From Spirochaetia bacterium (GTDB lineage: Bacteria; Spirochaetota; Spirochaetia; DSM-2461), in the NCBI GenBank assembly GCA_963668315.1, contig OY764216.1, positions 2,464,001 through 2,528,000 of the forward strand: a DNA stretch of 64,000 bases, read 5' to 3'. Both the position numbers and the translations under genes were made by a program. Below, in pieces: positions 1 through 64,000 of the stretch (position 1 is the first letter of the stretch; every line of letters begins with the position of its first letter). The notes beneath the pieces were generated by a model. That model searched no databases. It was not told the DNA's origin and was given only the letters and a program-made list of their open reading frames with translations.

Positions 1-168
1 GCGAAAATCCTCATAGGCAGGGATACGAAAACTATGGATCTCCTTTCCCGGCTGATGCCTCTGAAGGCGTGTCGGATTATCTCCAGGGTAATGGCGGCCA
101 ATCATGGGGGAGTTTTCAACAATGCGGGGGATCTCGCCGGTATCAGGCCCGCTTCCCATGCGTCTTGA
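1..168 (+). CDS. 3' end of a gene truncated by the window edge, probably a short-chain dehydrogenase/reductase
   Basis: Frame 1 is open from base 1 to TGA at 166-168 (AKILIGRDTKTMDLLSRLMPLK...). This resembles the IGxDxxxxDxLxRLxP tail of SDR oxidoreductases. Confidence 0.5.
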   Translation, partial: AKILIGRDTKTMDLLSRLMPLKACRIISRVMAANHGGVFNNAGDLAGIRPASHAS

Positions 169-229
169 ATAAGACAGAAAAGGCAGGATTCATATTGAAA
201 ACAGGGAAAGATTGTATTAAATTACACTC

Positions 230-496
230 ATGTACAGAGAGCAAAATGAATGGTACCTGCTGTCCCACGGTTTTCGCCCGGGCGGCGGTTATTTCATTCA
301 TTACGACAGACGAATCATAGTCTCCGACAGGGTGGTGGAGGATTTTGAACCGGTCAAGCTGAGTCTTCACGTCGAGTCTCTCGATGAGGGTCCGATCTCT
401 TTCATCCTTTCAGCCCCTCCCGCCGTCGGAATCCCCGAGGATATCATGAGGCAGCTCAACTGGGAAGGGGAGAAGGCTATCCTCATTCTCAAGTAG
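230..496 (+). CDS. hypothetical protein, 88 aa
   Basis: The ORF fills the gap and is preceded by TTGAAA(195-200)-17 bp-TAAATT(218-223). No recognisable motif. Confidence 0.55.
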   Translation: MYREQNEWYLLSHGFRPGGGYFIHYDRRIIVSDRVVEDFEPVKLSLHVESLDEGPISFILSAPPAVGIPEDIMRQLNWEGEKAILILK

Positions 497-505
497 GAAG
501 CCCGA

Positions 506-1003
506 TTATCCGTCTGTCCCTAAGGCTCCTTCCCGTTCCAGAAGGGCTTTTTTTCGTTCGATTCCCCCGGCATATCCCGTGAGACTTCCGTCGCTTCCTA
601 TGACCCTGTGGCAGGGAATGAGGAGCATCAGGGGATTCCGTCCCACCGCACCGCCCACGGCTTGAGCCGACTTGGCTTTTCCCAACTCCCGGGCAATTTC
701 TCCGTAGGTACAGGTTTCCCCGTAGGGTATGGATCGGAGCCTCTCCCACACCCGCCTCTGGAAGGGAGTGCCCTCCGGGACAAGGGGGAGATCCACCGGA
801 CGGTTCGAACCGGCAAAATAGTCGGCAAGCCACCTCCGCAGGGACAGGAAATATCCCGCATCGTCCCGTAGTTCCGACAGGTCCGTAAGCTTCCGGGGAA
901 TTTCAACGGTCATGTACTCTTTGAAGTATAATCCTGTGAGTCCCCGTGAATCGGCAAAGGCCGTTACAGTCCCCAGGGGGGTGGGAATATCCGTTCTGTC
1001 CAT
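506..1003 (-). CDS. ogt: methylated-DNA--protein-cysteine S-methyltransferase
   Basis: GTPFQRRVW, IPYGETCTYGEIA, active-site PCHRV, GYAGG. Confidence 0.95.
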   Translation of the reverse strand: MDRTDIPTPLGTVTAFADSRGLTGLYFKEYMTVEIPRKLTDLSELRDDAGYFLSLRRWLADYFAGSNRPVDLPLVPEGTPFQRRVWERLRSIPYGETCTYGEIARELGKAKSAQAVGGAVGRNPLMLLIPCHRVIGSDGSLTGYAGGIERKKALLEREGALGTDG

Positions 1004-1099
1004 TCTTTCATCCTCTCAGTTACATCCTATCCCATTTACCGATGAAAAGACAGGGATCTCCCCTTCAAAATATCTTCCCCATTGTATATATTTAATTAA

Positions 1100-1639
1100 A
1101 TGAAACTTAAGGTGATACTCCTGCTCCTTATTCTGCCCTATGCATTATTCTGCGCCCCCGATTCACGGAAGCAGATCTTCTCCCTGGACCTGGACTATGC
1201 ATTGACCGGTGTATTGAACAGGGGCTGGGGACTGGGCGTTTATTATGACAGGGAGATCATCCCCTCCCTGACGGCGAAAGGGGGATTCGGCCACATGACC
1301 TTTCTGGACCGCCATGGCGATTTCACCTGCACCACGGTAAGCGTGACCTTGGCTCTGAACTATTATCCCTTCGGACCCGCTTTCGAAGGGATATACGGGG
1401 GAATCACAAACGGGGCGGATTTCGTCGAATATCTTGATGATAACGAGTTCGACACCGAAGACACGGTCATCTCCTTTATTCCCCATCTGGGATGGAAGAT
1501 CAGAATAAATGATACATTCATGGTCGATCTCTATACGGGCTACAAGTTTTCTCCCTTTACCGGCATATCCCGCAGGGACAGAAATGAGTTTCTTAATATG
1601 GGAATGCAGTATAAAGCGGGATTGAAGGTTTTTCTGTGA
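1100..1639 (+). CDS. secreted protein, probable small outer-membrane beta-barrel (DUF3575-like)
   Basis: Signal peptide, amphipathic Gly/aromatic-rich strands, C-terminal YKAGLKVFL strand; overlaps the next gene by GTGA. Confidence 0.6.
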   Translation: MKLKVILLLLILPYALFCAPDSRKQIFSLDLDYALTGVLNRGWGLGVYYDREIIPSLTAKGGFGHMTFLDRHGDFTCTTVSVTLALNYYPFGPAFEGIYGGITNGADFVEYLDDNEFDTEDTVISFIPHLGWKIRINDTFMVDLYTGYKFSPFTGISRRDRNEFLNMGMQYKAGLKVFL

Positions 1640-2769
1640 CATTCAGTTTCTCCTTTCTGACTCTGATGCTTTTTCTCGGGTTCGGCCAGGCCGCGACAAT
1701 ATCGGGTATCCTTATCTTCCGGCGCAGCAGAAGGGAGAAGGGCGATAACCTTCTCAATATCCTTTTTTTCCTTACCCTGTATCTCTATCTGACCGACCTT
1801 CTCATCCCCACGGGGATCTACCGCATGGTTCCCTTTTTCCTCTTCACCGATTTTCCTGTGCTTTTTCTTGTACCGCCGATACTCTTTCTTTATGTGAAAA
1901 AAATGGTGGGCGCCCGGAGCCTCCTTAAGGGAAAGTATTTCCAGACTCTTCACTTTATTCCCTTCGCCGTTATCGCCTATTCCCATCTGCCCCATATTTT
2001 CATGTCTTCAGCCGATAAGATACGCCTCTTCCAGGATAATACGATTCCGCCGCCGCGCCTTCTGGGAATAGATATGACTCTTCTCGGGCTTATCCAGTAT
2101 CTTCTCTATTTACTGGCATGTTTTTACATGGTTTCCTCCTACCGGAGGAAGAACCGTTATGAATCGGGGCAGATCCGAAAAATCAGAAATATTCTTCTCT
2201 TCTATCTCATTATCCTTATCTGTCTGTCCGCATCCTTCTACAATCTTCTGAATTACAAGTACTATCCGCAGAGAGATTTTTCCTATCTGCGCCTTATTCT
2301 GGATTTCCCGATTTTTGTTATCTGCATCTACAATTACATCCTCCTGATGTCCGGGAGCCAGCCTGTTGAACCGGCGAGAGAACCGGGGGAGAAATACCGG
2401 AAGTCCGGCCTCAGCTCCGGGGAGAACCGGAAAATCTTTGAGACGCTCTGCCGGATTATCGAAAAGGAGAAACTCTGGTCCGACCCTGATATGGATCTCA
2501 GAGCCCTGGCGGAGAAAACGGGATATTCCTATCACCATCTCTCCCAGGTGATTAATCAGTCGGCTGGAATCAACTATCACTCTTTTATCAACCGCTACCG
2601 TATCGGAGAGGCCTGCCGTCTGCTGGAAAGTACGGAAATGACCGTTCTTGATATTGCCTTCACTTCCGGATTTAACTCAAAGCCCACCTTTAATAAAGTC
2701 TTCAAGGAAGAAAAAAACTGCACTCCCACCCAATACCGGGAAAATCGGAGAAAAAAAACATCTCAATAG
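1636..2769 (+). CDS. membrane-embedded AraC-family transcriptional regulator
   Basis: About 7 N-terminal TM segments; C-terminal HHLSQVIN...FINRYRI...IAFTSGFNSKPTFNKVFK...TPTQYR AraC HTH. Confidence 0.9.
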   Translation: MTFSFSFLTLMLFLGFGQAATISGILIFRRSRREKGDNLLNILFFLTLYLYLTDLLIPTGIYRMVPFFLFTDFPVLFLVPPILFLYVKKMVGARSLLKGKYFQTLHFIPFAVIAYSHLPHIFMSSADKIRLFQDNTIPPPRLLGIDMTLLGLIQYLLYLLACFYMVSSYRRKNRYESGQIRKIRNILLFYLIILICLSASFYNLLNYKYYPQRDFSYLRLILDFPIFVICIYNYILLMSGSQPVEPAREPGEKYRKSGLSSGENRKIFETLCRIIEKEKLWSDPDMDLRALAEKTGYSYHHLSQVINQSAGINYHSFINRYRIGEACRLLESTEMTVLDIAFTSGFNSKPTFNKVFKEEKNCTPTQYRENRRKKTSQ

Positions 2770-2770
2770 G

Positions 2771-2793
2771 GTCTCATCCTATCGGATGGAACG
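2771..2793. promoter_or_regulatory. inverted repeat CATCC-TATC-GGATG upstream of the first flavoprotein; candidate AraC operator
   Basis: The palindrome core is at 2775-2788, immediately after the araC stop. Confidence 0.35.
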
Positions 2794-2859
2794 ATATCGC
2801 TCCTTTTTTATCTTAATCTCTCCTGAAAACCAATCTCAGGTGGGAAGAAGGAGTTTTGC

Positions 2860-4674
2860 ATGGATAAAAAGAAAGAAGTAAAATCGGAGAAAGCTATATC
2901 CCGAAGGGATTTTCTCAAGGGAACCGCCGTCGGTATCGCCGGCGTTACCGTCGCCGGAGTGGTAACCGGCTGCGCTCCCAAATATACAGAGCCCTCTTCC
3001 GGCCAGGGAGCGGACGAAGTTTCCGGCGCTTCCGAAGCCGTCCATACGGGGGGCGTCAACGCCGACTGGCTGGGGAAAGCCCCGGTCATTCCCGAATCGG
3101 AAATAAAGGAGACCGTCGAGTCGGAAGTGGTCATCATAGGCGGAGGCCATGCCGGGCTTCAGGCTGCCTGGGCCCTTTCCAAAAAGAACATTAAAACCAG
3201 TGTTATCGAACCCCAGTCCCGGGAAGAGTACCACTGGATCGGCGAGCAGATAGGACACTTCAATTCCCGGTTCCTGATCGATCAGGGTTTGGGCCCCTAT
3301 GACGAAGGGGAGATTATCAACGAGTTTATGAAGTGCAGCGCCAATCGTGTGAATCCCGCTCTCATCTCCCAATATGTCAGAAACTCCGGGCGCATGTTTG
3401 ATCAGTATTACGCATTCGTACCCAAAGACAGCCCCTATCTCAATGCGTTGAATGTGCATCAGGCCTACGGCAAACCCTCCTATCCCATCGAGCGCAGCGG
3501 CTATAAGACCTGGTCCGGCTGTGCCCAGTTCCGGGGAGAGATTTTTTCCGAGCCCATGAAAGGAGTGGGAGCCAATTCCCAGCTGCCCTTCATCAACAGA
3601 ATGATGGTGGACGACTGCGAATCGCGGAGCGTTAAATTCTATAACGGACATACCGGCGTCGTGCTTGAGAAAGAGGGCGGCCGGGTTACGTCCTGTATCG
3701 CTCAGAACTCCGGCGGATATGTCCGATTCAAGGCATCGAAAGCGGTTGTCCTGACAGCGGGCGATTTTGCCGGCAACGCCGATATGTGCAACGCCCTCAT
3801 TACCGAGGTGGCCGAACAAGCCGCGCTCAGAGGGCAGGATCCGGCCAGCATAACCGGCTGGGGCAGGAAGGGTGACGGACACAAAATGGGCATCTGGGCA
3901 GGTGGGCGGATGGAAACCAGCCCCCGGGCCAGCATGACCATGGGGGGCGCCGGAGGACCCTTCGGCATGACGCCCTTTCTTGTTCTGAACAAGAAGGGAA
4001 AGCGGTTTATGAACGAGGATATCGCCATCGGCCAGCCTCCCGTAATCAACAGACAGCCTCTGGGAGCCATCTGCTGCGTTATGGATAAGAACTGGCTGAG
4101 GATCATGCGCAAAAACTCTGTCAACCACGGAAACCCCGACTTCGCCGTACCCGAGTTCATTGAACAGGCCGTAGAGGATATGGAGCATGTCGTTGCTGCC
4201 GGGAAAGATGGGTATGGCGTCAGGAATACGGCTATCACCGAGAGAATGCGGGGGACCGTCTACGGCGCCGAAAGCCTGGAGGAACTGGCCGATTACCTGG
4301 GTTACGCCGGGGAGGATAGGACGAATTTTCTCGCCAGCATCGAGCGGTATAACGAACTCTGCCGCAAAGGCCACGATGACGATTTCGGCAAGCCCGCCGA
4401 TGTCATGCAGGCCATTGAAACGGCTCCCTTCTACGGCTACCGGTCGGACAATACCAGGGCAAGCGTCGGACTGGTCACCCTTTCGGGACTTGTCACGGAT
4501 GATGACTTCAATGTTCTTGACGGGGAAGGTAAACCCATCGAAGGATTATATACCGCCGGAAACTGTCTGGGGGGCCGTTACGCCGTGGCCTATGCGACTC
4601 CTGTGGCGGGTAATTCCATCGGCATGGCCATGACCCACGGGATGCTTCTGGGGGAACAGCTGGCCGAAGCCTAG
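2860..4674 (+). CDS. Tat-exported lipoprotein FAD-dependent oxidoreductase (FAD_binding_2 / flavocytochrome c-like), substrate unknown
   Basis: SRRDFLK twin-arginine motif, VVTGC lipobox, IIGGGHAG FAD motif, GDGHKMGIWAG, RFMNE, IEGLYTAGN. Confidence 0.9.
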   Translation: MDKKKEVKSEKAISRRDFLKGTAVGIAGVTVAGVVTGCAPKYTEPSSGQGADEVSGASEAVHTGGVNADWLGKAPVIPESEIKETVESEVVIIGGGHAGLQAAWALSKKNIKTSVIEPQSREEYHWIGEQIGHFNSRFLIDQGLGPYDEGEIINEFMKCSANRVNPALISQYVRNSGRMFDQYYAFVPKDSPYLNALNVHQAYGKPSYPIERSGYKTWSGCAQFRGEIFSEPMKGVGANSQLPFINRMMVDDCESRSVKFYNGHTGVVLEKEGGRVTSCIAQNSGGYVRFKASKAVVLTAGDFAGNADMCNALITEVAEQAALRGQDPASITGWGRKGDGHKMGIWAGGRMETSPRASMTMGGAGGPFGMTPFLVLNKKGKRFMNEDIAIGQPPVINRQPLGAICCVMDKNWLRIMRKNSVNHGNPDFAVPEFIEQAVEDMEHVVAAGKDGYGVRNTAITERMRGTVYGAESLEELADYLGYAGEDRTNFLASIERYNELCRKGHDDDFGKPADVMQAIETAPFYGYRSDNTRASVGLVTLSGLVTDDDFNVLDGEGKPIEGLYTAGNCLGGRYAVAYATPVAGNSIGMAMTHGMLLGEQLAEA

Positions 4675-4697
4675 GGGCGGAGACATGGTTTCCGGAT

Positions 4698-4731
4698 ACC
4701 GTCGGAAGGAACCTATTCTTCCGGCGGTTTT
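4698..4731 (+). terminator. stem-loop between the flavoprotein gene and tatC (terminator or processing/stabilising hairpin)
   Basis: ACCGTCGGAAGGA-ACCTA-TTCTTCCGGCGGT followed by TTT. Confidence 0.5.
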
Positions 4732-4818
4732 AATCAGACAAAATAGAAAAATCTAGAAAGACGGTTTCTCTGTTTCTGTGGAGAAGAGAGACGCCGTCCT
4801 TGAGCAGGAGTTTCCTTT

Positions 4819-5568
4819 ATGGGAAAAAGCAGAGACGAGATGCCCCTCCTGGAGCATCTGAAAGAGCTCCGCCTGAGAATATTCGTTTCTCTCTTTGGTA
4901 TTATAGCAGGATCGGCGGTGTGCTTTTCCTTTTACGACAGTTTTTTCTCCTTTCTGTTTCAGCCCTTTGCGGTACTTGAAGAGACCATGGGGGAACGGCT
5001 TTTCATCAATTTCATCTACGAGGGATTTCTTATCAAATTTAAACTCTCTCTCATCGCCGGAGCGGTTGTTTCATCCCCCATCCATCTGTTCAATATACTT
5101 GCTTTTCTCTTTCCCGGACTGAAGGGAAAAGAGCGCTGGATTCTCGGGGTGTGCCTGGTGGCGGCGGTGCTTCTCTCCTTTCTGGGTTTTTTTTACGGCT
5201 ATCTCTATATCATACCGATCTCCATCAACTTCCTGACGGGCAGCGGTTTTATACCCGAAGGGGTCGGGATGATTCTGAGTTTCGATAAGAATATATTCTA
5301 TATACTGCGTTTTCTGCTGGGGGGGATTCTGGTCTTTCAGCTCCCCATTATTCTGGAAGTCCTGCTTATTATGAATCTGGTGAGCAGAAAGCAGCTTCTC
5401 AAGGTAAGCCGATTTGTCATCCTGGGGACTTTCCTGCTGGCCGCTCTTTTCACCCCCCCCGATTTCGTGTCCCAGATAGCCATTGCCGTTCCGCTTCTGG
5501 TGCTTTTTTTTCTGGCTCTGCTCATCGCATACATATTCAATTTCGGAAAGGAAGACATACATGCCTAG
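4819..5568 (+). CDS. tatC: twin-arginine translocase subunit TatC
   Basis: MPLLEHLKELR, FLFPGL, FQLP, FTPPD; 6 TM. Confidence 0.95.
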   Translation: MGKSRDEMPLLEHLKELRLRIFVSLFGIIAGSAVCFSFYDSFFSFLFQPFAVLEETMGERLFINFIYEGFLIKFKLSLIAGAVVSSPIHLFNILAFLFPGLKGKERWILGVCLVAAVLLSFLGFFYGYLYIIPISINFLTGSGFIPEGVGMILSFDKNIFYILRFLLGGILVFQLPIILEVLLIMNLVSRKQLLKVSRFVILGTFLLAALFTPPDFVSQIAIAVPLLVLFFLALLIAYIFNFGKEDIHA

Positions 5569-5794
5569 TATCGGATTGTCGGAAATACTTGTTCTGGCCG
5601 TGATCGCCCTGCTCGTTATCAAGCCGAAGGATATACCTTTCATCGCCAGAAAGGCGGGACGGCTTCTTCGTAATTTCAGGGATTATCAGAACATGATTAG
5701 GAAGGAAATGGATTCGATCGTGAACCTCGAAATCCCCGATGAGGGAGGGGAAGAGGGAAAGGGTCATAAGGAAGATAAGACCGTCGGGTCTTAA
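5561..5794 (+). CDS. tatB: twin-arginine translocase subunit TatB (TatA/B family)
   Basis: Start re-called at ATG 5561: MPSIGLSEILVLAVIALLVIKPKDIP followed by an amphipathic helix; overlaps the tatC stop. Confidence 0.8.
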   Translation: MPSIGLSEILVLAVIALLVIKPKDIPFIARKAGRLLRNFRDYQNMIRKEMDSIVNLEIPDEGGEEGKGHKEDKTVGS

Positions 5795-5835
5795 ACATAA
5801 AAATTATCGCATAAATATTTACAGGAGGGTCAAAT

Positions 5836-6054
5836 ATGATAGGGACCACGGAAATAGTCGTTATAGCCGCAACAGGCATGATTTTATTCGGAGCTTCGGC
5901 CATCCCGAAATTCGCCCGCTCCATCGGACAGGCGAAAAAGGAGCTGGAGAAGGGAATGAAGGAAGGCTATGAAAAAGAAGACGAAGACGTCACAGCCGCC
6001 GTTGAAGAGACCGCTGAGTCAAAATCGTCCAAAAAAAGAAAGGTTAAAGCATAA
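5836..6054 (+). CDS. tatA: twin-arginine translocase subunit TatA
   Basis: IGTTEIVVI...ILFG...IPKFARSIG; AGGAGG RBS. Confidence 0.9.
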   Translation: MIGTTEIVVIAATGMILFGASAIPKFARSIGQAKKELEKGMKEGYEKEDEDVTAAVEETAESKSSKKRKVKA

Positions 6055-6068
6055 CGGAGGAGATCATC

Positions 6069-8117
6069 ATGGGAGAAAAATTAACAAGAAGAAACTTCCT
6101 TAAGGGCGCCGCAGGAGCTGTGGGGGCCGTCGCCATCGGCAGTCTGGCCGGATGTAAGCCGAATTATAAAGGGCTTTACACACCGGGAACCTACAAGGCC
6201 ACCGCCAGGGGAATAGGAGAGGTCAACGTGAGCATGACTTTCTCCGAGAGCAAAATCACCGATGTGGTTCTGGATGTATCACAGGAGACGGAGAATATCG
6301 GCCAGGCTGCGGCGGAGAGTCTGAAAAAAGCCATTATGGCTGCCCAGTCCTCCGACATTGATGCCGTATCCGGGGCGACCGTTACCTCCCACGCCGTAAA
6401 GAGCGCTGTGGATAACTGCATTGCCCAGGCGCGCGGAGAAAGCGTCGTTTCCACCGTAACGGGAGCTTCCGAAGAGGTAAAGGATGACGACTGGCTGGGA
6501 CAGGAGCCCCACATCGGTAAGATCGACGGGGTAAAAGAGTGTGATGTTCTGGTCGTCGGGGCCGGACTTTCGGGTATCTGTGCCGCCCGTTCCGCCGCAG
6601 AGGAAGGAGCCAAGGTTATTCTGATTGAAAAATCAAAAAGCTTTAACTGCCGTTCAGGGGAGTATGCCCTTCTTAACGGGACCCTGAACAAGAGATGGGG
6701 CCGTGAGAATATTGTAAGTGCAGATACGGTTGTCAACAGGGAGATGCACGAATCCACCTACCGATCAAAAAGATCGATTCACAGCCGGTGGGCCGAGGAG
6801 GCTCATGAAGTCATGGATTGGTTTATCGGTGCCTATCCGGATCTGACAATCTGCGATTCCACACGTCAGAAGGTAACTCAGGAGCAGTTTGACAAGGGTA
6901 TCCTCGTTCCCCTTTCCTGGCCTCTTCCCGAAAAGTACGACTATAAGGAAGAAGAATTTCCCACCTATCCCTCATCCATGGAGTTCCGTTCCAGCCGGAG
7001 GGATCAGCAGGGGTTTATGGTGGAAGCCCAGCTTAACGACGCAGTGAAAAACGGCACTGAAGTCATCTATGAGACATTCGGGCGCAAACTTCTTAAGGAC
7101 GAAGGCGGACGCGTTACCGGTGTCATAGCCGAAAAGGACGGTAAGTTCACACAATATAATGCGAAAAAGGGGGTCGTCCTGGCCACGGGAGACAATTCGG
7201 CCGACGAGAAAATCCTCAAGCACTTCACCCCTGAGATACTGGAAAAGAATATCGGCAGAATGGCCGCCATGGGTATGCTCGGCGTCGATGCCAAGGGAGA
7301 TCCCATCAGTACCGGAGACGGTCTGAGAATGGGGGCCTGGGCGGGAGCCAAGGTTCAGGACTACCATGCTCCCATGACTCATCATATGGGCGGCGGGAAT
7401 GTCGGCCAGACCGTGGGGGTCACCCCATTTCTTCAGCTGAACAAGCACGGGGAGCGCTTTATGAACGAGTGTATCCCCGGGCAGCAGCTGGAAAATCAGA
7501 TAGAGCTTCAGCCCGAACACACATCCTTTCAGATCTATGATGCCGACTGGGGAAAGCAGATTCCTTTCATGCCCGCCAACCACGGCGGATTGTGCTACAT
7601 CATCCCCGAAGAGGAAGACGAGAGCAACCCCAACTTCGCCGACCGGCAGTACACGAAAATCTCTGCCAAAGAGAAGGAAGGCTCCTACGATTTCAAAGCC
7701 GATTCGGTCGAAGATCTTCTTAAGCAGATAGGCTACGAAGGGAAGGCCTTTGAGAAAGCCCTGGCCTCCGTCAAACGGTATAACGAACTGGCGAAAAAGG
7801 GTGTTGACGAAGATTTCGGCAAGTCGGGCAAGAGAATGTTCGCTCTGGAGAAAGGGCCTTTCTATGCCAACCGCTGGGGAACCACGGTCATGCTGGTCTG
7901 CCTGGGGGGGCTGGAATCGGATGAAAACTGCCATACCTTTACGGCGGGATCTCCCGATAACCCGGCAAGGGATATTATCCCCGGACTTTATGTTACAGGT
8001 AATGTTCAGGGAAACCGGTTTTCCGTGGAGTATCCCATCTCCCTGCGGGGGATCAGCCACTCCATGTGTGTCTTCTACGGTTATGTGGCCGGGAAAAACG
8101 TCGTCAGAGAAGCTTGA
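6069..8117 (+). CDS. Tat-exported lipoprotein FAD oxidoreductase with N-terminal FMN-binding (flavinylated) domain
   Basis: TRRNFLK, SLAGC lipobox, YTPGTY...DAVSGATVTS FMN_bind motif, VVGAGLSG, TGDGLRMGAWAG, RFMNE. Confidence 0.9.
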   Translation: MGEKLTRRNFLKGAAGAVGAVAIGSLAGCKPNYKGLYTPGTYKATARGIGEVNVSMTFSESKITDVVLDVSQETENIGQAAAESLKKAIMAAQSSDIDAVSGATVTSHAVKSAVDNCIAQARGESVVSTVTGASEEVKDDDWLGQEPHIGKIDGVKECDVLVVGAGLSGICAARSAAEEGAKVILIEKSKSFNCRSGEYALLNGTLNKRWGRENIVSADTVVNREMHESTYRSKRSIHSRWAEEAHEVMDWFIGAYPDLTICDSTRQKVTQEQFDKGILVPLSWPLPEKYDYKEEEFPTYPSSMEFRSSRRDQQGFMVEAQLNDAVKNGTEVIYETFGRKLLKDEGGRVTGVIAEKDGKFTQYNAKKGVVLATGDNSADEKILKHFTPEILEKNIGRMAAMGMLGVDAKGDPISTGDGLRMGAWAGAKVQDYHAPMTHHMGGGNVGQTVGVTPFLQLNKHGERFMNECIPGQQLENQIELQPEHTSFQIYDADWGKQIPFMPANHGGLCYIIPEEEDESNPNFADRQYTKISAKEKEGSYDFKADSVEDLLKQIGYEGKAFEKALASVKRYNELAKKGVDEDFGKSGKRMFALEKGPFYANRWGTTVMLVCLGGLESDENCHTFTAGSPDNPARDIIPGLYVTGNVQGNRFSVEYPISLRGISHSMCVFYGYVAGKNVVREA

Positions 8118-8133
8118 TAATTTCCCTATTAAC

Positions 8134-8160
8134 GGGCTGTCCCCCCTCTGGGGACGGCCC
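8134..8160 (+). terminator. GC-rich hairpin ending the Tat/flavoprotein operon
   Basis: GGGCTGTCCCC-CCTCT-GGGGACGGCCC; no U-tract. Confidence 0.45.
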
Positions 8161-8201
8161 CATCGAAGAAGAGAAAAAACCTTGAAATCTTCTTTGAAAA
8201 A

Positions 8202-8230
8202 TTGATTTTCCCCCTTTCTCTTACTACACT
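8202..8230 (+). promoter_or_regulatory. sigma70-type promoter for dctP, probably leaderless
   Basis: TTGATT-17 bp-TACACT; ATG follows 6 nt later; no Shine-Dalgarno. Confidence 0.5.
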
Positions 8231-8236
8231 TTTACT

Positions 8237-9247
8237 ATGGGGAGAAACATTACCGAAATAATCGTACTTTTTTTCTTTACCGCCTTGCTCGGAGCTCAGC
8301 CGGTTATGAGAATTTCCGTGGAGAACACTCCCAGCCATGTTCAGACCAGGGCGGTGGAACGGTTTGCTGAAAAACTGCAGGAGCGGCTGGAGGGCAGGCT
8401 CACCATAGAGTTTTATTCCGGAGCCGCCCTGTTCAGGGATCAGGATGTCTTCGGGGGAATGGCCCGGGGACGGGTGGAAATGGCGGTTCCGGGTACCTGG
8501 CAGATAGATAGGAGAATACCCGAGGCCGGGCTATTTCTGCTCCCTGAATTTTACGGCCTGGGCCCCTGGTTGAATTACCAGGTTATGGCAAGTCCCCTCG
8601 GTGATTTGATAAATAACAGAATAGAGGACGGCTTGGGTGTTAAGGTTCTCGGCGACTGGATTGATCTGGGCCCGGCCCAGCTGTTCAGCTGCGGCGACTC
8701 CTTTGAAAGCTATGACGATATAGCAAACCGGCGTATCCGGGTCGCCGGGGGAGTGGGAAACCAGCTGCGTATCTCCCTCCTGGGAGGAGAACCGATGGTC
8801 ATCGCCTTTCCCGATCTCCCTTTTTTTCTCAACCAGGGAAAGGCCGACGGCGTTTTGACCACCTATGAATCCGTACAGAGCGCCTCCCTGTGGGATTACG
8901 GCATTAACAGCGTTTTTGAGGATAACCAGTATTTCGGCCAGTATGTCCCCATGATAGCCGAAGAGTTCTGGAGCCGGCTTCCCGAAGATATCCGGATCAT
9001 TCTCATCGAGACCTGGCAGGAAGGGGTCGGAACGGCCCGGGCCGAAGCCGCGGAGGCGCAGATCCGTGCCAAAGAGCTGTTTATCCGCTCCGGGGGGCAG
9101 GTCTTTGTCCCTTCCCATGACTATCTTGCTCAGAAGAGAGCCGAACTTGTCGAAGGCAGTCCCCAAATCGCCCGGGACATCGGTATTTCCGAAGAAGTGT
9201 ATTCCATGCTGGAAAAATTCGTCGGCACAGAGGGGGACAATCCATGA
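8237..9247 (+). CDS. dctP: TRAP-type solute-binding protein (DctP family), orphan
   Basis: Signal peptide; AVERFAEKLQERLEGRLTIEFY...LF; conserved RIRV arginine; LNQGKADG; FWSRLPEDIR. Confidence 0.85.
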   Translation: MGRNITEIIVLFFFTALLGAQPVMRISVENTPSHVQTRAVERFAEKLQERLEGRLTIEFYSGAALFRDQDVFGGMARGRVEMAVPGTWQIDRRIPEAGLFLLPEFYGLGPWLNYQVMASPLGDLINNRIEDGLGVKVLGDWIDLGPAQLFSCGDSFESYDDIANRRIRVAGGVGNQLRISLLGGEPMVIAFPDLPFFLNQGKADGVLTTYESVQSASLWDYGINSVFEDNQYFGQYVPMIAEEFWSRLPEDIRIILIETWQEGVGTARAEAAEAQIRAKELFIRSGGQVFVPSHDYLAQKRAELVEGSPQIARDIGISEEVYSMLEKFVGTEGDNP

Positions 9248-10776
9248 AGCCGGCGGGGTTCAGGGGACGACCGGGCGAAGGTCCCCCGCTGATTCTTCTA
9301 GCTCTTCTCCCTCTTTTGATAGGGGCGGGAATCTTTATCACCATGCTTAATGGATTCAGCCGTTACAGGGACCGGCTCTGCGAAGGAATGAAAAGCACGT
9401 CCCAGCTGCACGGCAGACTTGTGGCGGAACAGATACGGGGCAGGCTCTCCTCCCTGGACCTTCTCCTTTTGATGCTGGAGAACCGTTCACTCCGGTATAA
9501 TCTTTCCGAAGAGGAAAACTCACGGCAGTTTTACCGATATCTCAAAAACCGGGCCCTGCTTCTGACGCCGGTCAATCAAATCTTTATGCTCGATTCCGGG
9601 GGACGGATGAAATACACCACCGATGCAAAACCACCCTGCGAAGAGTGCCGCCGTTTGTATGAGGGATTGATGTTCAGCCACGTAGATCAGCTTCTCTCCT
9701 TTGCCGTTATGCCCTGGATCAGGGAAAATGAATCCTACCTTGTCATGAGCCGGAGAATTGATAATCCCGACGGCAGTCTGGCGGGCATCCTGGCGGCTGA
9801 GATTTCTGAAACCATGCTCTTCGATGATATTGAGTATTCCGACTCCATGATACTCAGCAATGCCGTCCTCTTTAATGAAGAGGCCCGTGTCTTTGCCGCT
9901 ATCCGGGCTGACGGGGCTGAAGGGGAGAGGGAAGGCCTGTACTCCTGCCTCGGCATTACCCGGGAGGAGCTGGAGGAATCGGGGGTTAGCGGAATGGTAG
10001 GCGGTATCGCCACCGTTTTTTCCGGCGATCATCTGACCACTCTGATACAGATCAAGGACTTCAGTTTTCAACTGGGCCTCCGCTACGATATGAGTCCCCA
10101 GCTGGAAATATGGAGGCAGCGCCGTCTGATCAGCCTATCCGTCGTGATCATCGGGACGTGGGTTATCTTGCTTTTCACCATCGCCGTCATCAGGCTGATC
10201 GGGGAGAAGCAGAAGGTAAGGGCGGAGATGATGGAGAACCTTGAGCATATGGTGGAGGAACGGACGGCGGAACTGAATGCGGCTCTTCTCAGGATTGAGA
10301 GGCTGGTGTCCTACGATCCCCTTACCGACGCCCTGAACCGGAGGGGCATGTTAAAACTGCTGGAACAGAATTATGCCCGGGTACAACGATACGGCGGCTC
10401 CTTTACGCTGGTGATGTGTGATATCGACTATTTCAAGAAAATCAACGACACCTTCGGCCATGAAGAGGGGGACAGGGCTCTCTGCTATGCCGTGGGACTG
10501 TTGAAAGAGAGATTGCGGAAGAGCGATCAGATCTCACGGTGGGGAGGGGAGGAATTTCTTATTTATTATCCCGAGCTGGAGCATGATAAGGCTTTAAGGC
10601 TGACGGATAAACTGCGCAAGGCCTTTGAAGAACATCCCTGGAGAGAGGATAATGCCATGACTTGCAGTTTCGGTGTTGCCTCTTTACAGGAGAATGAGGA
10701 TTTGGAATCCCTCATCAGGCGGGCCGATACCGCCATGTACCGGGCAAAGAAGAAAAGGAATTCCGTTTCCGAATAG
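9244..10776 (+). CDS. membrane diguanylate cyclase with periplasmic Cache-like domain
   Basis: Two TM segments flanking a periplasmic domain; DPLTDALNRR, DIDYFKKINDTFGH, RKSD I-site, RWGGEEF. Confidence 0.9.
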   Translation: MKPAGFRGRPGEGPPLILLALLPLLIGAGIFITMLNGFSRYRDRLCEGMKSTSQLHGRLVAEQIRGRLSSLDLLLLMLENRSLRYNLSEEENSRQFYRYLKNRALLLTPVNQIFMLDSGGRMKYTTDAKPPCEECRRLYEGLMFSHVDQLLSFAVMPWIRENESYLVMSRRIDNPDGSLAGILAAEISETMLFDDIEYSDSMILSNAVLFNEEARVFAAIRADGAEGEREGLYSCLGITREELEESGVSGMVGGIATVFSGDHLTTLIQIKDFSFQLGLRYDMSPQLEIWRQRRLISLSVVIIGTWVILLFTIAVIRLIGEKQKVRAEMMENLEHMVEERTAELNAALLRIERLVSYDPLTDALNRRGMLKLLEQNYARVQRYGGSFTLVMCDIDYFKKINDTFGHEEGDRALCYAVGLLKERLRKSDQISRWGGEEFLIYYPELEHDKALRLTDKLRKAFEEHPWREDNAMTCSFGVASLQENEDLESLIRRADTAMYRAKKKRNSVSE

Positions 10777-10784
10777 GCGGGAAG

Positions 10785-10817
10785 AAAAAAAAGGCTGCCC
10801 CGTCGGGGACAGCCTTT
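10785..10817 (-). terminator. intrinsic terminator between convergent genes
   Basis: A8-GGCTGCCCC-GTC-GGGGACAGCC-TTT; U-tract on the minus strand. Confidence 0.7.
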
Positions 10818-10834
10818 GTCAGTATCGGTTGTAC

Positions 10835-11548
10835 TTAGCGCTTAACAGCTGTGAGTACACCCTTGGCGGAAAGGGTATTTCCGGTCAGAGCAAACTGCAG
10901 ATCTCCGTCCCAGAAATACATGGAGGCGGGATCGGCACCGATTTTCATAACATCCGATGACCAGACCTTACCGAAATCCACGCCCCGGGCGGTTCCGTCG
11001 GAGGAAAATGCCGCTTCCAGTTCCTGGGGGGTACCGATCTTACGGGCTACCATATCCCCGTTGGGCAGGGAAAGAACGCCGTTCTTGTCGGTGGTGAATT
11101 TGTAAGCCGTACCTCTGTGTACATACTGGATGGTAATTGTTCCGTCCGAAGCTTTTACCGCATTCAGGTTGTCGCCTTTTGTCTGCTCGCCGCTGTTACA
11201 GCCAAAAAGGAAAAGTCCCCTCAGACCGGAAGTCATGGTCTCCTTGGCTTCCACATCGTAGAGATACATCATGAAAAGATGGGTGGAACCGGCGGCGGAA
11301 GCTCCCGAAACGGCATCGTAACTGTCTTCGGCAGCCATGTATCTTACGTTGCCTTTCCAGTTAAAATGGTTCTCCGAAGCGTTTCCGGCCAGACTTACCT
11401 GATAATCAATCGTCAGGTCTTCCGAACCGTCAGAGACAGCTGCGGAAGGCTGGGCTGCTGCGGGAGCAGAAGCCATTTCAGGCTTCGGGGCACACGAAGC
11501 CAATACAACTAACATAACAGTGGTGAGAAAAAATAGTTTTTTCATCAT
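10835..11548 (-). CDS. uncharacterised lipoprotein with DAVSGAS flavinylation-like motif
   Basis: MMKKLFFLTTVMLVVLASC lipobox; Ala/Pro linker; SYDAVSGAS. The start was chosen for spacing from AAGGAG. Confidence 0.8.
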   Translation of the reverse strand: MMKKLFFLTTVMLVVLASCAPKPEMASAPAAAQPSAAVSDGSEDLTIDYQVSLAGNASENHFNWKGNVRYMAAEDSYDAVSGASAAGSTHLFMMYLYDVEAKETMTSGLRGLFLFGCNSGEQTKGDNLNAVKASDGTITIQYVHRGTAYKFTTDKNGVLSLPNGDMVARKIGTPQELEAAFSSDGTARGVDFGKVWSSDVMKIGADPASMYFWDGDLQFALTGNTLSAKGVLTAVKR

Positions 11549-11736
11549 ATACATTCTCCTTTATATTTATTTTAAACACTACATCTGGCCTAGTCAATTT
11601 TTAATTGTCTTTTATTAGCTAAAAATATCTATAAAAATAGTAGTAAATCAGATCGTGCGGGGAAATTTTCAGGAAATGGATGATTTTCCACATTTTCGTA
11701 TTGAATTCTTCGAATCGATAAATTATTATTGAAAAA

Positions 11737-11770
11737 GTTCACAGAATTGATTCGGTGAACAAAATTCTGT
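11737..11770. promoter_or_regulatory. overlapping inverted repeats upstream of the flavocytochrome-like gene; candidate TetR operator
   Basis: GTTCACAGAATTGATTCGGTGAAC (20 of 24 positions palindromic) and ACAGAATT...AATTCTGT. Confidence 0.55.
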
Positions 11771-11789
11771 TAGTTAAAGAGGAAGAGAA

Positions 11790-13571
11790 ATGAAACGATT
11801 TATCCCGTTTTTCATGGCAGCTGTGATGGCTGTCACTTTGATGGGCTGCGGAAGTAAGGTATCCTTTACTCCCGGTACGTACCAGGGGGGAGCTCCCGGT
11901 ATTCACGGAGAAGATGTTGTTCTTGAAGTAACCGTGGACAAGAAGGAAATCAAGGAAATTAAAGTTATTCAGAATCATGAGACACCCGGTGTCTCCGATG
12001 CTGCCTTCGACAGGATTCCCAAAGCTATTATCAAGGGCCAGACCCTGGCCGTAGATACCGTAGCCGGTGCCACCTACTCCAGCAACGCCATTCTCGGGGC
12101 TGTGAAAGAAGCCCTCGAAGCGGCCGGTGCCGACCTCAGCCTTCTTGTCAGTGAAGCCGAGGAAGCCGATGCCGTTACCGCTGCAACGGAAGTTCTTAAT
12201 GCCGATATCGTTATCATCGGTGCCGGCGGTGCCGGTCTTGCCGCTGCTGTTTCCGCCAATCAGAACGGCGCCAGCGTCATCGTATTTGAAAAGATGCCCC
12301 AGGTCGGCGGTAACACGATCATTTCCGGCTCCGCCTTCAATGCGGCCGACCCCTCCCGCCAGATTCCCCAGGGCATCGAAGACTCTCCCGAGAAGCATTT
12401 CGAGCAGACCCTTAAGGGCGGAGACAACATGGGCGACCCCGTACTGGTGAAAACTCTTACCGATAACGCCTATCCCACTCTCCAGTGGCTGGAAAGTCTG
12501 GGCATGGAGTTCAAAGACCATGTCTTTACCGTTCTCGGCGGTCTCTGGCCCCGTGCGCACAAGCCTGTTATGCCCCTCGGTACGGGTTACCTGAAAACCT
12601 ATATGGATTATGTTAACTCCCACGACGGCATTACCGTTCTCACCGACACCAAAGCCACCGATATCTATCTGGAAGATGACGGCTCCGGTGTGAAAAGAGC
12701 CAGCGTTGTCAAGGCACAGGGCCTGAACGGTACCGTTGTTGCTCAGGGCCACAAGGCCGTTATCATCGCTACCGGCGGTTTCGGTGCCAGCGTCGAGCTG
12801 AGAGAGAAGTACAACAAGCACTGGCCCTCTCTGGCTAATATCGGAACCACGAACCATCCCGGCGCTACCGGTGACGGTCTGGCTCTGGCCGAAGCTGTCA
12901 ACGCCGATCTTGTAGGTCTCGAGTACATCCAGCTCCTCCCCATGGGAGACCCCGTTACGGGAAGTCTTTCCGGAAACATCGAGCAGGCCGTTGAAAACCG
13001 TATCTTCATCAACAAGGACGGTAACCGCTTCGTTGATGAGGGCGAGAGAAGAGACGTTATGACCCGGGCTCTTTTTGAGCAGGAAGATACCTTCATGTGG
13101 ATCGTTCTGGATTCTCACAACTATCCCACCATGGATACGAAGAACAACTTCAACGAAACCATTCAGGAACTCGTTGACCAGAACAGAGCTGTCATGGCCG
13201 ATACCCTTGACGAGCTTGCCGAGAAGATGAACGTTCCCGCCGAAAACCTCAAAGCCGCCGTTGCCGAGTTCAACGCCGCTGTGGAAACGGGCGGACCCGA
13301 TTCATTCGGCAGAACTCTTTTTCAGTACAAGATGGATACGCCTCCCTATTTCGCCGGAGGAAGAATGCCCACCGTACACCACACCATGGGCGGTATCAAG
13401 ATCAATGAGAAAGCTCAGGTTATCGATAAGGAAGGCAACGTGATTCCCGGTCTGTATGCCGCCGGTGAAGCCACCGGAGGAATCCACGGAACCAACAGGC
13501 TCGGTGGAAACGCTCTGGCCGATATCAACGTATTCGGTAAGATCGCCGGCGCCAACGCCGCGGCGGAATAA
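11790..13571 (+). CDS. lipoprotein flavocytochrome c / urocanate-reductase-like reductase (FMN_bind + FAD_binding_2)
   Basis: TLMGC lipobox, HETPG...DTVAGATYSS, IIGAGGAG, VHHTMGG, HGTNRLGGNAL. Confidence 0.9.
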   Translation: MKRFIPFFMAAVMAVTLMGCGSKVSFTPGTYQGGAPGIHGEDVVLEVTVDKKEIKEIKVIQNHETPGVSDAAFDRIPKAIIKGQTLAVDTVAGATYSSNAILGAVKEALEAAGADLSLLVSEAEEADAVTAATEVLNADIVIIGAGGAGLAAAVSANQNGASVIVFEKMPQVGGNTIISGSAFNAADPSRQIPQGIEDSPEKHFEQTLKGGDNMGDPVLVKTLTDNAYPTLQWLESLGMEFKDHVFTVLGGLWPRAHKPVMPLGTGYLKTYMDYVNSHDGITVLTDTKATDIYLEDDGSGVKRASVVKAQGLNGTVVAQGHKAVIIATGGFGASVELREKYNKHWPSLANIGTTNHPGATGDGLALAEAVNADLVGLEYIQLLPMGDPVTGSLSGNIEQAVENRIFINKDGNRFVDEGERRDVMTRALFEQEDTFMWIVLDSHNYPTMDTKNNFNETIQELVDQNRAVMADTLDELAEKMNVPAENLKAAVAEFNAAVETGGPDSFGRTLFQYKMDTPPYFAGGRMPTVHHTMGGIKINEKAQVIDKEGNVIPGLYAAGEATGGIHGTNRLGGNALADINVFGKIAGANAAAE

Positions 13572-13602
13572 TCCTGCCAGATACAGACGTTAGATAGAAA
13601 CG

Positions 13603-13634
13603 GCGCCGTTCCTTCGGGGACGGCGCTTTTTTTT
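13603..13634 (+). terminator. intrinsic terminator
   Basis: GCGCCGTTCC-TTCG-GGGACGGCGC-T8. Confidence 0.85.
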
Positions 13635-13666
13635 GCCCCCGGATAAGTCCCGGAGGGCGGGAATTC

Positions 13667-14263
13667 CTATTTTTCCATGCCGAGCAGCAGATTGTTCAGA
13701 ATGAACGTCATGCGGTTTCTCAGGTCAAATTTACCGTCATGGAGGCACCAGTGGAAGACGACTCCCCTCGCGCATATGAAGATGCTTTCACAGATCTCCT
13801 CGGGAGGGAGGGAGGAGGAGAACCTCTCTTCCCTTACCGCCCTGTCTATCAGGCCGGTTAATCTGGTCTGCATGGGACGTCCTTTACGGACAAAGGTTTT
13901 GTTCATATGGGTAAAGAAAATTTTCGTGAAGTCCAGTCCTGTATCAAGAATCAGGTCGGTATAGGAGTCCATATATTCCAGAATAAGCTCCCGGCCCGAA
14001 TCGCCCGAATCTTCCTTTCCCGCCCAGGCTTCAAAGTTCCTGTCGGCCATGAAGAATGTGTCGTCCAGGATGCTTTCCTTCGAAGGATAGTGGTGGTAGA
14101 AGGCTCCTACGGAACAGGATGCCTTACGGCAGATTTCTGTGATTTTCGTGTTTTCGAAACCCTTTTCAGTAAACAGCTGAATGGCGGTTTCATAGATCTT
14201 CTTCTTGGATTTCTCCGCCTGAAGCTCTCTTGATGTTTTTACTTTTTCCAGAATCTCTGCCAT
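13667..14263 (-). CDS. TetR/AcrR family regulator
   Basis: AIQLFTEKGFENTKITEICRKASCSVGAFYHHYPSKE HTH; start re-called at MAEIL. Confidence 0.9.
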   Translation of the reverse strand: MAEILEKVKTSRELQAEKSKKKIYETAIQLFTEKGFENTKITEICRKASCSVGAFYHHYPSKESILDDTFFMADRNFEAWAGKEDSGDSGRELILEYMDSYTDLILDTGLDFTKIFFTHMNKTFVRKGRPMQTRLTGLIDRAVREERFSSSLPPEEICESIFICARGVVFHWCLHDGKFDLRNRMTFILNNLLLGMEK

Positions 14264-14317
14264 GGGGCTATTTTCCTGTTTTTCCTTTTTTTTGACAATG
14301 ACTATCGTCATATTTTT

Positions 14318-15061
14318 CTATTGACCTGCGTCAATCATTTCCTGCAGCGCCGCTTTTGCCAGGGAAAATTCCATCCCGATCTCAAGACAGTAATCCCTGA
14401 CGGCCATGCTCCTGGTCCCCGGGTCGATCCCTCCCAGAGCGTCCCTGACCTGCTCCTCTGTCAGTCCCCAGGAATAGAGATCCGCAAAGGTGGTTTTCCC
14501 CTTGACGGTCATATCCGTTTCCTCCGCCTCTTCATGGCTTATTTCGGCTGCATCCGCTTCCGCCACGTCCTTCAGCTCTTCCAGGGATACGATCATGGGC
14601 GTCAGTTCCTCTATCATCTCCTCCGAAAGAGAGGCCTCTTTCTTGAGGATATTGAAGGCCGGCTGGGGGAGACCCGTATCCTCTTCCGGCGTATAGGGCA
14701 GTCCCAGATAGAGGGCTACGAAGAGTCTCAGACTGTCCGTCCCGATCTCCCGCCCGTCCACGATACCGTATACTTCCTCGAAAAGTTTGGCCTGCACCGA
14801 GGCGGGATCTTCCGCTTCGGAGAACCCGAAGGCCTTAGCCGTTGTCTCCACGGGAATGGAGAAGGCTGTCTCAATGTCACCGAAGGAGTAGGAGCCCCGA
14901 ATGTCCGCCGGATTGTACTGGCCCGCGAATTCTCCCGTTTCGAAACGGACCGGTTCCTTGGAACTTTCGGTGCTCCAGTATCCGCTTATCATGGTGGACC
15001 CGATTCCCAGAAGGAAAAAGGCAGGCAGTACGACTGCGGCTGTTTTTGCTGATATTCTCAT
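14318..15061 (-). CDS. membrane-anchored hypothetical protein, partner of the 4Fe-4S protein
   Basis: Single N-terminal TM; two related segments (IRGSYSFGDI...FSIP and VKGKTTFADL...WGL); stop/start overlap with the upstream gene. Confidence 0.75.
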   Translation of the reverse strand: MRISAKTAAVVLPAFFLLGIGSTMISGYWSTESSKEPVRFETGEFAGQYNPADIRGSYSFGDIETAFSIPVETTAKAFGFSEAEDPASVQAKLFEEVYGIVDGREIGTDSLRLFVALYLGLPYTPEEDTGLPQPAFNILKKEASLSEEMIEELTPMIVSLEELKDVAEADAAEISHEEAEETDMTVKGKTTFADLYSWGLTEEQVRDALGGIDPGTRSMAVRDYCLEIGMEFSLAKAALQEMIDAGQ

Positions 15062-15909
15062 TATTCCGCCTCCTTTACGGCCTCGTCGAAGGAGCCGGTT
15101 CTGAACTCCAGGGTTCCCCCTACCGGACAGACCCCGTCATCGCTGGTACACTGATAACAGCTGATGCACTGATGGTTTCTGACCGTGCCCGATTGTGATA
15201 CGGGAATATTCATGGGACAGGCCTTGTCGCACTTTTTACAGTTTATACAGGTGGAGCCGTTCCGTTTGAGAGGAATGACTCTGAAGAGATTGAAGAGGCC
15301 CAGAACGGCTCCGTAGGGGCAGGCGTATTTGCAGAAGGGCCTCTCCACAAAGAGGGAGAGCAGAATGACGGCACCCAGGGAGATGAATCCCGTTACGGCG
15401 ACTTCTCCCGTCCAGAACTGGAAAAGGGCGTAGTAGGGATCTACATCGGAGAAGACCAGCTGGCCGGACCGGGCGGTCATGAAAATAACCCAGATAAGCA
15501 GGAAATAACGGAGAAAACGCAGATATTTATCTACAGAATAGGGAAGGAAACGGTTATATTTCTTGGGAAATATCTTCTTCCCGATTTTTCCTGTCAGCTC
15601 CTGGAAGGTGCCGAAGGGGCAGATCCATCCGCAGAAAAGCGGTCCGAGAAGAAGAGCCGAAGCAAAGACAATATACATAAGGACAAGGCTTGACTCGTGA
15701 ATCTTCTTGACAAATGTTCCCGCCGCCGCAAGCTGGTAAAGGGTGACGACTCCCCCGAAAGGACAGATCGAATGGAGGGACGCTTCCCCTATGACGGGAA
15801 TGCCCTTACCCGCTTCCGCGAGGGTATGGTTGACGGCAATCAGGGCTATGAACAGAAAAAAAACGATCTGAATCACCCGTCTCAGTTTTTTCCCCTTTCT
15901 TTCTCTCAT
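15061..15909 (-). CDS. NapH/MauN-like 4Fe-4S membrane electron-transfer protein
   Basis: 4 TM; CGWICP and CKYACP motifs; CINCKKCDKACP and CISCYQC...CP ferredoxin motifs. Confidence 0.9.
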   Translation of the reverse strand: MRERKGKKLRRVIQIVFFLFIALIAVNHTLAEAGKGIPVIGEASLHSICPFGGVVTLYQLAAAGTFVKKIHESSLVLMYIVFASALLLGPLFCGWICPFGTFQELTGKIGKKIFPKKYNRFLPYSVDKYLRFLRYFLLIWVIFMTARSGQLVFSDVDPYYALFQFWTGEVAVTGFISLGAVILLSLFVERPFCKYACPYGAVLGLFNLFRVIPLKRNGSTCINCKKCDKACPMNIPVSQSGTVRNHQCISCYQCTSDDGVCPVGGTLEFRTGSFDEAVKEAE

Positions 15910-16102
15910 AAAAACTCCTTAATGATGAACGGTATGTATTTAGTATAGGCTATTCCGAATCTATAAACAAAATATGAAGGAAATAAGTTTATATTGGTGA
16001 ATTAAGCGGTCTTTTATACTTCTCCCGGTGGTTTTCCCTGAAAAAAGTTGTGCAAAAAGGGGGTTAGGGGTATACTATTCTTTAATCCGGGATCATTATT
16101 GA

Positions 16103-17731
16103 ATGAAAAAATCTGTCATATTAAAAAAGAATATCCTTTCCATAACAGTCGTCTTTCCTCTGGTCGCCTGTTTGCTTTTCACAATCCTTGTAACCTTTGA
16201 AGTCATAAGGGTCCGCCGTTTCATGGTCCATGTCGCCCTTTCCCTTCCCGTTCTGCTGGACGATGATTTTCAGGACCGCGCCACCGGACCGGACAGCATC
16301 ACCTATGAAGAGGAGCTGAGAAACCGCAGGCTTTTCAACGGGATCAGGGATCAATTCAATCTGAACTGGGTCTACACACTGGTAGAGGAGGGGGGACGGT
16401 TCTACTTTACCTCTCCCACCGTAACCGAAGAGGAAGCGGCGGAAAGGGACAGGTGGTACTACTTTCCCTATGAGGACATTCCCGATCATTTTCTCCGGGC
16501 ATTCAAGGAGAACCGAAAGACCTTCGCCTTTTACAGAGATACCTGGGGATGCTCCTTTTCCCTTATTCTGCCCCTCGCCAGTCCGGCGGGCCGTCCCTAT
16601 CTGTCCTGTGTCGACGTAACTCCGGGGCAGCTGTTCCAGCATGCCTTTTTTAATAAGATTGTGGAGTTCCTGCTTTTTATCGTCTTCTCTGTCATTGTGG
16701 AGAGCTATGTGATTCTTTTGAAAAAAAGAAACGGGGAGCTGGCTGTCACAAGACATGAGGCTTCCAGCCACAGGCGGGAGCTAGAAAGGGTTCTTTACGA
16801 GAGAACCCAGGAAAGCAAAATCAAGGCCGAAAAGTACGCCCGCCTGAATATGCGTCTTGTCGCGGCACTGGAGGCGAGCAATCTCACCCTGGTTTTATTG
16901 AATCTGGAGGATCTGACGATTATTCAGGAGACGAACTTCACCTTCGAGGGGGAGTCGCCCGAACGGATCGATCAGCCTGTCAAGCTGGAGGACTTCTTCC
17001 TTGAGTTCATCCATCCCAACGGTCATCATCTCATTAAAGACGCTCTCAATGAGTTCCAGAACGAAGAGATTAATGAGAAAACCCTTGAACTGCGTCTTTT
17101 CCATGAAGGGCGATGGCTCTGGTTCCGCTTCTACTGCCGCCGCAATACGGCTGATTCCCGGGAGCTTCTGATCCTCGGGCAGATGATTCATCAGGAGAAG
17201 GTGAAAAGCGAGGAGTTGTATAGAAAGGCCAACTATGACGCCCTGACCCGCATGGTCAACCGTCATTACTGCTACTCCTACCTGGACGATGCCCTGGAGC
17301 AGAAGCGCAAACGGGATTTTCCCATGACCGTGGCCTTTGTCGATGCCGATTCTCTGAAGCAGGTGAATGATATTCTGGGTCATAAACAGGGCGATATGTA
17401 TCTTCTGGATATTGTGGATATTATTAAAAAAGGGATCAGAGAAGATGATATTCTGGGGCGCATCGGGGGAGATGAATTTCTTCTCATATGCCCCCAGACA
17501 TCCCTGGATGATTTTATGTTTATGGCGGACAGAATCGAAAGTGAGATCGGCCGGTTCAATGCGGCGTCGGCCCGGGCCTATAAGATCTCCTTCAGTATGG
17601 GGTATCTGGAAGTGGGGGGGACAGACGACATGACCGTCGATGAGCTTCTTGAAGAAGCCGACACCCGCATGTATGAAGTCAAGGCAGAGAAGAAAAGGCG
17701 GGGAGAGGGAATTTCCGTCCTTCCCTCCTGA
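16103..17731 (+). CDS. membrane diguanylate cyclase (periplasmic sensor, PAS-like domain, GGDEF)
   Basis: 2 TM; IHPN...WLWFR PAS-like region; DALTRMVNR; REDD I-site; RIGGDEF; promoter TTGTGC-17-TATACT at 16048-16076. Confidence 0.9.
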   Translation: MKKSVILKKNILSITVVFPLVACLLFTILVTFEVIRVRRFMVHVALSLPVLLDDDFQDRATGPDSITYEEELRNRRLFNGIRDQFNLNWVYTLVEEGGRFYFTSPTVTEEEAAERDRWYYFPYEDIPDHFLRAFKENRKTFAFYRDTWGCSFSLILPLASPAGRPYLSCVDVTPGQLFQHAFFNKIVEFLLFIVFSVIVESYVILLKKRNGELAVTRHEASSHRRELERVLYERTQESKIKAEKYARLNMRLVAALEASNLTLVLLNLEDLTIIQETNFTFEGESPERIDQPVKLEDFFLEFIHPNGHHLIKDALNEFQNEEINEKTLELRLFHEGRWLWFRFYCRRNTADSRELLILGQMIHQEKVKSEELYRKANYDALTRMVNRHYCYSYLDDALEQKRKRDFPMTVAFVDADSLKQVNDILGHKQGDMYLLDIVDIIKKGIREDDILGRIGGDEFLLICPQTSLDDFMFMADRIESEIGRFNAASARAYKISFSMGYLEVGGTDDMTVDELLEEADTRMYEVKAEKKRRGEGISVLPS

Positions 17732-17817
17732 TCGGATCCTGTCCCTCTGAAAAACCGTTAATCCCCAAAAAAATGATTATTTACAACGGCCCCATGTGGT
17801 GGAATAATGAATGAATC

Positions 17818-17846
17818 GCCCTTCCCTTCACCAAGAGGGGAAGGGC
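17818..17846 (+). promoter_or_regulatory. hairpin in the probable 5' UTR of the beta-galactosidase gene
   Basis: GCCCTTCCCTTC-ACCAA-GAGGGGAAGGGC, downstream of TTTACA-17-AATAAT. Confidence 0.4.
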
Positions 17847-17867
17847 CGTTTATAGAGAGGGGTTTAT

Positions 17868-19913
17868 ATGAAAAAGAAAAGGGTGTATCCCAAATGCGCT
17901 TCCATGCTTCACGGCGGGGATTACAATCCCGACCAGTGGATTGACAGGTATCCCGAAGTTATCGATGAGGATATGAGGCTGATGAAGCTGGCCGGCTGCA
18001 ACGAAATGAGCGTGGGGATTTTCGCCTGGGCCAAACTGGAGCCGGAAGAGGGGAAATTCGATTTTGCCTGGCTGGACGAAGTTATGGATAAGATCGCCGC
18101 CAGCGGGGGATATGTCATCCTGGCCACGCCCACCGGAGCCCGGCCCAACTGGATGGCCCGGAAATATCCCGAAGTTCTCAGAGTCAATGAATTCGGCGTA
18201 CGCGACGAGTTCGGCGGGAGGCATAATCACTGCTTCTCCTCTCCGGTTTACCGGGAGAAAACCGCCATCATAAACCGCAAGCTGGCCGAGCGTTATAAAG
18301 ATCATCCGGCGCTGATCATGTGGCACCTTTCCAACGAATACAGCGGGAACTGCCACTGCGACCTCTGCAAAGGGGCCTTCCGTGAGTGGCTGAAAAAGAG
18401 ATACGGTACCCTGGATGAGCTGAATCACGCCTGGTGGAACTCCTTCTGGAGCCATACCGTTACCGACTGGGAGCAGATCAATCCCCCCTCCCGGAGGGGA
18501 GAAGTGGGAGTTCACGGTCTGAACCTGGACTGGATGCGCTTTACCACGGACCGCACCATCGACTTTATCGAAACGGAGAAGGAGCCCCTGAGGGCGGTAA
18601 CCCCGGATATTCCCATCACAACCAACATGATGGGAACCTTTGACGGGCTGAATTATCCGAAAATCGCCAAAGTGCTGGATCTGGTCTCCTGGGACAATTA
18701 TCCCTGGTGGAAGGGAGACGACCGGGACGGGGATCTGGCTCCGGCCATCGCCTTTGTCCATGACCAGAACCGGTCCATGCTCAAGCAGCCCTTTCTGCTG
18801 ATGGAGAGCGTGCCCAGCAAGACCAACTGGCAGCCCTATCCCAAGCTCAAGCGGCCGGGCATGCATATGCTCTCCTCCCTCCAGGCCGTGGCCCACGGTT
18901 CCGACTCGGTTCAGTACTTTCAGTGGAGGAAGAGCCGCGGTTCCAGCGAGAAATTCCACGGGGCCGTGGTGGACCATGAAGGATCGGAGAATACCCGGGA
19001 ATTTAAGGACGTGGCCGAACTGGGGGCGGTCCTGAAGCAGCTCGACTCCCTGGTGGGAACCCTGACCGAGCCGAAGGTCGCGATTATTTACGACTGGGAG
19101 AACAAGTGGATTATCAACGATTTCCACGGTCCCGCCAATCAGGCCAAGAAGTACACCGAAACGGTCATCGCCCACTACACACCCTTCTGGGAACGGGGTA
19201 TTTCCGTGGATATCATAGCCCGTGACGAGGATCTCTCCGGCTACGATATGGTCGTGGCCCCCATGCTTCATCTGGTCACGGAGGAGATGGGCGATAAAAT
19301 CACCCGTTTTGTCGAGGAGGGGGGCACATTCGTCACCACCTATCTGGCCGGCTGTGTAGGGGACACGGACCTGTGTCATCTGGGGGGATTTCCCGGCCCC
19401 TTGAGGAAAGTGCTGGGGATCTGGGCCGAGGAGACCGATACCCTCTACCCGGAAGATACAAACCGCCTCGTATCCAGGGATTTCCTGAAAGGCGGGGAGT
19501 ATGAGATTCGGGAACTGTGCGATCTGATTCACTGTGAGACGGCCGAGTCTCTCGGTGAGTACGGGGACGATTTTTACGCAGGCCGCCCGGCCCTGACGGT
19601 CAACCGCCTCGGGAAGGGAAAGGCCTACTACATCGCCGCCCGGACGGGAGGGGATTTCCTGGATGCTTTCTACGGAAAAATCAGTTCCGGCCTGCCGGTG
19701 AATTTCAAGGCCGATCTCCCTAAGGGAGTGACCGCCCAGTACCGCACGGACGGCGAGAAGGATTACGTTTTTCTGATGAACTTCCTGAACAGGGATATCC
19801 TTGTATCCGATGTGAATGAGCCCGGTCTTGCCGATTTCTTTACGGGAGAGGCTCCGGGAAAGCAGGTGAAGCTGGCTCCCTACGGCTGGCGGCTGTATAC
19901 GAGAAAGGTATAG
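17868..19913 (+). CDS. beta-galactosidase, glycoside hydrolase family 42
   Basis: HGGDYNPDQW, WHLSNEY (acid/base), CHCDLC, FLLMES (nucleophile), EKFHGAV. Confidence 0.95.
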   Translation: MKKKRVYPKCASMLHGGDYNPDQWIDRYPEVIDEDMRLMKLAGCNEMSVGIFAWAKLEPEEGKFDFAWLDEVMDKIAASGGYVILATPTGARPNWMARKYPEVLRVNEFGVRDEFGGRHNHCFSSPVYREKTAIINRKLAERYKDHPALIMWHLSNEYSGNCHCDLCKGAFREWLKKRYGTLDELNHAWWNSFWSHTVTDWEQINPPSRRGEVGVHGLNLDWMRFTTDRTIDFIETEKEPLRAVTPDIPITTNMMGTFDGLNYPKIAKVLDLVSWDNYPWWKGDDRDGDLAPAIAFVHDQNRSMLKQPFLLMESVPSKTNWQPYPKLKRPGMHMLSSLQAVAHGSDSVQYFQWRKSRGSSEKFHGAVVDHEGSENTREFKDVAELGAVLKQLDSLVGTLTEPKVAIIYDWENKWIINDFHGPANQAKKYTETVIAHYTPFWERGISVDIIARDEDLSGYDMVVAPMLHLVTEEMGDKITRFVEEGGTFVTTYLAGCVGDTDLCHLGGFPGPLRKVLGIWAEETDTLYPEDTNRLVSRDFLKGGEYEIRELCDLIHCETAESLGEYGDDFYAGRPALTVNRLGKGKAYYIAARTGGDFLDAFYGKISSGLPVNFKADLPKGVTAQYRTDGEKDYVFLMNFLNRDILVSDVNEPGLADFFTGEAPGKQVKLAPYGWRLYTRKV

Positions 19914-19930
19914 TTCCCTTCTCCGCACCG

Positions 19931-20070
19931 TTGCAATCCATCACGCTAAGCCCGCGATTTCGCCGATAAGGCAAGCGCTAAGGATTGCAGCAGCCCGAAG
20001 GGGTCTATGCGAAAAGCATAGACGGAACCTGCGGAAAGCCTGACCCCCGGCTTTGCCGGGGGGAGCGCCC
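19931..20070. other. multi-hairpin intergenic element (REP/MITE-like or structured RNA candidate)
   Basis: TGCAATCC/GGATTGCA, GTCTATGC-GAAAA-GCATAGAC and CCCCCGGC-TTT-GCCGGGGG stems. Confidence 0.5.
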
Positions 20071-20103
20071 AAAATAGAAGTTGCCCTATCATTAAGGAAA
20101 CAT

Positions 20104-20152
20104 TTGACAAGGAACGTTTCCCGGTTTATTATGATGAATGTAAACGCTTACA
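20104..20152 (+). promoter_or_regulatory. sigma70 promoter with LacI-type operator for lacI-galT-galK
   Basis: TTGACA-17 bp-TATTAT; TGTAAACGCTTACA at 20139-20152. Confidence 0.75.
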
Positions 20153-20182
20153 AAAATATTACATTTGATATGGGAAAACGGA

Positions 20183-21217
20183 ATGGGAATACGAATTGAG
20201 GATGTGGCCCGTGAGGCCGGAGTCTCCACGGCTACGGTTTCCCGGGTTATCAATAATCATCCGGTGAGGGAAAAGACAAAGGAAAAAGTCATCGCCGCCA
20301 TGGGTAAACTCAAGTGGGAACCCAATCTCCTGGCCCGGGGACTGAATACGGGGCGGGGCAAAACCGTAGGCGTTGTCGTTCCCTCCCTGACCAATCCCTA
20401 TTTTTCCGAGATCGTGGAGAGTATTGAGACCAGCCTGACCGGAGTGGGCTATCTGGGCATTTTGATGAGCACCGGTGCCGATCGGTCCGACGCCCGGGAG
20501 CGCGAAGTGGTGGAGACTCTGGCCCGGAGGGGCGTGGACGGCATCATCGTGGTGGACGGAACCGATGAGAACAACCATAACGGTTTTTTCTCTGCCCTGG
20601 CCGGCCGGCTTCCCCTGGTGGTGATAAACGGGTCTCCCTCCCTGGACGGCGTAGACCTTGTCATGACCGACCAGGCCAGCGGCATGGTGAAGGTGCTTGA
20701 TTACCTCTACAGCCTGGGGCACAGAAGAATCGCCTTCTTCCGGGCCGACAGGGAAGCCAGCGCCGATGTCAAGATGGATGCCTACCTTGCCTGGCTGGAA
20801 GAGAGGGGGCTGACCGGTGATCCGGGGCTTATCGTCCGCTTTGCCGGAGTGAACCGCTCCCGTATTCTGGTCGAGATGGAGGAGTCGGTCTATTCCTGGA
20901 TCTCCCGTCTGGAGGAGAAGCCTTCGGCCCTTTTCGCCTGCAATGAGCTCATGGCCCTGGGCGCTTTGCGGGGACTGGAGAAAGCCGGCTTCGATGTGCC
21001 CGGTGATATCTCCCTGGTGGGCCACGACAATACGCCCTACGCCTCCCTGGTCAAGCCCGCCCTGACCACGGTGGAGATGAAGATGTCCGAGCTGGGAGGC
21101 GCCGCCGCCCGCAGGATCATCGACAGGATAGAGGGGAGGGGAACCGATCCGCAGAGGATTCTCTTCTCTCCCGAATTGATTATCAGAAACAGTACGGCCC
21201 CTGTTGCCGGTATTTAG
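20183..21217 (+). CDS. LacI/GalR family repressor
   Basis: [20 protein letters not shown]; start re-called at MGIRIEDV. Confidence 0.95.
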
Positions 21218-21263
21218 AAATAGATTGAACGTGCCGGCAGGAAGCCGGCGGAAGGAGTATGCC

Positions 21264-22307
21264 ATGTATTTGCAGGAAGATCCCCACAGAAGGTACAATC
21301 CGCTCACAGGAGAGTGGGTGAAAGTGTCCCCTCACAGAACAAAGCGTCCCTGGCAGGGGCAGGTGGAAGACGGAGCGGTGGAAGAGCGGCCCTCCTACGA
21401 TCCCAAATGCTATCTTTGCCCGGGTAACGAAAGGGCGGGGGGAATCAAGACGGATGATTACAAGGGAACCTATGTTTTCGACAACGATTTCGCCGCTCTG
21501 CTCTCCGATACGAGCCAGAATGAGTTCACCGACGCCCCCTTTATCAAGGCGAAGACCGAAAGGGGAATCTGCCGGGTGATCTGCTTCTCGCCCCGCCACG
21601 ACCTGACCATCTCCCTGATGGAGAAGAAGGACGTTGCCGGCGTGGTAAAAACCTGGCAGGAGCAGTTCCGTGATCTGGCCAAAAGGGACTTTATCAACCA
21701 TATCCAGATTTTCGAGAACCGCGGCGCCGTCATGGGCTGCTCCAATCCCCATCCCCACGGCCAGATCTGGGCCGAGGAACTTATTCCCGATTTGCCCCGG
21801 AAGGAACTTGACCATCAGGAAGCCTATTACAAAGAGCACGGTTCCCCCCTTCTGGAGGATTACCTGAACTACGAGCTCAAAACCGGGGAAAGACTGATTT
21901 TTTCCAATAAATCCTTCGTCGCCCTCGTCCCCTTCTGGGCGGTCTGGCCCTATGAGGTCATGATTCTCCCCCGTAAGCACCACGGCGACATCACCACCCT
22001 TTCCGAAGAGGAAACCGCCGATCTGGCCGATGCTCTGGTCCGTATGGGAACCCGTTATGACAACCTGTTCAAGACGAGTTTTCCCTACTCCATGGGCCTC
22101 CATCAGAAACCCACCGACGGCCAGGCCTGGGCCGGAAGCCGATTTCATATTCACTACTTCCCGCCCCTGCTCCGTTCGGCCACGGTGAAGAAGTTCATGG
22201 TGGGATACGAGATGCTGGGCATGCCCCAGAGGGATATCACCGCCGAAATGGCCGCGGCCAAGCTGCGGGAGTGTTCGGAAATCCATTTCATGAAGGAGAA
22301 AAACTGA
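21264..22307 (+). CDS. galT: galactose-1-phosphate uridylyltransferase
   Basis: [44 protein letters not shown]. Confidence 0.97.
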
Positions 22308-23581
22308 TGACTTGCGCCGATATAAAAAACGGACTGGACCGGGGAGATTACGACGAGACTCTGGCGGAAATCTATGGAAAGGCAGAGATAGCCCCCCAGA
22401 AGGAACGGTATAAGAAACTGCTGACCACCCACGAGGAGAACTACGGCGGCGACAACATCATGGTTTTCAGTACGTCGGGAAGAACCGAGCTGGCCGGTAA
22501 CCATACGGACCATAATCACGGTCGCGTTCTGGCCGCGAGCATTCAGCTGGACACGATCGCCGTGGTAACCCCCACCGACGACAGCAATATCGAGGTCCTT
22601 TCCGAGGGCTATCCTCCCGCTTCCGTGGATATCACTCACCTGATTCCCGTGGTGGAAGAGGAGAATACGGCCCACGCCATCCTCAGGGGGATCGCCGCCA
22701 TCATGACCGAGAAGGGGTATGCACTCAAGGGCTTCCGGGCCAGCACGACCAGCTCCGTTCTCAAAGGATCGGGCCTCTCCTCCTCCGCCGCCCTGGAGGT
22801 CCTGGTGGGAACGATCCTGAACGAGCTCTACTGCGGCGGGGACTTCAGCACCACCGAGATCGCCCAGAACGGTCAGTATGCCGAGAACGTTTTCTTCAAC
22901 AAACCCTGCGGGCTGATGGACCAGGTGGCCTGCGCCAACGGGGGCATCGTCATGATCGATTTCAAGGATCCCAAAAAGCCGGTGATCGAACCGGTCTCCT
23001 ATAACTTCCGGGAGAAGGGCTATACCCTTATGGTCGTCGATACGGGGGGAAACCATGCCGATCTGACACCGGAATACGCCGCCGTTCCCGCCGAAATGAA
23101 GGGGGCCGCCCAGGTGATGGGGGTAGAGGTCTGCCGGGAAAAGACAGAGGTCGACCTGCTGGCCGCCTTCGCCAAGATCCGCGGGGAGCAGGGAGACCGT
23201 GCGCTTCTACGGGGAATCCATTTCATGAGGGAGAACGAGCGGGTCAGCGCCATGGAAAAAGCCCTGCAGAGGGATGACTTTCCCGCCTATCTGAAAGGGG
23301 TGAACGATTCGGGTAACTCTTCCTATAAATACCTGCAGAACGTGTATGCCGCCAGCCATCCGGAAGAGCAGGGTCTCTCCCTGGCCCTGGCCCTTACCGA
23401 AGGTTTTCTGGACGGGGAGGGGGCCTGCCGTGTACACGGGGGCGGTTTCGCCGGCACCATTCAGGTCTATGTTCCCAACGAAAGGGGGGAAGACTATAAA
23501 GCCTTTATGGAGAGCTTCTTCGGAGAAGGGGCTGTCACGGTACTGAAAATCCGTCAGAGACCTACCTCCCGGATCATTTAA
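22307..23581 (+). CDS. galK: galactokinase
   Basis: GRTELAGNHTDH, GSGLSSSAA, CGLMDQ, RVHGGGFAG; TGATG coupling to galT. Confidence 0.93.
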   Translation: MTCADIKNGLDRGDYDETLAEIYGKAEIAPQKERYKKLLTTHEENYGGDNIMVFSTSGRTELAGNHTDHNHGRVLAASIQLDTIAVVTPTDDSNIEVLSEGYPPASVDITHLIPVVEEENTAHAILRGIAAIMTEKGYALKGFRASTTSSVLKGSGLSSSAALEVLVGTILNELYCGGDFSTTEIAQNGQYAENVFFNKPCGLMDQVACANGGIVMIDFKDPKKPVIEPVSYNFREKGYTLMVVDTGGNHADLTPEYAAVPAEMKGAAQVMGVEVCREKTEVDLLAAFAKIRGEQGDRALLRGIHFMRENERVSAMEKALQRDDFPAYLKGVNDSGNSSYKYLQNVYAASHPEEQGLSLALALTEGFLDGEGACRVHGGGFAGTIQVYVPNERGEDYKAFMESFFGEGAVTVLKIRQRPTSRII

Positions 23582-23593
23582 TTCTTAGGGTCT

Positions 23594-23619
23594 CTTCCCG
23601 CAGGTCATACTGCGGGAAG
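23594..23619 (+). terminator. hairpin after galK
   Basis: CTTCCCGCAG-GTCATA-CTGCGGGAAG. Confidence 0.55.
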
Positions 23620-23630
23620 CCCTATTCCTC

Positions 23631-24377
23631 TTGTCAGCCTTGGACGAACTGCTTCCCATATCCCTGATTATACTTATCGCCTCCCTTATTCAAAGTACAG
23701 CCGGATTCGGTTTCGCCTTGCTGGCGGTTCCTCTGCTCACTCTTTTTATGCCCATGACGGATGTGGTTCCGGTCATCGTTATGCTAAGTACGGTCACGAA
23801 CGTCTTTGTGGCGTGGGAGCAGAGGAAGTCCCTGAAAATCCGTGAAATCCTTCCCCTCCTGATAGCCGGTACAGCCGGTATTCCCCTGGGAGTCTGGGGA
23901 CTGAAAAATTTTGATCAGGAGCTTCTGAAAACCCTTGTGGGATTCATCATTTTCAGTACATCGGCCGCCCTGTTCTTTGACTGGAAAATCTCTTTCCGCA
24001 GAAAGGGTCTCTCCCTTATCACTGCCGGACTCTTAAGCGGTGTGCTGGGAGGAAGCCTTTCCATGAGCGGCCCTCCCATCATCCTTTTTCTGACAAACGA
24101 GTCATACGATAAAAACAGCTTCAGGGCAAACCTGACTTTTTACGGAATCATCACCAATATTTTTGCCCTTGCGGCTTTCGCGATGGGGGGGATTCTGACA
24201 TCGGCCGCCGGCCAAACGGCCCTTATGGGATGTCTTCCCCTTTTCATCGGTACGGCAGGCGGGATCGGGCTCTCACGGAAACTGGGGGAAGTCTCCTTTA
24301 AAAGAGGCATCCTAGTCCTGCTGGCTCTCATGGGAGTGATCACAGCCGTTAAGGGAATCGGGGGATTAGGGAGATAG
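23631..24377 (+). CDS. TauE/SafE family sulfite exporter-like membrane protein
   Basis: AGFGFALL, AGLLSGVLGG...GPP, FRANL; about 8 TM. Confidence 0.85.
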   Translation: MSALDELLPISLIILIASLIQSTAGFGFALLAVPLLTLFMPMTDVVPVIVMLSTVTNVFVAWEQRKSLKIREILPLLIAGTAGIPLGVWGLKNFDQELLKTLVGFIIFSTSAALFFDWKISFRRKGLSLITAGLLSGVLGGSLSMSGPPIILFLTNESYDKNSFRANLTFYGIITNIFALAAFAMGGILTSAAGQTALMGCLPLFIGTAGGIGLSRKLGEVSFKRGILVLLALMGVITAVKGIGGLGR

Positions 24378-24515
24378 ATAAATCCTACCTGTCTGTATGT
24401 ATGGTTCATTGCATACATATATGTATAAAAAAGGGGACGAAGCAGAGCGGATAATCCCCTTCAGGGAGACGGGAAGGTTCTTTCCGGTTGGCGCGGTTTT
24501 TGCATATTTACCGGT

Positions 24516-25538
24516 ATGACCGATTACGCTGCCACCCTGCAAACACGTCCCGCGGCTATCCTGTGCGTCAGAGGGACTCTCGTTCTCTTAATTCTGGCGT
24601 TCCTCGCCCTGTTGCTGGGGCGCTATCCCATCGGTCTGTCTCAGATAAGGGATATTCTTCTGGGACAGGCGGACAGTCCCGCCCCGTCCATCATACTGCT
24701 GAATGTGCGGCTTCCCCGCGTCCTGTCGGCTCTTTTTATCGGGGCGTCCCTGTCGGGAGCGGGTGTACTGTTTCAGACCGTATTTAAAAATCCCATGGTT
24801 TCCCCTTCGGTCATGGGCGCCTCATCGGGGGCCGCCTTCGGCGCTGCCCTGGCCATTCTCCTGGGGCTTTCTCCCTGGATGGTGCAGGCCGGATCTTTTC
24901 TCATGGGACTGCTGGCCGTCATGGCGGCCGTGGGCGTGGCAACCTTTTCCACACGCCGCTCCCGGATTCTTATGCTGGTCCTTTCCGGCATGCTGGTGAG
25001 CACTTTTTTCACGGCCCTGATCTCCCTGGTCAAATTTACCGCCGATCCCCTGAACACCCTGCCGGCTATAACGTACTGGCTTATGGGGTCCCTGGCCGGA
25101 GGTGATCTGAAGGGAACACTCTTTACGGGTGTCGTGGTTATCATCTGCGCCGTGAGCCTTTACGGGCTCCGATGGAGAATTACCGCCCTCTCCCTGGATG
25201 AGGAGGAACTGGTGACCATGGGCATTAACCCGGTGCCCTGCCGTTATGCCGTTCTCATCGGGGCTTCTCTCATGACATCCGCTGCGGTGGCCCAGAGCGG
25301 CGTCATCGGCTGGGTCGGTCTGGTCGTTCCCCATCTGGCAAGGCTTCTGTGGCCTAACGAGAGGTTCGGCGAACTTTTCATCCGCTCCCTTCTGGGCGGC
25401 GCGGCTTATCTGCTGATCATCGACACGGCGGTTCGAACCTTAACGCCCCTGGAGTTTCCCTTGGGAATCATGACGGCCCTGATAGGAGCTCCCTTTTTCG
25501 CCTTTGTCATTCTCAGGAAAAAAGGAGGCGCCCAATGA
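24516..25538 (+). CDS. FecCD/BtuC-type ABC transporter permease
   Basis: RLPRVL, FKNPMVSP, WLMGSL, IGWVGLVVPHLAR. Confidence 0.93.
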   Translation: MTDYAATLQTRPAAILCVRGTLVLLILAFLALLLGRYPIGLSQIRDILLGQADSPAPSIILLNVRLPRVLSALFIGASLSGAGVLFQTVFKNPMVSPSVMGASSGAAFGAALAILLGLSPWMVQAGSFLMGLLAVMAAVGVATFSTRRSRILMLVLSGMLVSTFFTALISLVKFTADPLNTLPAITYWLMGSLAGGDLKGTLFTGVVVIICAVSLYGLRWRITALSLDEEELVTMGINPVPCRYAVLIGASLMTSAAVAQSGVIGWVGLVVPHLARLLWPNERFGELFIRSLLGGAAYLLIIDTAVRTLTPLEFPLGIMTALIGAPFFAFVILRKKGGAQ

Positions 25539-26383
25539 GCGGCGGCACTCTTTCGGTAGGCTATCTCTCCCTGGGGTACGGACGGAAAACCGTGGTGAAG
25601 GATGTCTCCTTCTCCCTGGAAAAGGGGCAGATCCTGACCCTGCTGGGGGCGAACGGGGAGGGGAAAACCACTCTTATCAAGGCCGTCTGCGGCATAAAGA
25701 AGATCCGGAGGGGGAGCGTAAAGATCAACGGGGTAAATCTGACGGCCATGGATCACGCCGAACGGGCCGCCCGTATCTCCTATGTCCCCCAGTCTCACAA
25801 ACCGGGACTTCCCCTTTCCGTCAGGGATATGATCGTGCTGGGAAGGCAGTACTGCCGGGGGATTTTTGCCGAGCCGGCGGCCGAGGATTACCGCAGAGCC
25901 GTCGGGATCCTGGAACGCTTCTCACTGGACAGCAAGGCGGATGATCTCTTTACGGCTCTGTCCGGAGGGGAGCAGCGGCTGGTCCTTATCGCCCGGGCCC
26001 TTATCCAGGACGCCGATTACATGGTGCTTGACGAGCCCGTTTCCAACCTGGATCTGGGAAATCAGATTCGGGTTCTCAAGGTGCTGGACGAACTTGCCCG
26101 GGAAGGAACGGGTATCCTCATGAGCAGTCATTTCCCCGAGCACAGCCTCTGGCTGGGGGCGGAGACCGTCATTCTGAAAGGGGGGACGGTCCTGGCCGCC
26201 GGAAATGCGGTCGATGTGATAAGCGATGAGAATCTCTCGGCCGTCTACGGCACGGCTATATCGGTTTTCAGGGATGAGAACGGGATGGCCCACTGCGGAC
26301 CGCGTTTTGTCAATTCCCGGACCAGCCCTGACGGGGGTGATAAGAAATCGTGGATAGAAAATACTTTGGAGATGATACTATGA
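25535..26383 (+). CDS. ABC transporter ATP-binding protein (FecE/BtuD type)
   Basis: GANGEGKT Walker A, LSGGE, LDEP. Confidence 0.93.
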   Translation: MSGGTLSVGYLSLGYGRKTVVKDVSFSLEKGQILTLLGANGEGKTTLIKAVCGIKKIRRGSVKINGVNLTAMDHAERAARISYVPQSHKPGLPLSVRDMIVLGRQYCRGIFAEPAAEDYRRAVGILERFSLDSKADDLFTALSGGEQRLVLIARALIQDADYMVLDEPVSNLDLGNQIRVLKVLDELAREGTGILMSSHFPEHSLWLGAETVILKGGTVLAAGNAVDVISDENLSAVYGTAISVFRDENGMAHCGPRFVNSRTSPDGGDKKSWIENTLEMIL

Positions 26384-27372
26384 AAAAAACGCTGATCCCG
26401 CTGATACTGTTCTTTTCCCTCCTGTCCGTTTACGGACAGAGGGCAATAACGGACATGGCCGGAAGAGAGATGGAACTTCCCCGGTCTGAGGATATTATCA
26501 CCATATTCACGGGTAATCCGACGGCATCCGTTTTCCTCTATACCCTGGATTACGAGAGAATGGCCGGGTGGAATCTGACCCTCTATAAGGGCGTCAAATC
26601 CCTGCTCCCCGCTCCGGTCAGGAACCTTCCGAATTACGGAACCCTCTACGGGAATGGCAAAGCTATCGGGGAAGAGGAGGTCTTCGCCGCCGATCCTCAG
26701 CTTATTCTTCTCATGGGGGAAGTGACTCCCGGACTGATTTCCCGGGCCGATGAGCTGGCGGACCGCTTCAGGATGCCCGTGGTGGTTCTTGACGGGGACC
26801 TGGAGGCCCTGGACGGGGCCTATCGCCTGCTGGGCGAGATATGCGGCAGGGAGGAAAGGGCCCTGGAATTGGGCGCCTACTGCCGCCGGGTGATCGACAA
26901 TGCCACAGCCCTGACGGAAGGACTCGGCGGGGATGAAAGGAAGACCGTGTTCTATTCTCTCGATTCGGACGGCTTGAATACCTATCCTGTCGGCACATCC
27001 CTGTCCGATTATATGGAACTCTGCGGAGCCGTCAATGTGGCCGACGTTCCCTATACGAAAAAGCTGGGCCATATGTCCGTCTCCTTTGAGGAGCTCGCGG
27101 GATGGGCCCCCGATTTTATCCTGGCCGGATCGTTCGCCAACACCCCGGCTAACGAAGGGAGCGTCTATAACCGGCCGGCCTGGAAAGCCCTGAACGCCCA
27201 GGTGGCGGTGATTCCCCATATCCCCTTTGATATATTCGCCAAGCCCCCTTCTGTCAACCGCATCGCCGGAATCCTGTGGCTGCAGGATCTGCTCTATCCC
27301 GATAGGGTCGACTACGATCTGGAGAGGGAGCTTGAAGGATTCAACCGGCTCTTCTACCGGATAAACGAATAG
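26380..27372 (+). CDS. ABC substrate-binding protein (Peripla_BP_2; iron complex/cobalamin/molybdate class)
   Basis: Start re-called at MKKTL; ITDMAGRE, VSFEELAGWAPD, PPSVNR. Confidence 0.88.
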   Translation: MKKTLIPLILFFSLLSVYGQRAITDMAGREMELPRSEDIITIFTGNPTASVFLYTLDYERMAGWNLTLYKGVKSLLPAPVRNLPNYGTLYGNGKAIGEEEVFAADPQLILLMGEVTPGLISRADELADRFRMPVVVLDGDLEALDGAYRLLGEICGREERALELGAYCRRVIDNATALTEGLGGDERKTVFYSLDSDGLNTYPVGTSLSDYMELCGAVNVADVPYTKKLGHMSVSFEELAGWAPDFILAGSFANTPANEGSVYNRPAWKALNAQVAVIPHIPFDIFAKPPSVNRIAGILWLQDLLYPDRVDYDLERELEGFNRLFYRINE

Positions 27373-27380
27373 AACCGTGG

Positions 27381-27908
27381 TCAGGTCAGACGGAGAAGGG
27401 CCAGGTCATGAAGCATATCCCCGTAGGAGATATTCTTCCCCCGGTTCAGGGCAAAGAGCAAAAGACCATGCACCGCCAGTGTGTAGCGGCGGAAGGGGAG
27501 GGATTCTCCGATTCCCTCTTCTCCGACCGTATCACGGAAGAAATCGTCCAGCCCCGGGCCGGACGCGGATGAAACCGCTCTCTCGAAAAAGAGCCCGAAA
27601 AGCGCGGGATACTGGATGAAGTACAGAGCAAACCACTTGGCCCTTTCGTAGATTCTCTCTTCCGGAGTCTCTTTCTCATCTGCCTGATCTTTTATGAAAT
27701 TCCCGCAGTCCTTCAGAATGGAATGGGCCACATGGGCGTACAGATCGGGCAGGTCCTTGAAATAGTTATAGATGGTTCCGTAACTGTACCCGGCTCTCTC
27801 GGCTATATTCCTGGCGGAAGCCGCCTGAAGCCCCTCGCCCCTGATAATCTCCTCGGCGGCCTGTATGAAAAAATCCTTCATTCGCTCTTCCTTGATGGAT
27901 GGCGCCAT
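27381..27908 (-). CDS. TetR/AcrR family regulator
   Basis: SARNIAERAGYSYGTIYNYFKD; AGGAGG before ATG 27908. Confidence 0.9.
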   Translation of the reverse strand: MAPSIKEERMKDFFIQAAEEIIRGEGLQAASARNIAERAGYSYGTIYNYFKDLPDLYAHVAHSILKDCGNFIKDQADEKETPEERIYERAKWFALYFIQYPALFGLFFERAVSSASGPGLDDFFRDTVGEEGIGESLPFRRYTLAVHGLLLFALNRGKNISYGDMLHDLALLRLT

Positions 27909-27928
27909 AGTAACCTCCTGTTTGTATC

Positions 27929-27961
27929 TTGACAGTGTTAAATATATGAACAGTGTTAAAT
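27929..27961. promoter_or_regulatory. tandem semi-palindromic operator, probable TetR autoregulation
   Basis: ACAGTGTTAAAT repeated at 27932-27943 and 27950-27961. Confidence 0.6.
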
Positions 27962-27997
27962 TAATTTCAGGATTTGTCAACGGCGAGAATAATTATA

Positions 27998-28129
27998 ATG
28001 AAAAATCCCCGTTCTGCTGCGGCTCATATTGATAAACTCGGCTTAACCGTTGTCAAAGAGTTTGAATACAATGAAAATTGCTATTTTGAACTTGTTTACG
28101 ATACATCAAGACCGGTTAAGCTGACATAA
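27998..28129 (+). pseudogene. 43-codon remnant resembling the C-terminus of a GNAT acetyltransferase
   Basis: MKNPRSAAAHIDKLGLTVVKEFEYNENCYFELVYDTS has an NxxS...KLG GNAT motif-B pattern and no N-terminal part. Confidence 0.5.
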
Positions 28130-28241
28130 GGGGTAGACAGAACTCACTTGCTCTCCCCCTCTTTCAGGTGATATAGTGAATGGATGATTACAGTAATGCT
28201 GCTTAAGCGGAATATCGGCTTTATCCATGGGAGATTGAAAA

Positions 28242-28673
28242 ATGGAAAATGAATGGAGTCCCCTCTTCTTTCTGATCTTTTTTATTGCGGTCTGGCAGGC
28301 TGCAACGGCCCTCATCTCTTTCACGGGGGGATGGTATTTCCTGGCAAAGCGGTTTGCGGGGAAAAAGAGGGATTTTGAAGAAGTAAAGACATTCCACCTG
28401 CAGTCCATGAAACTGGGACTTCTCACTTCCTACGGATCCTGTCTGAGGGTAGGGATATTCACAGAAGGGATAGAGTTCAGGGTCCTGTTTCTCTTCGCCT
28501 TCCTTCATAAGCCGATCTTTATTCCCTGGGATGACTTCAGAATACGGGGATATTCGGAAAAAATCAGAAAGCGGATGAGATGCGAAGCCGGTGGGAAAAA
28601 GTTGGTGCTCTATGGACGGACTGTTAAATTCCTGAGAGATGAATGGCCTGCGAAGAGGGATGTAAATGATTGA
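28242..28673 (+). CDS. hypothetical membrane protein
   Basis: N-terminal TM, HKPIFIPW motif, overlaps the next gene. Confidence 0.7.
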   Translation: MENEWSPLFFLIFFIAVWQAATALISFTGGWYFLAKRFAGKKRDFEEVKTFHLQSMKLGLLTSYGSCLRVGIFTEGIEFRVLFLFAFLHKPIFIPWDDFRIRGYSEKIRKRMRCEAGGKKLVLYGRTVKFLRDEWPAKRDVND

Positions 28674-29214
28674 AATCAGCACAGAACGTCTTTTCATCAG
28701 GGATCATAAGCCGGAAGACATTCGGGAGTATCATCGTCTCATTTCCGATCCGGAGGTGATGTTCTTTCTTCCCGATCTTTTAAGCACATCCCTACTATTC
28801 TCACAGAAATCTCTGGATGAGGCGATAACTGAGTCTGCTATGGGTAAGGAGAGAACTAAATATTTTTTTGCCATTTTTCTCAAAACGGGAGAATATGTCG
28901 GGGAGATAGGATACACGGTTACTTCAAAGGACCGGGAAAACGGGAAATCGGTTCATCTCGGATATTTCAGCTTAAAGGTGTATTGGGGGAAAGGGATTAT
29001 GTCCGAAGCTGTGAAGGCTGTAGTCGATTATGCCTTTGGCAGAGGCAATGTCGTTAAAGTGGAAACGGGCTGTCTTGCGGGCAATAAGGGGTCTGAGAAG
29101 GTCATGATAAAGGCTGGTTTTATCAGAGAAGCCTATAAAAAGAGTCATCAGTTCCTCGGTGGAAAGTGGATGGATCGCGTTGAGTATGGGTTGGTTTCCC
29201 CTAACCATCGGTAA
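28666..29214 (+). CDS. GNAT N-acetyltransferase (RimJ/RimL type)
   Basis: ISTERLFIR, YWGKGIMSEA, NKGSEKVMIKAGF. Confidence 0.92.
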   Translation: MIEISTERLFIRDHKPEDIREYHRLISDPEVMFFLPDLLSTSLLFSQKSLDEAITESAMGKERTKYFFAIFLKTGEYVGEIGYTVTSKDRENGKSVHLGYFSLKVYWGKGIMSEAVKAVVDYAFGRGNVVKVETGCLAGNKGSEKVMIKAGFIREAYKKSHQFLGGKWMDRVEYGLVSPNHR

Positions 29215-29924
29215 AGAAATTCCTCCCGGGGAAGTATTTCAGCCCCCAGGGCTACTTTATACTCCATATAGGGATGGCCCAGGTTCCAGAAGGCGTACCC
29301 CCGCTTTTCCAGTAAACGGGCCAGAAGGACGAGCTGGAGAGTTCCCCTGTTCCTGTGTTCTCTTTTGCGGGAGGAAAAACCTGTCAGACTGGTGTAGGTC
29401 CTGCCTATGGTGTAACCCAGTTCTCCGGCGACCAGCTCACCCTTCTCATAGAGTTCCGTCGTCTTCAGGGTAAAATTATCCCCCCTCTCTTCGGGGGAGG
29501 CAAGACGGATAAGGAGCTCCTCATAATCGTGATTTATCCAGTTGTCAGAGCCGAACTGATTTTTCACCGCCCCTATGACCTTTCGGGGATCGCCGCTCAG
29601 ACGGAGAGAAAACCCCTGTGCCTCAAGGGAGCCGCGATTAAGGATCTTTCTGACATGACCGGATACGTGCAGGTTATGCCAGTCCAGCAGGGCATAGGAT
29701 TTCTGCATCTCCGGGAGAAGAAGAGATCCGAGGGACTCATGATCCATGGCGACGGAGATGAATCCCCTTTTCGCCAGGTTTCGATAGAATTCCGGGGTCC
29801 AGCAGTCGGACCAGTAATAACTGACATCCATATCTGGATAGATCTTCCTTTCGAGAATGCCCCTTTGTTCCAGTATAGAGGGAGAAATATGGGGGATGGA
29901 TTGTCTTTCCTCTTCGCTGTCCAT
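29148..29924 (-). CDS. leucyl/phenylalanyl-tRNA--protein transferase-like protein
   Basis: LHVSGHVRK, NWI, ELYEKGELVAGELGYTIGRTYTSLTGF. Start 29924 is favoured because TTGACC-17-TATACT ends 2 nt before ATG 29957. Confidence 0.75.
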   Translation of the reverse strand: MDSEEERQSIPHISPSILEQRGILERKIYPDMDVSYYWSDCWTPEFYRNLAKRGFISVAMDHESLGSLLLPEMQKSYALLDWHNLHVSGHVRKILNRGSLEAQGFSLRLSGDPRKVIGAVKNQFGSDNWINHDYEELLIRLASPEERGDNFTLKTTELYEKGELVAGELGYTIGRTYTSLTGFSSRKREHRNRGTLQLVLLARLLEKRGYAFWNLGHPYMEYKVALGAEILPREEFLYRWLGETNPYSTRSIHFPPRN

Positions 29925-30016
29925 GGGCCTCCGCTTCGATAGGAAGTAATAACCCATTCAGTATAGGAAGGCGGACCGTACCGGTCAATAATATTAAGGG
30001 GGCGGCCAGGAATTAA

Positions 30017-30045
30017 TTGCAATGATCTGTTACCTTCCCTATAAT
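30017..30045 (+). promoter_or_regulatory. sigma70 promoter
   Basis: TTGCAA-17 bp-TATAAT, then AAGGAG RBS. Confidence 0.7.
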
Positions 30046-30062
30046 GAGATTAAGGAGAGATC

Positions 30063-32564
30063 ATGGCTGCGTTAGACGAGACGGGAAATTACGATAAACA
30101 GGAAATCCCACGGGAAACTCTTATTTTTCTTCAGGGCAGTTCCGTAAAGAAATTCGTTGTCCTCCATTCGGGCCTGGTGGAAATCCTTTATTGTGATGAT
30201 GTCGAAGAGGGAATGGGTGAATGGGACATCCTTGAAAAAAGTATCCGCATAGGGCTGGTCAAGGGTGAGGCTATTCTGGAAGCGGCTGCTCTGCTGGATG
30301 TGAATGTCCCCTTTTTCTATTCCCTGAGGACCGTGTCGGACTGCATTATCAGTTCCGCTCCGGTCACTTCGGAGGATATGGCCAAACGGGTACAGCGCAA
30401 TATGTCCCTTAATGTAAGAATTATCAAGGATATGCTGACCCAGATTGAATCGGGTATCTACCTCTATAGGAATTACAAGTATCTCTGGCACAAGGTGGCT
30501 TTTATTGCCGATTCCCTGGCCCTTTCCCGGCCGGGGGAGTACGGTCCGGAGGAGATGGGAAGGGATTCCCTGACCGCCCCTCGCATGGGGTCGGGACTTA
30601 ACGAATACAGCGTGACCCTCCACGGGCTGATAAAGAATACGGAAGGCTGTCCCGAGCCTCATGAGTGGGATGCCAATCTTTTCCAGGGGGAGATTCAGGA
30701 TCTCCTCCGTCTTTATGAGGTACACGATTCTTTGCAGGTGGAAGAGCTCTTTGATCATCGCCAGTACCTTTTTATCAAAAGGATCATCGGGAAGGACAGG
30801 AAAATCCTTTCCGCTCTTTTCCACAAGGACGAGCCGCTGAACTTCTATATCTTCGATTTCATCTCACAGGTTCAGAGTAAAGTCCAGGGGGCCGTCGCCG
30901 ACCTTTCCCGGGAGATCTGGCAGCTGATGAATCAGATTTTCGGCGAGGGAGGATGGGTAAGAGAGGTTTATGAGAAAGGGGCTGTCTGTGAATCGGAAAG
31001 CAGTCAGTTCCTCTACTATCTTTATATCTTCAGTTCCCGCTGCCGTAAGGACGGCATGAATCTTCTGGGAAAGGATATTTTTTCCCTCTTTTCCGTTTTT
31101 GATGATCTGAAGAAATTCGTCCATTATAAACCGGTGCTCCACAGTCCGGAACCCGCGGAAGAGTCGGGAGAAAAAGCGGTTTCACCGGGCGACAAGAAAC
31201 TGGGAAAGTACCAGGGGCTTTTGGATAGGATTCTGGAATTTTCCGGTCTTCCCGGAGATTTCCGGGATGAATTCCACTCTGTCATGGACCGTCTGGCCGG
31301 GATGGAGGACCCCCTGGAGGCTTCGGAGGAGGCGTCCCTTCTCAGGGAAAGGGTGAACGGATTATACTGGCGGCTTTACGAATGCTGCTTTCTCAAGGTC
31401 ATCGACTCCGATTTGAAGGGATTCGTGCCGGGTATCATGCTACATATGGGAGTGGTGGATGAACGCTTCCTCTCCCGGGAGGAGCTGACCGCCGTTGACC
31501 GGCTCTATGCCTCCAATCTCTACTCCCATGACCCCGTTCCCGTCCTGACCTTTCCCTATTTTCTGGAGAAGATCTATAATTCTCCCCTCAAGCCTTCCCT
31601 GACGGAAATGGGAGAATCCTTTGCAGAAATTCTCAAGCGGCAGGAAAAGCTGACGCCCCGGGAGAAAAAAAGTGTCGAGTACTTTTACAAAGACACACCG
31701 GAGGACAGGATCCACTATGAAATAAGCAGAATCTCCGGGGATCTCGCCGGTCTGCTTTCGGGAAATAAAAAACGGTTTCTTCCCTTTCTTAACAGCGCCG
31801 CCGTTGAAGGAAAGCTTGAGAGGCTTTTCCTTGCTCCCGATGAGGGGGCCGAACTGATCGGCAATTACCGGCAGAGGGATTACACCATGTTCTACAGGGA
31901 GATGCTCATCACCCATGATCAGGGCCGGGATATCATACAGTGTGAGGTCTTTCCCTTTTTTGTCCTCTATCCCCTTTTCGGGAACCGGGCCGTCATGTGG
32001 CAGGAGATGGACGGGAACAGAAAAAACACCCCCGGGCGTTTATTCCTTCCCCTTTTCTATTCGGGAAAGAAGGAGGAGACCCTGCTGAACCTGCTGGGCG
32101 AGTACCGGTGGGAACTGCAGAAGAGCATCGCCGGATTTAACTGGACCGATCCCGTGGAGGGGGGAGTGGTGGGTTCCTACTATGACTACATACAGTTCTA
32201 TAAGAAAAATCCCCAGATCACACCGGAAGCGAGGAAACGGCTGGAGGAGTTTATCCGCCGGACGAAATCCGACAAGGACCGGTTCTCCCAGGATTATGCC
32301 AGCTGGCTGACCCATGAATTTGAAGGGCGGGTTAAACTGAATCCCTACGTCCGGGGAATCTTCTACCGCTACTGTCCCTATCCGAAGGAGATAAGAACCG
32401 AGATGGCGGTCAAGCCCCTTTACGCCGAACTGGAGATGAAATTCCAGAATCGAAGGCAGAAGGAAATCCTGCGGGTCAAATCCAAGATGAAGAAGATGGA
32501 GCCCAAAATCCCCCGGGAGCTAAAGGACTATTATGAAATTTATCTGGAAGAAAAAGAATCCTGA
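30063..32564 (+). CDS. large soluble protein with N-terminal degenerate cyclic-nucleotide-binding domain
   Basis: LIFLQG...FVVLHSGLVEI...GE...SLRTVSDC cNMP fold, then about 700 aa unassigned. Confidence 0.8.
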   Translation: MAALDETGNYDKQEIPRETLIFLQGSSVKKFVVLHSGLVEILYCDDVEEGMGEWDILEKSIRIGLVKGEAILEAAALLDVNVPFFYSLRTVSDCIISSAPVTSEDMAKRVQRNMSLNVRIIKDMLTQIESGIYLYRNYKYLWHKVAFIADSLALSRPGEYGPEEMGRDSLTAPRMGSGLNEYSVTLHGLIKNTEGCPEPHEWDANLFQGEIQDLLRLYEVHDSLQVEELFDHRQYLFIKRIIGKDRKILSALFHKDEPLNFYIFDFISQVQSKVQGAVADLSREIWQLMNQIFGEGGWVREVYEKGAVCESESSQFLYYLYIFSSRCRKDGMNLLGKDIFSLFSVFDDLKKFVHYKPVLHSPEPAEESGEKAVSPGDKKLGKYQGLLDRILEFSGLPGDFRDEFHSVMDRLAGMEDPLEASEEASLLRERVNGLYWRLYECCFLKVIDSDLKGFVPGIMLHMGVVDERFLSREELTAVDRLYASNLYSHDPVPVLTFPYFLEKIYNSPLKPSLTEMGESFAEILKRQEKLTPREKKSVEYFYKDTPEDRIHYEISRISGDLAGLLSGNKKRFLPFLNSAAVEGKLERLFLAPDEGAELIGNYRQRDYTMFYREMLITHDQGRDIIQCEVFPFFVLYPLFGNRAVMWQEMDGNRKNTPGRLFLPLFYSGKKEETLLNLLGEYRWELQKSIAGFNWTDPVEGGVVGSYYDYIQFYKKNPQITPEARKRLEEFIRRTKSDKDRFSQDYASWLTHEFEGRVKLNPYVRGIFYRYCPYPKEIRTEMAVKPLYAELEMKFQNRRQKEILRVKSKMKKMEPKIPRELKDYYEIYLEEKES

Positions 32565-32571
32565 TCTCTTC

Positions 32572-33621
32572 CTATAGCACGGTGTACTGAATGATCACGT
32601 AGATCAGGTAGAGCAGCAGGAGCCAGGCTCCCTGCCATCGGGGGAAGATCTTACCCTTGTTTCCCGTTATAAACAGCCGGAAGGACCAGAGTACGACGAG
32701 CATCATGGGAAAGTGGATCAGGTAAAAGTTCGGCGGTACCGCCAGAGGGCGGGCCGTGGCGGCCGCACCGATGACGAAGAGGCAGTTCAGAACGTCCGCA
32801 CCGACGACATTTCCCACGGTTATTTCGGGATGCCCCTTGCGTACGGCGGTAATGGCCGTCATAAGTTCCGGAAGGGAGGTGCCGAAGGCGACCATCGTGG
32901 CGGCGATAACATCCTGGGGAACGCCCATGCGCAGAGCCAGCTCGCTGGCGGCGGGAATCAGAAGACGGGCTCCGGTAATCACCATAATAATTCCGCCCAC
33001 GATCATGACCCAGCAGAGCCACATGGGGGCGTCCGTCTCATGGGCGGCCATATCGGTTCCCATCTCCTCCTCCGAATGGTTCCGGGACCAGCGCATATTC
33101 ATATACATGTACACGCCAAGGAGAATGAGAAGCCCAATCCCCATGGGACGGCCGATGAAGCGCCTTTCCGCCGGCAGCAGCAGGAGAAAGGCCGATGAAA
33201 CGGCGAGAAGTGTGGCGGAGCCCACCTGCCACCAGCCGTTGCGGTTGAGGATATAGCGGTTCAGAGGGACCGATGAGATGAGGGCGGTCAGGCCGAAGAT
33301 CAGCCCCGTATCGGCAATGATGGAACCCACCCCGTTTCCCAGGGCCAGGCCGGGATCGCCCTGGAAGGCGGCCAGAACGGAAACGAAGGCCTCGGGCATG
33401 GTCGTTCCCAGGGAGACGATCGTCGCCCCTATGACGACTTTGGGAAGACCGGTCCTCTCGGCCAGATCCACCACGCCGTCGATCATGAAGTCCGCTCCCT
33501 TGGAAAGGAGAAACACTCCCGCCGCGATGATGAGCAGAAGGGTCCAGGTGGGGAAGGCGGTTATCAGCTCCGTCAGAAGTTCTTCATCGGTAAAATACTG
33601 CCAGATTGGGTGGTGTGTCAT
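32572..33621 (-). CDS. Ca2+/Na+ (CaCA, YrbG-like) antiporter
   Basis: Alpha repeats SLGTTMPE...GNGVGS and AFGTSLPE...GNVVGA. Confidence 0.92.
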   Translation of the reverse strand: MTHHPIWQYFTDEELLTELITAFPTWTLLLIIAAGVFLLSKGADFMIDGVVDLAERTGLPKVVIGATIVSLGTTMPEAFVSVLAAFQGDPGLALGNGVGSIIADTGLIFGLTALISSVPLNRYILNRNGWWQVGSATLLAVSSAFLLLLPAERRFIGRPMGIGLLILLGVYMYMNMRWSRNHSEEEMGTDMAAHETDAPMWLCWVMIVGGIIMVITGARLLIPAASELALRMGVPQDVIAATMVAFGTSLPELMTAITAVRKGHPEITVGNVVGADVLNCLFVIGAAATARPLAVPPNFYLIHFPMMLVVLWSFRLFITGNKGKIFPRWQGAWLLLLYLIYVIIQYTVL

Positions 33622-33630
33622 TTCTCTTCC

Positions 33631-35328
33631 TTATTCGGTGCCCGCCCCTTCCGTGAAGGAGTAGTAAAACCCGCGGCTCCAGGGGCCGGGCCCGTTCTCG
33701 TTTACCGCCCTAATTTTATAGATGTTTCTTTCCCGGTTCAAGGGATGGAGGTCGATAAATTCATTGCTGTTCAGCTGGGAGGCCGCGAAGGACCACTTTT
33801 CTTCCAGAGGGGCCTTTTTGAGGACCTGATAGTAATTGACGTTATCTATTTCGTTCCACCGGATTTTGATGATATCCTCTCCCTCCACTTCGGAGAAGGC
33901 CACTTCGTCAATGCGGGGGAGGGTTTTCTGTTTGTCCCCGCCGGGAGTCTGTTCGTCCGTATCAGCCGGGAGGCTTCCCTTCGGCTGCTTGTTATGGCCG
34001 GCCTCTGCCTTGGCTTCGTTTTCAAGCCGGCGCCTCTCGGCTTCCTTTTCCATGGTCAGGGCGATTGCGGGGTAGCGGGTCAGAATGGAATCCACCATGT
34101 CCTTTGTCAGCATATAGAGGTCGCAGTACTCCACCGCTTTGACCGTGGCCGTCCGGGGGGTACTCAAAAGCAGGGCCATTTCCCCTATGAAGGCGCCGGC
34201 GGTGAGGGTCGCAAGGGTGATGGATTCATCGGCGGAGAGAATCTCCACCCTGCCCGAGGAGATGAAATACATTTCGTAACCCATTTCCCCCGCTTCCATG
34301 ATGTAGTCCCCCGGGGTGAAGATAACCGGTTCCAGATTCAGGATGACCTCCTTGAGAAAGGAATCGGGGGCATGCTCGAAAAGAGGGACCTTCTGGATGA
34401 GTTCCTTGTTCATCTGGAGGGTGATCTGCGTCTTGAGGGAGAGGGGAAGCTCCTCTATGACGGCCGTTTCATTATATCCGCGGCGGCTCTCCCATAAATA
34501 GTCGTAATAGTTATTCACCCGCCTCTGCAGGGGAGCGGGAATGTTTTTGTATTTAAGAAAGGTATTGATTCTCTCCACCTTCTCCTTATGGGATGTTTTG
34601 GCAATATCCATGTTGGCGATAAGGTTGGATATGTTACCGATGATGAAACCGTACATACCGGCTCCCAGGAGCTGGGTGATGATCGTGAAGATGACCTGGG
34701 AGCGGATGGCCAGGTCGGGGGAGATATCGCCGTAGCCGATGGTGGTCAGGGTGGTAATGGTCCAGTAGAAGGCCTGGAGGTAGGTGTCCCCGTTGCTCTG
34801 GCCCGGTTCAATGCCTCCCAGGGCCACCCATCCGCAGGCCACCAGGTGGGAGGCCACGAAGATCCAGAATACCATGAGGATCATGCGTATGACGCTGGGG
34901 TTGATGCCGCTGTTCACTTCGTTCAGCCGCCGGAGGGTGCGGTTCGTGGTGAACAGTTTGAAAAGACGGGTCAGCCGGAAGAGGCGGAACAGCCGGGACA
35001 GCAACAGACCGGAAATCCCGGAGAAAACGAGAGAGAAGGGGAGGGTCGCTATCAGATCCCAGAAAAACCATCCCCTTACGTACCGCCGGGCGATCAGTTT
35101 CCCGTCGGTTATCAGATGCCTCTTTTCCTCATAGGCCGTATGGAAATTCAGATAGATATCTACGGAGAAAAAGATGGTCACGAGGATATCGAATATGACC
35201 ATGGCCGCCGAATCGCCCCGGTTGAACACGACCGACAGGGGCAGGATAAACGTACAGAGCACGGTCAGGAGGAGAATGAACAGTTCCCAGAAAATCTTTT
35301 TTTCCGAATCGGGATTAATCGTTTTCAT
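33631..35328 (-). CDS. cyclic-nucleotide-gated K+ channel (SthK-like) with C-terminal FN3-like extension
   Basis: S4 RLFRLFRLTRLFK, TTIGYGD filter, C-linker, CNBD GEMALL...RTATV, tail IRW...YYQV...YKIRAVNENGPGPWS. Confidence 0.92.
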   Translation of the reverse strand: MKTINPDSEKKIFWELFILLLTVLCTFILPLSVVFNRGDSAAMVIFDILVTIFFSVDIYLNFHTAYEEKRHLITDGKLIARRYVRGWFFWDLIATLPFSLVFSGISGLLLSRLFRLFRLTRLFKLFTTNRTLRRLNEVNSGINPSVIRMILMVFWIFVASHLVACGWVALGGIEPGQSNGDTYLQAFYWTITTLTTIGYGDISPDLAIRSQVIFTIITQLLGAGMYGFIIGNISNLIANMDIAKTSHKEKVERINTFLKYKNIPAPLQRRVNNYYDYLWESRRGYNETAVIEELPLSLKTQITLQMNKELIQKVPLFEHAPDSFLKEVILNLEPVIFTPGDYIMEAGEMGYEMYFISSGRVEILSADESITLATLTAGAFIGEMALLLSTPRTATVKAVEYCDLYMLTKDMVDSILTRYPAIALTMEKEAERRRLENEAKAEAGHNKQPKGSLPADTDEQTPGGDKQKTLPRIDEVAFSEVEGEDIIKIRWNEIDNVNYYQVLKKAPLEEKWSFAASQLNSNEFIDLHPLNRERNIYKIRAVNENGPGPWSRGFYYSFTEGAGTE

Positions 35329-35380
35329 AGTTAGTATTATCGATAACTATGGGGTATTTATTAAGAAGAAACGGGAAATC

Positions 35381-36310
35381 TCAGTTCCCTTCGGGAAGGG
35401 GTGCGGCATTCTGGTAGCGGATTCTGGGAAGAGACCCGGGATACTCCCTCTGAAGGAAGGCGATAAGCTTTTCCCTGACGAGAACCCGCAGGTCCCAGGC
35501 GGCGGGAGAGTTCCTGGCGCTGACGAGGATCCGCAGCTCCATGGATTTCTCCGTGGAGTCCGTCACCTGAAGAACGCAGTCCTTCCCGTCCCAGAGGGGG
35601 GTTCCCTCGACAATACTCCTGAGCTCCCGGCGCAGTTCCTCAAGGGGGACTGTATAATCCACATAGAGAAATACCGATCCCAGCAGTTCCGCGTTGTTCC
35701 TCGTCCAGTTCTGAAAGGGGTTCTCAAGAAAATAGTTGGAAGGCAGGATGAGACGTCTCTTGTCCCAGATCCGGACGACCACATAGGTGAGATTGATCTC
35801 TTCAATCCAGCCCCATTCCCCCTCCACCACCACGGCGTCGTCCAGGCGGAAGGGCTGCGTGAAGGCGATCTGTATTCCGGCGAGAAAGGCTCCCACCACC
35901 TTCTGGGCGGATAATCCCAGGATGATTCCCGCCAGTCCGGCTGAAGCGAAAAGGCCTACCCCGATCTGTCTGAGGCTGTCGAAGCTTAATAGAATCATGC
36001 CCATGGTAAGGAGGAAGACAACAAAATTGATCACCTTCTCCATCAGTTTTATCTGGGTATGAACCTTCCGGGATTTCAGGTTGTCCTCCCGGTCCATACT
36101 GAACCGGCTCAAGAGAAGAGCGTCGAAGGAGTGAACCAGAACGAGAATGGCCCAGGCCACGCTGAGGAGGACGAGTATCTGGGTTATCTTTTCCACAGCC
36201 GCCTCGCCGCCTGCGCTGAAAGAGAAGAATCCGATAAGCCAGGGCCTCAGGATAATCAGGATGATGCTGCATGCGAGGGGTGGCACAATCTTCAGAGCGT
36301 TTTTGACCAT
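35381..36310 (-). CDS. mscS: small-conductance mechanosensitive channel
   Basis: SAGLAGIILGLSAQ, QPFRLDD, GWIEEI, FQNWTR. Confidence 0.9.
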   Translation of the reverse strand: MVKNALKIVPPLACSIILIILRPWLIGFFSFSAGGEAAVEKITQILVLLSVAWAILVLVHSFDALLLSRFSMDREDNLKSRKVHTQIKLMEKVINFVVFLLTMGMILLSFDSLRQIGVGLFASAGLAGIILGLSAQKVVGAFLAGIQIAFTQPFRLDDAVVVEGEWGWIEEINLTYVVVRIWDKRRLILPSNYFLENPFQNWTRNNAELLGSVFLYVDYTVPLEELRRELRSIVEGTPLWDGKDCVLQVTDSTEKSMELRILVSARNSPAAWDLRVLVREKLIAFLQREYPGSLPRIRYQNAAPLPEGN

Positions 36311-36434
36311 GGGGAATTATAGCCTTTTCCGCCGATTCCATAAAGGGGCGGATGAAGCGCCGGGAAGCGGGATACCGTTGCTCAAGTGGGAAAAGGAGAT
36401 TATGATAGGGAAAAGCTTGTTTCAGGAGATAGGA

Positions 36435-37541
36435 ATGTCCGATTTAAAGAAAACTCCCTTGAATGGCCTGCATCGGGAAGCGGGAGCAAAAATGATAGAT
36501 TTTGGCGGATGGGATATGCCCGTCCAGTATTCAGGCCTGGTCGAGGAACATAACGCCGTCCGGGAGAAGGCTGGTCTATTTGATGTTTCCCATATGGGCG
36601 AGTGCCGCATTACCGGACCTGAAAGCGGGAAGGCTGTGAACTATCTCATTACCAATGATTCCTCATCCATGGAGGACGGGCAGATCCTATATTCCCCCAT
36701 GTGCAATGAAAAGGGCGGCACCGTGGACGATCTGATCGTCTACCGCTTCGGAGCGGAGGATTTTCTCCTGATTATCAATGCCTCCAATACGGATAAGGAT
36801 GTCGCCTGGATCACGGACCATACGGCCGGTTTTGAGGTGACCGTGACGAATGAATCATCCCGATGGGGACAATTGGCCCTACAGGGACCGGAAGCCCAGC
36901 TCATCCTGGCCGGTCTCGTCGATTTTGATCCTTCGGAAATCGGCTTCTTCCATTTCGTTCAGACCGGTCTGAACGGCTGTGATGCGGTCATTTCCCGGTC
37001 CGGATATACCGGCGAGGACGGCTTTGAGATCTACTGTCCCGCCGAATCCACCGCCGGATTATGGACTCTCCTGATGGAGGCCGGCTCCACACGGGGGCTC
37101 CTCCCCTGCGGTCTGGGGGCCCGGGACACCCTGCGCTTCGAGGCGGCTCTTCCTTTGTACGGTAACGAACTGGGCGACGATATCTCCCCGCTGGAAGCGG
37201 GACTGGGAATCTTCGTCAAACTTGAGGGGGACGATTTTATCGGAAAAGACGCCCTGGCAAGGCAGAAAACCGAAGGTCTCAAGAGAAAGATTGTCGGCTT
37301 TGAGATGACCGGCAAGGGCATTCCCCGTCACGGTTATCCCGTTTTTGACTCGGACGAGAGGGAGATCGGTGTGGTTACTACCGGCTATGCGGCGCCCACG
37401 GTAGGGAAGACCGTGGGACTGGCCCTGATCGATATCTCATCAGCCGCTCAGGGATCGGAAATCCTGATCGGAATTCGAAAGAAGCGGGTTTCCGCTGTGG
37501 TTTGTAAGAAGCGGTTCTACACGAAGAAGTATAAGAAGTAG
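36435..37541 (+). CDS. gcvT: glycine cleavage system aminomethyltransferase T
   Basis: [43 protein letters not shown]; start re-called at MSDLK. Confidence 0.97.
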
Positions 37542-37577
37542 AAAGACGAAGGGGCCAAGCCGGAGGAGAGGGAAGGA

Positions 37578-38225
37578 GTGATAAAAGCTGTCCTATGGGA
37601 TATTGATGGAGTTCTTATCAGGCAGGATACCTATTTTGATGCTAAGCTTGAAGAAGAAAATTATACAAATCCCACGGAAATTTTAAGAGGATTTAGAACA
37701 ACCGATATCAATCTCAAATGTGATCAGGGAGTATTGGATCCCCTGGAGGAGATCATCCCCTTCCTGGGCAGGATCGGATGGACCAGATCAAATAAAGAAT
37801 ATTTCAATGCTCAGTATGAGTTTGAAAGTAATTATATTGATTATTCACTGATCGAAGAGATTCAAAATCTGAGAGAGAAAGGTTACAAATGCTTTATCGC
37901 CTCTAACCAGAATTATTATAGAAAAGATTTTTTACTTTCCCGGTTGAATATTCAAGATAATTTCGACGGGTTCTTTTTTTCCTATGATGCGAAAGCTCTG
38001 AAAACCGAATCCAGATATTGGGATATTCTAATTAAGGATATTCAGCAGCAGGAGAATATCCGCCCTGAAGATATGCTTTTTCTGGATGATATGAGGATAA
38101 ATCTGGATAAAGCGTCTCATTTCGGTATTCATACTTGGGAAATAAAGTCATCCGCTGATATAAATTACTGTGTGGAAAAATTATTAACTCAAAAAGAGAT
38201 GTCCCCTGCCGGTTGGTTTGATTGA
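37578..38225 (+). CDS. HAD-superfamily hydrolase
   Basis: WDIDGVL motif I, ASN motif II, FLDD motif IV; AT-rich. Confidence 0.85.
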   Translation: MIKAVLWDIDGVLIRQDTYFDAKLEEENYTNPTEILRGFRTTDINLKCDQGVLDPLEEIIPFLGRIGWTRSNKEYFNAQYEFESNYIDYSLIEEIQNLREKGYKCFIASNQNYYRKDFLLSRLNIQDNFDGFFFSYDAKALKTESRYWDILIKDIQQQENIRPEDMLFLDDMRINLDKASHFGIHTWEIKSSADINYCVEKLLTQKEMSPAGWFD

Positions 38226-38315
38226 TCTGAATGATAATGGCTGTAAATCTCCATCCGGTAGGAAATAAGCAGATGGGGATTTTAAGGGGAAAACAATATA
38301 ATTCCATCCGACGTT

Positions 38316-38344
38316 TCTCCATCATATTTCATGATGGAGATTTC
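38316..38344. terminator. hairpin between convergent genes
   Basis: TCTCCATCAT-ATTTC-ATGATGGAGA-TTT. Confidence 0.5.
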
Positions 38345-38427
38345 TGGGAGACTGTTTATTATCAATAGCCATCAGAGGAGAGGTCGTCGGCTGGTATGAT
38401 GCCGATCCTACCCCTTGCCCCTTCGTA

Positions 38428-39291
38428 TCAGTTTTTAAGCCCCGTCATGACAATTCCCTCCACGAAATATTTCTGTCCTATCAGGTAGAACACAACACCC
38501 GGAACGAAGGACATGCAGGTGGCACACATAATTTTGGACCAGTCCGCTTTGAGGGAACCCTTGAACTGGGATAATCCCAGGGCTATGGTAAAATTTTCCG
38601 CTCTGTTTATATAGATAATCTGCTGGAGAAGATCGTTCCAGAGCATGATAAACAGCAGCAGGGCGATAACGATCATGGCAGCCTTGATGGCGGGCATGAT
38701 GATGGTGAAGAGGATGCGGAGGGGGCCCGCCCCGTCGATGGTCGCCGCCTCGTCCAGTTCGCGGGGAATTGTTTTGATAAACTGCCGGATAAGGAAAATG
38801 TTGAACGCGCCTCCCCCGCAGAAATGGGGCAGAATCAGCGGCCAGTAGGTATCGTAAAGCCTGAGTCCCCGGGTCCACATAATGTACAGGGGGACCAGCG
38901 TCACCATGGTGGGCAGCAGCATGGATCCCACGCACAGGGTGAAGAGTATCTTCTTGAAGGGAAAATTCAGCCGGGCGAAGGCATAGCCTCCCAGCGTGGC
39001 TGTGAATGTTCCCCCCAGCACAGCGGGAACGATGATTTTCATGGTATTGAGGAAGTATTTTCCGAAGGGGAAGTTATCCAGGGTCGCCGGATAGTTGGAG
39101 AAGCGCCACTTTCCGGGAAGGAAGGCCGGCGGATAGGCATAGAGCTCCGCATTGGTCATCAGGCTGGAACGGAACATCCACCATATGGGCAGGATGACCA
39201 GAAATGCCAGAAGGGAGAGAATCAGGGCCGTGAGGCCTGAGGAGAGATGTTCCCTGCGGATCAGGGAGGGTAAGGTTCTGCCGTGCATCAT
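38428..39291 (-). CDS. carbohydrate ABC permease (MalG type)
   Basis: GYAFARL, IPRELDEAATIDGA EAA loop. Confidence 0.93.
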   Translation of the reverse strand: MMHGRTLPSLIRREHLSSGLTALILSLLAFLVILPIWWMFRSSLMTNAELYAYPPAFLPGKWRFSNYPATLDNFPFGKYFLNTMKIIVPAVLGGTFTATLGGYAFARLNFPFKKILFTLCVGSMLLPTMVTLVPLYIMWTRGLRLYDTYWPLILPHFCGGGAFNIFLIRQFIKTIPRELDEAATIDGAGPLRILFTIIMPAIKAAMIVIALLLFIMLWNDLLQQIIYINRAENFTIALGLSQFKGSLKADWSKIMCATCMSFVPGVVFYLIGQKYFVEGIVMTGLKN

Positions 39292-40211
39292 TAGTCATCT
39301 CCTTCATAGAAAATCCAGCTTTTGCTGGTGGCGAAAAGCAGCAGGGTGAAGGCCGCGATTATCACAAAGAATACCGTGGAAAGGGCGCAGGCGTATCCGA
39401 GGCGGTTGCTTATGAAGGCATAGCGGTACATCAGGAATGTCAGAAAGGTGGAAGACGTTCCCGGCCCGCCGTTGGTCAGGGCCAGGGCGGGGGTCACGAT
39501 CTGCATATTCGTTATCAGCGCCATCAGCAGATTGTAGAAGATAATGGGCGTCATACAGGGCAGGGTAATATGGATAAGACGCTGCCAGGTGTTGGCCCCG
39601 TCGATCTCGGCCGCTTCATGATAGGTCCTGGGGACGTTTTGAAGTCCCGCCAGGAAAATGACGATAAGGTTCCCCGAAAGCCAGACGGCTATGAGCGCCA
39701 GGGACGGGAGAACCAGTTTCGGATCGGCAATGAAACTGACTTTATTCATCCCCAGGAGTGTCAGGAAATAGTTGAACAGGCCGAAATTCGCCTCGTACAG
39801 CCAGGACCAGCCGATATATACCGCCATGGCCGGAAGGACATAGGGCAGATAGAATACGGCCCTGAAAAATCCCCGGGCCGGCACTTTCCTGTTCAGGAGC
39901 ATGGCGATAAAGAGAGAATAGATCAGACTGCCTATGACGGCAATAATGGAAAAATACACCGTAATCACTACGGAATCTTTGAAATAGGGATCAAAGGTAA
40001 ACAGACGGATGTAGTTCTCAATTCCCGTAAACCGGGGTGTCGGCGCCCCTTTTCCCCATTTGAAGAGACTCAGGATAAACACGCTGATCAGGGGCAGGTA
40101 GGTTATGAAAATCAGACCTATCAGCGAAGGAAAAAGGCAGATGAAGGCGGCTCTGCGCTCCTGCCTTATCATGCTGTCTCTGGATTGGATTCCCCTGGGG
40201 GAAAATAACAT
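39291..40211 (-). CDS. carbohydrate ABC permease (MalF type)
   Basis: FRAVFYLP, LAGLQNVP...EAAEIDGA. Confidence 0.93.
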   Translation of the reverse strand: MLFSPRGIQSRDSMIRQERRAAFICLFPSLIGLIFITYLPLISVFILSLFKWGKGAPTPRFTGIENYIRLFTFDPYFKDSVVITVYFSIIAVIGSLIYSLFIAMLLNRKVPARGFFRAVFYLPYVLPAMAVYIGWSWLYEANFGLFNYFLTLLGMNKVSFIADPKLVLPSLALIAVWLSGNLIVIFLAGLQNVPRTYHEAAEIDGANTWQRLIHITLPCMTPIIFYNLLMALITNMQIVTPALALTNGGPGTSSTFLTFLMYRYAFISNRLGYACALSTVFFVIIAAFTLLLFATSKSWIFYEGDD

Positions 40212-40235
40212 GGAAAACCTCCCGTTTGTATACTT

Positions 40236-40274
40236 GACCGGGGAGAGCGGAAAGCCGTCCCCGGTCTTTTTTTT
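40236..40274. terminator. intercistronic hairpin downstream of the binding-protein gene
   Basis: GACCGGGGA...TCCCCGGTC with T8 on the + (non-coding) strand; probably stabilises the mRNA. Confidence 0.55.
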
Positions 40275-40294
40275 AGATAGTCAGGTTCTTAAGA

Positions 40295-41644
40295 TCAGCC
40301 ACCGAATTGATAGGCTGCTTCCAGGGCCTTGTAGCCTTCGCCTATGGCTTCTTTTGCCGTCTTGGTTCCGCCCCATACATCGCCCAGAAGTGAACCGAGC
40401 AGAGCGTTGAAGTCTACCGTATTATTCACGTAGTACCAGGAAGTGGAACGGGAATTATCCATGGCGTAGTCAACCACGGCCGATTTGTAATCGTCATAAT
40501 CGGGGAAGTTGGGATTTCCCGCCCATTTTTTCGTCAGCGATTCATCGGTATACCATTTCTCGAGAACGGGCATCCAGATACCCGACTCTATCAATCCCCA
40601 GCTGTTCTCTTCCTGGGCGTACCATTTGATCCATTCCATGGCTTCCTCGGGATGTTTGCTCTGGCTGAAGACAACGTTGGGACCGCCCGTACAGATGGTT
40701 ACTTTCTCCTTCATGTAGGGCAGAACGGCAACACCGTAGTTAAGTCCTTCGTCCCGGGCGGATGCCAGGCAGGTTCCCACGTTCCAGGCGCCGCCCGTGG
40801 CCATGGCGCAGGTCCCGGCAATCAGGGATCTCTGGAGTCCGTCATCGGTCATTCCCATGGAGAGGGGAGCGATTTTGTCGACCAGGTAGAGATCGGCGAC
40901 TTTCTGAATGGCTTCCACCGCGGCAGGATTGTTGATGGTTACAGCGCTTCCGTCGGCATTGTAGAATCCGCTGCCGTTACTCAGGCACCATACTTCCAGC
41001 TGCCAGGTCAGGTTCTCCACCATGGCGCCGTACTGGACGATGTTGTTCGAATCGAAAACGGGGGACGATGCGTTATTTCCGTTTACGTCCAGAGTCAGCT
41101 TTTTCCCCGCTTCCACAAATTCATCCCATGTCCAGGCATTGTCCGCATCGGCGGGAGGATAGGCGAGGCCGGCCGCATCAAACATATCTTTGTTGTAGTA
41201 AAGCAGAAGGATCTCATTGGCTGCCGAATAGGCAACGGGGGTCCCTTTGTATTTGAAGGTGACCGATTCGAGAGGTTTGGACTCGCCCGTGCCGTACATG
41301 GAGGAGACATCCTGAAGCAGGCCGTTTTCGGCGAACTGCAGAACTCCCGCTTCATTCATAATTCCGCAGTCGGGCAGACTTTTTGCCGTGGCCAGGGTAT
41401 TGAGCTTGGTGACGTAAGTTTCATGGGGTATGGCCATGACTTCCACCACGGAACGGTCCTGGCTGCTGTTGAAGGTGTCGGCCACGGCCTGGACGGCCTT
41501 TGCTTCATCCGGGGTTCCCCAGAAGGAGTAGGTGATTTTTACCGGACCCTGGTCCTTATCTCCCGACTCGGCGGAACCATTGGCGAAAAGACTCAATACC
41601 ATTGAAAGTGCGGCGACTAACATGAGCATTGCTTTTTTCTTCAT
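40295..41644 (-). CDS. sugar ABC transporter substrate-binding protein
   Basis: LFANG signal, LYYNKDMFDAAG, WTWDEF. Confidence 0.93.
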   Translation of the reverse strand: MKKKAMLMLVAALSMVLSLFANGSAESGDKDQGPVKITYSFWGTPDEAKAVQAVADTFNSSQDRSVVEVMAIPHETYVTKLNTLATAKSLPDCGIMNEAGVLQFAENGLLQDVSSMYGTGESKPLESVTFKYKGTPVAYSAANEILLLYYNKDMFDAAGLAYPPADADNAWTWDEFVEAGKKLTLDVNGNNASSPVFDSNNIVQYGAMVENLTWQLEVWCLSNGSGFYNADGSAVTINNPAAVEAIQKVADLYLVDKIAPLSMGMTDDGLQRSLIAGTCAMATGGAWNVGTCLASARDEGLNYGVAVLPYMKEKVTICTGGPNVVFSQSKHPEEAMEWIKWYAQEENSWGLIESGIWMPVLEKWYTDESLTKKWAGNPNFPDYDDYKSAVVDYAMDNSRSTSWYYVNNTVDFNALLGSLLGDVWGGTKTAKEAIGEGYKALEAAYQFGG

Positions 41645-41712
41645 AACTAATATCTCCCTTTGCGATATATCGCAGACAAATCAACAAGCGAGTTGTTGGA
41701 TTTTCCTTATGG

Positions 41713-43632
41713 TTATAATTTGACCTTCTGCCAGACAATCATCTCTCCGGGCGTTCTGTTGCACCAGAGACAGTAGGGCAGGGCCTTCAGTTTAAGTGGC
41801 TCCCAGTGCCAGTCCGGTTTTCCGTAAAGGCTTTCCACGGAATTTTTCAGACGGTATCCTTCATAGCTGAGTCTGGGGATATCGCCGGGCAGGCTGTCGG
41901 AAGGTTCTTCCTGGGAAACGGGATTCCGGGGATCAATGAAGATCTCCGACAAAATCGCTCCGTTATCCATCTCTTCAAGGCAATAGATAAAGGGACCGTA
42001 TGCCAGGGCGGCCTTCCCCGAGTTTTCCCGGACTTCGCCGCGGGCGGCTATCCATTGAGGGGTAATGTTCAGACGGATTACCGCTTCTTCCCCGCTCTTC
42101 AGTTCCAGGCAGTAATAGTCCTTCTCTCCCGCAAAGGGCTTCTCTTCGTCCCCCCGTTCTATTGTCCCATCTTCTCCGTAGGAGGGGATACGGATTTTCA
42201 GTCTGGCCGGTCCGTCAGCCCTCAATCTGACGGTGCCTTTTCCCAGAAGGTCGGCATCCATTTTCAGGGAGAAACCCAGACTGTCCTTCAAGTCTATTTC
42301 GGAGGAAATGAAAAGGTGGATGCAGAGCGTGTCCTCCTCCAGGGCAAAGATGTATTGTCCCAGGGATGAGAGGGTCCGGGCTATGTTAGTGGGGCAGCAG
42401 GCTACATCAAACCACCTCTGCCTGACCGGTTTTACATGATCCAGCGACGTGGAGGGGAGGCAGTTCTCCGGCCAGACTTCCAGGGGATTCACATAGAAGT
42501 ATTTCTCTCCGTCCGCATTGATCCCGGCGAGAACCGTGTTGTAGAGGGCTCTTTCCACCCCTTCGTAATACCGGGCCTCCCCCGTGAGGGAAGCCATCCG
42601 CTGACCGAACATCATCAGTCCGACCGATGCACAGGTCTCGCTGTAGTTCCGATCGTTGGGCAGGTCATAATCTGCGGTAAACCGTTCGAGAAAACCGGAA
42701 GAACCCAGTCCGCCCGTTACATACATCCTTTTTTCCGTTACATTCCGCCAGAGGGTTTCCGTTGTCCGGCGAAAGGGCCCGTTTTTCTCCTCCAGGGCCA
42801 GATCGGCCATGGCGGCACTCATATACATGGCCCGGACGGCATGACCATCCATCGTCGTCTGTTCGGCCGGGGCCATATGGGCCTGTGAGTATTTAAGATC
42901 GTAATTTCTGAATTCCGGGAAGAGAAACTCCCCGCCGCGGTCTTCAATTTCTTTGAGAAGATAGCTGGGTTTTCTGCCCCGCTCCTCCAGAAAGTAGCGG
43001 GCCCTGTTCAGATAGTTCTCATCACCCGTAGTCCTGTACAGTTTCATCAGGGCCAGTTCTATTTCCTGGTGTCCCGGATATCCGGGAATCTGCCCCTCGC
43101 CCTTTCCGAATGTCCGGCAGATCAGATCGGCCATTCTGCAGGAGACATCAAGCAGTTTCTTCCTTCCCGTCGCCTGAAAGTAGGCCACGGCCGCTTCAAT
43201 CAGATGGCCGGCGCAGTATAATTCATGACCCTCCAGAAGGTTGGACCACCGTTTTTCCGGCTCTGCAATGGTGTAATATGTGTTGATATATCCGTCTTCC
43301 TGCTGGGCTCCGGCGATAAGCTCCACAACGCTCTCGGCATCCTCCAGGAAATGATCTCCCCTGCCGCCGGCGATGCAGTAGGAAACGGCTTCCAGCCATT
43401 TGTAGGCGTCGCTGTCCTGGAACACCACGCCGTAGTGTTTCCCCGTACTTCTCCCCGCGGCTATGCGGAAGTTTTCGAGGCAATGGGATTTCGCCGCATC
43501 CTCAATCCGGTCGTTCAGTACTTCCCACTGGTAAGGCAGAACGGCGGTGGAAATGAGATCGGCATAATGGGAGAAAAAAGAATCGGTGATTGATATTCGC
43601 CTATACTCTACGGTATCGTAACCCTTGTGCAT
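41713..43632 (-). CDS. glycoside hydrolase family 127 (beta-L-arabinofuranosidase-like)
   Basis: FQDSD, HELYCAGH, GHAVRA, ETCAS, CCPTN. Confidence 0.93.
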   Translation of the reverse strand: MHKGYDTVEYRRISITDSFFSHYADLISTAVLPYQWEVLNDRIEDAAKSHCLENFRIAAGRSTGKHYGVVFQDSDAYKWLEAVSYCIAGGRGDHFLEDAESVVELIAGAQQEDGYINTYYTIAEPEKRWSNLLEGHELYCAGHLIEAAVAYFQATGRKKLLDVSCRMADLICRTFGKGEGQIPGYPGHQEIELALMKLYRTTGDENYLNRARYFLEERGRKPSYLLKEIEDRGGEFLFPEFRNYDLKYSQAHMAPAEQTTMDGHAVRAMYMSAAMADLALEEKNGPFRRTTETLWRNVTEKRMYVTGGLGSSGFLERFTADYDLPNDRNYSETCASVGLMMFGQRMASLTGEARYYEGVERALYNTVLAGINADGEKYFYVNPLEVWPENCLPSTSLDHVKPVRQRWFDVACCPTNIARTLSSLGQYIFALEEDTLCIHLFISSEIDLKDSLGFSLKMDADLLGKGTVRLRADGPARLKIRIPSYGEDGTIERGDEEKPFAGEKDYYCLELKSGEEAVIRLNITPQWIAARGEVRENSGKAALAYGPFIYCLEEMDNGAILSEIFIDPRNPVSQEEPSDSLPGDIPRLSYEGYRLKNSVESLYGKPDWHWEPLKLKALPYCLWCNRTPGEMIVWQKVKL

Positions 43633-43650
43633 ACTCTTCCTTTATTTGTA

Positions 43651-43856
43651 TTAAACGTTTAAATAAAATGTAAAAATATAAACTTAGAACTTGTTCTAAT
43701 CGGCAGAAAGTTAAACGTTTAAATATTTCGATTAGTAACATATACCCCTTTTCCTGATATGTAAAGAAAAATCGGGAAAATCCCTACAAATCCCCCTTCT
43801 CGCTGATCCTTTTTCAGATAAATTACAGGGGGCAGGACTAGGAAGTTAAACGTTTA
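43651..43856. promoter_or_regulatory. three LacI-type operators plus a second palindrome in the divergent promoter region
   Basis: TTAAACGTTTAA at 43651-43662 and 43711-43722; TTAAACGTTTA at 43846-43856; TTAGAAC-TT-GTTCTAA at 43684-43699. Confidence 0.8.
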
Positions 43857-43897
43857 TCTGGTAATATCGTTCTATAATAGAATAGGTTAGGTTTCAG

Positions 43898-44935
43898 ATG
43901 GCAACAATAAGGGAAATAGCGGAAAAATCAGGCTTTTCCATTGCAACCGTTTCAAAGGTTCTTAATCATCAGGCCGGGGTGAGCCGGCAGACATGCGATG
44001 CTATCGAGAAAGTCGCCAAGAATCTTAATTACAGACCGAATCTCAGCGCCAGGAACTTAAAGACGGGAATGAGCCGTACCCTCGGAATTATCGCGGAGGA
44101 TCTGACCGTTTTCAATACGCCGGGGATCGTGGACGGGGTCGGGGTGTGCTGCGATGCCCATCGGTATCACTATATTCTGGGCAATCTTCGCTTTGATAAA
44201 AGATTCGGCCATCGGCCGGGTCTGCAAAAGGAGAAAACCGAGCTGGTCCGGGATATGCTTGATGAAATGCTCGCCAAGCAGGTCGATGGGATCCTCTACA
44301 TCGGCTGCCACAGCCATCAGGTCGCCAATCTCAAAAGGATGGGGAATCTACCCTTCGCCTGTTCCTATTCCTACAGTGAAAATCCCGAAATCCCCTCCGT
44401 TGTTTATGACGACAGATCCGCCGCCCGCTCGGTGGCCGAATTATTCCTGGCCAAAGGACATCACACGATCGGCATTATCGCGGGTGAGAAAGATTCCATC
44501 CATACGGAGAATCGTCTCCTCGGTTTTCAGGAAGCTCTCTTTGAAGGGGGGGTCCCCTATAATCCCAATCTGATAAGTTATGGGGAATGGAACCGGGACC
44601 ATGGATACCGCAGCATTGAGGCTCTTCTGGAGAAAGGGGTGACCGCCGTTTTCGCCCATAATGATCTTATCGCTCTGGGCATTATAGATTACTGCAATAA
44701 GAACAGCATCAGGATCGGACAGGATCTCGATCTTGTCGGTTTTGATGACAGGGAGATAGCCGAGGTCTGCCGTCCTTCCCTGACGACGGTTTCTCTTCCC
44801 CTGTTTGATATAGGCTATAAAGCAGCCGAAATCCTTCTGGAGGAAATTGAGGGGAAAACCCCGCCGGAGAGAAAAATCCTTCTGGAGTGCCGTATCGTGG
44901 AAAGGGATTCCACCGGTACGGCGGCGCGCTCCTGA
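43898..44935 (+). CDS. LacI family repressor
   Basis: ATIREIAEKSGFSIATVSKVLN, VGFDD, PSLTTV. Confidence 0.95.
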   Translation: MATIREIAEKSGFSIATVSKVLNHQAGVSRQTCDAIEKVAKNLNYRPNLSARNLKTGMSRTLGIIAEDLTVFNTPGIVDGVGVCCDAHRYHYILGNLRFDKRFGHRPGLQKEKTELVRDMLDEMLAKQVDGILYIGCHSHQVANLKRMGNLPFACSYSYSENPEIPSVVYDDRSAARSVAELFLAKGHHTIGIIAGEKDSIHTENRLLGFQEALFEGGVPYNPNLISYGEWNRDHGYRSIEALLEKGVTAVFAHNDLIALGIIDYCNKNSIRIGQDLDLVGFDDREIAEVCRPSLTTVSLPLFDIGYKAAEILLEEIEGKTPPERKILLECRIVERDSTGTAARS

Positions 44936-44944
44936 ATCAGCCGG

Positions 44945-45616
44945 TCAGCCGTCCAGGGTCCAGCCGTTCTTCTGCGCCAGAAGGGCTGCTTTCGTTCTGT
45001 CCCTGAGCCCCAGGGACGTCAGAATATTGGAGATATAGTTCTTCACCGTTCCTTCCGACAGATTGACTTCCCGGGATATTTCACGGTTCGTATCGCCCCG
45101 GGCCAGAAGCCTGAGTATCTCCTGCTCCTTTTCCGAGAGGCTCTGCCACAGAACCAGATGTTCTTCGCTGACCCGGGGAGCCGTTTCCCCCGCGTCTTCC
45201 AGATGGCCGATCAGATCGCCCATGATCTCCCTGTCCATCTGGTAGAGGCCCTTATGGGCCATCTGTATCGCCCGGGCCAGGTCTTCAATGGGAATGTCCT
45301 TCATGAGGTAGCCCTTGGCTCCCGCCTTGAGGGATTTGATGACGTACTCCTCATCGTCGAAGGTGGTCAGCATCAGTATGACCGCCTCGCTTCCCTTCTC
45401 CCGCAGCTGACGGGCCGCGGCGATCCCGTCCATTACGGGCATGCGGATATCCATGAGAATCACATCCGGTCTTGCTTCGTCGGCCAGGGCCAGGGCCTTC
45501 TGCCCGTTTTCCGCCGTTCCCGCGACTTCAATGCCCTCCTGCAGGGCCAGGAGGGAAGCGATGCCTTCCCTCACCAGATGCTGGTCATCCACGATAATTA
45601 CCCGAATGTCTTTCAT
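44945..45616 (-). CDS. NarL/LuxR family response regulator
   Basis: IVDD, LMDIRMP, LTTF, GYLMKD, LSEGTVKNYIS. Confidence 0.95.
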   Translation of the reverse strand: MKDIRVIIVDDQHLVREGIASLLALQEGIEVAGTAENGQKALALADEARPDVILMDIRMPVMDGIAAARQLREKGSEAVILMLTTFDDEEYVIKSLKAGAKGYLMKDIPIEDLARAIQMAHKGLYQMDREIMGDLIGHLEDAGETAPRVSEEHLVLWQSLSEKEQEILRLLARGDTNREISREVNLSEGTVKNYISNILTSLGLRDRTKAALLAQKNGWTLDG

Positions 45617-46908
45617 TTCTTCTCTCCCAGGAGGGACACCGGATCCCGGGGAACGGATGCCGAAAGGACGGTTCCCCCGCCCGGTGATGATTGCACGGTC
45701 ATACGGCCGCGGACCAGTTCAATGCGTCTTACCAGACCCATCAGGCCGTAATGGTCGGCCTCTTCGCTCCAGAGGTGTTTTTCATTCATGGTGAACCCCC
45801 GTCCGTCATCGGCCAGGGTGATCATTCCCTCTTCCTGTCCGAAAGTGACGGTTAGCTTAACTCTCCCGGGGGAGGCGTGTTTGAGAATGTTGGTCACCCC
45901 TTCCTGGACGAAGCGGTAAAGCCCCATGAGCACGGAGTAGTTGTAATCCCTCTCGCTCCCCTCAAAGGTGTAATCCACTTCTATGCCGTTCTCTTCCAGT
46001 CGCTGGACGAGAAGGGGCAGGGAATCTTTCAGGGATATGACCGCTTCCTTTCCGTTGAGTCCCTTCAGGGAGTCCCTGATGTCGCTCATGGCGTCGTCGG
46101 CCGTGGCCTTTGCCGCCTTTACGGCACGGTCCGCTTCCTCCCGGTCCACATCGGCATAGGCGATGGCCTTTGTCAGCTGGATTTTGATGGCCGTGAGCGA
46201 ATGGCCCAGGCTGTCATGGATATCCCGGGCGATGCGAGTCCGCTCTTCCAGGGCCACCGTATGGGCAATGCGTCCGGCGTACTCCCGGAGGCGGCTTTCC
46301 GATGCCCTCAGCTCTTCCATCAGCTGCCGGTTCTCTTCGGAATCTTTTTTCTGCCGGTCCAGGAGCCAGGCCAGGGCATAGAAAATGACGTAGGTGAGGG
46401 TGCGGTACATGAGAAAACCCAGCTTGACGACCTCCCAGTCTCCCGCCCCTTTGACAAGAAGTTCATAACTGAGGGAGAGAAGGACCGAGACGATCAGAAA
46501 GGCGAGGCTTACTTTCCGGGGAAAGGCGAAATAGGCGTAGAAAGGAAGAAGGCTCATCAGAATGAAGAGCTGGCTTGCATGTAAATGCCAGAAGAATTCG
46601 GGCGTGGTGATTTTCAGAAGGTAGAGAAGCACGGGCAGGAGAATAAGGCCCAGGCGGATGAAGAAGAAAATCCTCGGCTGGAGCGTTTTCTTGTAACGGT
46701 AGGACCAGCGGAGGTACTCGGTGAGTTCCATTCCGAGGAAAATCAGACAGATCAGGGCATAGGCGAGGTAATAGGCCCTGCTGTCCGGAAAACCCGGTCT
46801 TCGCGGGGGGAGCAGCAGCCCGGGGGTAAGAAAGAGGAAAAAAAGGAGGACCGTAATGAGCCTGATGCTCTCATGGAGTCCCGATTTTCTGGCGGTGGTA
46901 TCCTTCAT
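45613..46908 (-). CDS. membrane sensor histidine kinase (HisKA_3)
   Basis: About 6 TM, ERTRIARDIHDSLGH, QEGVTNILKH, DDGRG. Confidence 0.95.
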   Translation of the reverse strand: MKDTTARKSGLHESIRLITVLLFFLFLTPGLLLPPRRPGFPDSRAYYLAYALICLIFLGMELTEYLRWSYRYKKTLQPRIFFFIRLGLILLPVLLYLLKITTPEFFWHLHASQLFILMSLLPFYAYFAFPRKVSLAFLIVSVLLSLSYELLVKGAGDWEVVKLGFLMYRTLTYVIFYALAWLLDRQKKDSEENRQLMEELRASESRLREYAGRIAHTVALEERTRIARDIHDSLGHSLTAIKIQLTKAIAYADVDREEADRAVKAAKATADDAMSDIRDSLKGLNGKEAVISLKDSLPLLVQRLEENGIEVDYTFEGSERDYNYSVLMGLYRFVQEGVTNILKHASPGRVKLTVTFGQEEGMITLADDGRGFTMNEKHLWSEEADHYGLMGLVRRIELVRGRMTVQSSPGGGTVLSASVPRDPVSLLGEKK

Positions 46909-46966
46909 GATATTAAAGTATAGCAGGTCTTATTCCGGTAGTACAGGAAGAGGCGCATTTTTCCAT

Positions 46967-47001
46967 ATGACCATAGTCATGAAAGAAATGAGAATTTTCA
47001 T
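46967..47001. promoter_or_regulatory. tandem ATGAC-N4-GTCAT-type palindromes; candidate response-regulator sites
   Basis: ATGACCATAGTCAT (46967-46980) and ATGAGAATTTTCAT (46988-47001), 21 bp apart. Confidence 0.6.
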
Positions 47002-47125
47002 ATCATCTTCTTTCCCGGGACACTTCTTATTTTTTCAGGAATATGGGAGATTGGAGGAGTAATGATGCCACGGCCGAAGGATGAGTCCCTTTTCCTGAGG
47101 GCTGGACAATTTTAAGGAGTTTTCC

Positions 47126-48439
47126 ATGAATCGAAGGGTTATTTTATTGTTTCTTGTTTTTCCCGTGACGGTGGGACTCTGGGCCGAACCCGAGGTCCTG
47201 ACCATCGATAGAAGTATCGCGTCGGCCCTGGAAAACAATCTGGATTTTCAGATATCCCGCATAGATCTGGATACGGCGAAGAGGGAAGCGGATAATTCCT
47301 GGAATGTCTTCCTCCCCTCCGTGACAGCAGGAGCCGATTTGAGCGGTTCCAACAGCATAACGGAACCGGAGAGCTCCCTGACATGGACTGCCACGGGGAG
47401 CATCGGACTGAGCCTTTCTTTGACATCGTCTCTTTCGAGCACTCTGAAAGGTCTGAAGCTGGCCTATGAGGGGGAAAGCATCAGCTATGAAACAGCCCGG
47501 CTGACCCTTATCAACTCGGTGGAGAAGGATTTCTACTCCCTTCTGGCGTCCCAGGCGGATATTGAGATAGAGAAAACCAATCTGGAACTGGCTGAGAAGC
47601 GGTATGCCCAGGCCGAACGGAACTTCAGCAACGGCCTTGTCACGGAGCTCTCTGTCCTCCAGGCGAAGGTTTCCGCCGCCAATTTGAAGCCGACCTATCT
47701 CAAAGCCGTCTCCGATTATCAGATCGCCCTGCGCGAGTTCCTCTCGGCCATCGGCATGGAGCCGGAAATGGACGTTGTTCTTGACGGGTCCCTGGATGTG
47801 GAATCGGTTGCTTTTGACAGGGATAGCCTCATTGATTCTTATATCATGAACCGACGGGATATTCAGGCCCAGCAAAACCAGATAGAGGTCCTCGTTAACC
47901 AGAAGAACAAAGCCGTGGCCGGCGGGTATGTGGTTCCCTCCTTTGAGCTCTCCTCCAATCTGGCGGTACCGGTCAGCGATGCCTTAGAGAGCAGCTCATG
48001 GTCTGACCTCACCCCGTCGAAGGACTCTTTCAGCGTAGGAATCGCCCTGGAAATCCCCCTGGATAATTTCGTCCCCGGATCGTCTAAAGACGTTGAGATC
48101 AAAGGACTTGAGGACTCCGTCAAGTCCGCCCGGCTGACCCTGCAGGGAATGATCGACGATGCCCGGACGGAGATTATCAACCTGGTGGCCCAGCTGGAAA
48201 CGGCGGCGGCCCAGGTGGAGCTGGCCGAACTGAATGTGGAGCTGACCGAATCGACCTATGAGAAAAGCGAGGAGAGCTTTCAGCAAGGCGGTATGGAGCA
48301 GCTCGATCTGGAAGATGCCAAGCAGGACTATTTTTCCGCCAAGCAGGACTATCTGGAAAGTCAGTACGACTATCTGACCGGACTGATAGACCTGCGCTAT
48401 GCACTGGGCCTTGAAAACCTTGATGAATTAACAAAATAG
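47126..48439 (+). CDS. TolC-family outer-membrane efflux protein
   Basis: Signal peptide, ALENN, FLPSV, two OEP-like helical repeats; upstream of MFP/RND. Confidence 0.88.
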   Translation: MNRRVILLFLVFPVTVGLWAEPEVLTIDRSIASALENNLDFQISRIDLDTAKREADNSWNVFLPSVTAGADLSGSNSITEPESSLTWTATGSIGLSLSLTSSLSSTLKGLKLAYEGESISYETARLTLINSVEKDFYSLLASQADIEIEKTNLELAEKRYAQAERNFSNGLVTELSVLQAKVSAANLKPTYLKAVSDYQIALREFLSAIGMEPEMDVVLDGSLDVESVAFDRDSLIDSYIMNRRDIQAQQNQIEVLVNQKNKAVAGGYVVPSFELSSNLAVPVSDALESSSWSDLTPSKDSFSVGIALEIPLDNFVPGSSKDVEIKGLEDSVKSARLTLQGMIDDARTEIINLVAQLETAAAQVELAELNVELTESTYEKSEESFQQGGMEQLDLEDAKQDYFSAKQDYLESQYDYLTGLIDLRYALGLENLDELTK

Positions 48440-48458
48440 ATAAGGAGATTACCTTTCC

Positions 48459-49430
48459 ATGAATAATAACTCAAAAAACAGAGGCGATAGAATCGTACAG
48501 ATAATCCTGCTGGTCCTGATTGCGGCCGGTATTGCCACCTTTCCCCTTATGATGGGTAACAGTTCCGGCGGCAGCGCCGGCGGCCCTCCCGGCATGGGAG
48601 CACCAGGCGGCATGGCCGGAATGAATGCCTCCGGTGAGGGAGAAACCGAAGGAACGGCCGTTGAGGTCTCTCCCGTCGTCAAAGATACGGTCAGGGAATA
48701 CATTAAAGTGAACGGAGACGTGACGTCCGCTTCTTCCGTCAGCATTTACCCCGATATGGCCGGTAAGCTGGTATCTGTCAATGTTTCGCTGGGCGATGAA
48801 GTGAAGCGCGGGGAAACTGTGGCTATGGTTGACCCCTCCCAGCCCGGTCAGGTTTACAGTAATAGCGCAGTCAAAGCGACTATAGGCGGAACCATAACGG
48901 AAGTAAGCTACGACGAAGGTGAAACGGTAAGCACCGGTTCGGCGATCGTCACCATTGGCGATCTGGATGAGCTGGAAATCGTTACCTATATCCCTGAAAG
49001 ATATGTCAGTTCTGTCAGGAAAGGGCTGACCGCTGAGGTTTCCTTCGATTCCTATGAAGGGGAAGTATTTCAGGCCCGGGTCACAGAAATCAGCCCCGTT
49101 CTGGATACGGACTCCCGATCTCAGGAGATCTCTCTGGCTCTGATAGGAGCGGACAGCCGCGTTAAAGTGGGAATGTTTGCCTCGGTGAAGCTGGTGGTGA
49201 AAGAGGAAGCCGATGTTATCACCATACCCAAGCTGGCTCTCACCACTTATTATGATGAAGACGTTGTCTATGTGGTGGAAGACGGAAAAGCCGTCAGGCG
49301 GTCCGTTCAGATAGGCCTTAGTTCCTCCGAGACAGTTCAGATCACCGAAGGTCTTGAAGAGGGCGAGACCGTCGTCGTCAGGGGGATATCAAACCTTTCC
49401 GACGGTACTCTCGTTTCTGTGGTAGAATAA
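48459..49430 (+). CDS. RND periplasmic adaptor (membrane fusion protein)
   Basis: N-terminal TM, GKLVSVNVSLGDEVKRG lipoyl half, GMFASV, EGLEEGE. Confidence 0.92.
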   Translation: MNNNSKNRGDRIVQIILLVLIAAGIATFPLMMGNSSGGSAGGPPGMGAPGGMAGMNASGEGETEGTAVEVSPVVKDTVREYIKVNGDVTSASSVSIYPDMAGKLVSVNVSLGDEVKRGETVAMVDPSQPGQVYSNSAVKATIGGTITEVSYDEGETVSTGSAIVTIGDLDELEIVTYIPERYVSSVRKGLTAEVSFDSYEGEVFQARVTEISPVLDTDSRSQEISLALIGADSRVKVGMFASVKLVVKEEADVITIPKLALTTYYDEDVVYVVEDGKAVRRSVQIGLSSSETVQITEGLEEGETVVVRGISNLSDGTLVSVVE

Positions 49431-49441
49431 GGGGAGGCAGG

Positions 49442-52400
49442 ATGAATCTTTCTGAATTATCGGTTAACCGACCGGTGACCATAGCGGTTATCGTGGCCTT
49501 GCTGTTAGGCATCGCCGCCTTTATGGTTCCCAGCATCGCTGTGGAAATGACCCCGGATATAGACGCTCCCATGATGATCGTGGTAACGACATACACAGGC
49601 GCCAGCCCGGAAGAAGTGGAGCAGAGCGTCACCGAAATACTGGAGAAGCAACTGTCCGACGTAGGTGGGCTGGAGGACATTTCCTCCACCTCGAGCGAAG
49701 GACGAAGCGTCGTTATGCTGGAGTTCGGCTACGACAAGGACATGGACGAGGCAACCAATGATATCCGTGATTCCCTGGATCAGGCCAAAAATTCACTCCC
49801 CGATGACGCCGGATCACCTACTATCATGAAGTTCAATATGAACAGCGAAGCCATTATGACTCTGATCATGGTAGGGGATGAGACGGCCGACACTCTCAAG
49901 CGCCTGGCCGAAGATAACGTTCAGCCCCGTCTGGAACGAATCGAGGGAGTCTCCTCGGCAGACGTTTCCGGCGGTGAGACAAGGGCCGTGCGAGTGGATC
50001 TGTCCTCCAACCGGCTGGAAGCATACGGTCTGACCGCAGACGACGTGACTAACGCCCTGGGTGCCAGAAATCTTCAGATTTCCGGGGGTACTTTGACTAC
50101 CGACGGAACCGAATATGACCTTCGCGTAGACGAGCGATACGAGTCGCTGGAAGATATTGCCCGGACCGTAGTCGCCACCATAAGCGCCGCCGATGCCACT
50201 TCTTCGGTGAACAGATCGAACGTGGTCCGCCTGGAAGACGTGGCCGACGTATACGAGGGAACGGAAGACGTTGACAGCATATACTATATAGACGGTACGG
50301 CAGCCATCTCCATCTCCATTTCAAAGGAGAGTAATACCAATTCGGTACAGATCGCCGAAGAAGTGGCGGCCGCTATTCCCGAAATCAACGAGGAGCTGCC
50401 CGAGGGCATCTCCATTGAGCTCTTCTCCGATGACACGTCCTATATCAAATCAGTCATGAACCAGGTATACCAATCGGCCTGGCAGGGAATTATTCTGGCT
50501 ATGCTCGTGCTCTTTCTGTTTCTCAGAAGCATCAGGAGTACGGTGATCATCGGCATCGCTATTCCCATCTCCATCATGATAACCCTCATGGCCATGTACT
50601 TTTTCGATATTACGCTGAACATGATGTCCCTGACGGGGCTGATTCTCGGGTTGGGCATGATCGTAGACAACTCCATCGTTATCCTGGAAAATATCCATCA
50701 GTACAGGGAGAGGGGGGCGAAACTGCGACCTGCCGCTATCCTGGGGTCCCATGAAATGCTCAACGCCATTATCGCTTCGACCCTGACGACTTTGAGCGTT
50801 TTCGTCCCCATGATTATCTGGCAGGACGGACTGGAGATGATCGGCGAGCTTTTCAGCGATATGATCTTTACGGTGGTAATTTCTCTTATTGTCTCCTTCT
50901 TCATCGCCGTGACTTTGGTACCCGCTATGTGCAGCAAGTTCATTAAGCTCTATACCCATAAGCAAAAGCCCATCAGAAACGCTGCGCTCAAGAAAATAGA
51001 CGAGTTCGGGGAAGGCATTCTGACCGGTATTGAAAAGACCTACAAGAGCATGCTGGAATTTTCCCTGCGAAACCGTCTGATGGTTCTTACGCTGGTTCTG
51101 GTGATTCTGGTCATGTCTGTGCTTAAAATATCCAACATGGGACTGAACATGATGCCCCAGGGGACATCGGACGATTCCCTTACTGTTGACGTCACCCTTC
51201 CCGTGGGTACCAGCATGGAGTATACCGAGAAGATCATAACCAGTTTCGTCAAAGTCATCGAGGAGAATGTGACCGGTTATACACATATCAGCATGAGTGT
51301 GGGAGGCCAGCGGGGGCCCAACGCTTCGGGAAGCAACTCGGGCTCCATCGAGATTTCCTTTCCCGATCTGGATGAGCAGACCATGACTCCCAGTGAAGCG
51401 CAGACGGTACTCAGACCATTCACAAACAAGTTCCCCGATGCGGAGATAACCATGAGTTCCGGACGGTCCTGGGGAAGCGATTCTCCTATCGACGTGGTGA
51501 TTTACTCCGACAATACCGAGCTTGGCGAACAAACGGCCAACGATATCCGCGACCTGATAAGGGAGAATATCCCCCAGGCGATTGATCCCGTGACCGACTT
51601 GGACGAAGGGACTCCCGAATACAAGGTAACCATAGACAAGGACCGGGCCGCTGCCTACGGTTTCACCGTATCCGAAATCGGCAATGTCATCAATTCTCTG
51701 GTCGATGGTGATACGCCCACATCCTATTGGGATGAGGCCACAGAGCTGGATATTATCGTCCAGCTGGCTGAAGACGAAAGAACAGAGCTGTTGGATCTTG
51801 ACTCCATTTTTGTGCTATCCTCCAGCGGAGAGAAAGTGTCCCTGTCCAATCTGGTCAGCTATGAGCTGAGCACCGGACCCCTCACGGTCAACCGGGAAAA
51901 CGAGACGAGAACGATCCACGTGACCGCCGATCTGGCCGAGGGCATGGCGTCCAACCAGGTCCAGCCCCTGATCCAGTCCATGCTGGGGGAGAAGCTGATT
52001 CTGCCCGACGGCGTCACCTACGACTTCGCCGGTGACAGAAGAAGCATGGCCGGTATGATTCCCACCCTGATCACGGTGGTGATCGTGGCCATCCTGATGA
52101 TATTCGCCGTCATGGCCAGCCAGTTCGAGTCGCTGGTGGATCCGTTCATCATCTTTTTCTCCATTCCCCTGCTGGTGATCGGCGTCGTGCTGGTCTATAC
52201 CATAACGGGACAGGCACTGAGCCTCTTTTCCCTCATCGGGATGGTGGTGCTTACCGGTATCGTTGTGAATAACGGTATCGTCATGGTGGACTATATGAAT
52301 CTTCTCCGTAAGCGGGGGGCTTCCGTTAAGGAAGCGGTCCTCGAGGGAGCCCGGAGCCGTTTGCGGCCGGTACTGATGACCAGTCTGACCACGATTCTGG

Positions 52401-52597
52401 GCATGGTCCCCATGGGATTCTTCCCCGGAGACGGAACCGAGATGATTCAGCCCATCGGTCAGACCATTGTAGGGGGACTGGCGGGAAGCACCTTTATTAC
52501 TCTCTTCGTCACACCCGTGGTATACTCTCTTGTCAACAGGGATAAGAAGAAGATCGATAGCGAGGATGAGTCCCGCATTGAGGAGGAAATTGCATGA
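49442..52597 (+). CDS. RND efflux permease (AcrB/SwrC-like)
   Basis: NRPVT, GASPEEVE, GMIVDNSIVILEN, RLRPVLMTSLTT; 1051 aa. Confidence 0.95.
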   Translation: MNLSELSVNRPVTIAVIVALLLGIAAFMVPSIAVEMTPDIDAPMMIVVTTYTGASPEEVEQSVTEILEKQLSDVGGLEDISSTSSEGRSVVMLEFGYDKDMDEATNDIRDSLDQAKNSLPDDAGSPTIMKFNMNSEAIMTLIMVGDETADTLKRLAEDNVQPRLERIEGVSSADVSGGETRAVRVDLSSNRLEAYGLTADDVTNALGARNLQISGGTLTTDGTEYDLRVDERYESLEDIARTVVATISAADATSSVNRSNVVRLEDVADVYEGTEDVDSIYYIDGTAAISISISKESNTNSVQIAEEVAAAIPEINEELPEGISIELFSDDTSYIKSVMNQVYQSAWQGIILAMLVLFLFLRSIRSTVIIGIAIPISIMITLMAMYFFDITLNMMSLTGLILGLGMIVDNSIVILENIHQYRERGAKLRPAAILGSHEMLNAIIASTLTTLSVFVPMIIWQDGLEMIGELFSDMIFTVVISLIVSFFIAVTLVPAMCSKFIKLYTHKQKPIRNAALKKIDEFGEGILTGIEKTYKSMLEFSLRNRLMVLTLVLVILVMSVLKISNMGLNMMPQGTSDDSLTVDVTLPVGTSMEYTEKIITSFVKVIEENVTGYTHISMSVGGQRGPNASGSNSGSIEISFPDLDEQTMTPSEAQTVLRPFTNKFPDAEITMSSGRSWGSDSPIDVVIYSDNTELGEQTANDIRDLIRENIPQAIDPVTDLDEGTPEYKVTIDKDRAAAYGFTVSEIGNVINSLVDGDTPTSYWDEATELDIIVQLAEDERTELLDLDSIFVLSSSGEKVSLSNLVSYELSTGPLTVNRENETRTIHVTADLAEGMASNQVQPLIQSMLGEKLILPDGVTYDFAGDRRSMAGMIPTLITVVIVAILMIFAVMASQFESLVDPFIIFFSIPLLVIGVVLVYTITGQALSLFSLIGMVVLTGIVVNNGIVMVDYMNLLRKRGASVKEAVLEGARSRLRPVLMTSLTTILGMVPMGFFPGDGTEMIQPIGQTIVGGLAGSTFITLFVTPVVYSLVNRDKKKIDSEDESRIEEEIA

Positions 52598-52887
52598 AGC
52601 GACTGGAGATCATAGCCAATCAGGCCGTGGAGGATGATATTATTGAGGTTCTGGCTTCTGCCGGCTACGGAGAATCTTTTACCTATTTTCATCCTGTCTA
52701 CGGAAGGGGAAAAAAGGGAAGACGGGAAGGCTCCGCCGTCTGGCCCGAGACGAATGTGATGTTTCTTGTTTATATCGATCATGACAGGGTGGATGCCATT
52801 CTGTCGGGGATTCGAAAGCTCAAAGAGGAATTCTCCCAGGAGGGCATCAAATGCTGGCTGGGTGAAGGTCCCCAGGAAAGGGTTTAG
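52594..52887 (+). CDS. PII-like transporter-associated protein (PG0541-like)
   Basis: FTYFHPVYGRGKKGRREGSAVWPETN; ATGA overlap with the RND gene. Confidence 0.75.
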   Translation: MKRLEIIANQAVEDDIIEVLASAGYGESFTYFHPVYGRGKKGRREGSAVWPETNVMFLVYIDHDRVDAILSGIRKLKEEFSQEGIKCWLGEGPQERV

Positions 52888-52911
52888 TTTTTAAATTTAT
52901 ATAATCTCTCC

Positions 52912-52946
52912 AGGCGGATATTCTATGGGAATATCCGTCTTTTTTT
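52912..52946 (+). terminator. intrinsic terminator
   Basis: AGGCGGATATTC-TATGG-GAATATCCGTCT-T6. Confidence 0.85.
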
Positions 52947-53012
52947 CCCTTGGTTTTTACCCTGATATATGGTATAGATAGTTCTATAGATCATATGATG
53001 AGAGGAGAAGCC

Positions 53013-53399
53013 ATGAATATTCCGGAAAATCTCAAATATACCAGAGAACACGAATGGGTGAAGATCGAGGATGATGTAATTACTGTGGGAATTACGGATT
53101 ACGCGCAGAAAGAGCTGGGCGACATCGTTTTCGTTGAGCTGCCCGAAGTGGATGAAGAATTCGATGGAGATGAATCCTTTTCCACTATCGAGTCGGTTAA
53201 GGCCGCCAGTGATATTTTCATGCCCGTCGGCGGCACCATTATTGAGGTGAATGAAGACCTGGAGGACAACTCCGCCTTTATCAATGAAGATCCCTACGGC
53301 AGCTGGATAGTCAAGATCAAAGTCCGGGAGGAAGGGGATCTGGATGATCTGCTGTCCGCCGAAGAGTACGGTGCTTTCTGTGAGAAGGAACAGGCGTAA
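53013..53399 (+). CDS. gcvH: glycine cleavage system H protein
   Basis: EHEWV, GITDYAQKELGD, ESVKAAS lipoyl-Lys; start re-called at MNIPE. Confidence 0.97.
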   Translation: MNIPENLKYTREHEWVKIEDDVITVGITDYAQKELGDIVFVELPEVDEEFDGDESFSTIESVKAASDIFMPVGGTIIEVNEDLEDNSAFINEDPYGSWIVKIKVREEGDLDDLLSAEEYGAFCEKEQA

Positions 53400-54740
53400 A
53401 TGATCCATCCCTACATCCCTCATACCCCGCGCGACAGGGACGAGATGCTCTCCCTGATCGGTGTAGAAAGCGTAGACGATCTCTACAGGGATATCCCTTC
53501 CGGCGCGGTCCAGAAGGAATCGTCCCTTCCCGCAGGGCTCTCCGAATGGGAGACGGCCCGGCGTATCGAGGCCATGGCGGACAGAAATGACGCGTCCCGC
53601 CTGGTCTGCTTCCGTGGGGGAGGTGTGTATGATCATTTTGTACCGGCCGTGGTGGACAGCGTCATTTCACGCTCCGAGTTTTACACGGCCTATACGCCCT
53701 ATCAGCCCGAAATCAGCCAGGGAACCCTTCAGTATATCTTCGAATACCAGAGCATGATAGCCGAGCTGACCGGCATGGACGCGGTCAATGCCTCCCTTTA
53801 TGACGGGGCTACTGCCGCGGCGGAGGGCATGATCATGGCTGTCCATGCGGCGCGAAGGAGAAGGGTCGCCCTGGCCGAAACGGTCAACCCGGGCATCCGC
53901 CGCGTTCTGGAGACGTACGCCCGTTTTCACGGCATTGAGCTGGATATTGTTCCCTCTAAGGAGGGAAAGGTCGATCCTGAAAAGCTGGAAGGGATTCTGG
54001 GGAGCGATACGGCGGCACTTGTCCTGCAGAGCCCCAACTATTTCGGGCTGATCGAGGATACGTCTGAAATGGCCGAAGCCGTCCATAAGGGTAAAGGGCT
54101 GTTTGTCCAGATCGCCGATCCTCTCTCCCTGGCCCTTCTGAAAACTCCCGGTGAATCGGGAGCGGACATCGCCGTGGGCGAAGCCCAGCCTCTGGGGCTC
54201 TCCCTCAACTTCGGCGGACCCTACCTGGGCTATATCGGAACGACGAATAAGCTGATGCGCAAGCTTCCCGGCCGAATCTGCGGTCAGACCGTGGACAAAG
54301 ACGGGAAAAGAGCCTTTGTTCTGACCCTCCAGGCCCGGGAGCAGCACATCCGCCGTGAGAAAGCCACGAGCAACATCTGCTCCAACCAGAGCCTCTGTTC
54401 CCTGGCTGCTGCCGTGTATATGGCCTCCATGGGAAAGGAGGGGCTCAAGGAAGCGGCTGAACAGTGCCTGAGAAAAGCCCGTTACGCCCTGGATCAAATC
54501 GTGGCGACGGGCAAGTGGGCACCCCTTTTCCCCGGTCCCTTTTTCCGGGAATTCGCCGTGAGGCCCCTGACGGGAAGCAAAGAGGATCTCAAGGACGTTG
54601 ACCGGCGGCTCAGAGAAGCCGGTATACTGGGAGGCGGTGAGCCGGAGGGGTTTGAAAGCCCCGCCAGGCTGGTGGCCGTCACGGAGAAACGGAGCCGGGA
54701 AGAGATTGACCGCTTAGCCGACATAATGGGGGAGCTGTGA
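53400..54740 (+). CDS. gcvPA: glycine dehydrogenase subunit 1
   Basis: [35 protein letters not shown]. Confidence 0.97.
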
Positions 54741-56188
54741 TGAAAGAGTATAATCTGCTGTTAAAGGAGCTGTCGCGGCCGGAGAGAAAAGGTTATACCC
54801 TGCCTCCCTGCGATGTGCCCGAAGTGGGCCTCGATGAAATGCTGCCCCCTTCCCTGAGAAGGGAAAAGGACGCCGATCTTCCCGAGGTCTCTGAAATCGA
54901 TATCATCCGGCACTACACGAACCTCTCCAATAAAAATTTCGGTGTGGATACGGGATTTTATCCTCTCGGTTCCTGTACCATGAAGTACAACCCCAAGATA
55001 AACGAGGACCTCGCCCGTCTCGGCGGTTTCGTGCGCCTTCATCCCGATGCCGGAGAAGAGGATGCCCAGGGGGCCATGGAACTGGTCTACCGGCTCTGCG
55101 AATCACTGGGCGCCATTACCGGCATGGACGCGGTTACCCCGGCTCCCTTTGCGGGAGCCCACGGCGAACTCACCGGGCTTATGATCATCAAGGCCTACCA
55201 CGAGAACCGGAAGGATGTTAAGCGCAAGAAAATCATTGTACCCGATTCGGCTCACGGCACCAATCCGGCCAGCGCGGCGGTATGCGGCTTCGACGTGGTG
55301 GAAATCACGTCCACACCGGAGGGCATGGTGGACCTGGAAGCCCTTAAAGCGGCACTGAGTGATGAGACGGCCGGTCTTATGCTCACCAATCCGACGACCT
55401 TCGGCCTTTTCGAAGGAGATATCCTGGAAGTCGCCGCTCTGGTTCATGAGGCGGGGGGACTGCTCTATTACGACGGAGCGAACCTGAACCCCATCCTGGG
55501 CCACTGCCGTCCCGGCGATATGGGCTTTGATGTGGTCCACCTGAATCTGCATAAAACCTTCTCCACCCCCCATGGCGGCGGTGGACCGGGAAGCGGTCCT
55601 GTAGGCGTCAAGGCAAAGCTGGCCGATTTCCTGCCCGGTCCGGTCATTGCCGAAAAGGACGGTGCCTATTACTTTGACAGGAACAGGCCCCTCTCCATCG
55701 GCTCCGTGGGAAGGTGGTACGGAAACTTCGGTGTTCTGGTCAGGGCCTATGCCTATATCCTGATGATGGGATCGGATGGCTTGAAGCTTGTGGGTGAGAC
55801 GGCCGTAATCAATGCCAACTACCTGCAGAAGCAGCTCAGGGAGTTCTACCATCTTCCCATCGAACGCAGCTGTATGCACGAGTTCGTTCTGAGCGGTAAG
55901 GGATTCGAAGGCATCCATACCATCGATATCGCCAAGCGGCTTCTCGATTTCGGCTACCATCCGCCTACCATATATTTTCCCCTGACCATAGAGGAAGCCA
56001 TTATGATAGAGCCCACGGAAACCGAATCCAAAGAGACTCTGGACGGCTTTGTGGACGTGATGAAGAAGATTGCCGACGAAGCTAGGAACGACCCGGAAAA
56101 ACTTCACGAAGCTCCGGTGACGACGGTGGTAAGACGGCTGGACGAAGTCACCGCCGCCCGTAAGCCTATCCTTACCTGGAAGGAATAA
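54740..56188 (+). CDS. gcvPB: glycine dehydrogenase subunit 2
   Basis: [31 protein letters not shown]-Lys, [13 protein letters not shown] coupling. Confidence 0.97.
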
Positions 56189-56416
56189 AGGCGAAAGCTT
56201 TCAGAATTTCCCTGTCCGCCGGGGCGAGAGCAAGATGTTTTATCTCGTCCCGGAAGCACCACCGGATCTCCGAATGGCCGGTCAGAAAAATCTCTCTCCG
56301 GGCAATTCCCCCAATCCCCCCTGTGTCTTATGCTCGTTCCTGCGGCAGAGAAGAATACGGTTCTTATTATCCCTCAGCCATGCCGCGGCGACGGCAACGG
56401 TTTTCACTTCTTTCAT
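56172..56416 (-). pseudogene. MutT/NudG-type NUDIX hydrolase pseudogene (internal deletion plus frameshift)
   Basis: N-part MKEVKTVAVAAAWLRD...RILLCRR...GGLGELPG, then in another frame EIFLTGHSEIRW...LALAPADREIL. The Nudix box is missing. Confidence 0.8.
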
Positions 56417-58617
56417 GACTCCTCTCCGTCTTCCCCGAGGGAAAAGCGGAGAATCTGATAGGAGAAGTAGAGGAGGGCCAGGAAGGAGGACCTGTTCATC
56501 TGCTCCGGGGTAAGGCCGTCCACAGCCTCCCTGAGGTAGCGGACCGGCTTCTCTCCCCGGGGATAGGGCAGGCTCTTTTTCATCATATCCGCCAGTCTGC
56601 TTCCCTCTCCCCCGTGGAACCACTGTTCAATCTTCTCTTCGTTGTCGTGGAACAGCGACTGATCCCTCATCTCCTCTAGAAAGGAGGAGAGACCGTCCCC
56701 CCTCCGGGCATTCGACAGCTGGTAATAGGGGGCAAGAAGAATCTCCCTGCCGTAGTAGCGGGCGGCCAGGCAAAAGATCAGCTGCTGGAACCGGTAGCCC
56801 TTTTCCGGTGAGGCAAGGCTGAAAATATTCCGCAGATGATGACCGGCCGAGTCCGATTCGCAGCAGGCAATGAACCAGTCGCAGAGCGCCTGGCTTGAAT
56901 GGCAGATGCGGGGATAGACCTCATCGGTCAGGGGGGCGTATTTCTCCCTGTCCACCCGGCAGAGGCTTTTCAGCGCCGTGCTGGTTATCCGGGGGTCCCG
57001 GTCATCCAGGGCTTTCAGGAGCACCTGTTCCGTCTCCTCTCCCGGTAAACGGGCCAGGGCGAAGAGAGCATCCCCCCGGTTGTACGAGTGGATATCGGAG
57101 GCTTCCTTACGAACCAGTTCGGCCAGTTCGGGCCGGGGGTAGTGATAAAGGGACCGGAATATCCTCTCCTTTTCCCAGCTGTAGGGGCTGTTGAGCTGAT
57201 TTTCCATCTCCCGGGTCGCCAGGTTGGAGGAGCTTTTCTCCAGAGCCAGCAGGGAGGCTTCCCGCTTCTGCGGATCGTCGGTGGTGGAGAGCTGATAGGT
57301 CCAGAGGAAGGCTCTTCTGTTTCTGGTGTAAAAAATAAGTTCCGAAGCTTCCTTTACGGTAATGCTTCCCTGGTCGCTGAGGAAAAACGTGCAGAGGGCA
57401 ATGAGCAGGGTCAGCACGCCGGCGATGAGAAAGACCAGAGAGTAGGTGTGGGGAAGCAGAGTGCTTTCAATCCGTATGGTATCGGCGATTTTCCCGGCCG
57501 AGAGACCGGTGATGAGGGCCAGGATGGCACCGATGAAACTGTTCATCGAGGAGAACCCGAGGCGGTTTTTATTTTCGGGCATGATCTTGTAGAGAAGCCT
57601 GTTTGTCAGATTGTATCCCAGGTTCATAAAGAAGCTGTGGAGAATGCCCAGCGGCAGGAAGAGGATCAGCCCCGCCGAGGGGGGAATCAGGGACCAGAGA
57701 ACAAATAACAGTCCCAGAATCAGAGAAACCAGCATCAGCAGCGGTTTGCTCCCCGTTTTGTCTATATAGGGCTTGATGAAGTAGTTGGAGATAAGCCCGC
57801 CCACAACGGTGAGCATGGAGAAAAGGAACACGAAGTTGGAAGGGATATGCCCGTCCCTCTGAAGAAAGGGAATGAGAAATCCGTTAAGGACGCTGACCGA
57901 CATAAATAGCCACAGGATAACGAGATGTCGTCTGGTATGACTGTCCCTGAGGTACTGGACCAGGAGGGAGATGATTCCCTTGGTATGGCGGCTTTTTTCC
58001 ACCCTTTCCCGGGAGGGTATTTTCAGAATGTAAAGACTGGAGATGGTGTTGACGATGACGCCCAGCAGAGTCAGGATAATCAGTCCCTGAATGCCGGAAA
58101 GGAACGAGAGGGAGAGGAAGATAAAGCTGATTGTGCGGGAAATCAGAGCCGACCGGTTACCAATGGAGTTGAGCTGTAAAAGACGGCTTCCTTCGCTTGA
58201 GGAACTCATCAGATTTTTCACGATGGGCTGATTGGCGGCGACCCCCAGGGTGCGGAAGATGCAGAAGAGGGTGTAGGTTATCATGATGAGCCAGACCGCC
58301 GGCTGCCCTTTGAGAAAAAAAAGGGCCAGGTACGCCAGACAGACAAAGCCTCGGAGGAACCAGGTGTGGACGAAAATTTCCTTCAGGCCGAGACCGCCGA
58401 AGAGATGGGGAACAATCAGAAGCACCAGACCGGAGAGGACCAGGGTGGAGGAGATATAGCCCAGCTGGACATTGGTGGCGTCGAAGTTGATAGCCATCAG
58501 ATAGATGACGGTTTCGGTCAGAAAACTGTAGCCCAGCCCGTTCCAGATGCTGTGCTTGAGAAGATAGAAGAACCCGGTCTCCTTTTCATCGGAAGTTAAA
58601 AAATGCGTCGTTCCCAT
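56413..58617 (-). CDS. MFS-like transporter fused to a C-terminal HEAT-repeat domain
   Basis: About 12 TM with DKTGSKP loop; C-terminal RGDALFALARL...LLKALDDRDPRITSTALKSL HEAT repeats. Confidence 0.8.
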   Translation of the reverse strand: MGTTHFLTSDEKETGFFYLLKHSIWNGLGYSFLTETVIYLMAINFDATNVQLGYISSTLVLSGLVLLIVPHLFGGLGLKEIFVHTWFLRGFVCLAYLALFFLKGQPAVWLIMITYTLFCIFRTLGVAANQPIVKNLMSSSSEGSRLLQLNSIGNRSALISRTISFIFLSLSFLSGIQGLIILTLLGVIVNTISSLYILKIPSRERVEKSRHTKGIISLLVQYLRDSHTRRHLVILWLFMSVSVLNGFLIPFLQRDGHIPSNFVFLFSMLTVVGGLISNYFIKPYIDKTGSKPLLMLVSLILGLLFVLWSLIPPSAGLILFLPLGILHSFFMNLGYNLTNRLLYKIMPENKNRLGFSSMNSFIGAILALITGLSAGKIADTIRIESTLLPHTYSLVFLIAGVLTLLIALCTFFLSDQGSITVKEASELIFYTRNRRAFLWTYQLSTTDDPQKREASLLALEKSSSNLATREMENQLNSPYSWEKERIFRSLYHYPRPELAELVRKEASDIHSYNRGDALFALARLPGEETEQVLLKALDDRDPRITSTALKSLCRVDREKYAPLTDEVYPRICHSSQALCDWFIACCESDSAGHHLRNIFSLASPEKGYRFQQLIFCLAARYYGREILLAPYYQLSNARRGDGLSSFLEEMRDQSLFHDNEEKIEQWFHGGEGSRLADMMKKSLPYPRGEKPVRYLREAVDGLTPEQMNRSSFLALLYFSYQILRFSLGEDGEES

Positions 58618-58720
58618 AACTTTTCATATTAGGACTTTTTCTCCCTTAATGCCAAGGCTTTCCCCCGATTTCGCTGGCAAGGGAAAAAAAATATGGTAAA
58701 ATGGACTTTCAGGGGGATCT

Positions 58721-59911
58721 ATGACTGCCGACTACAATCGTTCAACGCTCAATGTACTTGCTTCGGTTCTTGCCAATTTCGGGGGAAAAAGTCCCCATCC
58801 GTCCCTTGCCGAACTGGATTCCCTTATGAAAGAACCCTATGACCATATCATTTTCATGGTCTTCGACGGACTGGGGCAGTCCTTTGTGGAACGTTATTCC
58901 GGAGAGTTGAATCTTCCGGAGGGTATGAAAAATCTGCCCCTCTCCACCGTCTTCCCCCCCACGACAGCGGCGGCCATGACGACTCTCTATACCGGCTCTT
59001 CCCCCCGGGAGCACGGCTATCTGGGATGGAGCCTCTGGTTTGAGGAGCTGGAGGACCGGTACGTGAATGTCCTTCCCGGAACGGACAGCAGGACGAACCG
59101 GACGGTGGTGGGCTCCCCCCGGGATATCTACGACATTATGCCCCTGGATCCCTTCACCCGGAAGCTCAGGGCGGCCGATGAGGATCTATCCCTCTATTTC
59201 GTATCCCCCCGGGCCTTTCAGGAGAGCCGCTATACCCTGGCAGCCTGCGGTCCGGCAAAGATGGTCCCCTACAAGCGGTTCAAGGATATGATTCGGGCGA
59301 CGGCCTCTTCGGTCAGAAAAAGCCGGCACGGCCGTTCCTACACCATGGTGTATAATGTGGACCCCGACAAGTTTCTCCATCCCGAAGGAGTGGATACAAA
59401 CCACCTGAAGGATTTCATGACCATTCTGGGAGACCAGCTCCGAAAGCTGATTCAGCGGATAGAAGGGACGAACACCCTTCTTCTGGTGACGGCCGATCAC
59501 GGGATGACAGGCATGGACAGCTATTATGTCCTCAAGGAGGGGGAGGAGCTTTTCTCCCTGCTCAAACGCCCCCCCTTTCCCGAGTCCCGCATGCTCTCCT
59601 TTCATGTGAAGGATGGAATGAAAGAGCAGTTCAGGGAGCGGTTCAACCGGCTGCTCGGTGAGGATTTTCTTCTTATGGAGGGGGACACCTTCAGAAAGGA
59701 GGGCTGGCTGGGACCCGAACTTCCGGGAGTGGAGAGCCACGGCCGGCTTGATAAACTGATCGGGGACTACATTGCCGTTGCCACAGGGCGGCGGGGCATA
59801 AAATATGAATCGGAGAAGGGGAAGTCGTCGCCCCTCTTCAAGGCCCATCACGCCGGTATGACTCCGGTCGAGATGGAAGTTCCTCTGCTCTATTACTCCG
59901 CCCGCAGATAA
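58721..59911 (+). CDS. alkaline phosphatase superfamily nucleotide pyrophosphatase/phosphodiesterase
   Basis: VFDGLG, TVFPPTT nucleophile region, DKFLH, TADHG, HHAG. Confidence 0.88.
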   Translation: MTADYNRSTLNVLASVLANFGGKSPHPSLAELDSLMKEPYDHIIFMVFDGLGQSFVERYSGELNLPEGMKNLPLSTVFPPTTAAAMTTLYTGSSPREHGYLGWSLWFEELEDRYVNVLPGTDSRTNRTVVGSPRDIYDIMPLDPFTRKLRAADEDLSLYFVSPRAFQESRYTLAACGPAKMVPYKRFKDMIRATASSVRKSRHGRSYTMVYNVDPDKFLHPEGVDTNHLKDFMTILGDQLRKLIQRIEGTNTLLLVTADHGMTGMDSYYVLKEGEELFSLLKRPPFPESRMLSFHVKDGMKEQFRERFNRLLGEDFLLMEGDTFRKEGWLGPELPGVESHGRLDKLIGDYIAVATGRRGIKYESEKGKSSPLFKAHHAGMTPVEMEVPLLYYSARR

Positions 59912-60300
59912 GGGGCCAGCTCTTCACTGTAATGGCGGTCCACCAGAAGAATATGCTGGCAGATCCACTCTTCGAGGAGCATGAGCATATCCCCCGTGAC
60001 CTCCCTCCCCCGGGAGACGCGGTCCATCAGTTCCTTCACCTTTCCGATAAGACCTTTATGGGCGATTTTATGCTGTTCCAGCTGGGAATAGGAGTACTTC
60101 GCCAGAATCTCCTCTTCATTACCGAAGTGGTATTCCGTATATTCCAGGAGGGAGAGAAGAATTTTCTCCCCAGCCCCTTTATCCGTTCTCTCGCCCATGG
60201 CGCGGTTAAGATCGTTTATCAGGGAGAAGAGTTTTTTATGCTCCCCGTCTATGCCTCCGCTTCCCACGGAGTATTTTTCATTCCACTCTATAAGATCCAC
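59893..60300 (-). CDS. bacteriohemerythrin
   Basis: W...YSVG...IDGEH, HFGNEE, HKIAH, HILLVD di-iron ligands. Confidence 0.93.
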   Translation of the reverse strand: MDLIEWNEKYSVGSGGIDGEHKKLFSLINDLNRAMGERTDKGAGEKILLSLLEYTEYHFGNEEEILAKYSYSQLEQHKIAHKGLIGKVKELMDRVSRGREVTGDMLMLLEEWICQHILLVDRHYSEELAPYLRAE

Positions 60301-60405
60301 TTTTCCCTCTCCCGGAGATTTCCCTTTTTCCGGAACACCCTTTTATCCTGCTTTTCCGGTGGGGAGAGGGTAACGTATTTTACCCTTTTCCTCAAGGTTT
60401 TTTGC

Positions 60406-60433
60406 TTGACAAGGGAAAGATCGAAGGTATTAT
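60406..60433 (+). promoter_or_regulatory. sigma70 promoter
   Basis: TTGACA-16 bp-TATTAT upstream of GTG 60454. Confidence 0.55.
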
Positions 60434-60453
60434 TGATAGCTAAGGAAGAAACT

Positions 60454-60867
60454 GTGAAATTTACCTACGACGTACCGGGAGATGATTTTTCTCAGGCCGG
60501 ATTTGCTTCCAGCGATATCAAGAAAAAGCTAAAGCAGCTGAATGTCCCTTCTCCGGTGATCAAAAGAACGGCCGTCGCCATGTATGAAGCAGAGATCAAT
60601 ATGGTGATTCACGCCCACGGGGGAAAGGCCGAGGTGGATATCTCCCCGGAACGAATTTCCGTTGTGATGAGTGACGAGGGACCGGGAATCGAGGATCTGG
60701 AACTGGCTATGACCGAAGGGTGGTCTACGGCCAGCGAAGAGGCCCGGGAACTGGGGTTCGGCGCCGGTCTGGGCCTTCCCAATATGAAGCGTAACTCCGA
60801 CGAGTTTTCCCTGGAAAGCACCCCCGGCAAGGGGACTACGGTCAGCTTCGTTCTGCATGTGAAATAG
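60454..60867 (+). CDS. RsbT/anti-sigma-type Ser/Thr kinase (HATPase_c), hydrogenase-operon-associated type
   Basis: Start re-called at GTG 60454; YEAEINMVIHA, DEGPGI, GFGAGLGLPN. Confidence 0.9.
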   Translation: MKFTYDVPGDDFSQAGFASSDIKKKLKQLNVPSPVIKRTAVAMYEAEINMVIHAHGGKAEVDISPERISVVMSDEGPGIEDLELAMTEGWSTASEEARELGFGAGLGLPNMKRNSDEFSLESTPGKGTTVSFVLHVK

Positions 60868-60877
60868 GGGGTATCCG

Positions 60878-62194
60878 GTGGACAGCAGCGATTCAAGTCA
60901 CTCCATCGTTCTGGATCTGGACAAGTGCCAGGGCTGTACAAACTGCATAAAGCGCTGTCCGACCGAAGCTATCCGCGTCAGCCAGGGCCATGCCTACATA
61001 CTGGATAACCGCTGCATCGACTGCGGGCAGTGCGTACGAACCTGTCCCTCCCAGGCCAAACTGGCCGTGTCCGACCCCCTCTCCCTCATCCGGTCCTATA
61101 CTACGAAGATAGCCCTTGTCGCCCCCTCCTTCTATGGCCAGTTCCCCGGTACTGTACCGGTTAACAAAATACTGACAGCCGTGAAAAGCCTCGGGTTCAC
61201 CGATGTGCTGGAAGTCGCCCAGGGAGCCGATCTGGCGGCCCGGGAGGCGGAGGAGATCCTTACCTCTTCCCGAAGAGGGGAGGCGGGGCCCCTTCCCCGA
61301 ATCACCTCATCCTGCCCCGTTGTGGTGCGGCTCATCCAGAATCGTTTTCCCTCACTGCTGGAGAATCTTCTGCCCGTTGTCTCTCCCATGGAAATCACGG
61401 CGCGCATCGCCCGGACTCTCTACCCCGGCGATGATACGGGGGTTTTCTTTATCTCTCCCTGTTCGGGAAAAGTCACGGCCGTGCGTCATCCCCGGGGGCT
61501 GGAGAAAAGCGCTCTGGACGGAGTCATCGGCTTCCGGGATGTCTTCGGGGCGGTTAAAGCCTCTCTGGCCCGTATCGGGGAGCCCGAACCGCTGGCCTCG
61601 GCCTCTCCTGCCGGCCGCAAATGGGCCCGCGTCGGAGGGGAAGGGGAGGACTCATCGAAGCACTATATCTCCATCGACGGGATAGACCGGGTAATGGAGG
61701 GGCTGGAGCAGATCGAGAACGGCTCCTGGGACCGCTTCGAGCTGGTTGAGTTCATGTGCTGTCCCGGCGGCTGTCTGGGAGGTCCCCTGGCGGTCATCAA
61801 TCCCTATGAAGGGGCGGCGAATATGAAGGACCGGGAGATCTCCGGCGATCCCGATCCGGCAGGCCTCCGCAGGCTTCCCCCTTTTGCGGGAACACTGACA
61901 TGGGAGAAAATGCCTCCGCCGGTTGCGGCCTATCAGCTGGACGAAGATTTCGATAAGGCCGTCGTGCTCATGGAAAAGATGGAGGATATCCTGGGGGAAC
62001 TCCCCGGAATCGACTGCGGTTCCTGCGGTGCTCCCACCTGCCAGGCTTTCGCCGAGGACGTGGTAACCGGCCGTACCGATATAACGGGATGCGTCTTTCT
62101 GCTGCGGGAGCGGATAAAGGGGCTGACCGATCAGATGGTGGATCTTCAGAAGGTCATGCCCCCCAGTTTTCAGAAAAAGCACCGGGGAAGATAA
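60878..62194 (+). CDS. non-canonical (putative sensory, group C/D-like) [FeFe]-hydrogenase-like protein
   Basis: Two N-terminal CxxCxxCxxxCP; ITSSCP, ISPCSGK, EFMCCPGGCLGG; C-terminal LPGIDCGSCGAPTC FeS domain. Confidence 0.88.
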   Translation: MDSSDSSHSIVLDLDKCQGCTNCIKRCPTEAIRVSQGHAYILDNRCIDCGQCVRTCPSQAKLAVSDPLSLIRSYTTKIALVAPSFYGQFPGTVPVNKILTAVKSLGFTDVLEVAQGADLAAREAEEILTSSRRGEAGPLPRITSSCPVVVRLIQNRFPSLLENLLPVVSPMEITARIARTLYPGDDTGVFFISPCSGKVTAVRHPRGLEKSALDGVIGFRDVFGAVKASLARIGEPEPLASASPAGRKWARVGGEGEDSSKHYISIDGIDRVMEGLEQIENGSWDRFELVEFMCCPGGCLGGPLAVINPYEGAANMKDREISGDPDPAGLRRLPPFAGTLTWEKMPPPVAAYQLDEDFDKAVVLMEKMEDILGELPGIDCGSCGAPTCQAFAEDVVTGRTDITGCVFLLRERIKGLTDQMVDLQKVMPPSFQKKHRGR

Positions 62195-62212
62195 TTCCCC
62201 GGGCGCCGGAAC

Positions 62213-63979
62213 TCAGACAGGAAAGCTCTTGTCTTCTATGGTGCCGAGCCATTTCTCCACGGCGTTCCTTTTGATTTTCTGCGTCGTGGTCATGGCCAGG
62301 GGCTCTTCCACGATGCGCAGCCGGCTTATCCTCTTGTAGGGCAGCAGCTCCCGGTTGACCTCTTTAACGGCATGAATGATGTCCTGCCGTATTTTCTCCT
62401 CATCGAACATACCCATGGTGCGGTAGTGCTCTTCCGAAGGAAAGGCCACCATTTCGATACCCTCCGACCGGGTGGATTCGTCCATGATGTATCCGCGGAT
62501 CATAATCTGCTCTATCTGCTGGTAAAGCTGGAAGTGGTCCTCCACCTCTTCGGGAAAGACGTTTTTACCACCCTCGGTCACGATAAGGGATTTGGCCCTT
62601 CCCGTAAGGTAGAGATAATTCTCCCTGTCCAGGTAACCCATATCGCCCGTTCTCAGGTATCCGTCTTCGGTGAAGAGTTCCTTCGTGGCCTCCTCGTTCT
62701 TGTAATATCCCTTGCAGCAGATATTTCCCTTCAGAGCGATCTCTCCTATCCCGTCCTCGTCGGGGTCGAGTATTTTCATGTCCACAAGGGGAAAGACCTT
62801 ACCCACCGATTTAAGCTTGAAGTGATCCTTGGGATTCAGCGTGCTGATGGGAGCAGTTTCGGTCATACCGTATCCCTGGACAAAATCCAGTCCCAGTTCC
62901 TGGTAACGGCGGAAAGTTTCCGGTGCCAGAGGGCCGGCCCCGCAGATGAGGAATTTCACGTTGATCAGATTCGCCTTGGTGAGAAGGGTTTTGAAGAGGG
63001 CGCGGCCCACATTGATTCCCAGAACCCTTTTAAAGAAACCGGATACCCTCATCATCAGCCCTATGTAAAGATGCACCGCCAGGCCTTTGCTCCTGACCTG
63101 TTTCATCAGGCCCTTCAGTATCTTGTTGTAAAGAAGGGGGATTCCGCTGATAATGGTAACACCCCCGTCGTGGAGATCTTTCATCATGGCCCCCACTGAA
63201 AGGCTGGCGGCGAAGACACAGGTGCCGCAGTTCAGTATCGACTCGATGAATACCGAGGTAAAGCAGTAGCTGTGGTGGAGGGGAAGCAGGGCGTACCAGA
63301 TATCCTCCGTGTCCGGTCCCAGGTAATCCCTGTGGGTCGCCTGGAGGGCATCGCTCATGAAATTTTCGTGGGTGAGCATGACGCCCTTTTCATTTCCCGT
63401 TGTTCCCGATGTATAAAGTATGGCCATGAGATCGGAGCATAGGGGGGGCTCGTACTCCTTCTCTTTCCGGAAGGCCAGGTCCATGATGAAGTTATCCTTA
63501 TCCCGGTCCAGGGAGATCATCTCCTTAACGCCCGCCGCCTTCCTGTCTATCTGGCCGTACTTCTCCTTATCTATGAAGAGTATGTCCGCATCGGCGAAAT
63601 GGATCAGTCTTGTCAGGGTGGGAATATCCAGCTGGTAGTCTATGGGAACGGCAACGGCCCCGATTTCTACGATGGCGAGATAGGCAATGCCCCAGCGGGG
63701 ACTGTTTTTTCCCGTGAGAACGACGGAATCGCCCTTTTTCACCCCTTTCATAAGAAGATGCTGGGATACTCTTTTAACGTGCTCCTCAAGCTGTGAGAAG
63801 GTATAGCACTCCTCTCCCTCTTTGTGATAGGCGACAAAACCCTTCTTATCCGGATATGCGGCGGCGGTGATATGGAATATTTCCGACAGGGTAGGCCACT
63901 CTCCCTTTACTCTGTCAGGTCTGAACTGTTCAAGATAGTCCCAGGAATTATCAAAGGTATGCATGGGTTTGTCAGCCAT
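62213..63979 (-). CDS. long-chain acyl-CoA synthetase (AMP-binding)
   Basis: YTSGTTGNEKG, LPLHH, QGYGMTE, RTGD, GRAK. Confidence 0.92.
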   Translation of the reverse strand: MADKPMHTFDNSWDYLEQFRPDRVKGEWPTLSEIFHITAAAYPDKKGFVAYHKEGEECYTFSQLEEHVKRVSQHLLMKGVKKGDSVVLTGKNSPRWGIAYLAIVEIGAVAVPIDYQLDIPTLTRLIHFADADILFIDKEKYGQIDRKAAGVKEMISLDRDKDNFIMDLAFRKEKEYEPPLCSDLMAILYTSGTTGNEKGVMLTHENFMSDALQATHRDYLGPDTEDIWYALLPLHHSYCFTSVFIESILNCGTCVFAASLSVGAMMKDLHDGGVTIISGIPLLYNKILKGLMKQVRSKGLAVHLYIGLMMRVSGFFKRVLGINVGRALFKTLLTKANLINVKFLICGAGPLAPETFRRYQELGLDFVQGYGMTETAPISTLNPKDHFKLKSVGKVFPLVDMKILDPDEDGIGEIALKGNICCKGYYKNEEATKELFTEDGYLRTGDMGYLDRENYLYLTGRAKSLIVTEGGKNVFPEEVEDHFQLYQQIEQIMIRGYIMDESTRSEGIEMVAFPSEEHYRTMGMFDEEKIRQDIIHAVKEVNRELLPYKRISRLRIVEEPLAMTTTQKIKRNAVEKWLGTIEDKSFPV

Positions 63980-64000
63980 TTCGTCTCTCCTCAGGCTTTT

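What the first reader, a model, noticed from the sequence alone, without database searches (positions are those of the whole stretch)
1100..15909. Candidate flavin-based extracytoplasmic respiration island with its own Tat translocase
Seen: 15 kb carry three different lipoprotein FAD_binding_2 oxidoreductases (two Tat, one Sec). Three proteins carry flavinylation-type motifs (DAVSGAT, DAVSGAS, DTVAGAT). The block also holds tatCBA, a NapH-like 4Fe-4S membrane protein with a partner, and three sensors (membrane AraC, TetR, DctP-GGDEF). Known: ApbE attaches FMN at [S/T]GA[S/T] motifs, and NapH-like proteins can feed electrons to flavinylated extracytosolic reductases. Inference: this is a cytochrome-free branched electron-transfer chain for organic electron acceptors in a probable spirochaete. 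No apbE and no CxxCH proteins are visible in the block.
Basis: partly seen in the sequence, partly recalled or inferred. Interest (0 to 1): 0.8.

Follow-up and report, generated by a model that had tools for sequence, protein, structure and literature searches.

The report
Flavin-tagged lipoprotein family of spirochaetes
The 15-kb block is a patchwork of known parts for flavin-based respiration outside the cell membrane, not one island, but it holds a lipoprotein of a spirochaete-wide family with no recognised domain or solved fold, whose best-conserved residues match the flavin-attachment motif and which likely carries electrons to exported reductases.

The parts
1100..1639 (+). small exported protein, weak OMP beta-barrel similarity; probably a bystander
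   Evidence: PF13505 E=0.002, below cut-off; no homologue beside araC in fetched relatives
1636..2769 (+). membrane-bound AraC regulator, likely regulator of R2 and tat
   Evidence: HTH_18 plus weak HisKA_7TM; 52-58% orthologue next to R2 or tatC in G030, G032, G020
2860..4674 (+). R1: Tat lipoprotein flavin reductase without FMN_bind domain; Tyr at the UrdA Arg560 position
   Evidence: not found at E<=1e-60 in 37 other family genomes; named relatives are Coriobacteriia and Clostridia
   Evidence: sequence; the three closest homologues (63-65%) keep DAVSGAT or DAVSAAT there; only 6 of 53 short-linker Tat homologues have such a motif, query included
4819..5568 (+). tatC, the only copy in the genome
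   Evidence: TIGR00945 above cut-off; single hit; clade of 5 (100/99), each beside a Tat-signal PF00890 protein
5561..5794 (+). tatB (77 aa)
   Evidence: PF02416; start read
5836..6054 (+). tatA
   Evidence: PF02416
6069..8117 (+). R2: Tat lipoprotein, FMN_bind plus FAD_binding_2; motif DAVSGAT at 6360-6380; Tyr at the UrdA Arg560 position
   Evidence: orthologues (75-80%) in 4 of 37 family genomes, beside tatCBA in 3 of these 4
8237..9247 (+). solitary DctP solute-binding protein
   Evidence: PF03480; paired with the GGDEF gene in L050
9244..10776 (+). membrane diguanylate cyclase (GGEEF)
   Evidence: PF00990; convergent on the lipoprotein in L050 and L163
10790..10817 (-). strong terminator-like hairpin between the GGDEF gene and the lipoprotein gene
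   Evidence: 12-pair stem; consensus match only
10835..11554 (-). 239-aa lipoprotein of an unannotated spirochaete family; candidate new ApbE substrate and electron carrier
11297..11317 (-). DAVSGAS motif; the last Ser is the predicted FMN site
   Evidence: its D, A and last S are the three most conserved columns among distant members
11790..13571 (+). R3: Sec lipoprotein, FMN_bind plus FAD_binding_2, two-arginine enoate-reductase active site; motifs DTVAGAT (12054-12074) and DAVTAAT (12168-12188)
   Evidence: orthologues in 9 of 37 family genomes
13602..13627 (+). strong terminator-like hairpin after R3
   Evidence: 11-pair stem
13667..14311 (-). TetR regulator, likely regulator of R3
   Evidence: PF00440; orthologue beside R3 in 8 of 9 fetched regions
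14318..15061 (-). membrane-anchored partner of the NapH-like protein; no flavinylation motif; C-terminal domain resembles the YtfE N-terminal domain
15061..15909 (-). NapH/MauN-like 4Fe-4S membrane protein; probably not the donor for these reductases
   Evidence: PF12801, TIGR02163 below cut-off; no reductase in 8 of 8 wider regions of relatives

Best explanation
The block is a native patchwork of five modules of a genome-wide, cytochrome-c-free system in which ApbE likely attaches FMN to periplasm-facing lipoproteins, and its unannotated 239-aa lipoprotein is predicted to be a new kind of FMN-carrying electron shuttle. Likely path: NADH gives electrons to the membrane Ndh2, which reduces a demethylmenaquinone-type quinone made by DmkA/DmkB (or Rnf supplies them). 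Electrons then pass to covalent FMN on the lipoprotein and on the FMN_bind domains or linker tags of the reductases, and from there to the FAD that reduces an organic C=C acceptor. EetB likely exports the FAD that ApbE uses. R3 keeps the two-arginine site of urocanate/fumarate reductases but has neither's specificity residue, so it likely reduces another enoate. R1 and R2 belong to a Tat-exported, tyrosine-type clade, and the single tatCBA is likely kept to export these two. AraC likely controls R2, TetR likely controls R3. Shown: genes, motifs, their conservation, neighbours, missing cytochrome c assembly gene. Inferred: flavinylation, direction and route of electrons, regulation, substrates.
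For: Genome has apbE, 23 FMN_bind matches, 21 reductase-like PF00890 genes of which 17 carry FMN_bind and 2 a Tat signal, ndh2/dmkA/hepT at 5.287-5.291 Mb, eetA/eetB at 2.98 Mb, Rnf at 3.12 Mb, and no PF01578. R3 orthologues lie next to eetA-eetB in both same-genus genomes that have R3. Lipoprotein motif: 112 of 120 close and 106 of 118 aligned distant members, 27 of 30 loci from the phylum search, top three conserved columns. It matches the seven-residue D-x-x-[S/T]-G-A-[S/T] motif that a review gives as sufficient for ApbE (PMC12052999, passages). Neighbours in 80 loci: full-length EET-type Ndh2 11, apbE 6, eetB 6, eetA 5, dmkA 3, Rnf 1, against about 0.3 expected for one single-copy gene (kin are not independent, but at least four gene orders occur). 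Two more loci end an Rnf operon and two flank a PF00890 gene. Modules lie apart in G020 and G007, both nearly closed genomes.
Against: No experiment, and no expression data. In most of the 80 loci no redox marker was found nearby. EET-type Ndh2 was found in only 14 of 36 lipoprotein-bearing genomes, in 0 of 9 of genus g65 and 1 of 13 of family f26, so the family is no obligate Ndh2 partner. ApbE co-occurrence does not discriminate: 34 of 36 with the lipoprotein, 22 of 27 without. Many genomes with Ndh2 lack the lipoprotein (10 of 24), and 17 of the reductases have their own FMN_bind domain, so a shuttle may not be needed. The divergent lipoprotein-R3 pairing was seen in no relative. No MqnA/MqnD gene was found and the men pathway was not searched, so the quinone head group's source is open. 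The R1/R2 active-site alignment is at low identity.
Confidence: 0.62

Rival explanations
1. One reading: one self-contained respiratory island in which the NapH-like protein and its partner feed all three reductases, with three sensors controlling it.
For: All genes lie together here and in a relative at about 94% identity. napH is three genes from an FMN_bind gene, so it meets the operational 'NapH-like system' rule of PMC8238504 (passages). napH, partner and tetR are co-oriented. G007 has an R3 paralogue, a Tat reductase, tat and R2 within 14 kb.
Against: Modules unlinked in relatives; partner without motif in 25 of 25 and without an FMN_bind-like fold among its best matches; another NapH-like gene in this genome has its own FMN_bind partner at 1.124 Mb; native codon use; strong terminators and divergent units inside the block.
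Confidence: 0.1
2. The lipoprotein is flavinylated but is not a relay to the reductases: it is a terminal surface or periplasmic redox protein (metal or quinone reduction as PplA in Listeria, iron assimilation, or a flavin store).
For: Kept with its motif in lineages without EET-type Ndh2; stands where PplA would in several ndh2-hepT-dmkA loci that show no FMN_bind hit; mostly a solitary gene; a PF00890 neighbour in few loci.
Against: Neighbours, where informative, include both donors (Ndh2, Rnf) and reductases; no recurring iron-transport cluster among the top neighbour clusters (read from N-terminal sequences only).
Confidence: 0.2
3. The motif in the lipoprotein is conserved for a structural or other binding reason and is not flavinylated.
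For: No bench data; always Ser at the last position (116 of 118), which ApbE modifies less well than Thr (PMC12052999, passages); three loci lack the motif.
Against: Exact seven-residue match, the top conserved columns down to about 22-26% identity, export signals, and repeated linkage to apbE, eetAB, ndh2 and rnf.
Confidence: 0.08

Closest known systems
ApbE-flavinylated extracytosolic fumarate reductase-like enzymes (PF00890 + PF04205): Listeria FrdA, Shewanella UrdA; reductase arsenals of Eggerthella, Sutterella, Holdemania
   Same: R2 and R3 have this architecture; PMC8238504 counts 3070 such proteins in 1236 genomes (passages). R3 matches UrdA at E=1.4e-86 and keeps Arg411, His520, Arg560. 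R1 and R2 have Tyr at the last position, as clades 2-4 in bioRxiv 10.1101/2022.12.26.521950 (passages).
   Different: R3 has Leu for Tyr373 (His in fumarate reductases) and Glu for Asp388, so it is neither typed enzyme. The arsenal (21) is above the usual <5 but below the >30 class, and lies in a spirochaete. Two members are Tat lipoproteins with the translocase between them.
Listeria flavin-based EET locus (Ndh2, DmkA, DmkB, EetA, EetB, FmnA, FmnB, PplA)
   Same: Ndh2, DmkA-like, DmkB-like, EetA, EetB and ApbE homologues are in the genome. In Listeria the reductase FrdA also lies outside the locus (PMC9973259, passages). Spirochaete eetA/eetB rows are already in that paper's data set.
   Different: Genes dispersed over three loci here; diderm host; in several spirochaete loci the unannotated lipoprotein stands where PplA (FMN_bind) would.
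Non-FMN_bind ApbE substrates: DUF2271, DUF3570, NqrB/RnfD, flavinylated Flavodoxin_4 and FMN_red; Treponema pallidum TP0171
   Same: Exported protein with one conserved D-x-x-S/T-G-A-S/T motif and guilt by association with apbE, the reasoning by which those were found and then proven (PMC8238504, PMC11334425, PMC4436053).
NapH-like flavinylation-associated systems (PF12801; PceC, NosR)
   Same: PF12801 membrane protein within five genes of an FMN_bind gene.
   Different: No FMN_bind domain on it or its partner, and the proximity is not kept in relatives.
Substrate-dedicated Tat systems encoded beside their cargo (e.g. Bacillus TatAdCd-PhoD, staphylococcal Tat-FepABC; recalled, from no call)
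   Same: tat genes sit beside the few substrates; 15 of 20 fetched spirochaete tatC regions hold a Tat-signal protein.
   Different: Three-component TatABC in a diderm; cargo is flavin-reductase lipoproteins.

Membership tests
Flavinylated PF00890 extracytosolic reductases (R2, R3) | PF00890 catalytic domain with export signal | tested here: met
   lipoboxes
Flavinylated PF00890 extracytosolic reductases (R2, R3) | FMN_bind domain with motif, and apbE in the genome | tested here: met
   R3's motif has Ala at position 4, most orthologues Ser or Thr
Flavinylated PF00890 extracytosolic reductases (R2, R3) | covalent FMN and reductase activity | not testable with these tools
   needs protein
Urocanate reductase UrdA (R3) | Arg411, His520, Arg560 | tested here: met
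   R421, H530, R570
Urocanate reductase UrdA (R3) | Tyr373, and Asp/Asn/Gln at 388 (PMC7921117, passages) | tested here: not met
   Leu383 and Glu398
Soluble fumarate reductase (R3) | His at the Tyr373 position | tested here: not met
   Leu383
NapH-like flavinylated system | PF12801 gene within five genes of an FMN_bind or apbE gene (operational rule) | tested here: met
NapH-like flavinylated system | own FMN_bind domain or a conserved flavinylated partner | tested here: not met
   no FMN_bind hit; motif in 0 of 25 partners; no reductase in 8 of 8 wider regions
Listeria-type EET system (genome-wide) | membrane Ndh2, DmkA, DmkB, EetA, EetB, ApbE present | tested here: met
   the fmnA-like gene had no Pfam hit and is named from position only
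Listeria-type EET system (genome-wide) | ndh2 within five genes of apbE or an FMN_bind gene | tested here: not met
   genes around ndh2 listed; no FMN_bind match there; apbE 1.3 Mb away
FMN_bind, DUF2271, DUF3570, Flavodoxin_4, FMN_red (lipoprotein) | Pfam profile match | tested here: not met
   none of these families matched any of 113 members at E<=0.05
FMN_bind, DUF2271, DUF3570, Flavodoxin_4, FMN_red (lipoprotein) | shared fold | tested here: inconclusive
ApbE substrate (lipoprotein) | exported protein with conserved D-x-x-[S/T]-G-A-[S/T] | tested here: met
ApbE substrate (lipoprotein) | ApbE-dependent covalent FMN on the last Ser | not testable with these tools
   needs co-expression
Genomic island | foreign composition, tRNA or repeat borders, mobility genes, joint gain or loss | tested here: not met
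   mobility genes were screened only as near-identical paralogues
Substrate-dedicated Tat system | sole tatC beside the genome's only Tat substrates | tested here: met
   pattern screen, not SignalP; further Tat signals lie in the high-GC tail of the contig

The most novel reading that the evidence does not exclude
The 239-aa lipoprotein is the founding member of a spirochaete-wide class of ApbE substrates with an undescribed fold: a one-FMN periplasmic shuttle that does for spirochaetes what PplA does in Listeria and cytochrome c does in Shewanella, linking Ndh2-quinone or Rnf to an arsenal of about twenty exported organic reductases, two of which come with their own Tat translocase.
Probability: 0.42. 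Interest if true: 0.72.

Novelty: new variant of a known kind. Interest (0 to 1): 0.5.

Why it matters
PMC8238504 states that less common ApbE substrates remain unidentified; this family is a concrete candidate that one co-expression can test, and it may give a new fold. It is found in free-living spirochaetes, gut treponemes and a further lineage, organisms mostly treated as fermenters. A flavinylated shuttle plus about twenty exported reductases would point to respiration of organic acceptors in a phylum absent from the main text of the three surveys I searched. The block itself, as a gene cluster, is of modest interest: its reductases belong to a family counted in over a thousand genomes.

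Full report
Observation. Pfam and NCBIfam name three PF00890 proteins (R1 2860-4674, R2 6069-8117, R3 11790-13571), tatC, tatB, tatA, a membrane AraC, DctP, a GGDEF protein, TetR and a PF12801 protein; the 239-aa lipoprotein and the 247-aa partner hit nothing. R1 and R2 have Tat signals; R2 and R3 have FMN_bind domains. The three motifs are present. R1 has a fourth, DEVSGAS, in a linker with no domain, and R3 has a variant DAVTAAT. A contig of run X1, which may be the source, covers 200-17800 without differences; contigs of X5 and X6 (one sample of another study) cover it colinearly with 1112 differences. Named homologues place the host among Spirochaetales.

Genome context. The genome (5.62 Mb, 97% complete) has one apbE at 3.97 Mb, 23 FMN_bind matches and 24 PF00890 matches in 22 genes; one of these I take for L-aspartate oxidase from its sequence and left out. 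Of the other 21, 17 carry FMN_bind and only R1 and R2 carry a Tat signal. So the block holds 3 of 21 such enzymes. The genome also has a membrane Ndh2 with a UbiA-type and a polyprenyl synthase gene (5.287-5.291 Mb), NusG_II and PF07456 genes (2.98 Mb; PF07456 is EetB, the FAD exporter subunit, in PMC9973259, passages, whose data set labels NusG_II as EetA), Rnf (3.12 Mb) and a second Rnf/Nqr-like set. No cytochrome c assembly gene PF01578 was found (control 9 of 14), and the only multihaem ORF among 37 CxxCH ORFs with five motifs lies in a compositionally foreign tail of the contig. 'Cytochrome-c-free' therefore holds for the genome proper.

Is it one island? No. In 37 other genomes of the family, R2 orthologues occur in 4, R1 in 0 at E<=1e-60, R3 in 9, the lipoprotein in 12, the NapH partner in 27; tatC occurs in 12 of 36, one under the cut-off. 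In G020 (3 contigs) tatC, R2, R3, lipoprotein and partner lie at C1:305,810, C2:1,442,826, C1:28,169, C1:349,422 and C2:1,919,608; G007 is scattered likewise, apart from tat-R2. Fetched regions show stable small modules: araC with R2 and tat (tat beside R2 in 3 of 4 genomes, araC in 3 of 4); R3 with tetR (8 of 9); napH with partner (no reductase in 8 of 8 wider regions, fused in 3 loci); lipoprotein with GGDEF-dctP (L050, L163 only). In both same-genus genomes that have R3, eetA-eetB follow it. GC3 and codon use are native, and there is no tRNA or flanking repeat. Against this: the whole block is intact in the 94% relative, and G007 has an R3 paralogue about 8 kb from its tat genes.

Tat. tatC is single-copy. 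A pattern screen gave 18 ORFs, 4 with the strict motif: R1, R2, one 151-aa ORF that looks spurious and one in the foreign tail. The window's TatC falls in a clade of five (100/99), each beside a Tat-signal PF00890 protein. Of 20 fetched tatC regions (of 27 non-self places), 15 hold a Tat-signal ORF. R1's named relatives are Coriobacteriia and Clostridia; 87 of 120 hits have an RRxF signal, and the three closest keep the linker motif, though only 6 of 53 short-linker homologues do. I infer that tat is kept to export these two folded FAD lipoproteins; dedicated Tat systems are known from Firmicutes (recalled; my search found no paper).

The lipoprotein. A protein search gave 200 hits, 120 listed, all named ones spirochaetes; 112 of 120 have DxxS/TG[AS]S/T. 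A profile search gave 162 clusters at 50% identity; of 147 new ids, 118 cover the motif and 106 match it loosely, and 88 of 110 long ones hold the strict motif against 0.09% of shuffles. The last Ser, the Ala and the Asp of the motif are the three most conserved columns. A review gives D-x-x-[S/T]-G-A-[S/T] as the minimal ApbE tag (PMC12052999, passages). No Pfam family fits any of 113 members. The AlphaFold model is confident (pLDDT 90.6, pTM 0.81, mainly beta) and has no close solved match. In an even sample of 301 genomes of the phylum 42 matched, own genome included: 13 of 40 in f26, 2 of 4 in f31, 26 of 34 weakly in f46; 27 of 30 fetched loci keep the motif and an f46 member aligns at 99.2% probability. 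In 80 loci from named genomes, 11 have a full-length EET-type Ndh2 nearby, 6 apbE, 6 eetB, 5 eetA, 3 dmkA, 1 Rnf (about 0.3 expected per single-copy gene), in at least four gene orders. Two further loci end an Rnf operon and two flank a PF00890 gene. Against a fixed partner: Ndh2 in 14 of 36 carriers and 10 of 24 non-carriers, ApbE in 34 of 36 and 22 of 27, and most loci show no redox marker.

Mechanism. Shown: parts, motifs, linkage, dispersal. Inferred: EetB exports FAD, ApbE tags the motif Ser or Thr with FMN, Ndh2-quinone or Rnf moves electrons across the membrane, tagged lipoproteins pass them to the FAD of the reductases, which reduce organic C=C acceptors under separate regulators. I put 0.62 on this patchwork model, about 0.85 on the lipoprotein being flavinylated, and 0.42 on its being the relay to the reductases.

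Literature. Read: PMC11334425 parts 1-3 of 5 and passages; passages of PMC8238504, PMC9973259 with searches of its cut supplement, PMC7921117, PMC4436053, PMC12052999 and the bioRxiv paper. These list FMN_bind, NqrB/RnfD, DUF2271, DUF3570, Flavodoxin_4 and FMN_red as substrate classes, and TP0171 in Treponema pallidum. The stem 'spiroch(aet)' has 0 occurrences in the main text of PMC8238504, PMC11334425 and the bioRxiv paper. Nine searches showed no account of this family, but a family without a name is hard to search, and supplement 1 of PMC8238504 could not be read. Two earlier AI notes also see a spirochaete EET locus and the Ndh2 loop motifs; they are leads, not support, and none matched the lipoprotein by sequence.

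Verdict. Observation confirmed; interpretation partly supported. The cluster is a chance-like gathering of known modules. The finding worth keeping is the unannotated lipoprotein family as a candidate new ApbE substrate class, with the dedicated Tat cassette and the domain-free tag of R1 as smaller points. New variant of a known kind; interest 0.5.

Noticed in passing
G000:C1 about 5,420,000-5,624,497 (outside the window): GC 0.57-0.62 against about 0.52, GC3 0.73 against 0.63, codon distance 0.43 against 0.27; holds a five-haem c7-type cytochrome and further Tat signals though the genome has no PF01578 gene: foreign DNA or a mis-joined contig.
   Followed up: partly
L179:2002-3963 (G000 ndh2) and L066-L129: The membrane Ndh2 has an Ala-rich loop with [DE]xx[ST]AA[ST] repeats, also in 9 of 11 other spirochaete Ndh2 proteins; possible flavinylation sites. 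An earlier AI note (e1-9317711) says the same.
   Followed up: partly
window 12168-12188: Second motif variant DAVTAAT in the R3 linker, kept as Dxx[STA]AAT in the orthologues of all 9 fetched genomes.
   Followed up: partly
L030, L031, L034, L037, L040, L042, L045: Spirochaete tatC clusters sit beside varied Tat cargo: FAD_binding_2 with Succ_DH_flav_C, an old-yellow-enzyme-type NADH:flavin oxidoreductase, DUF362.
   Followed up: partly
L041:9681-14209: tatC and tatA directly upstream of an EET-type ndh2 and hepT, with no Tat-signal ORF found by my pattern.
   Followed up: no
L202-L215 (genus g65): Distant lipoprotein homologues (21-29% identity, HH probability 99.2%) keep the motif; 26 of 34 genomes of that family matched weakly, often at two places. 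Probably Brachyspira (my guess, from no call).
   Followed up: partly
L184:1099-2227: A second NapH-like gene followed by a small FMN_bind protein with DAVTGAT: the textbook NapH-like flavinylated pair of this genome.
   Followed up: no
L066:8956-10260, L067:9059-10366, L070:8905-10281: A 435-aa lipoprotein with a weak C-terminal FMN_bind hit follows the lipoprotein gene in these EET loci, a possible PplA counterpart.
   Followed up: no
window 506-1003 (-), 16103-17731 (+), 17868-22307 (+): Flanks: O6-methylguanine methyltransferase, a second GGDEF gene (linked to napH in two same-genus genomes), then what look like beta-galactosidase, LacI and galT genes (from sequence only).
   Followed up: no
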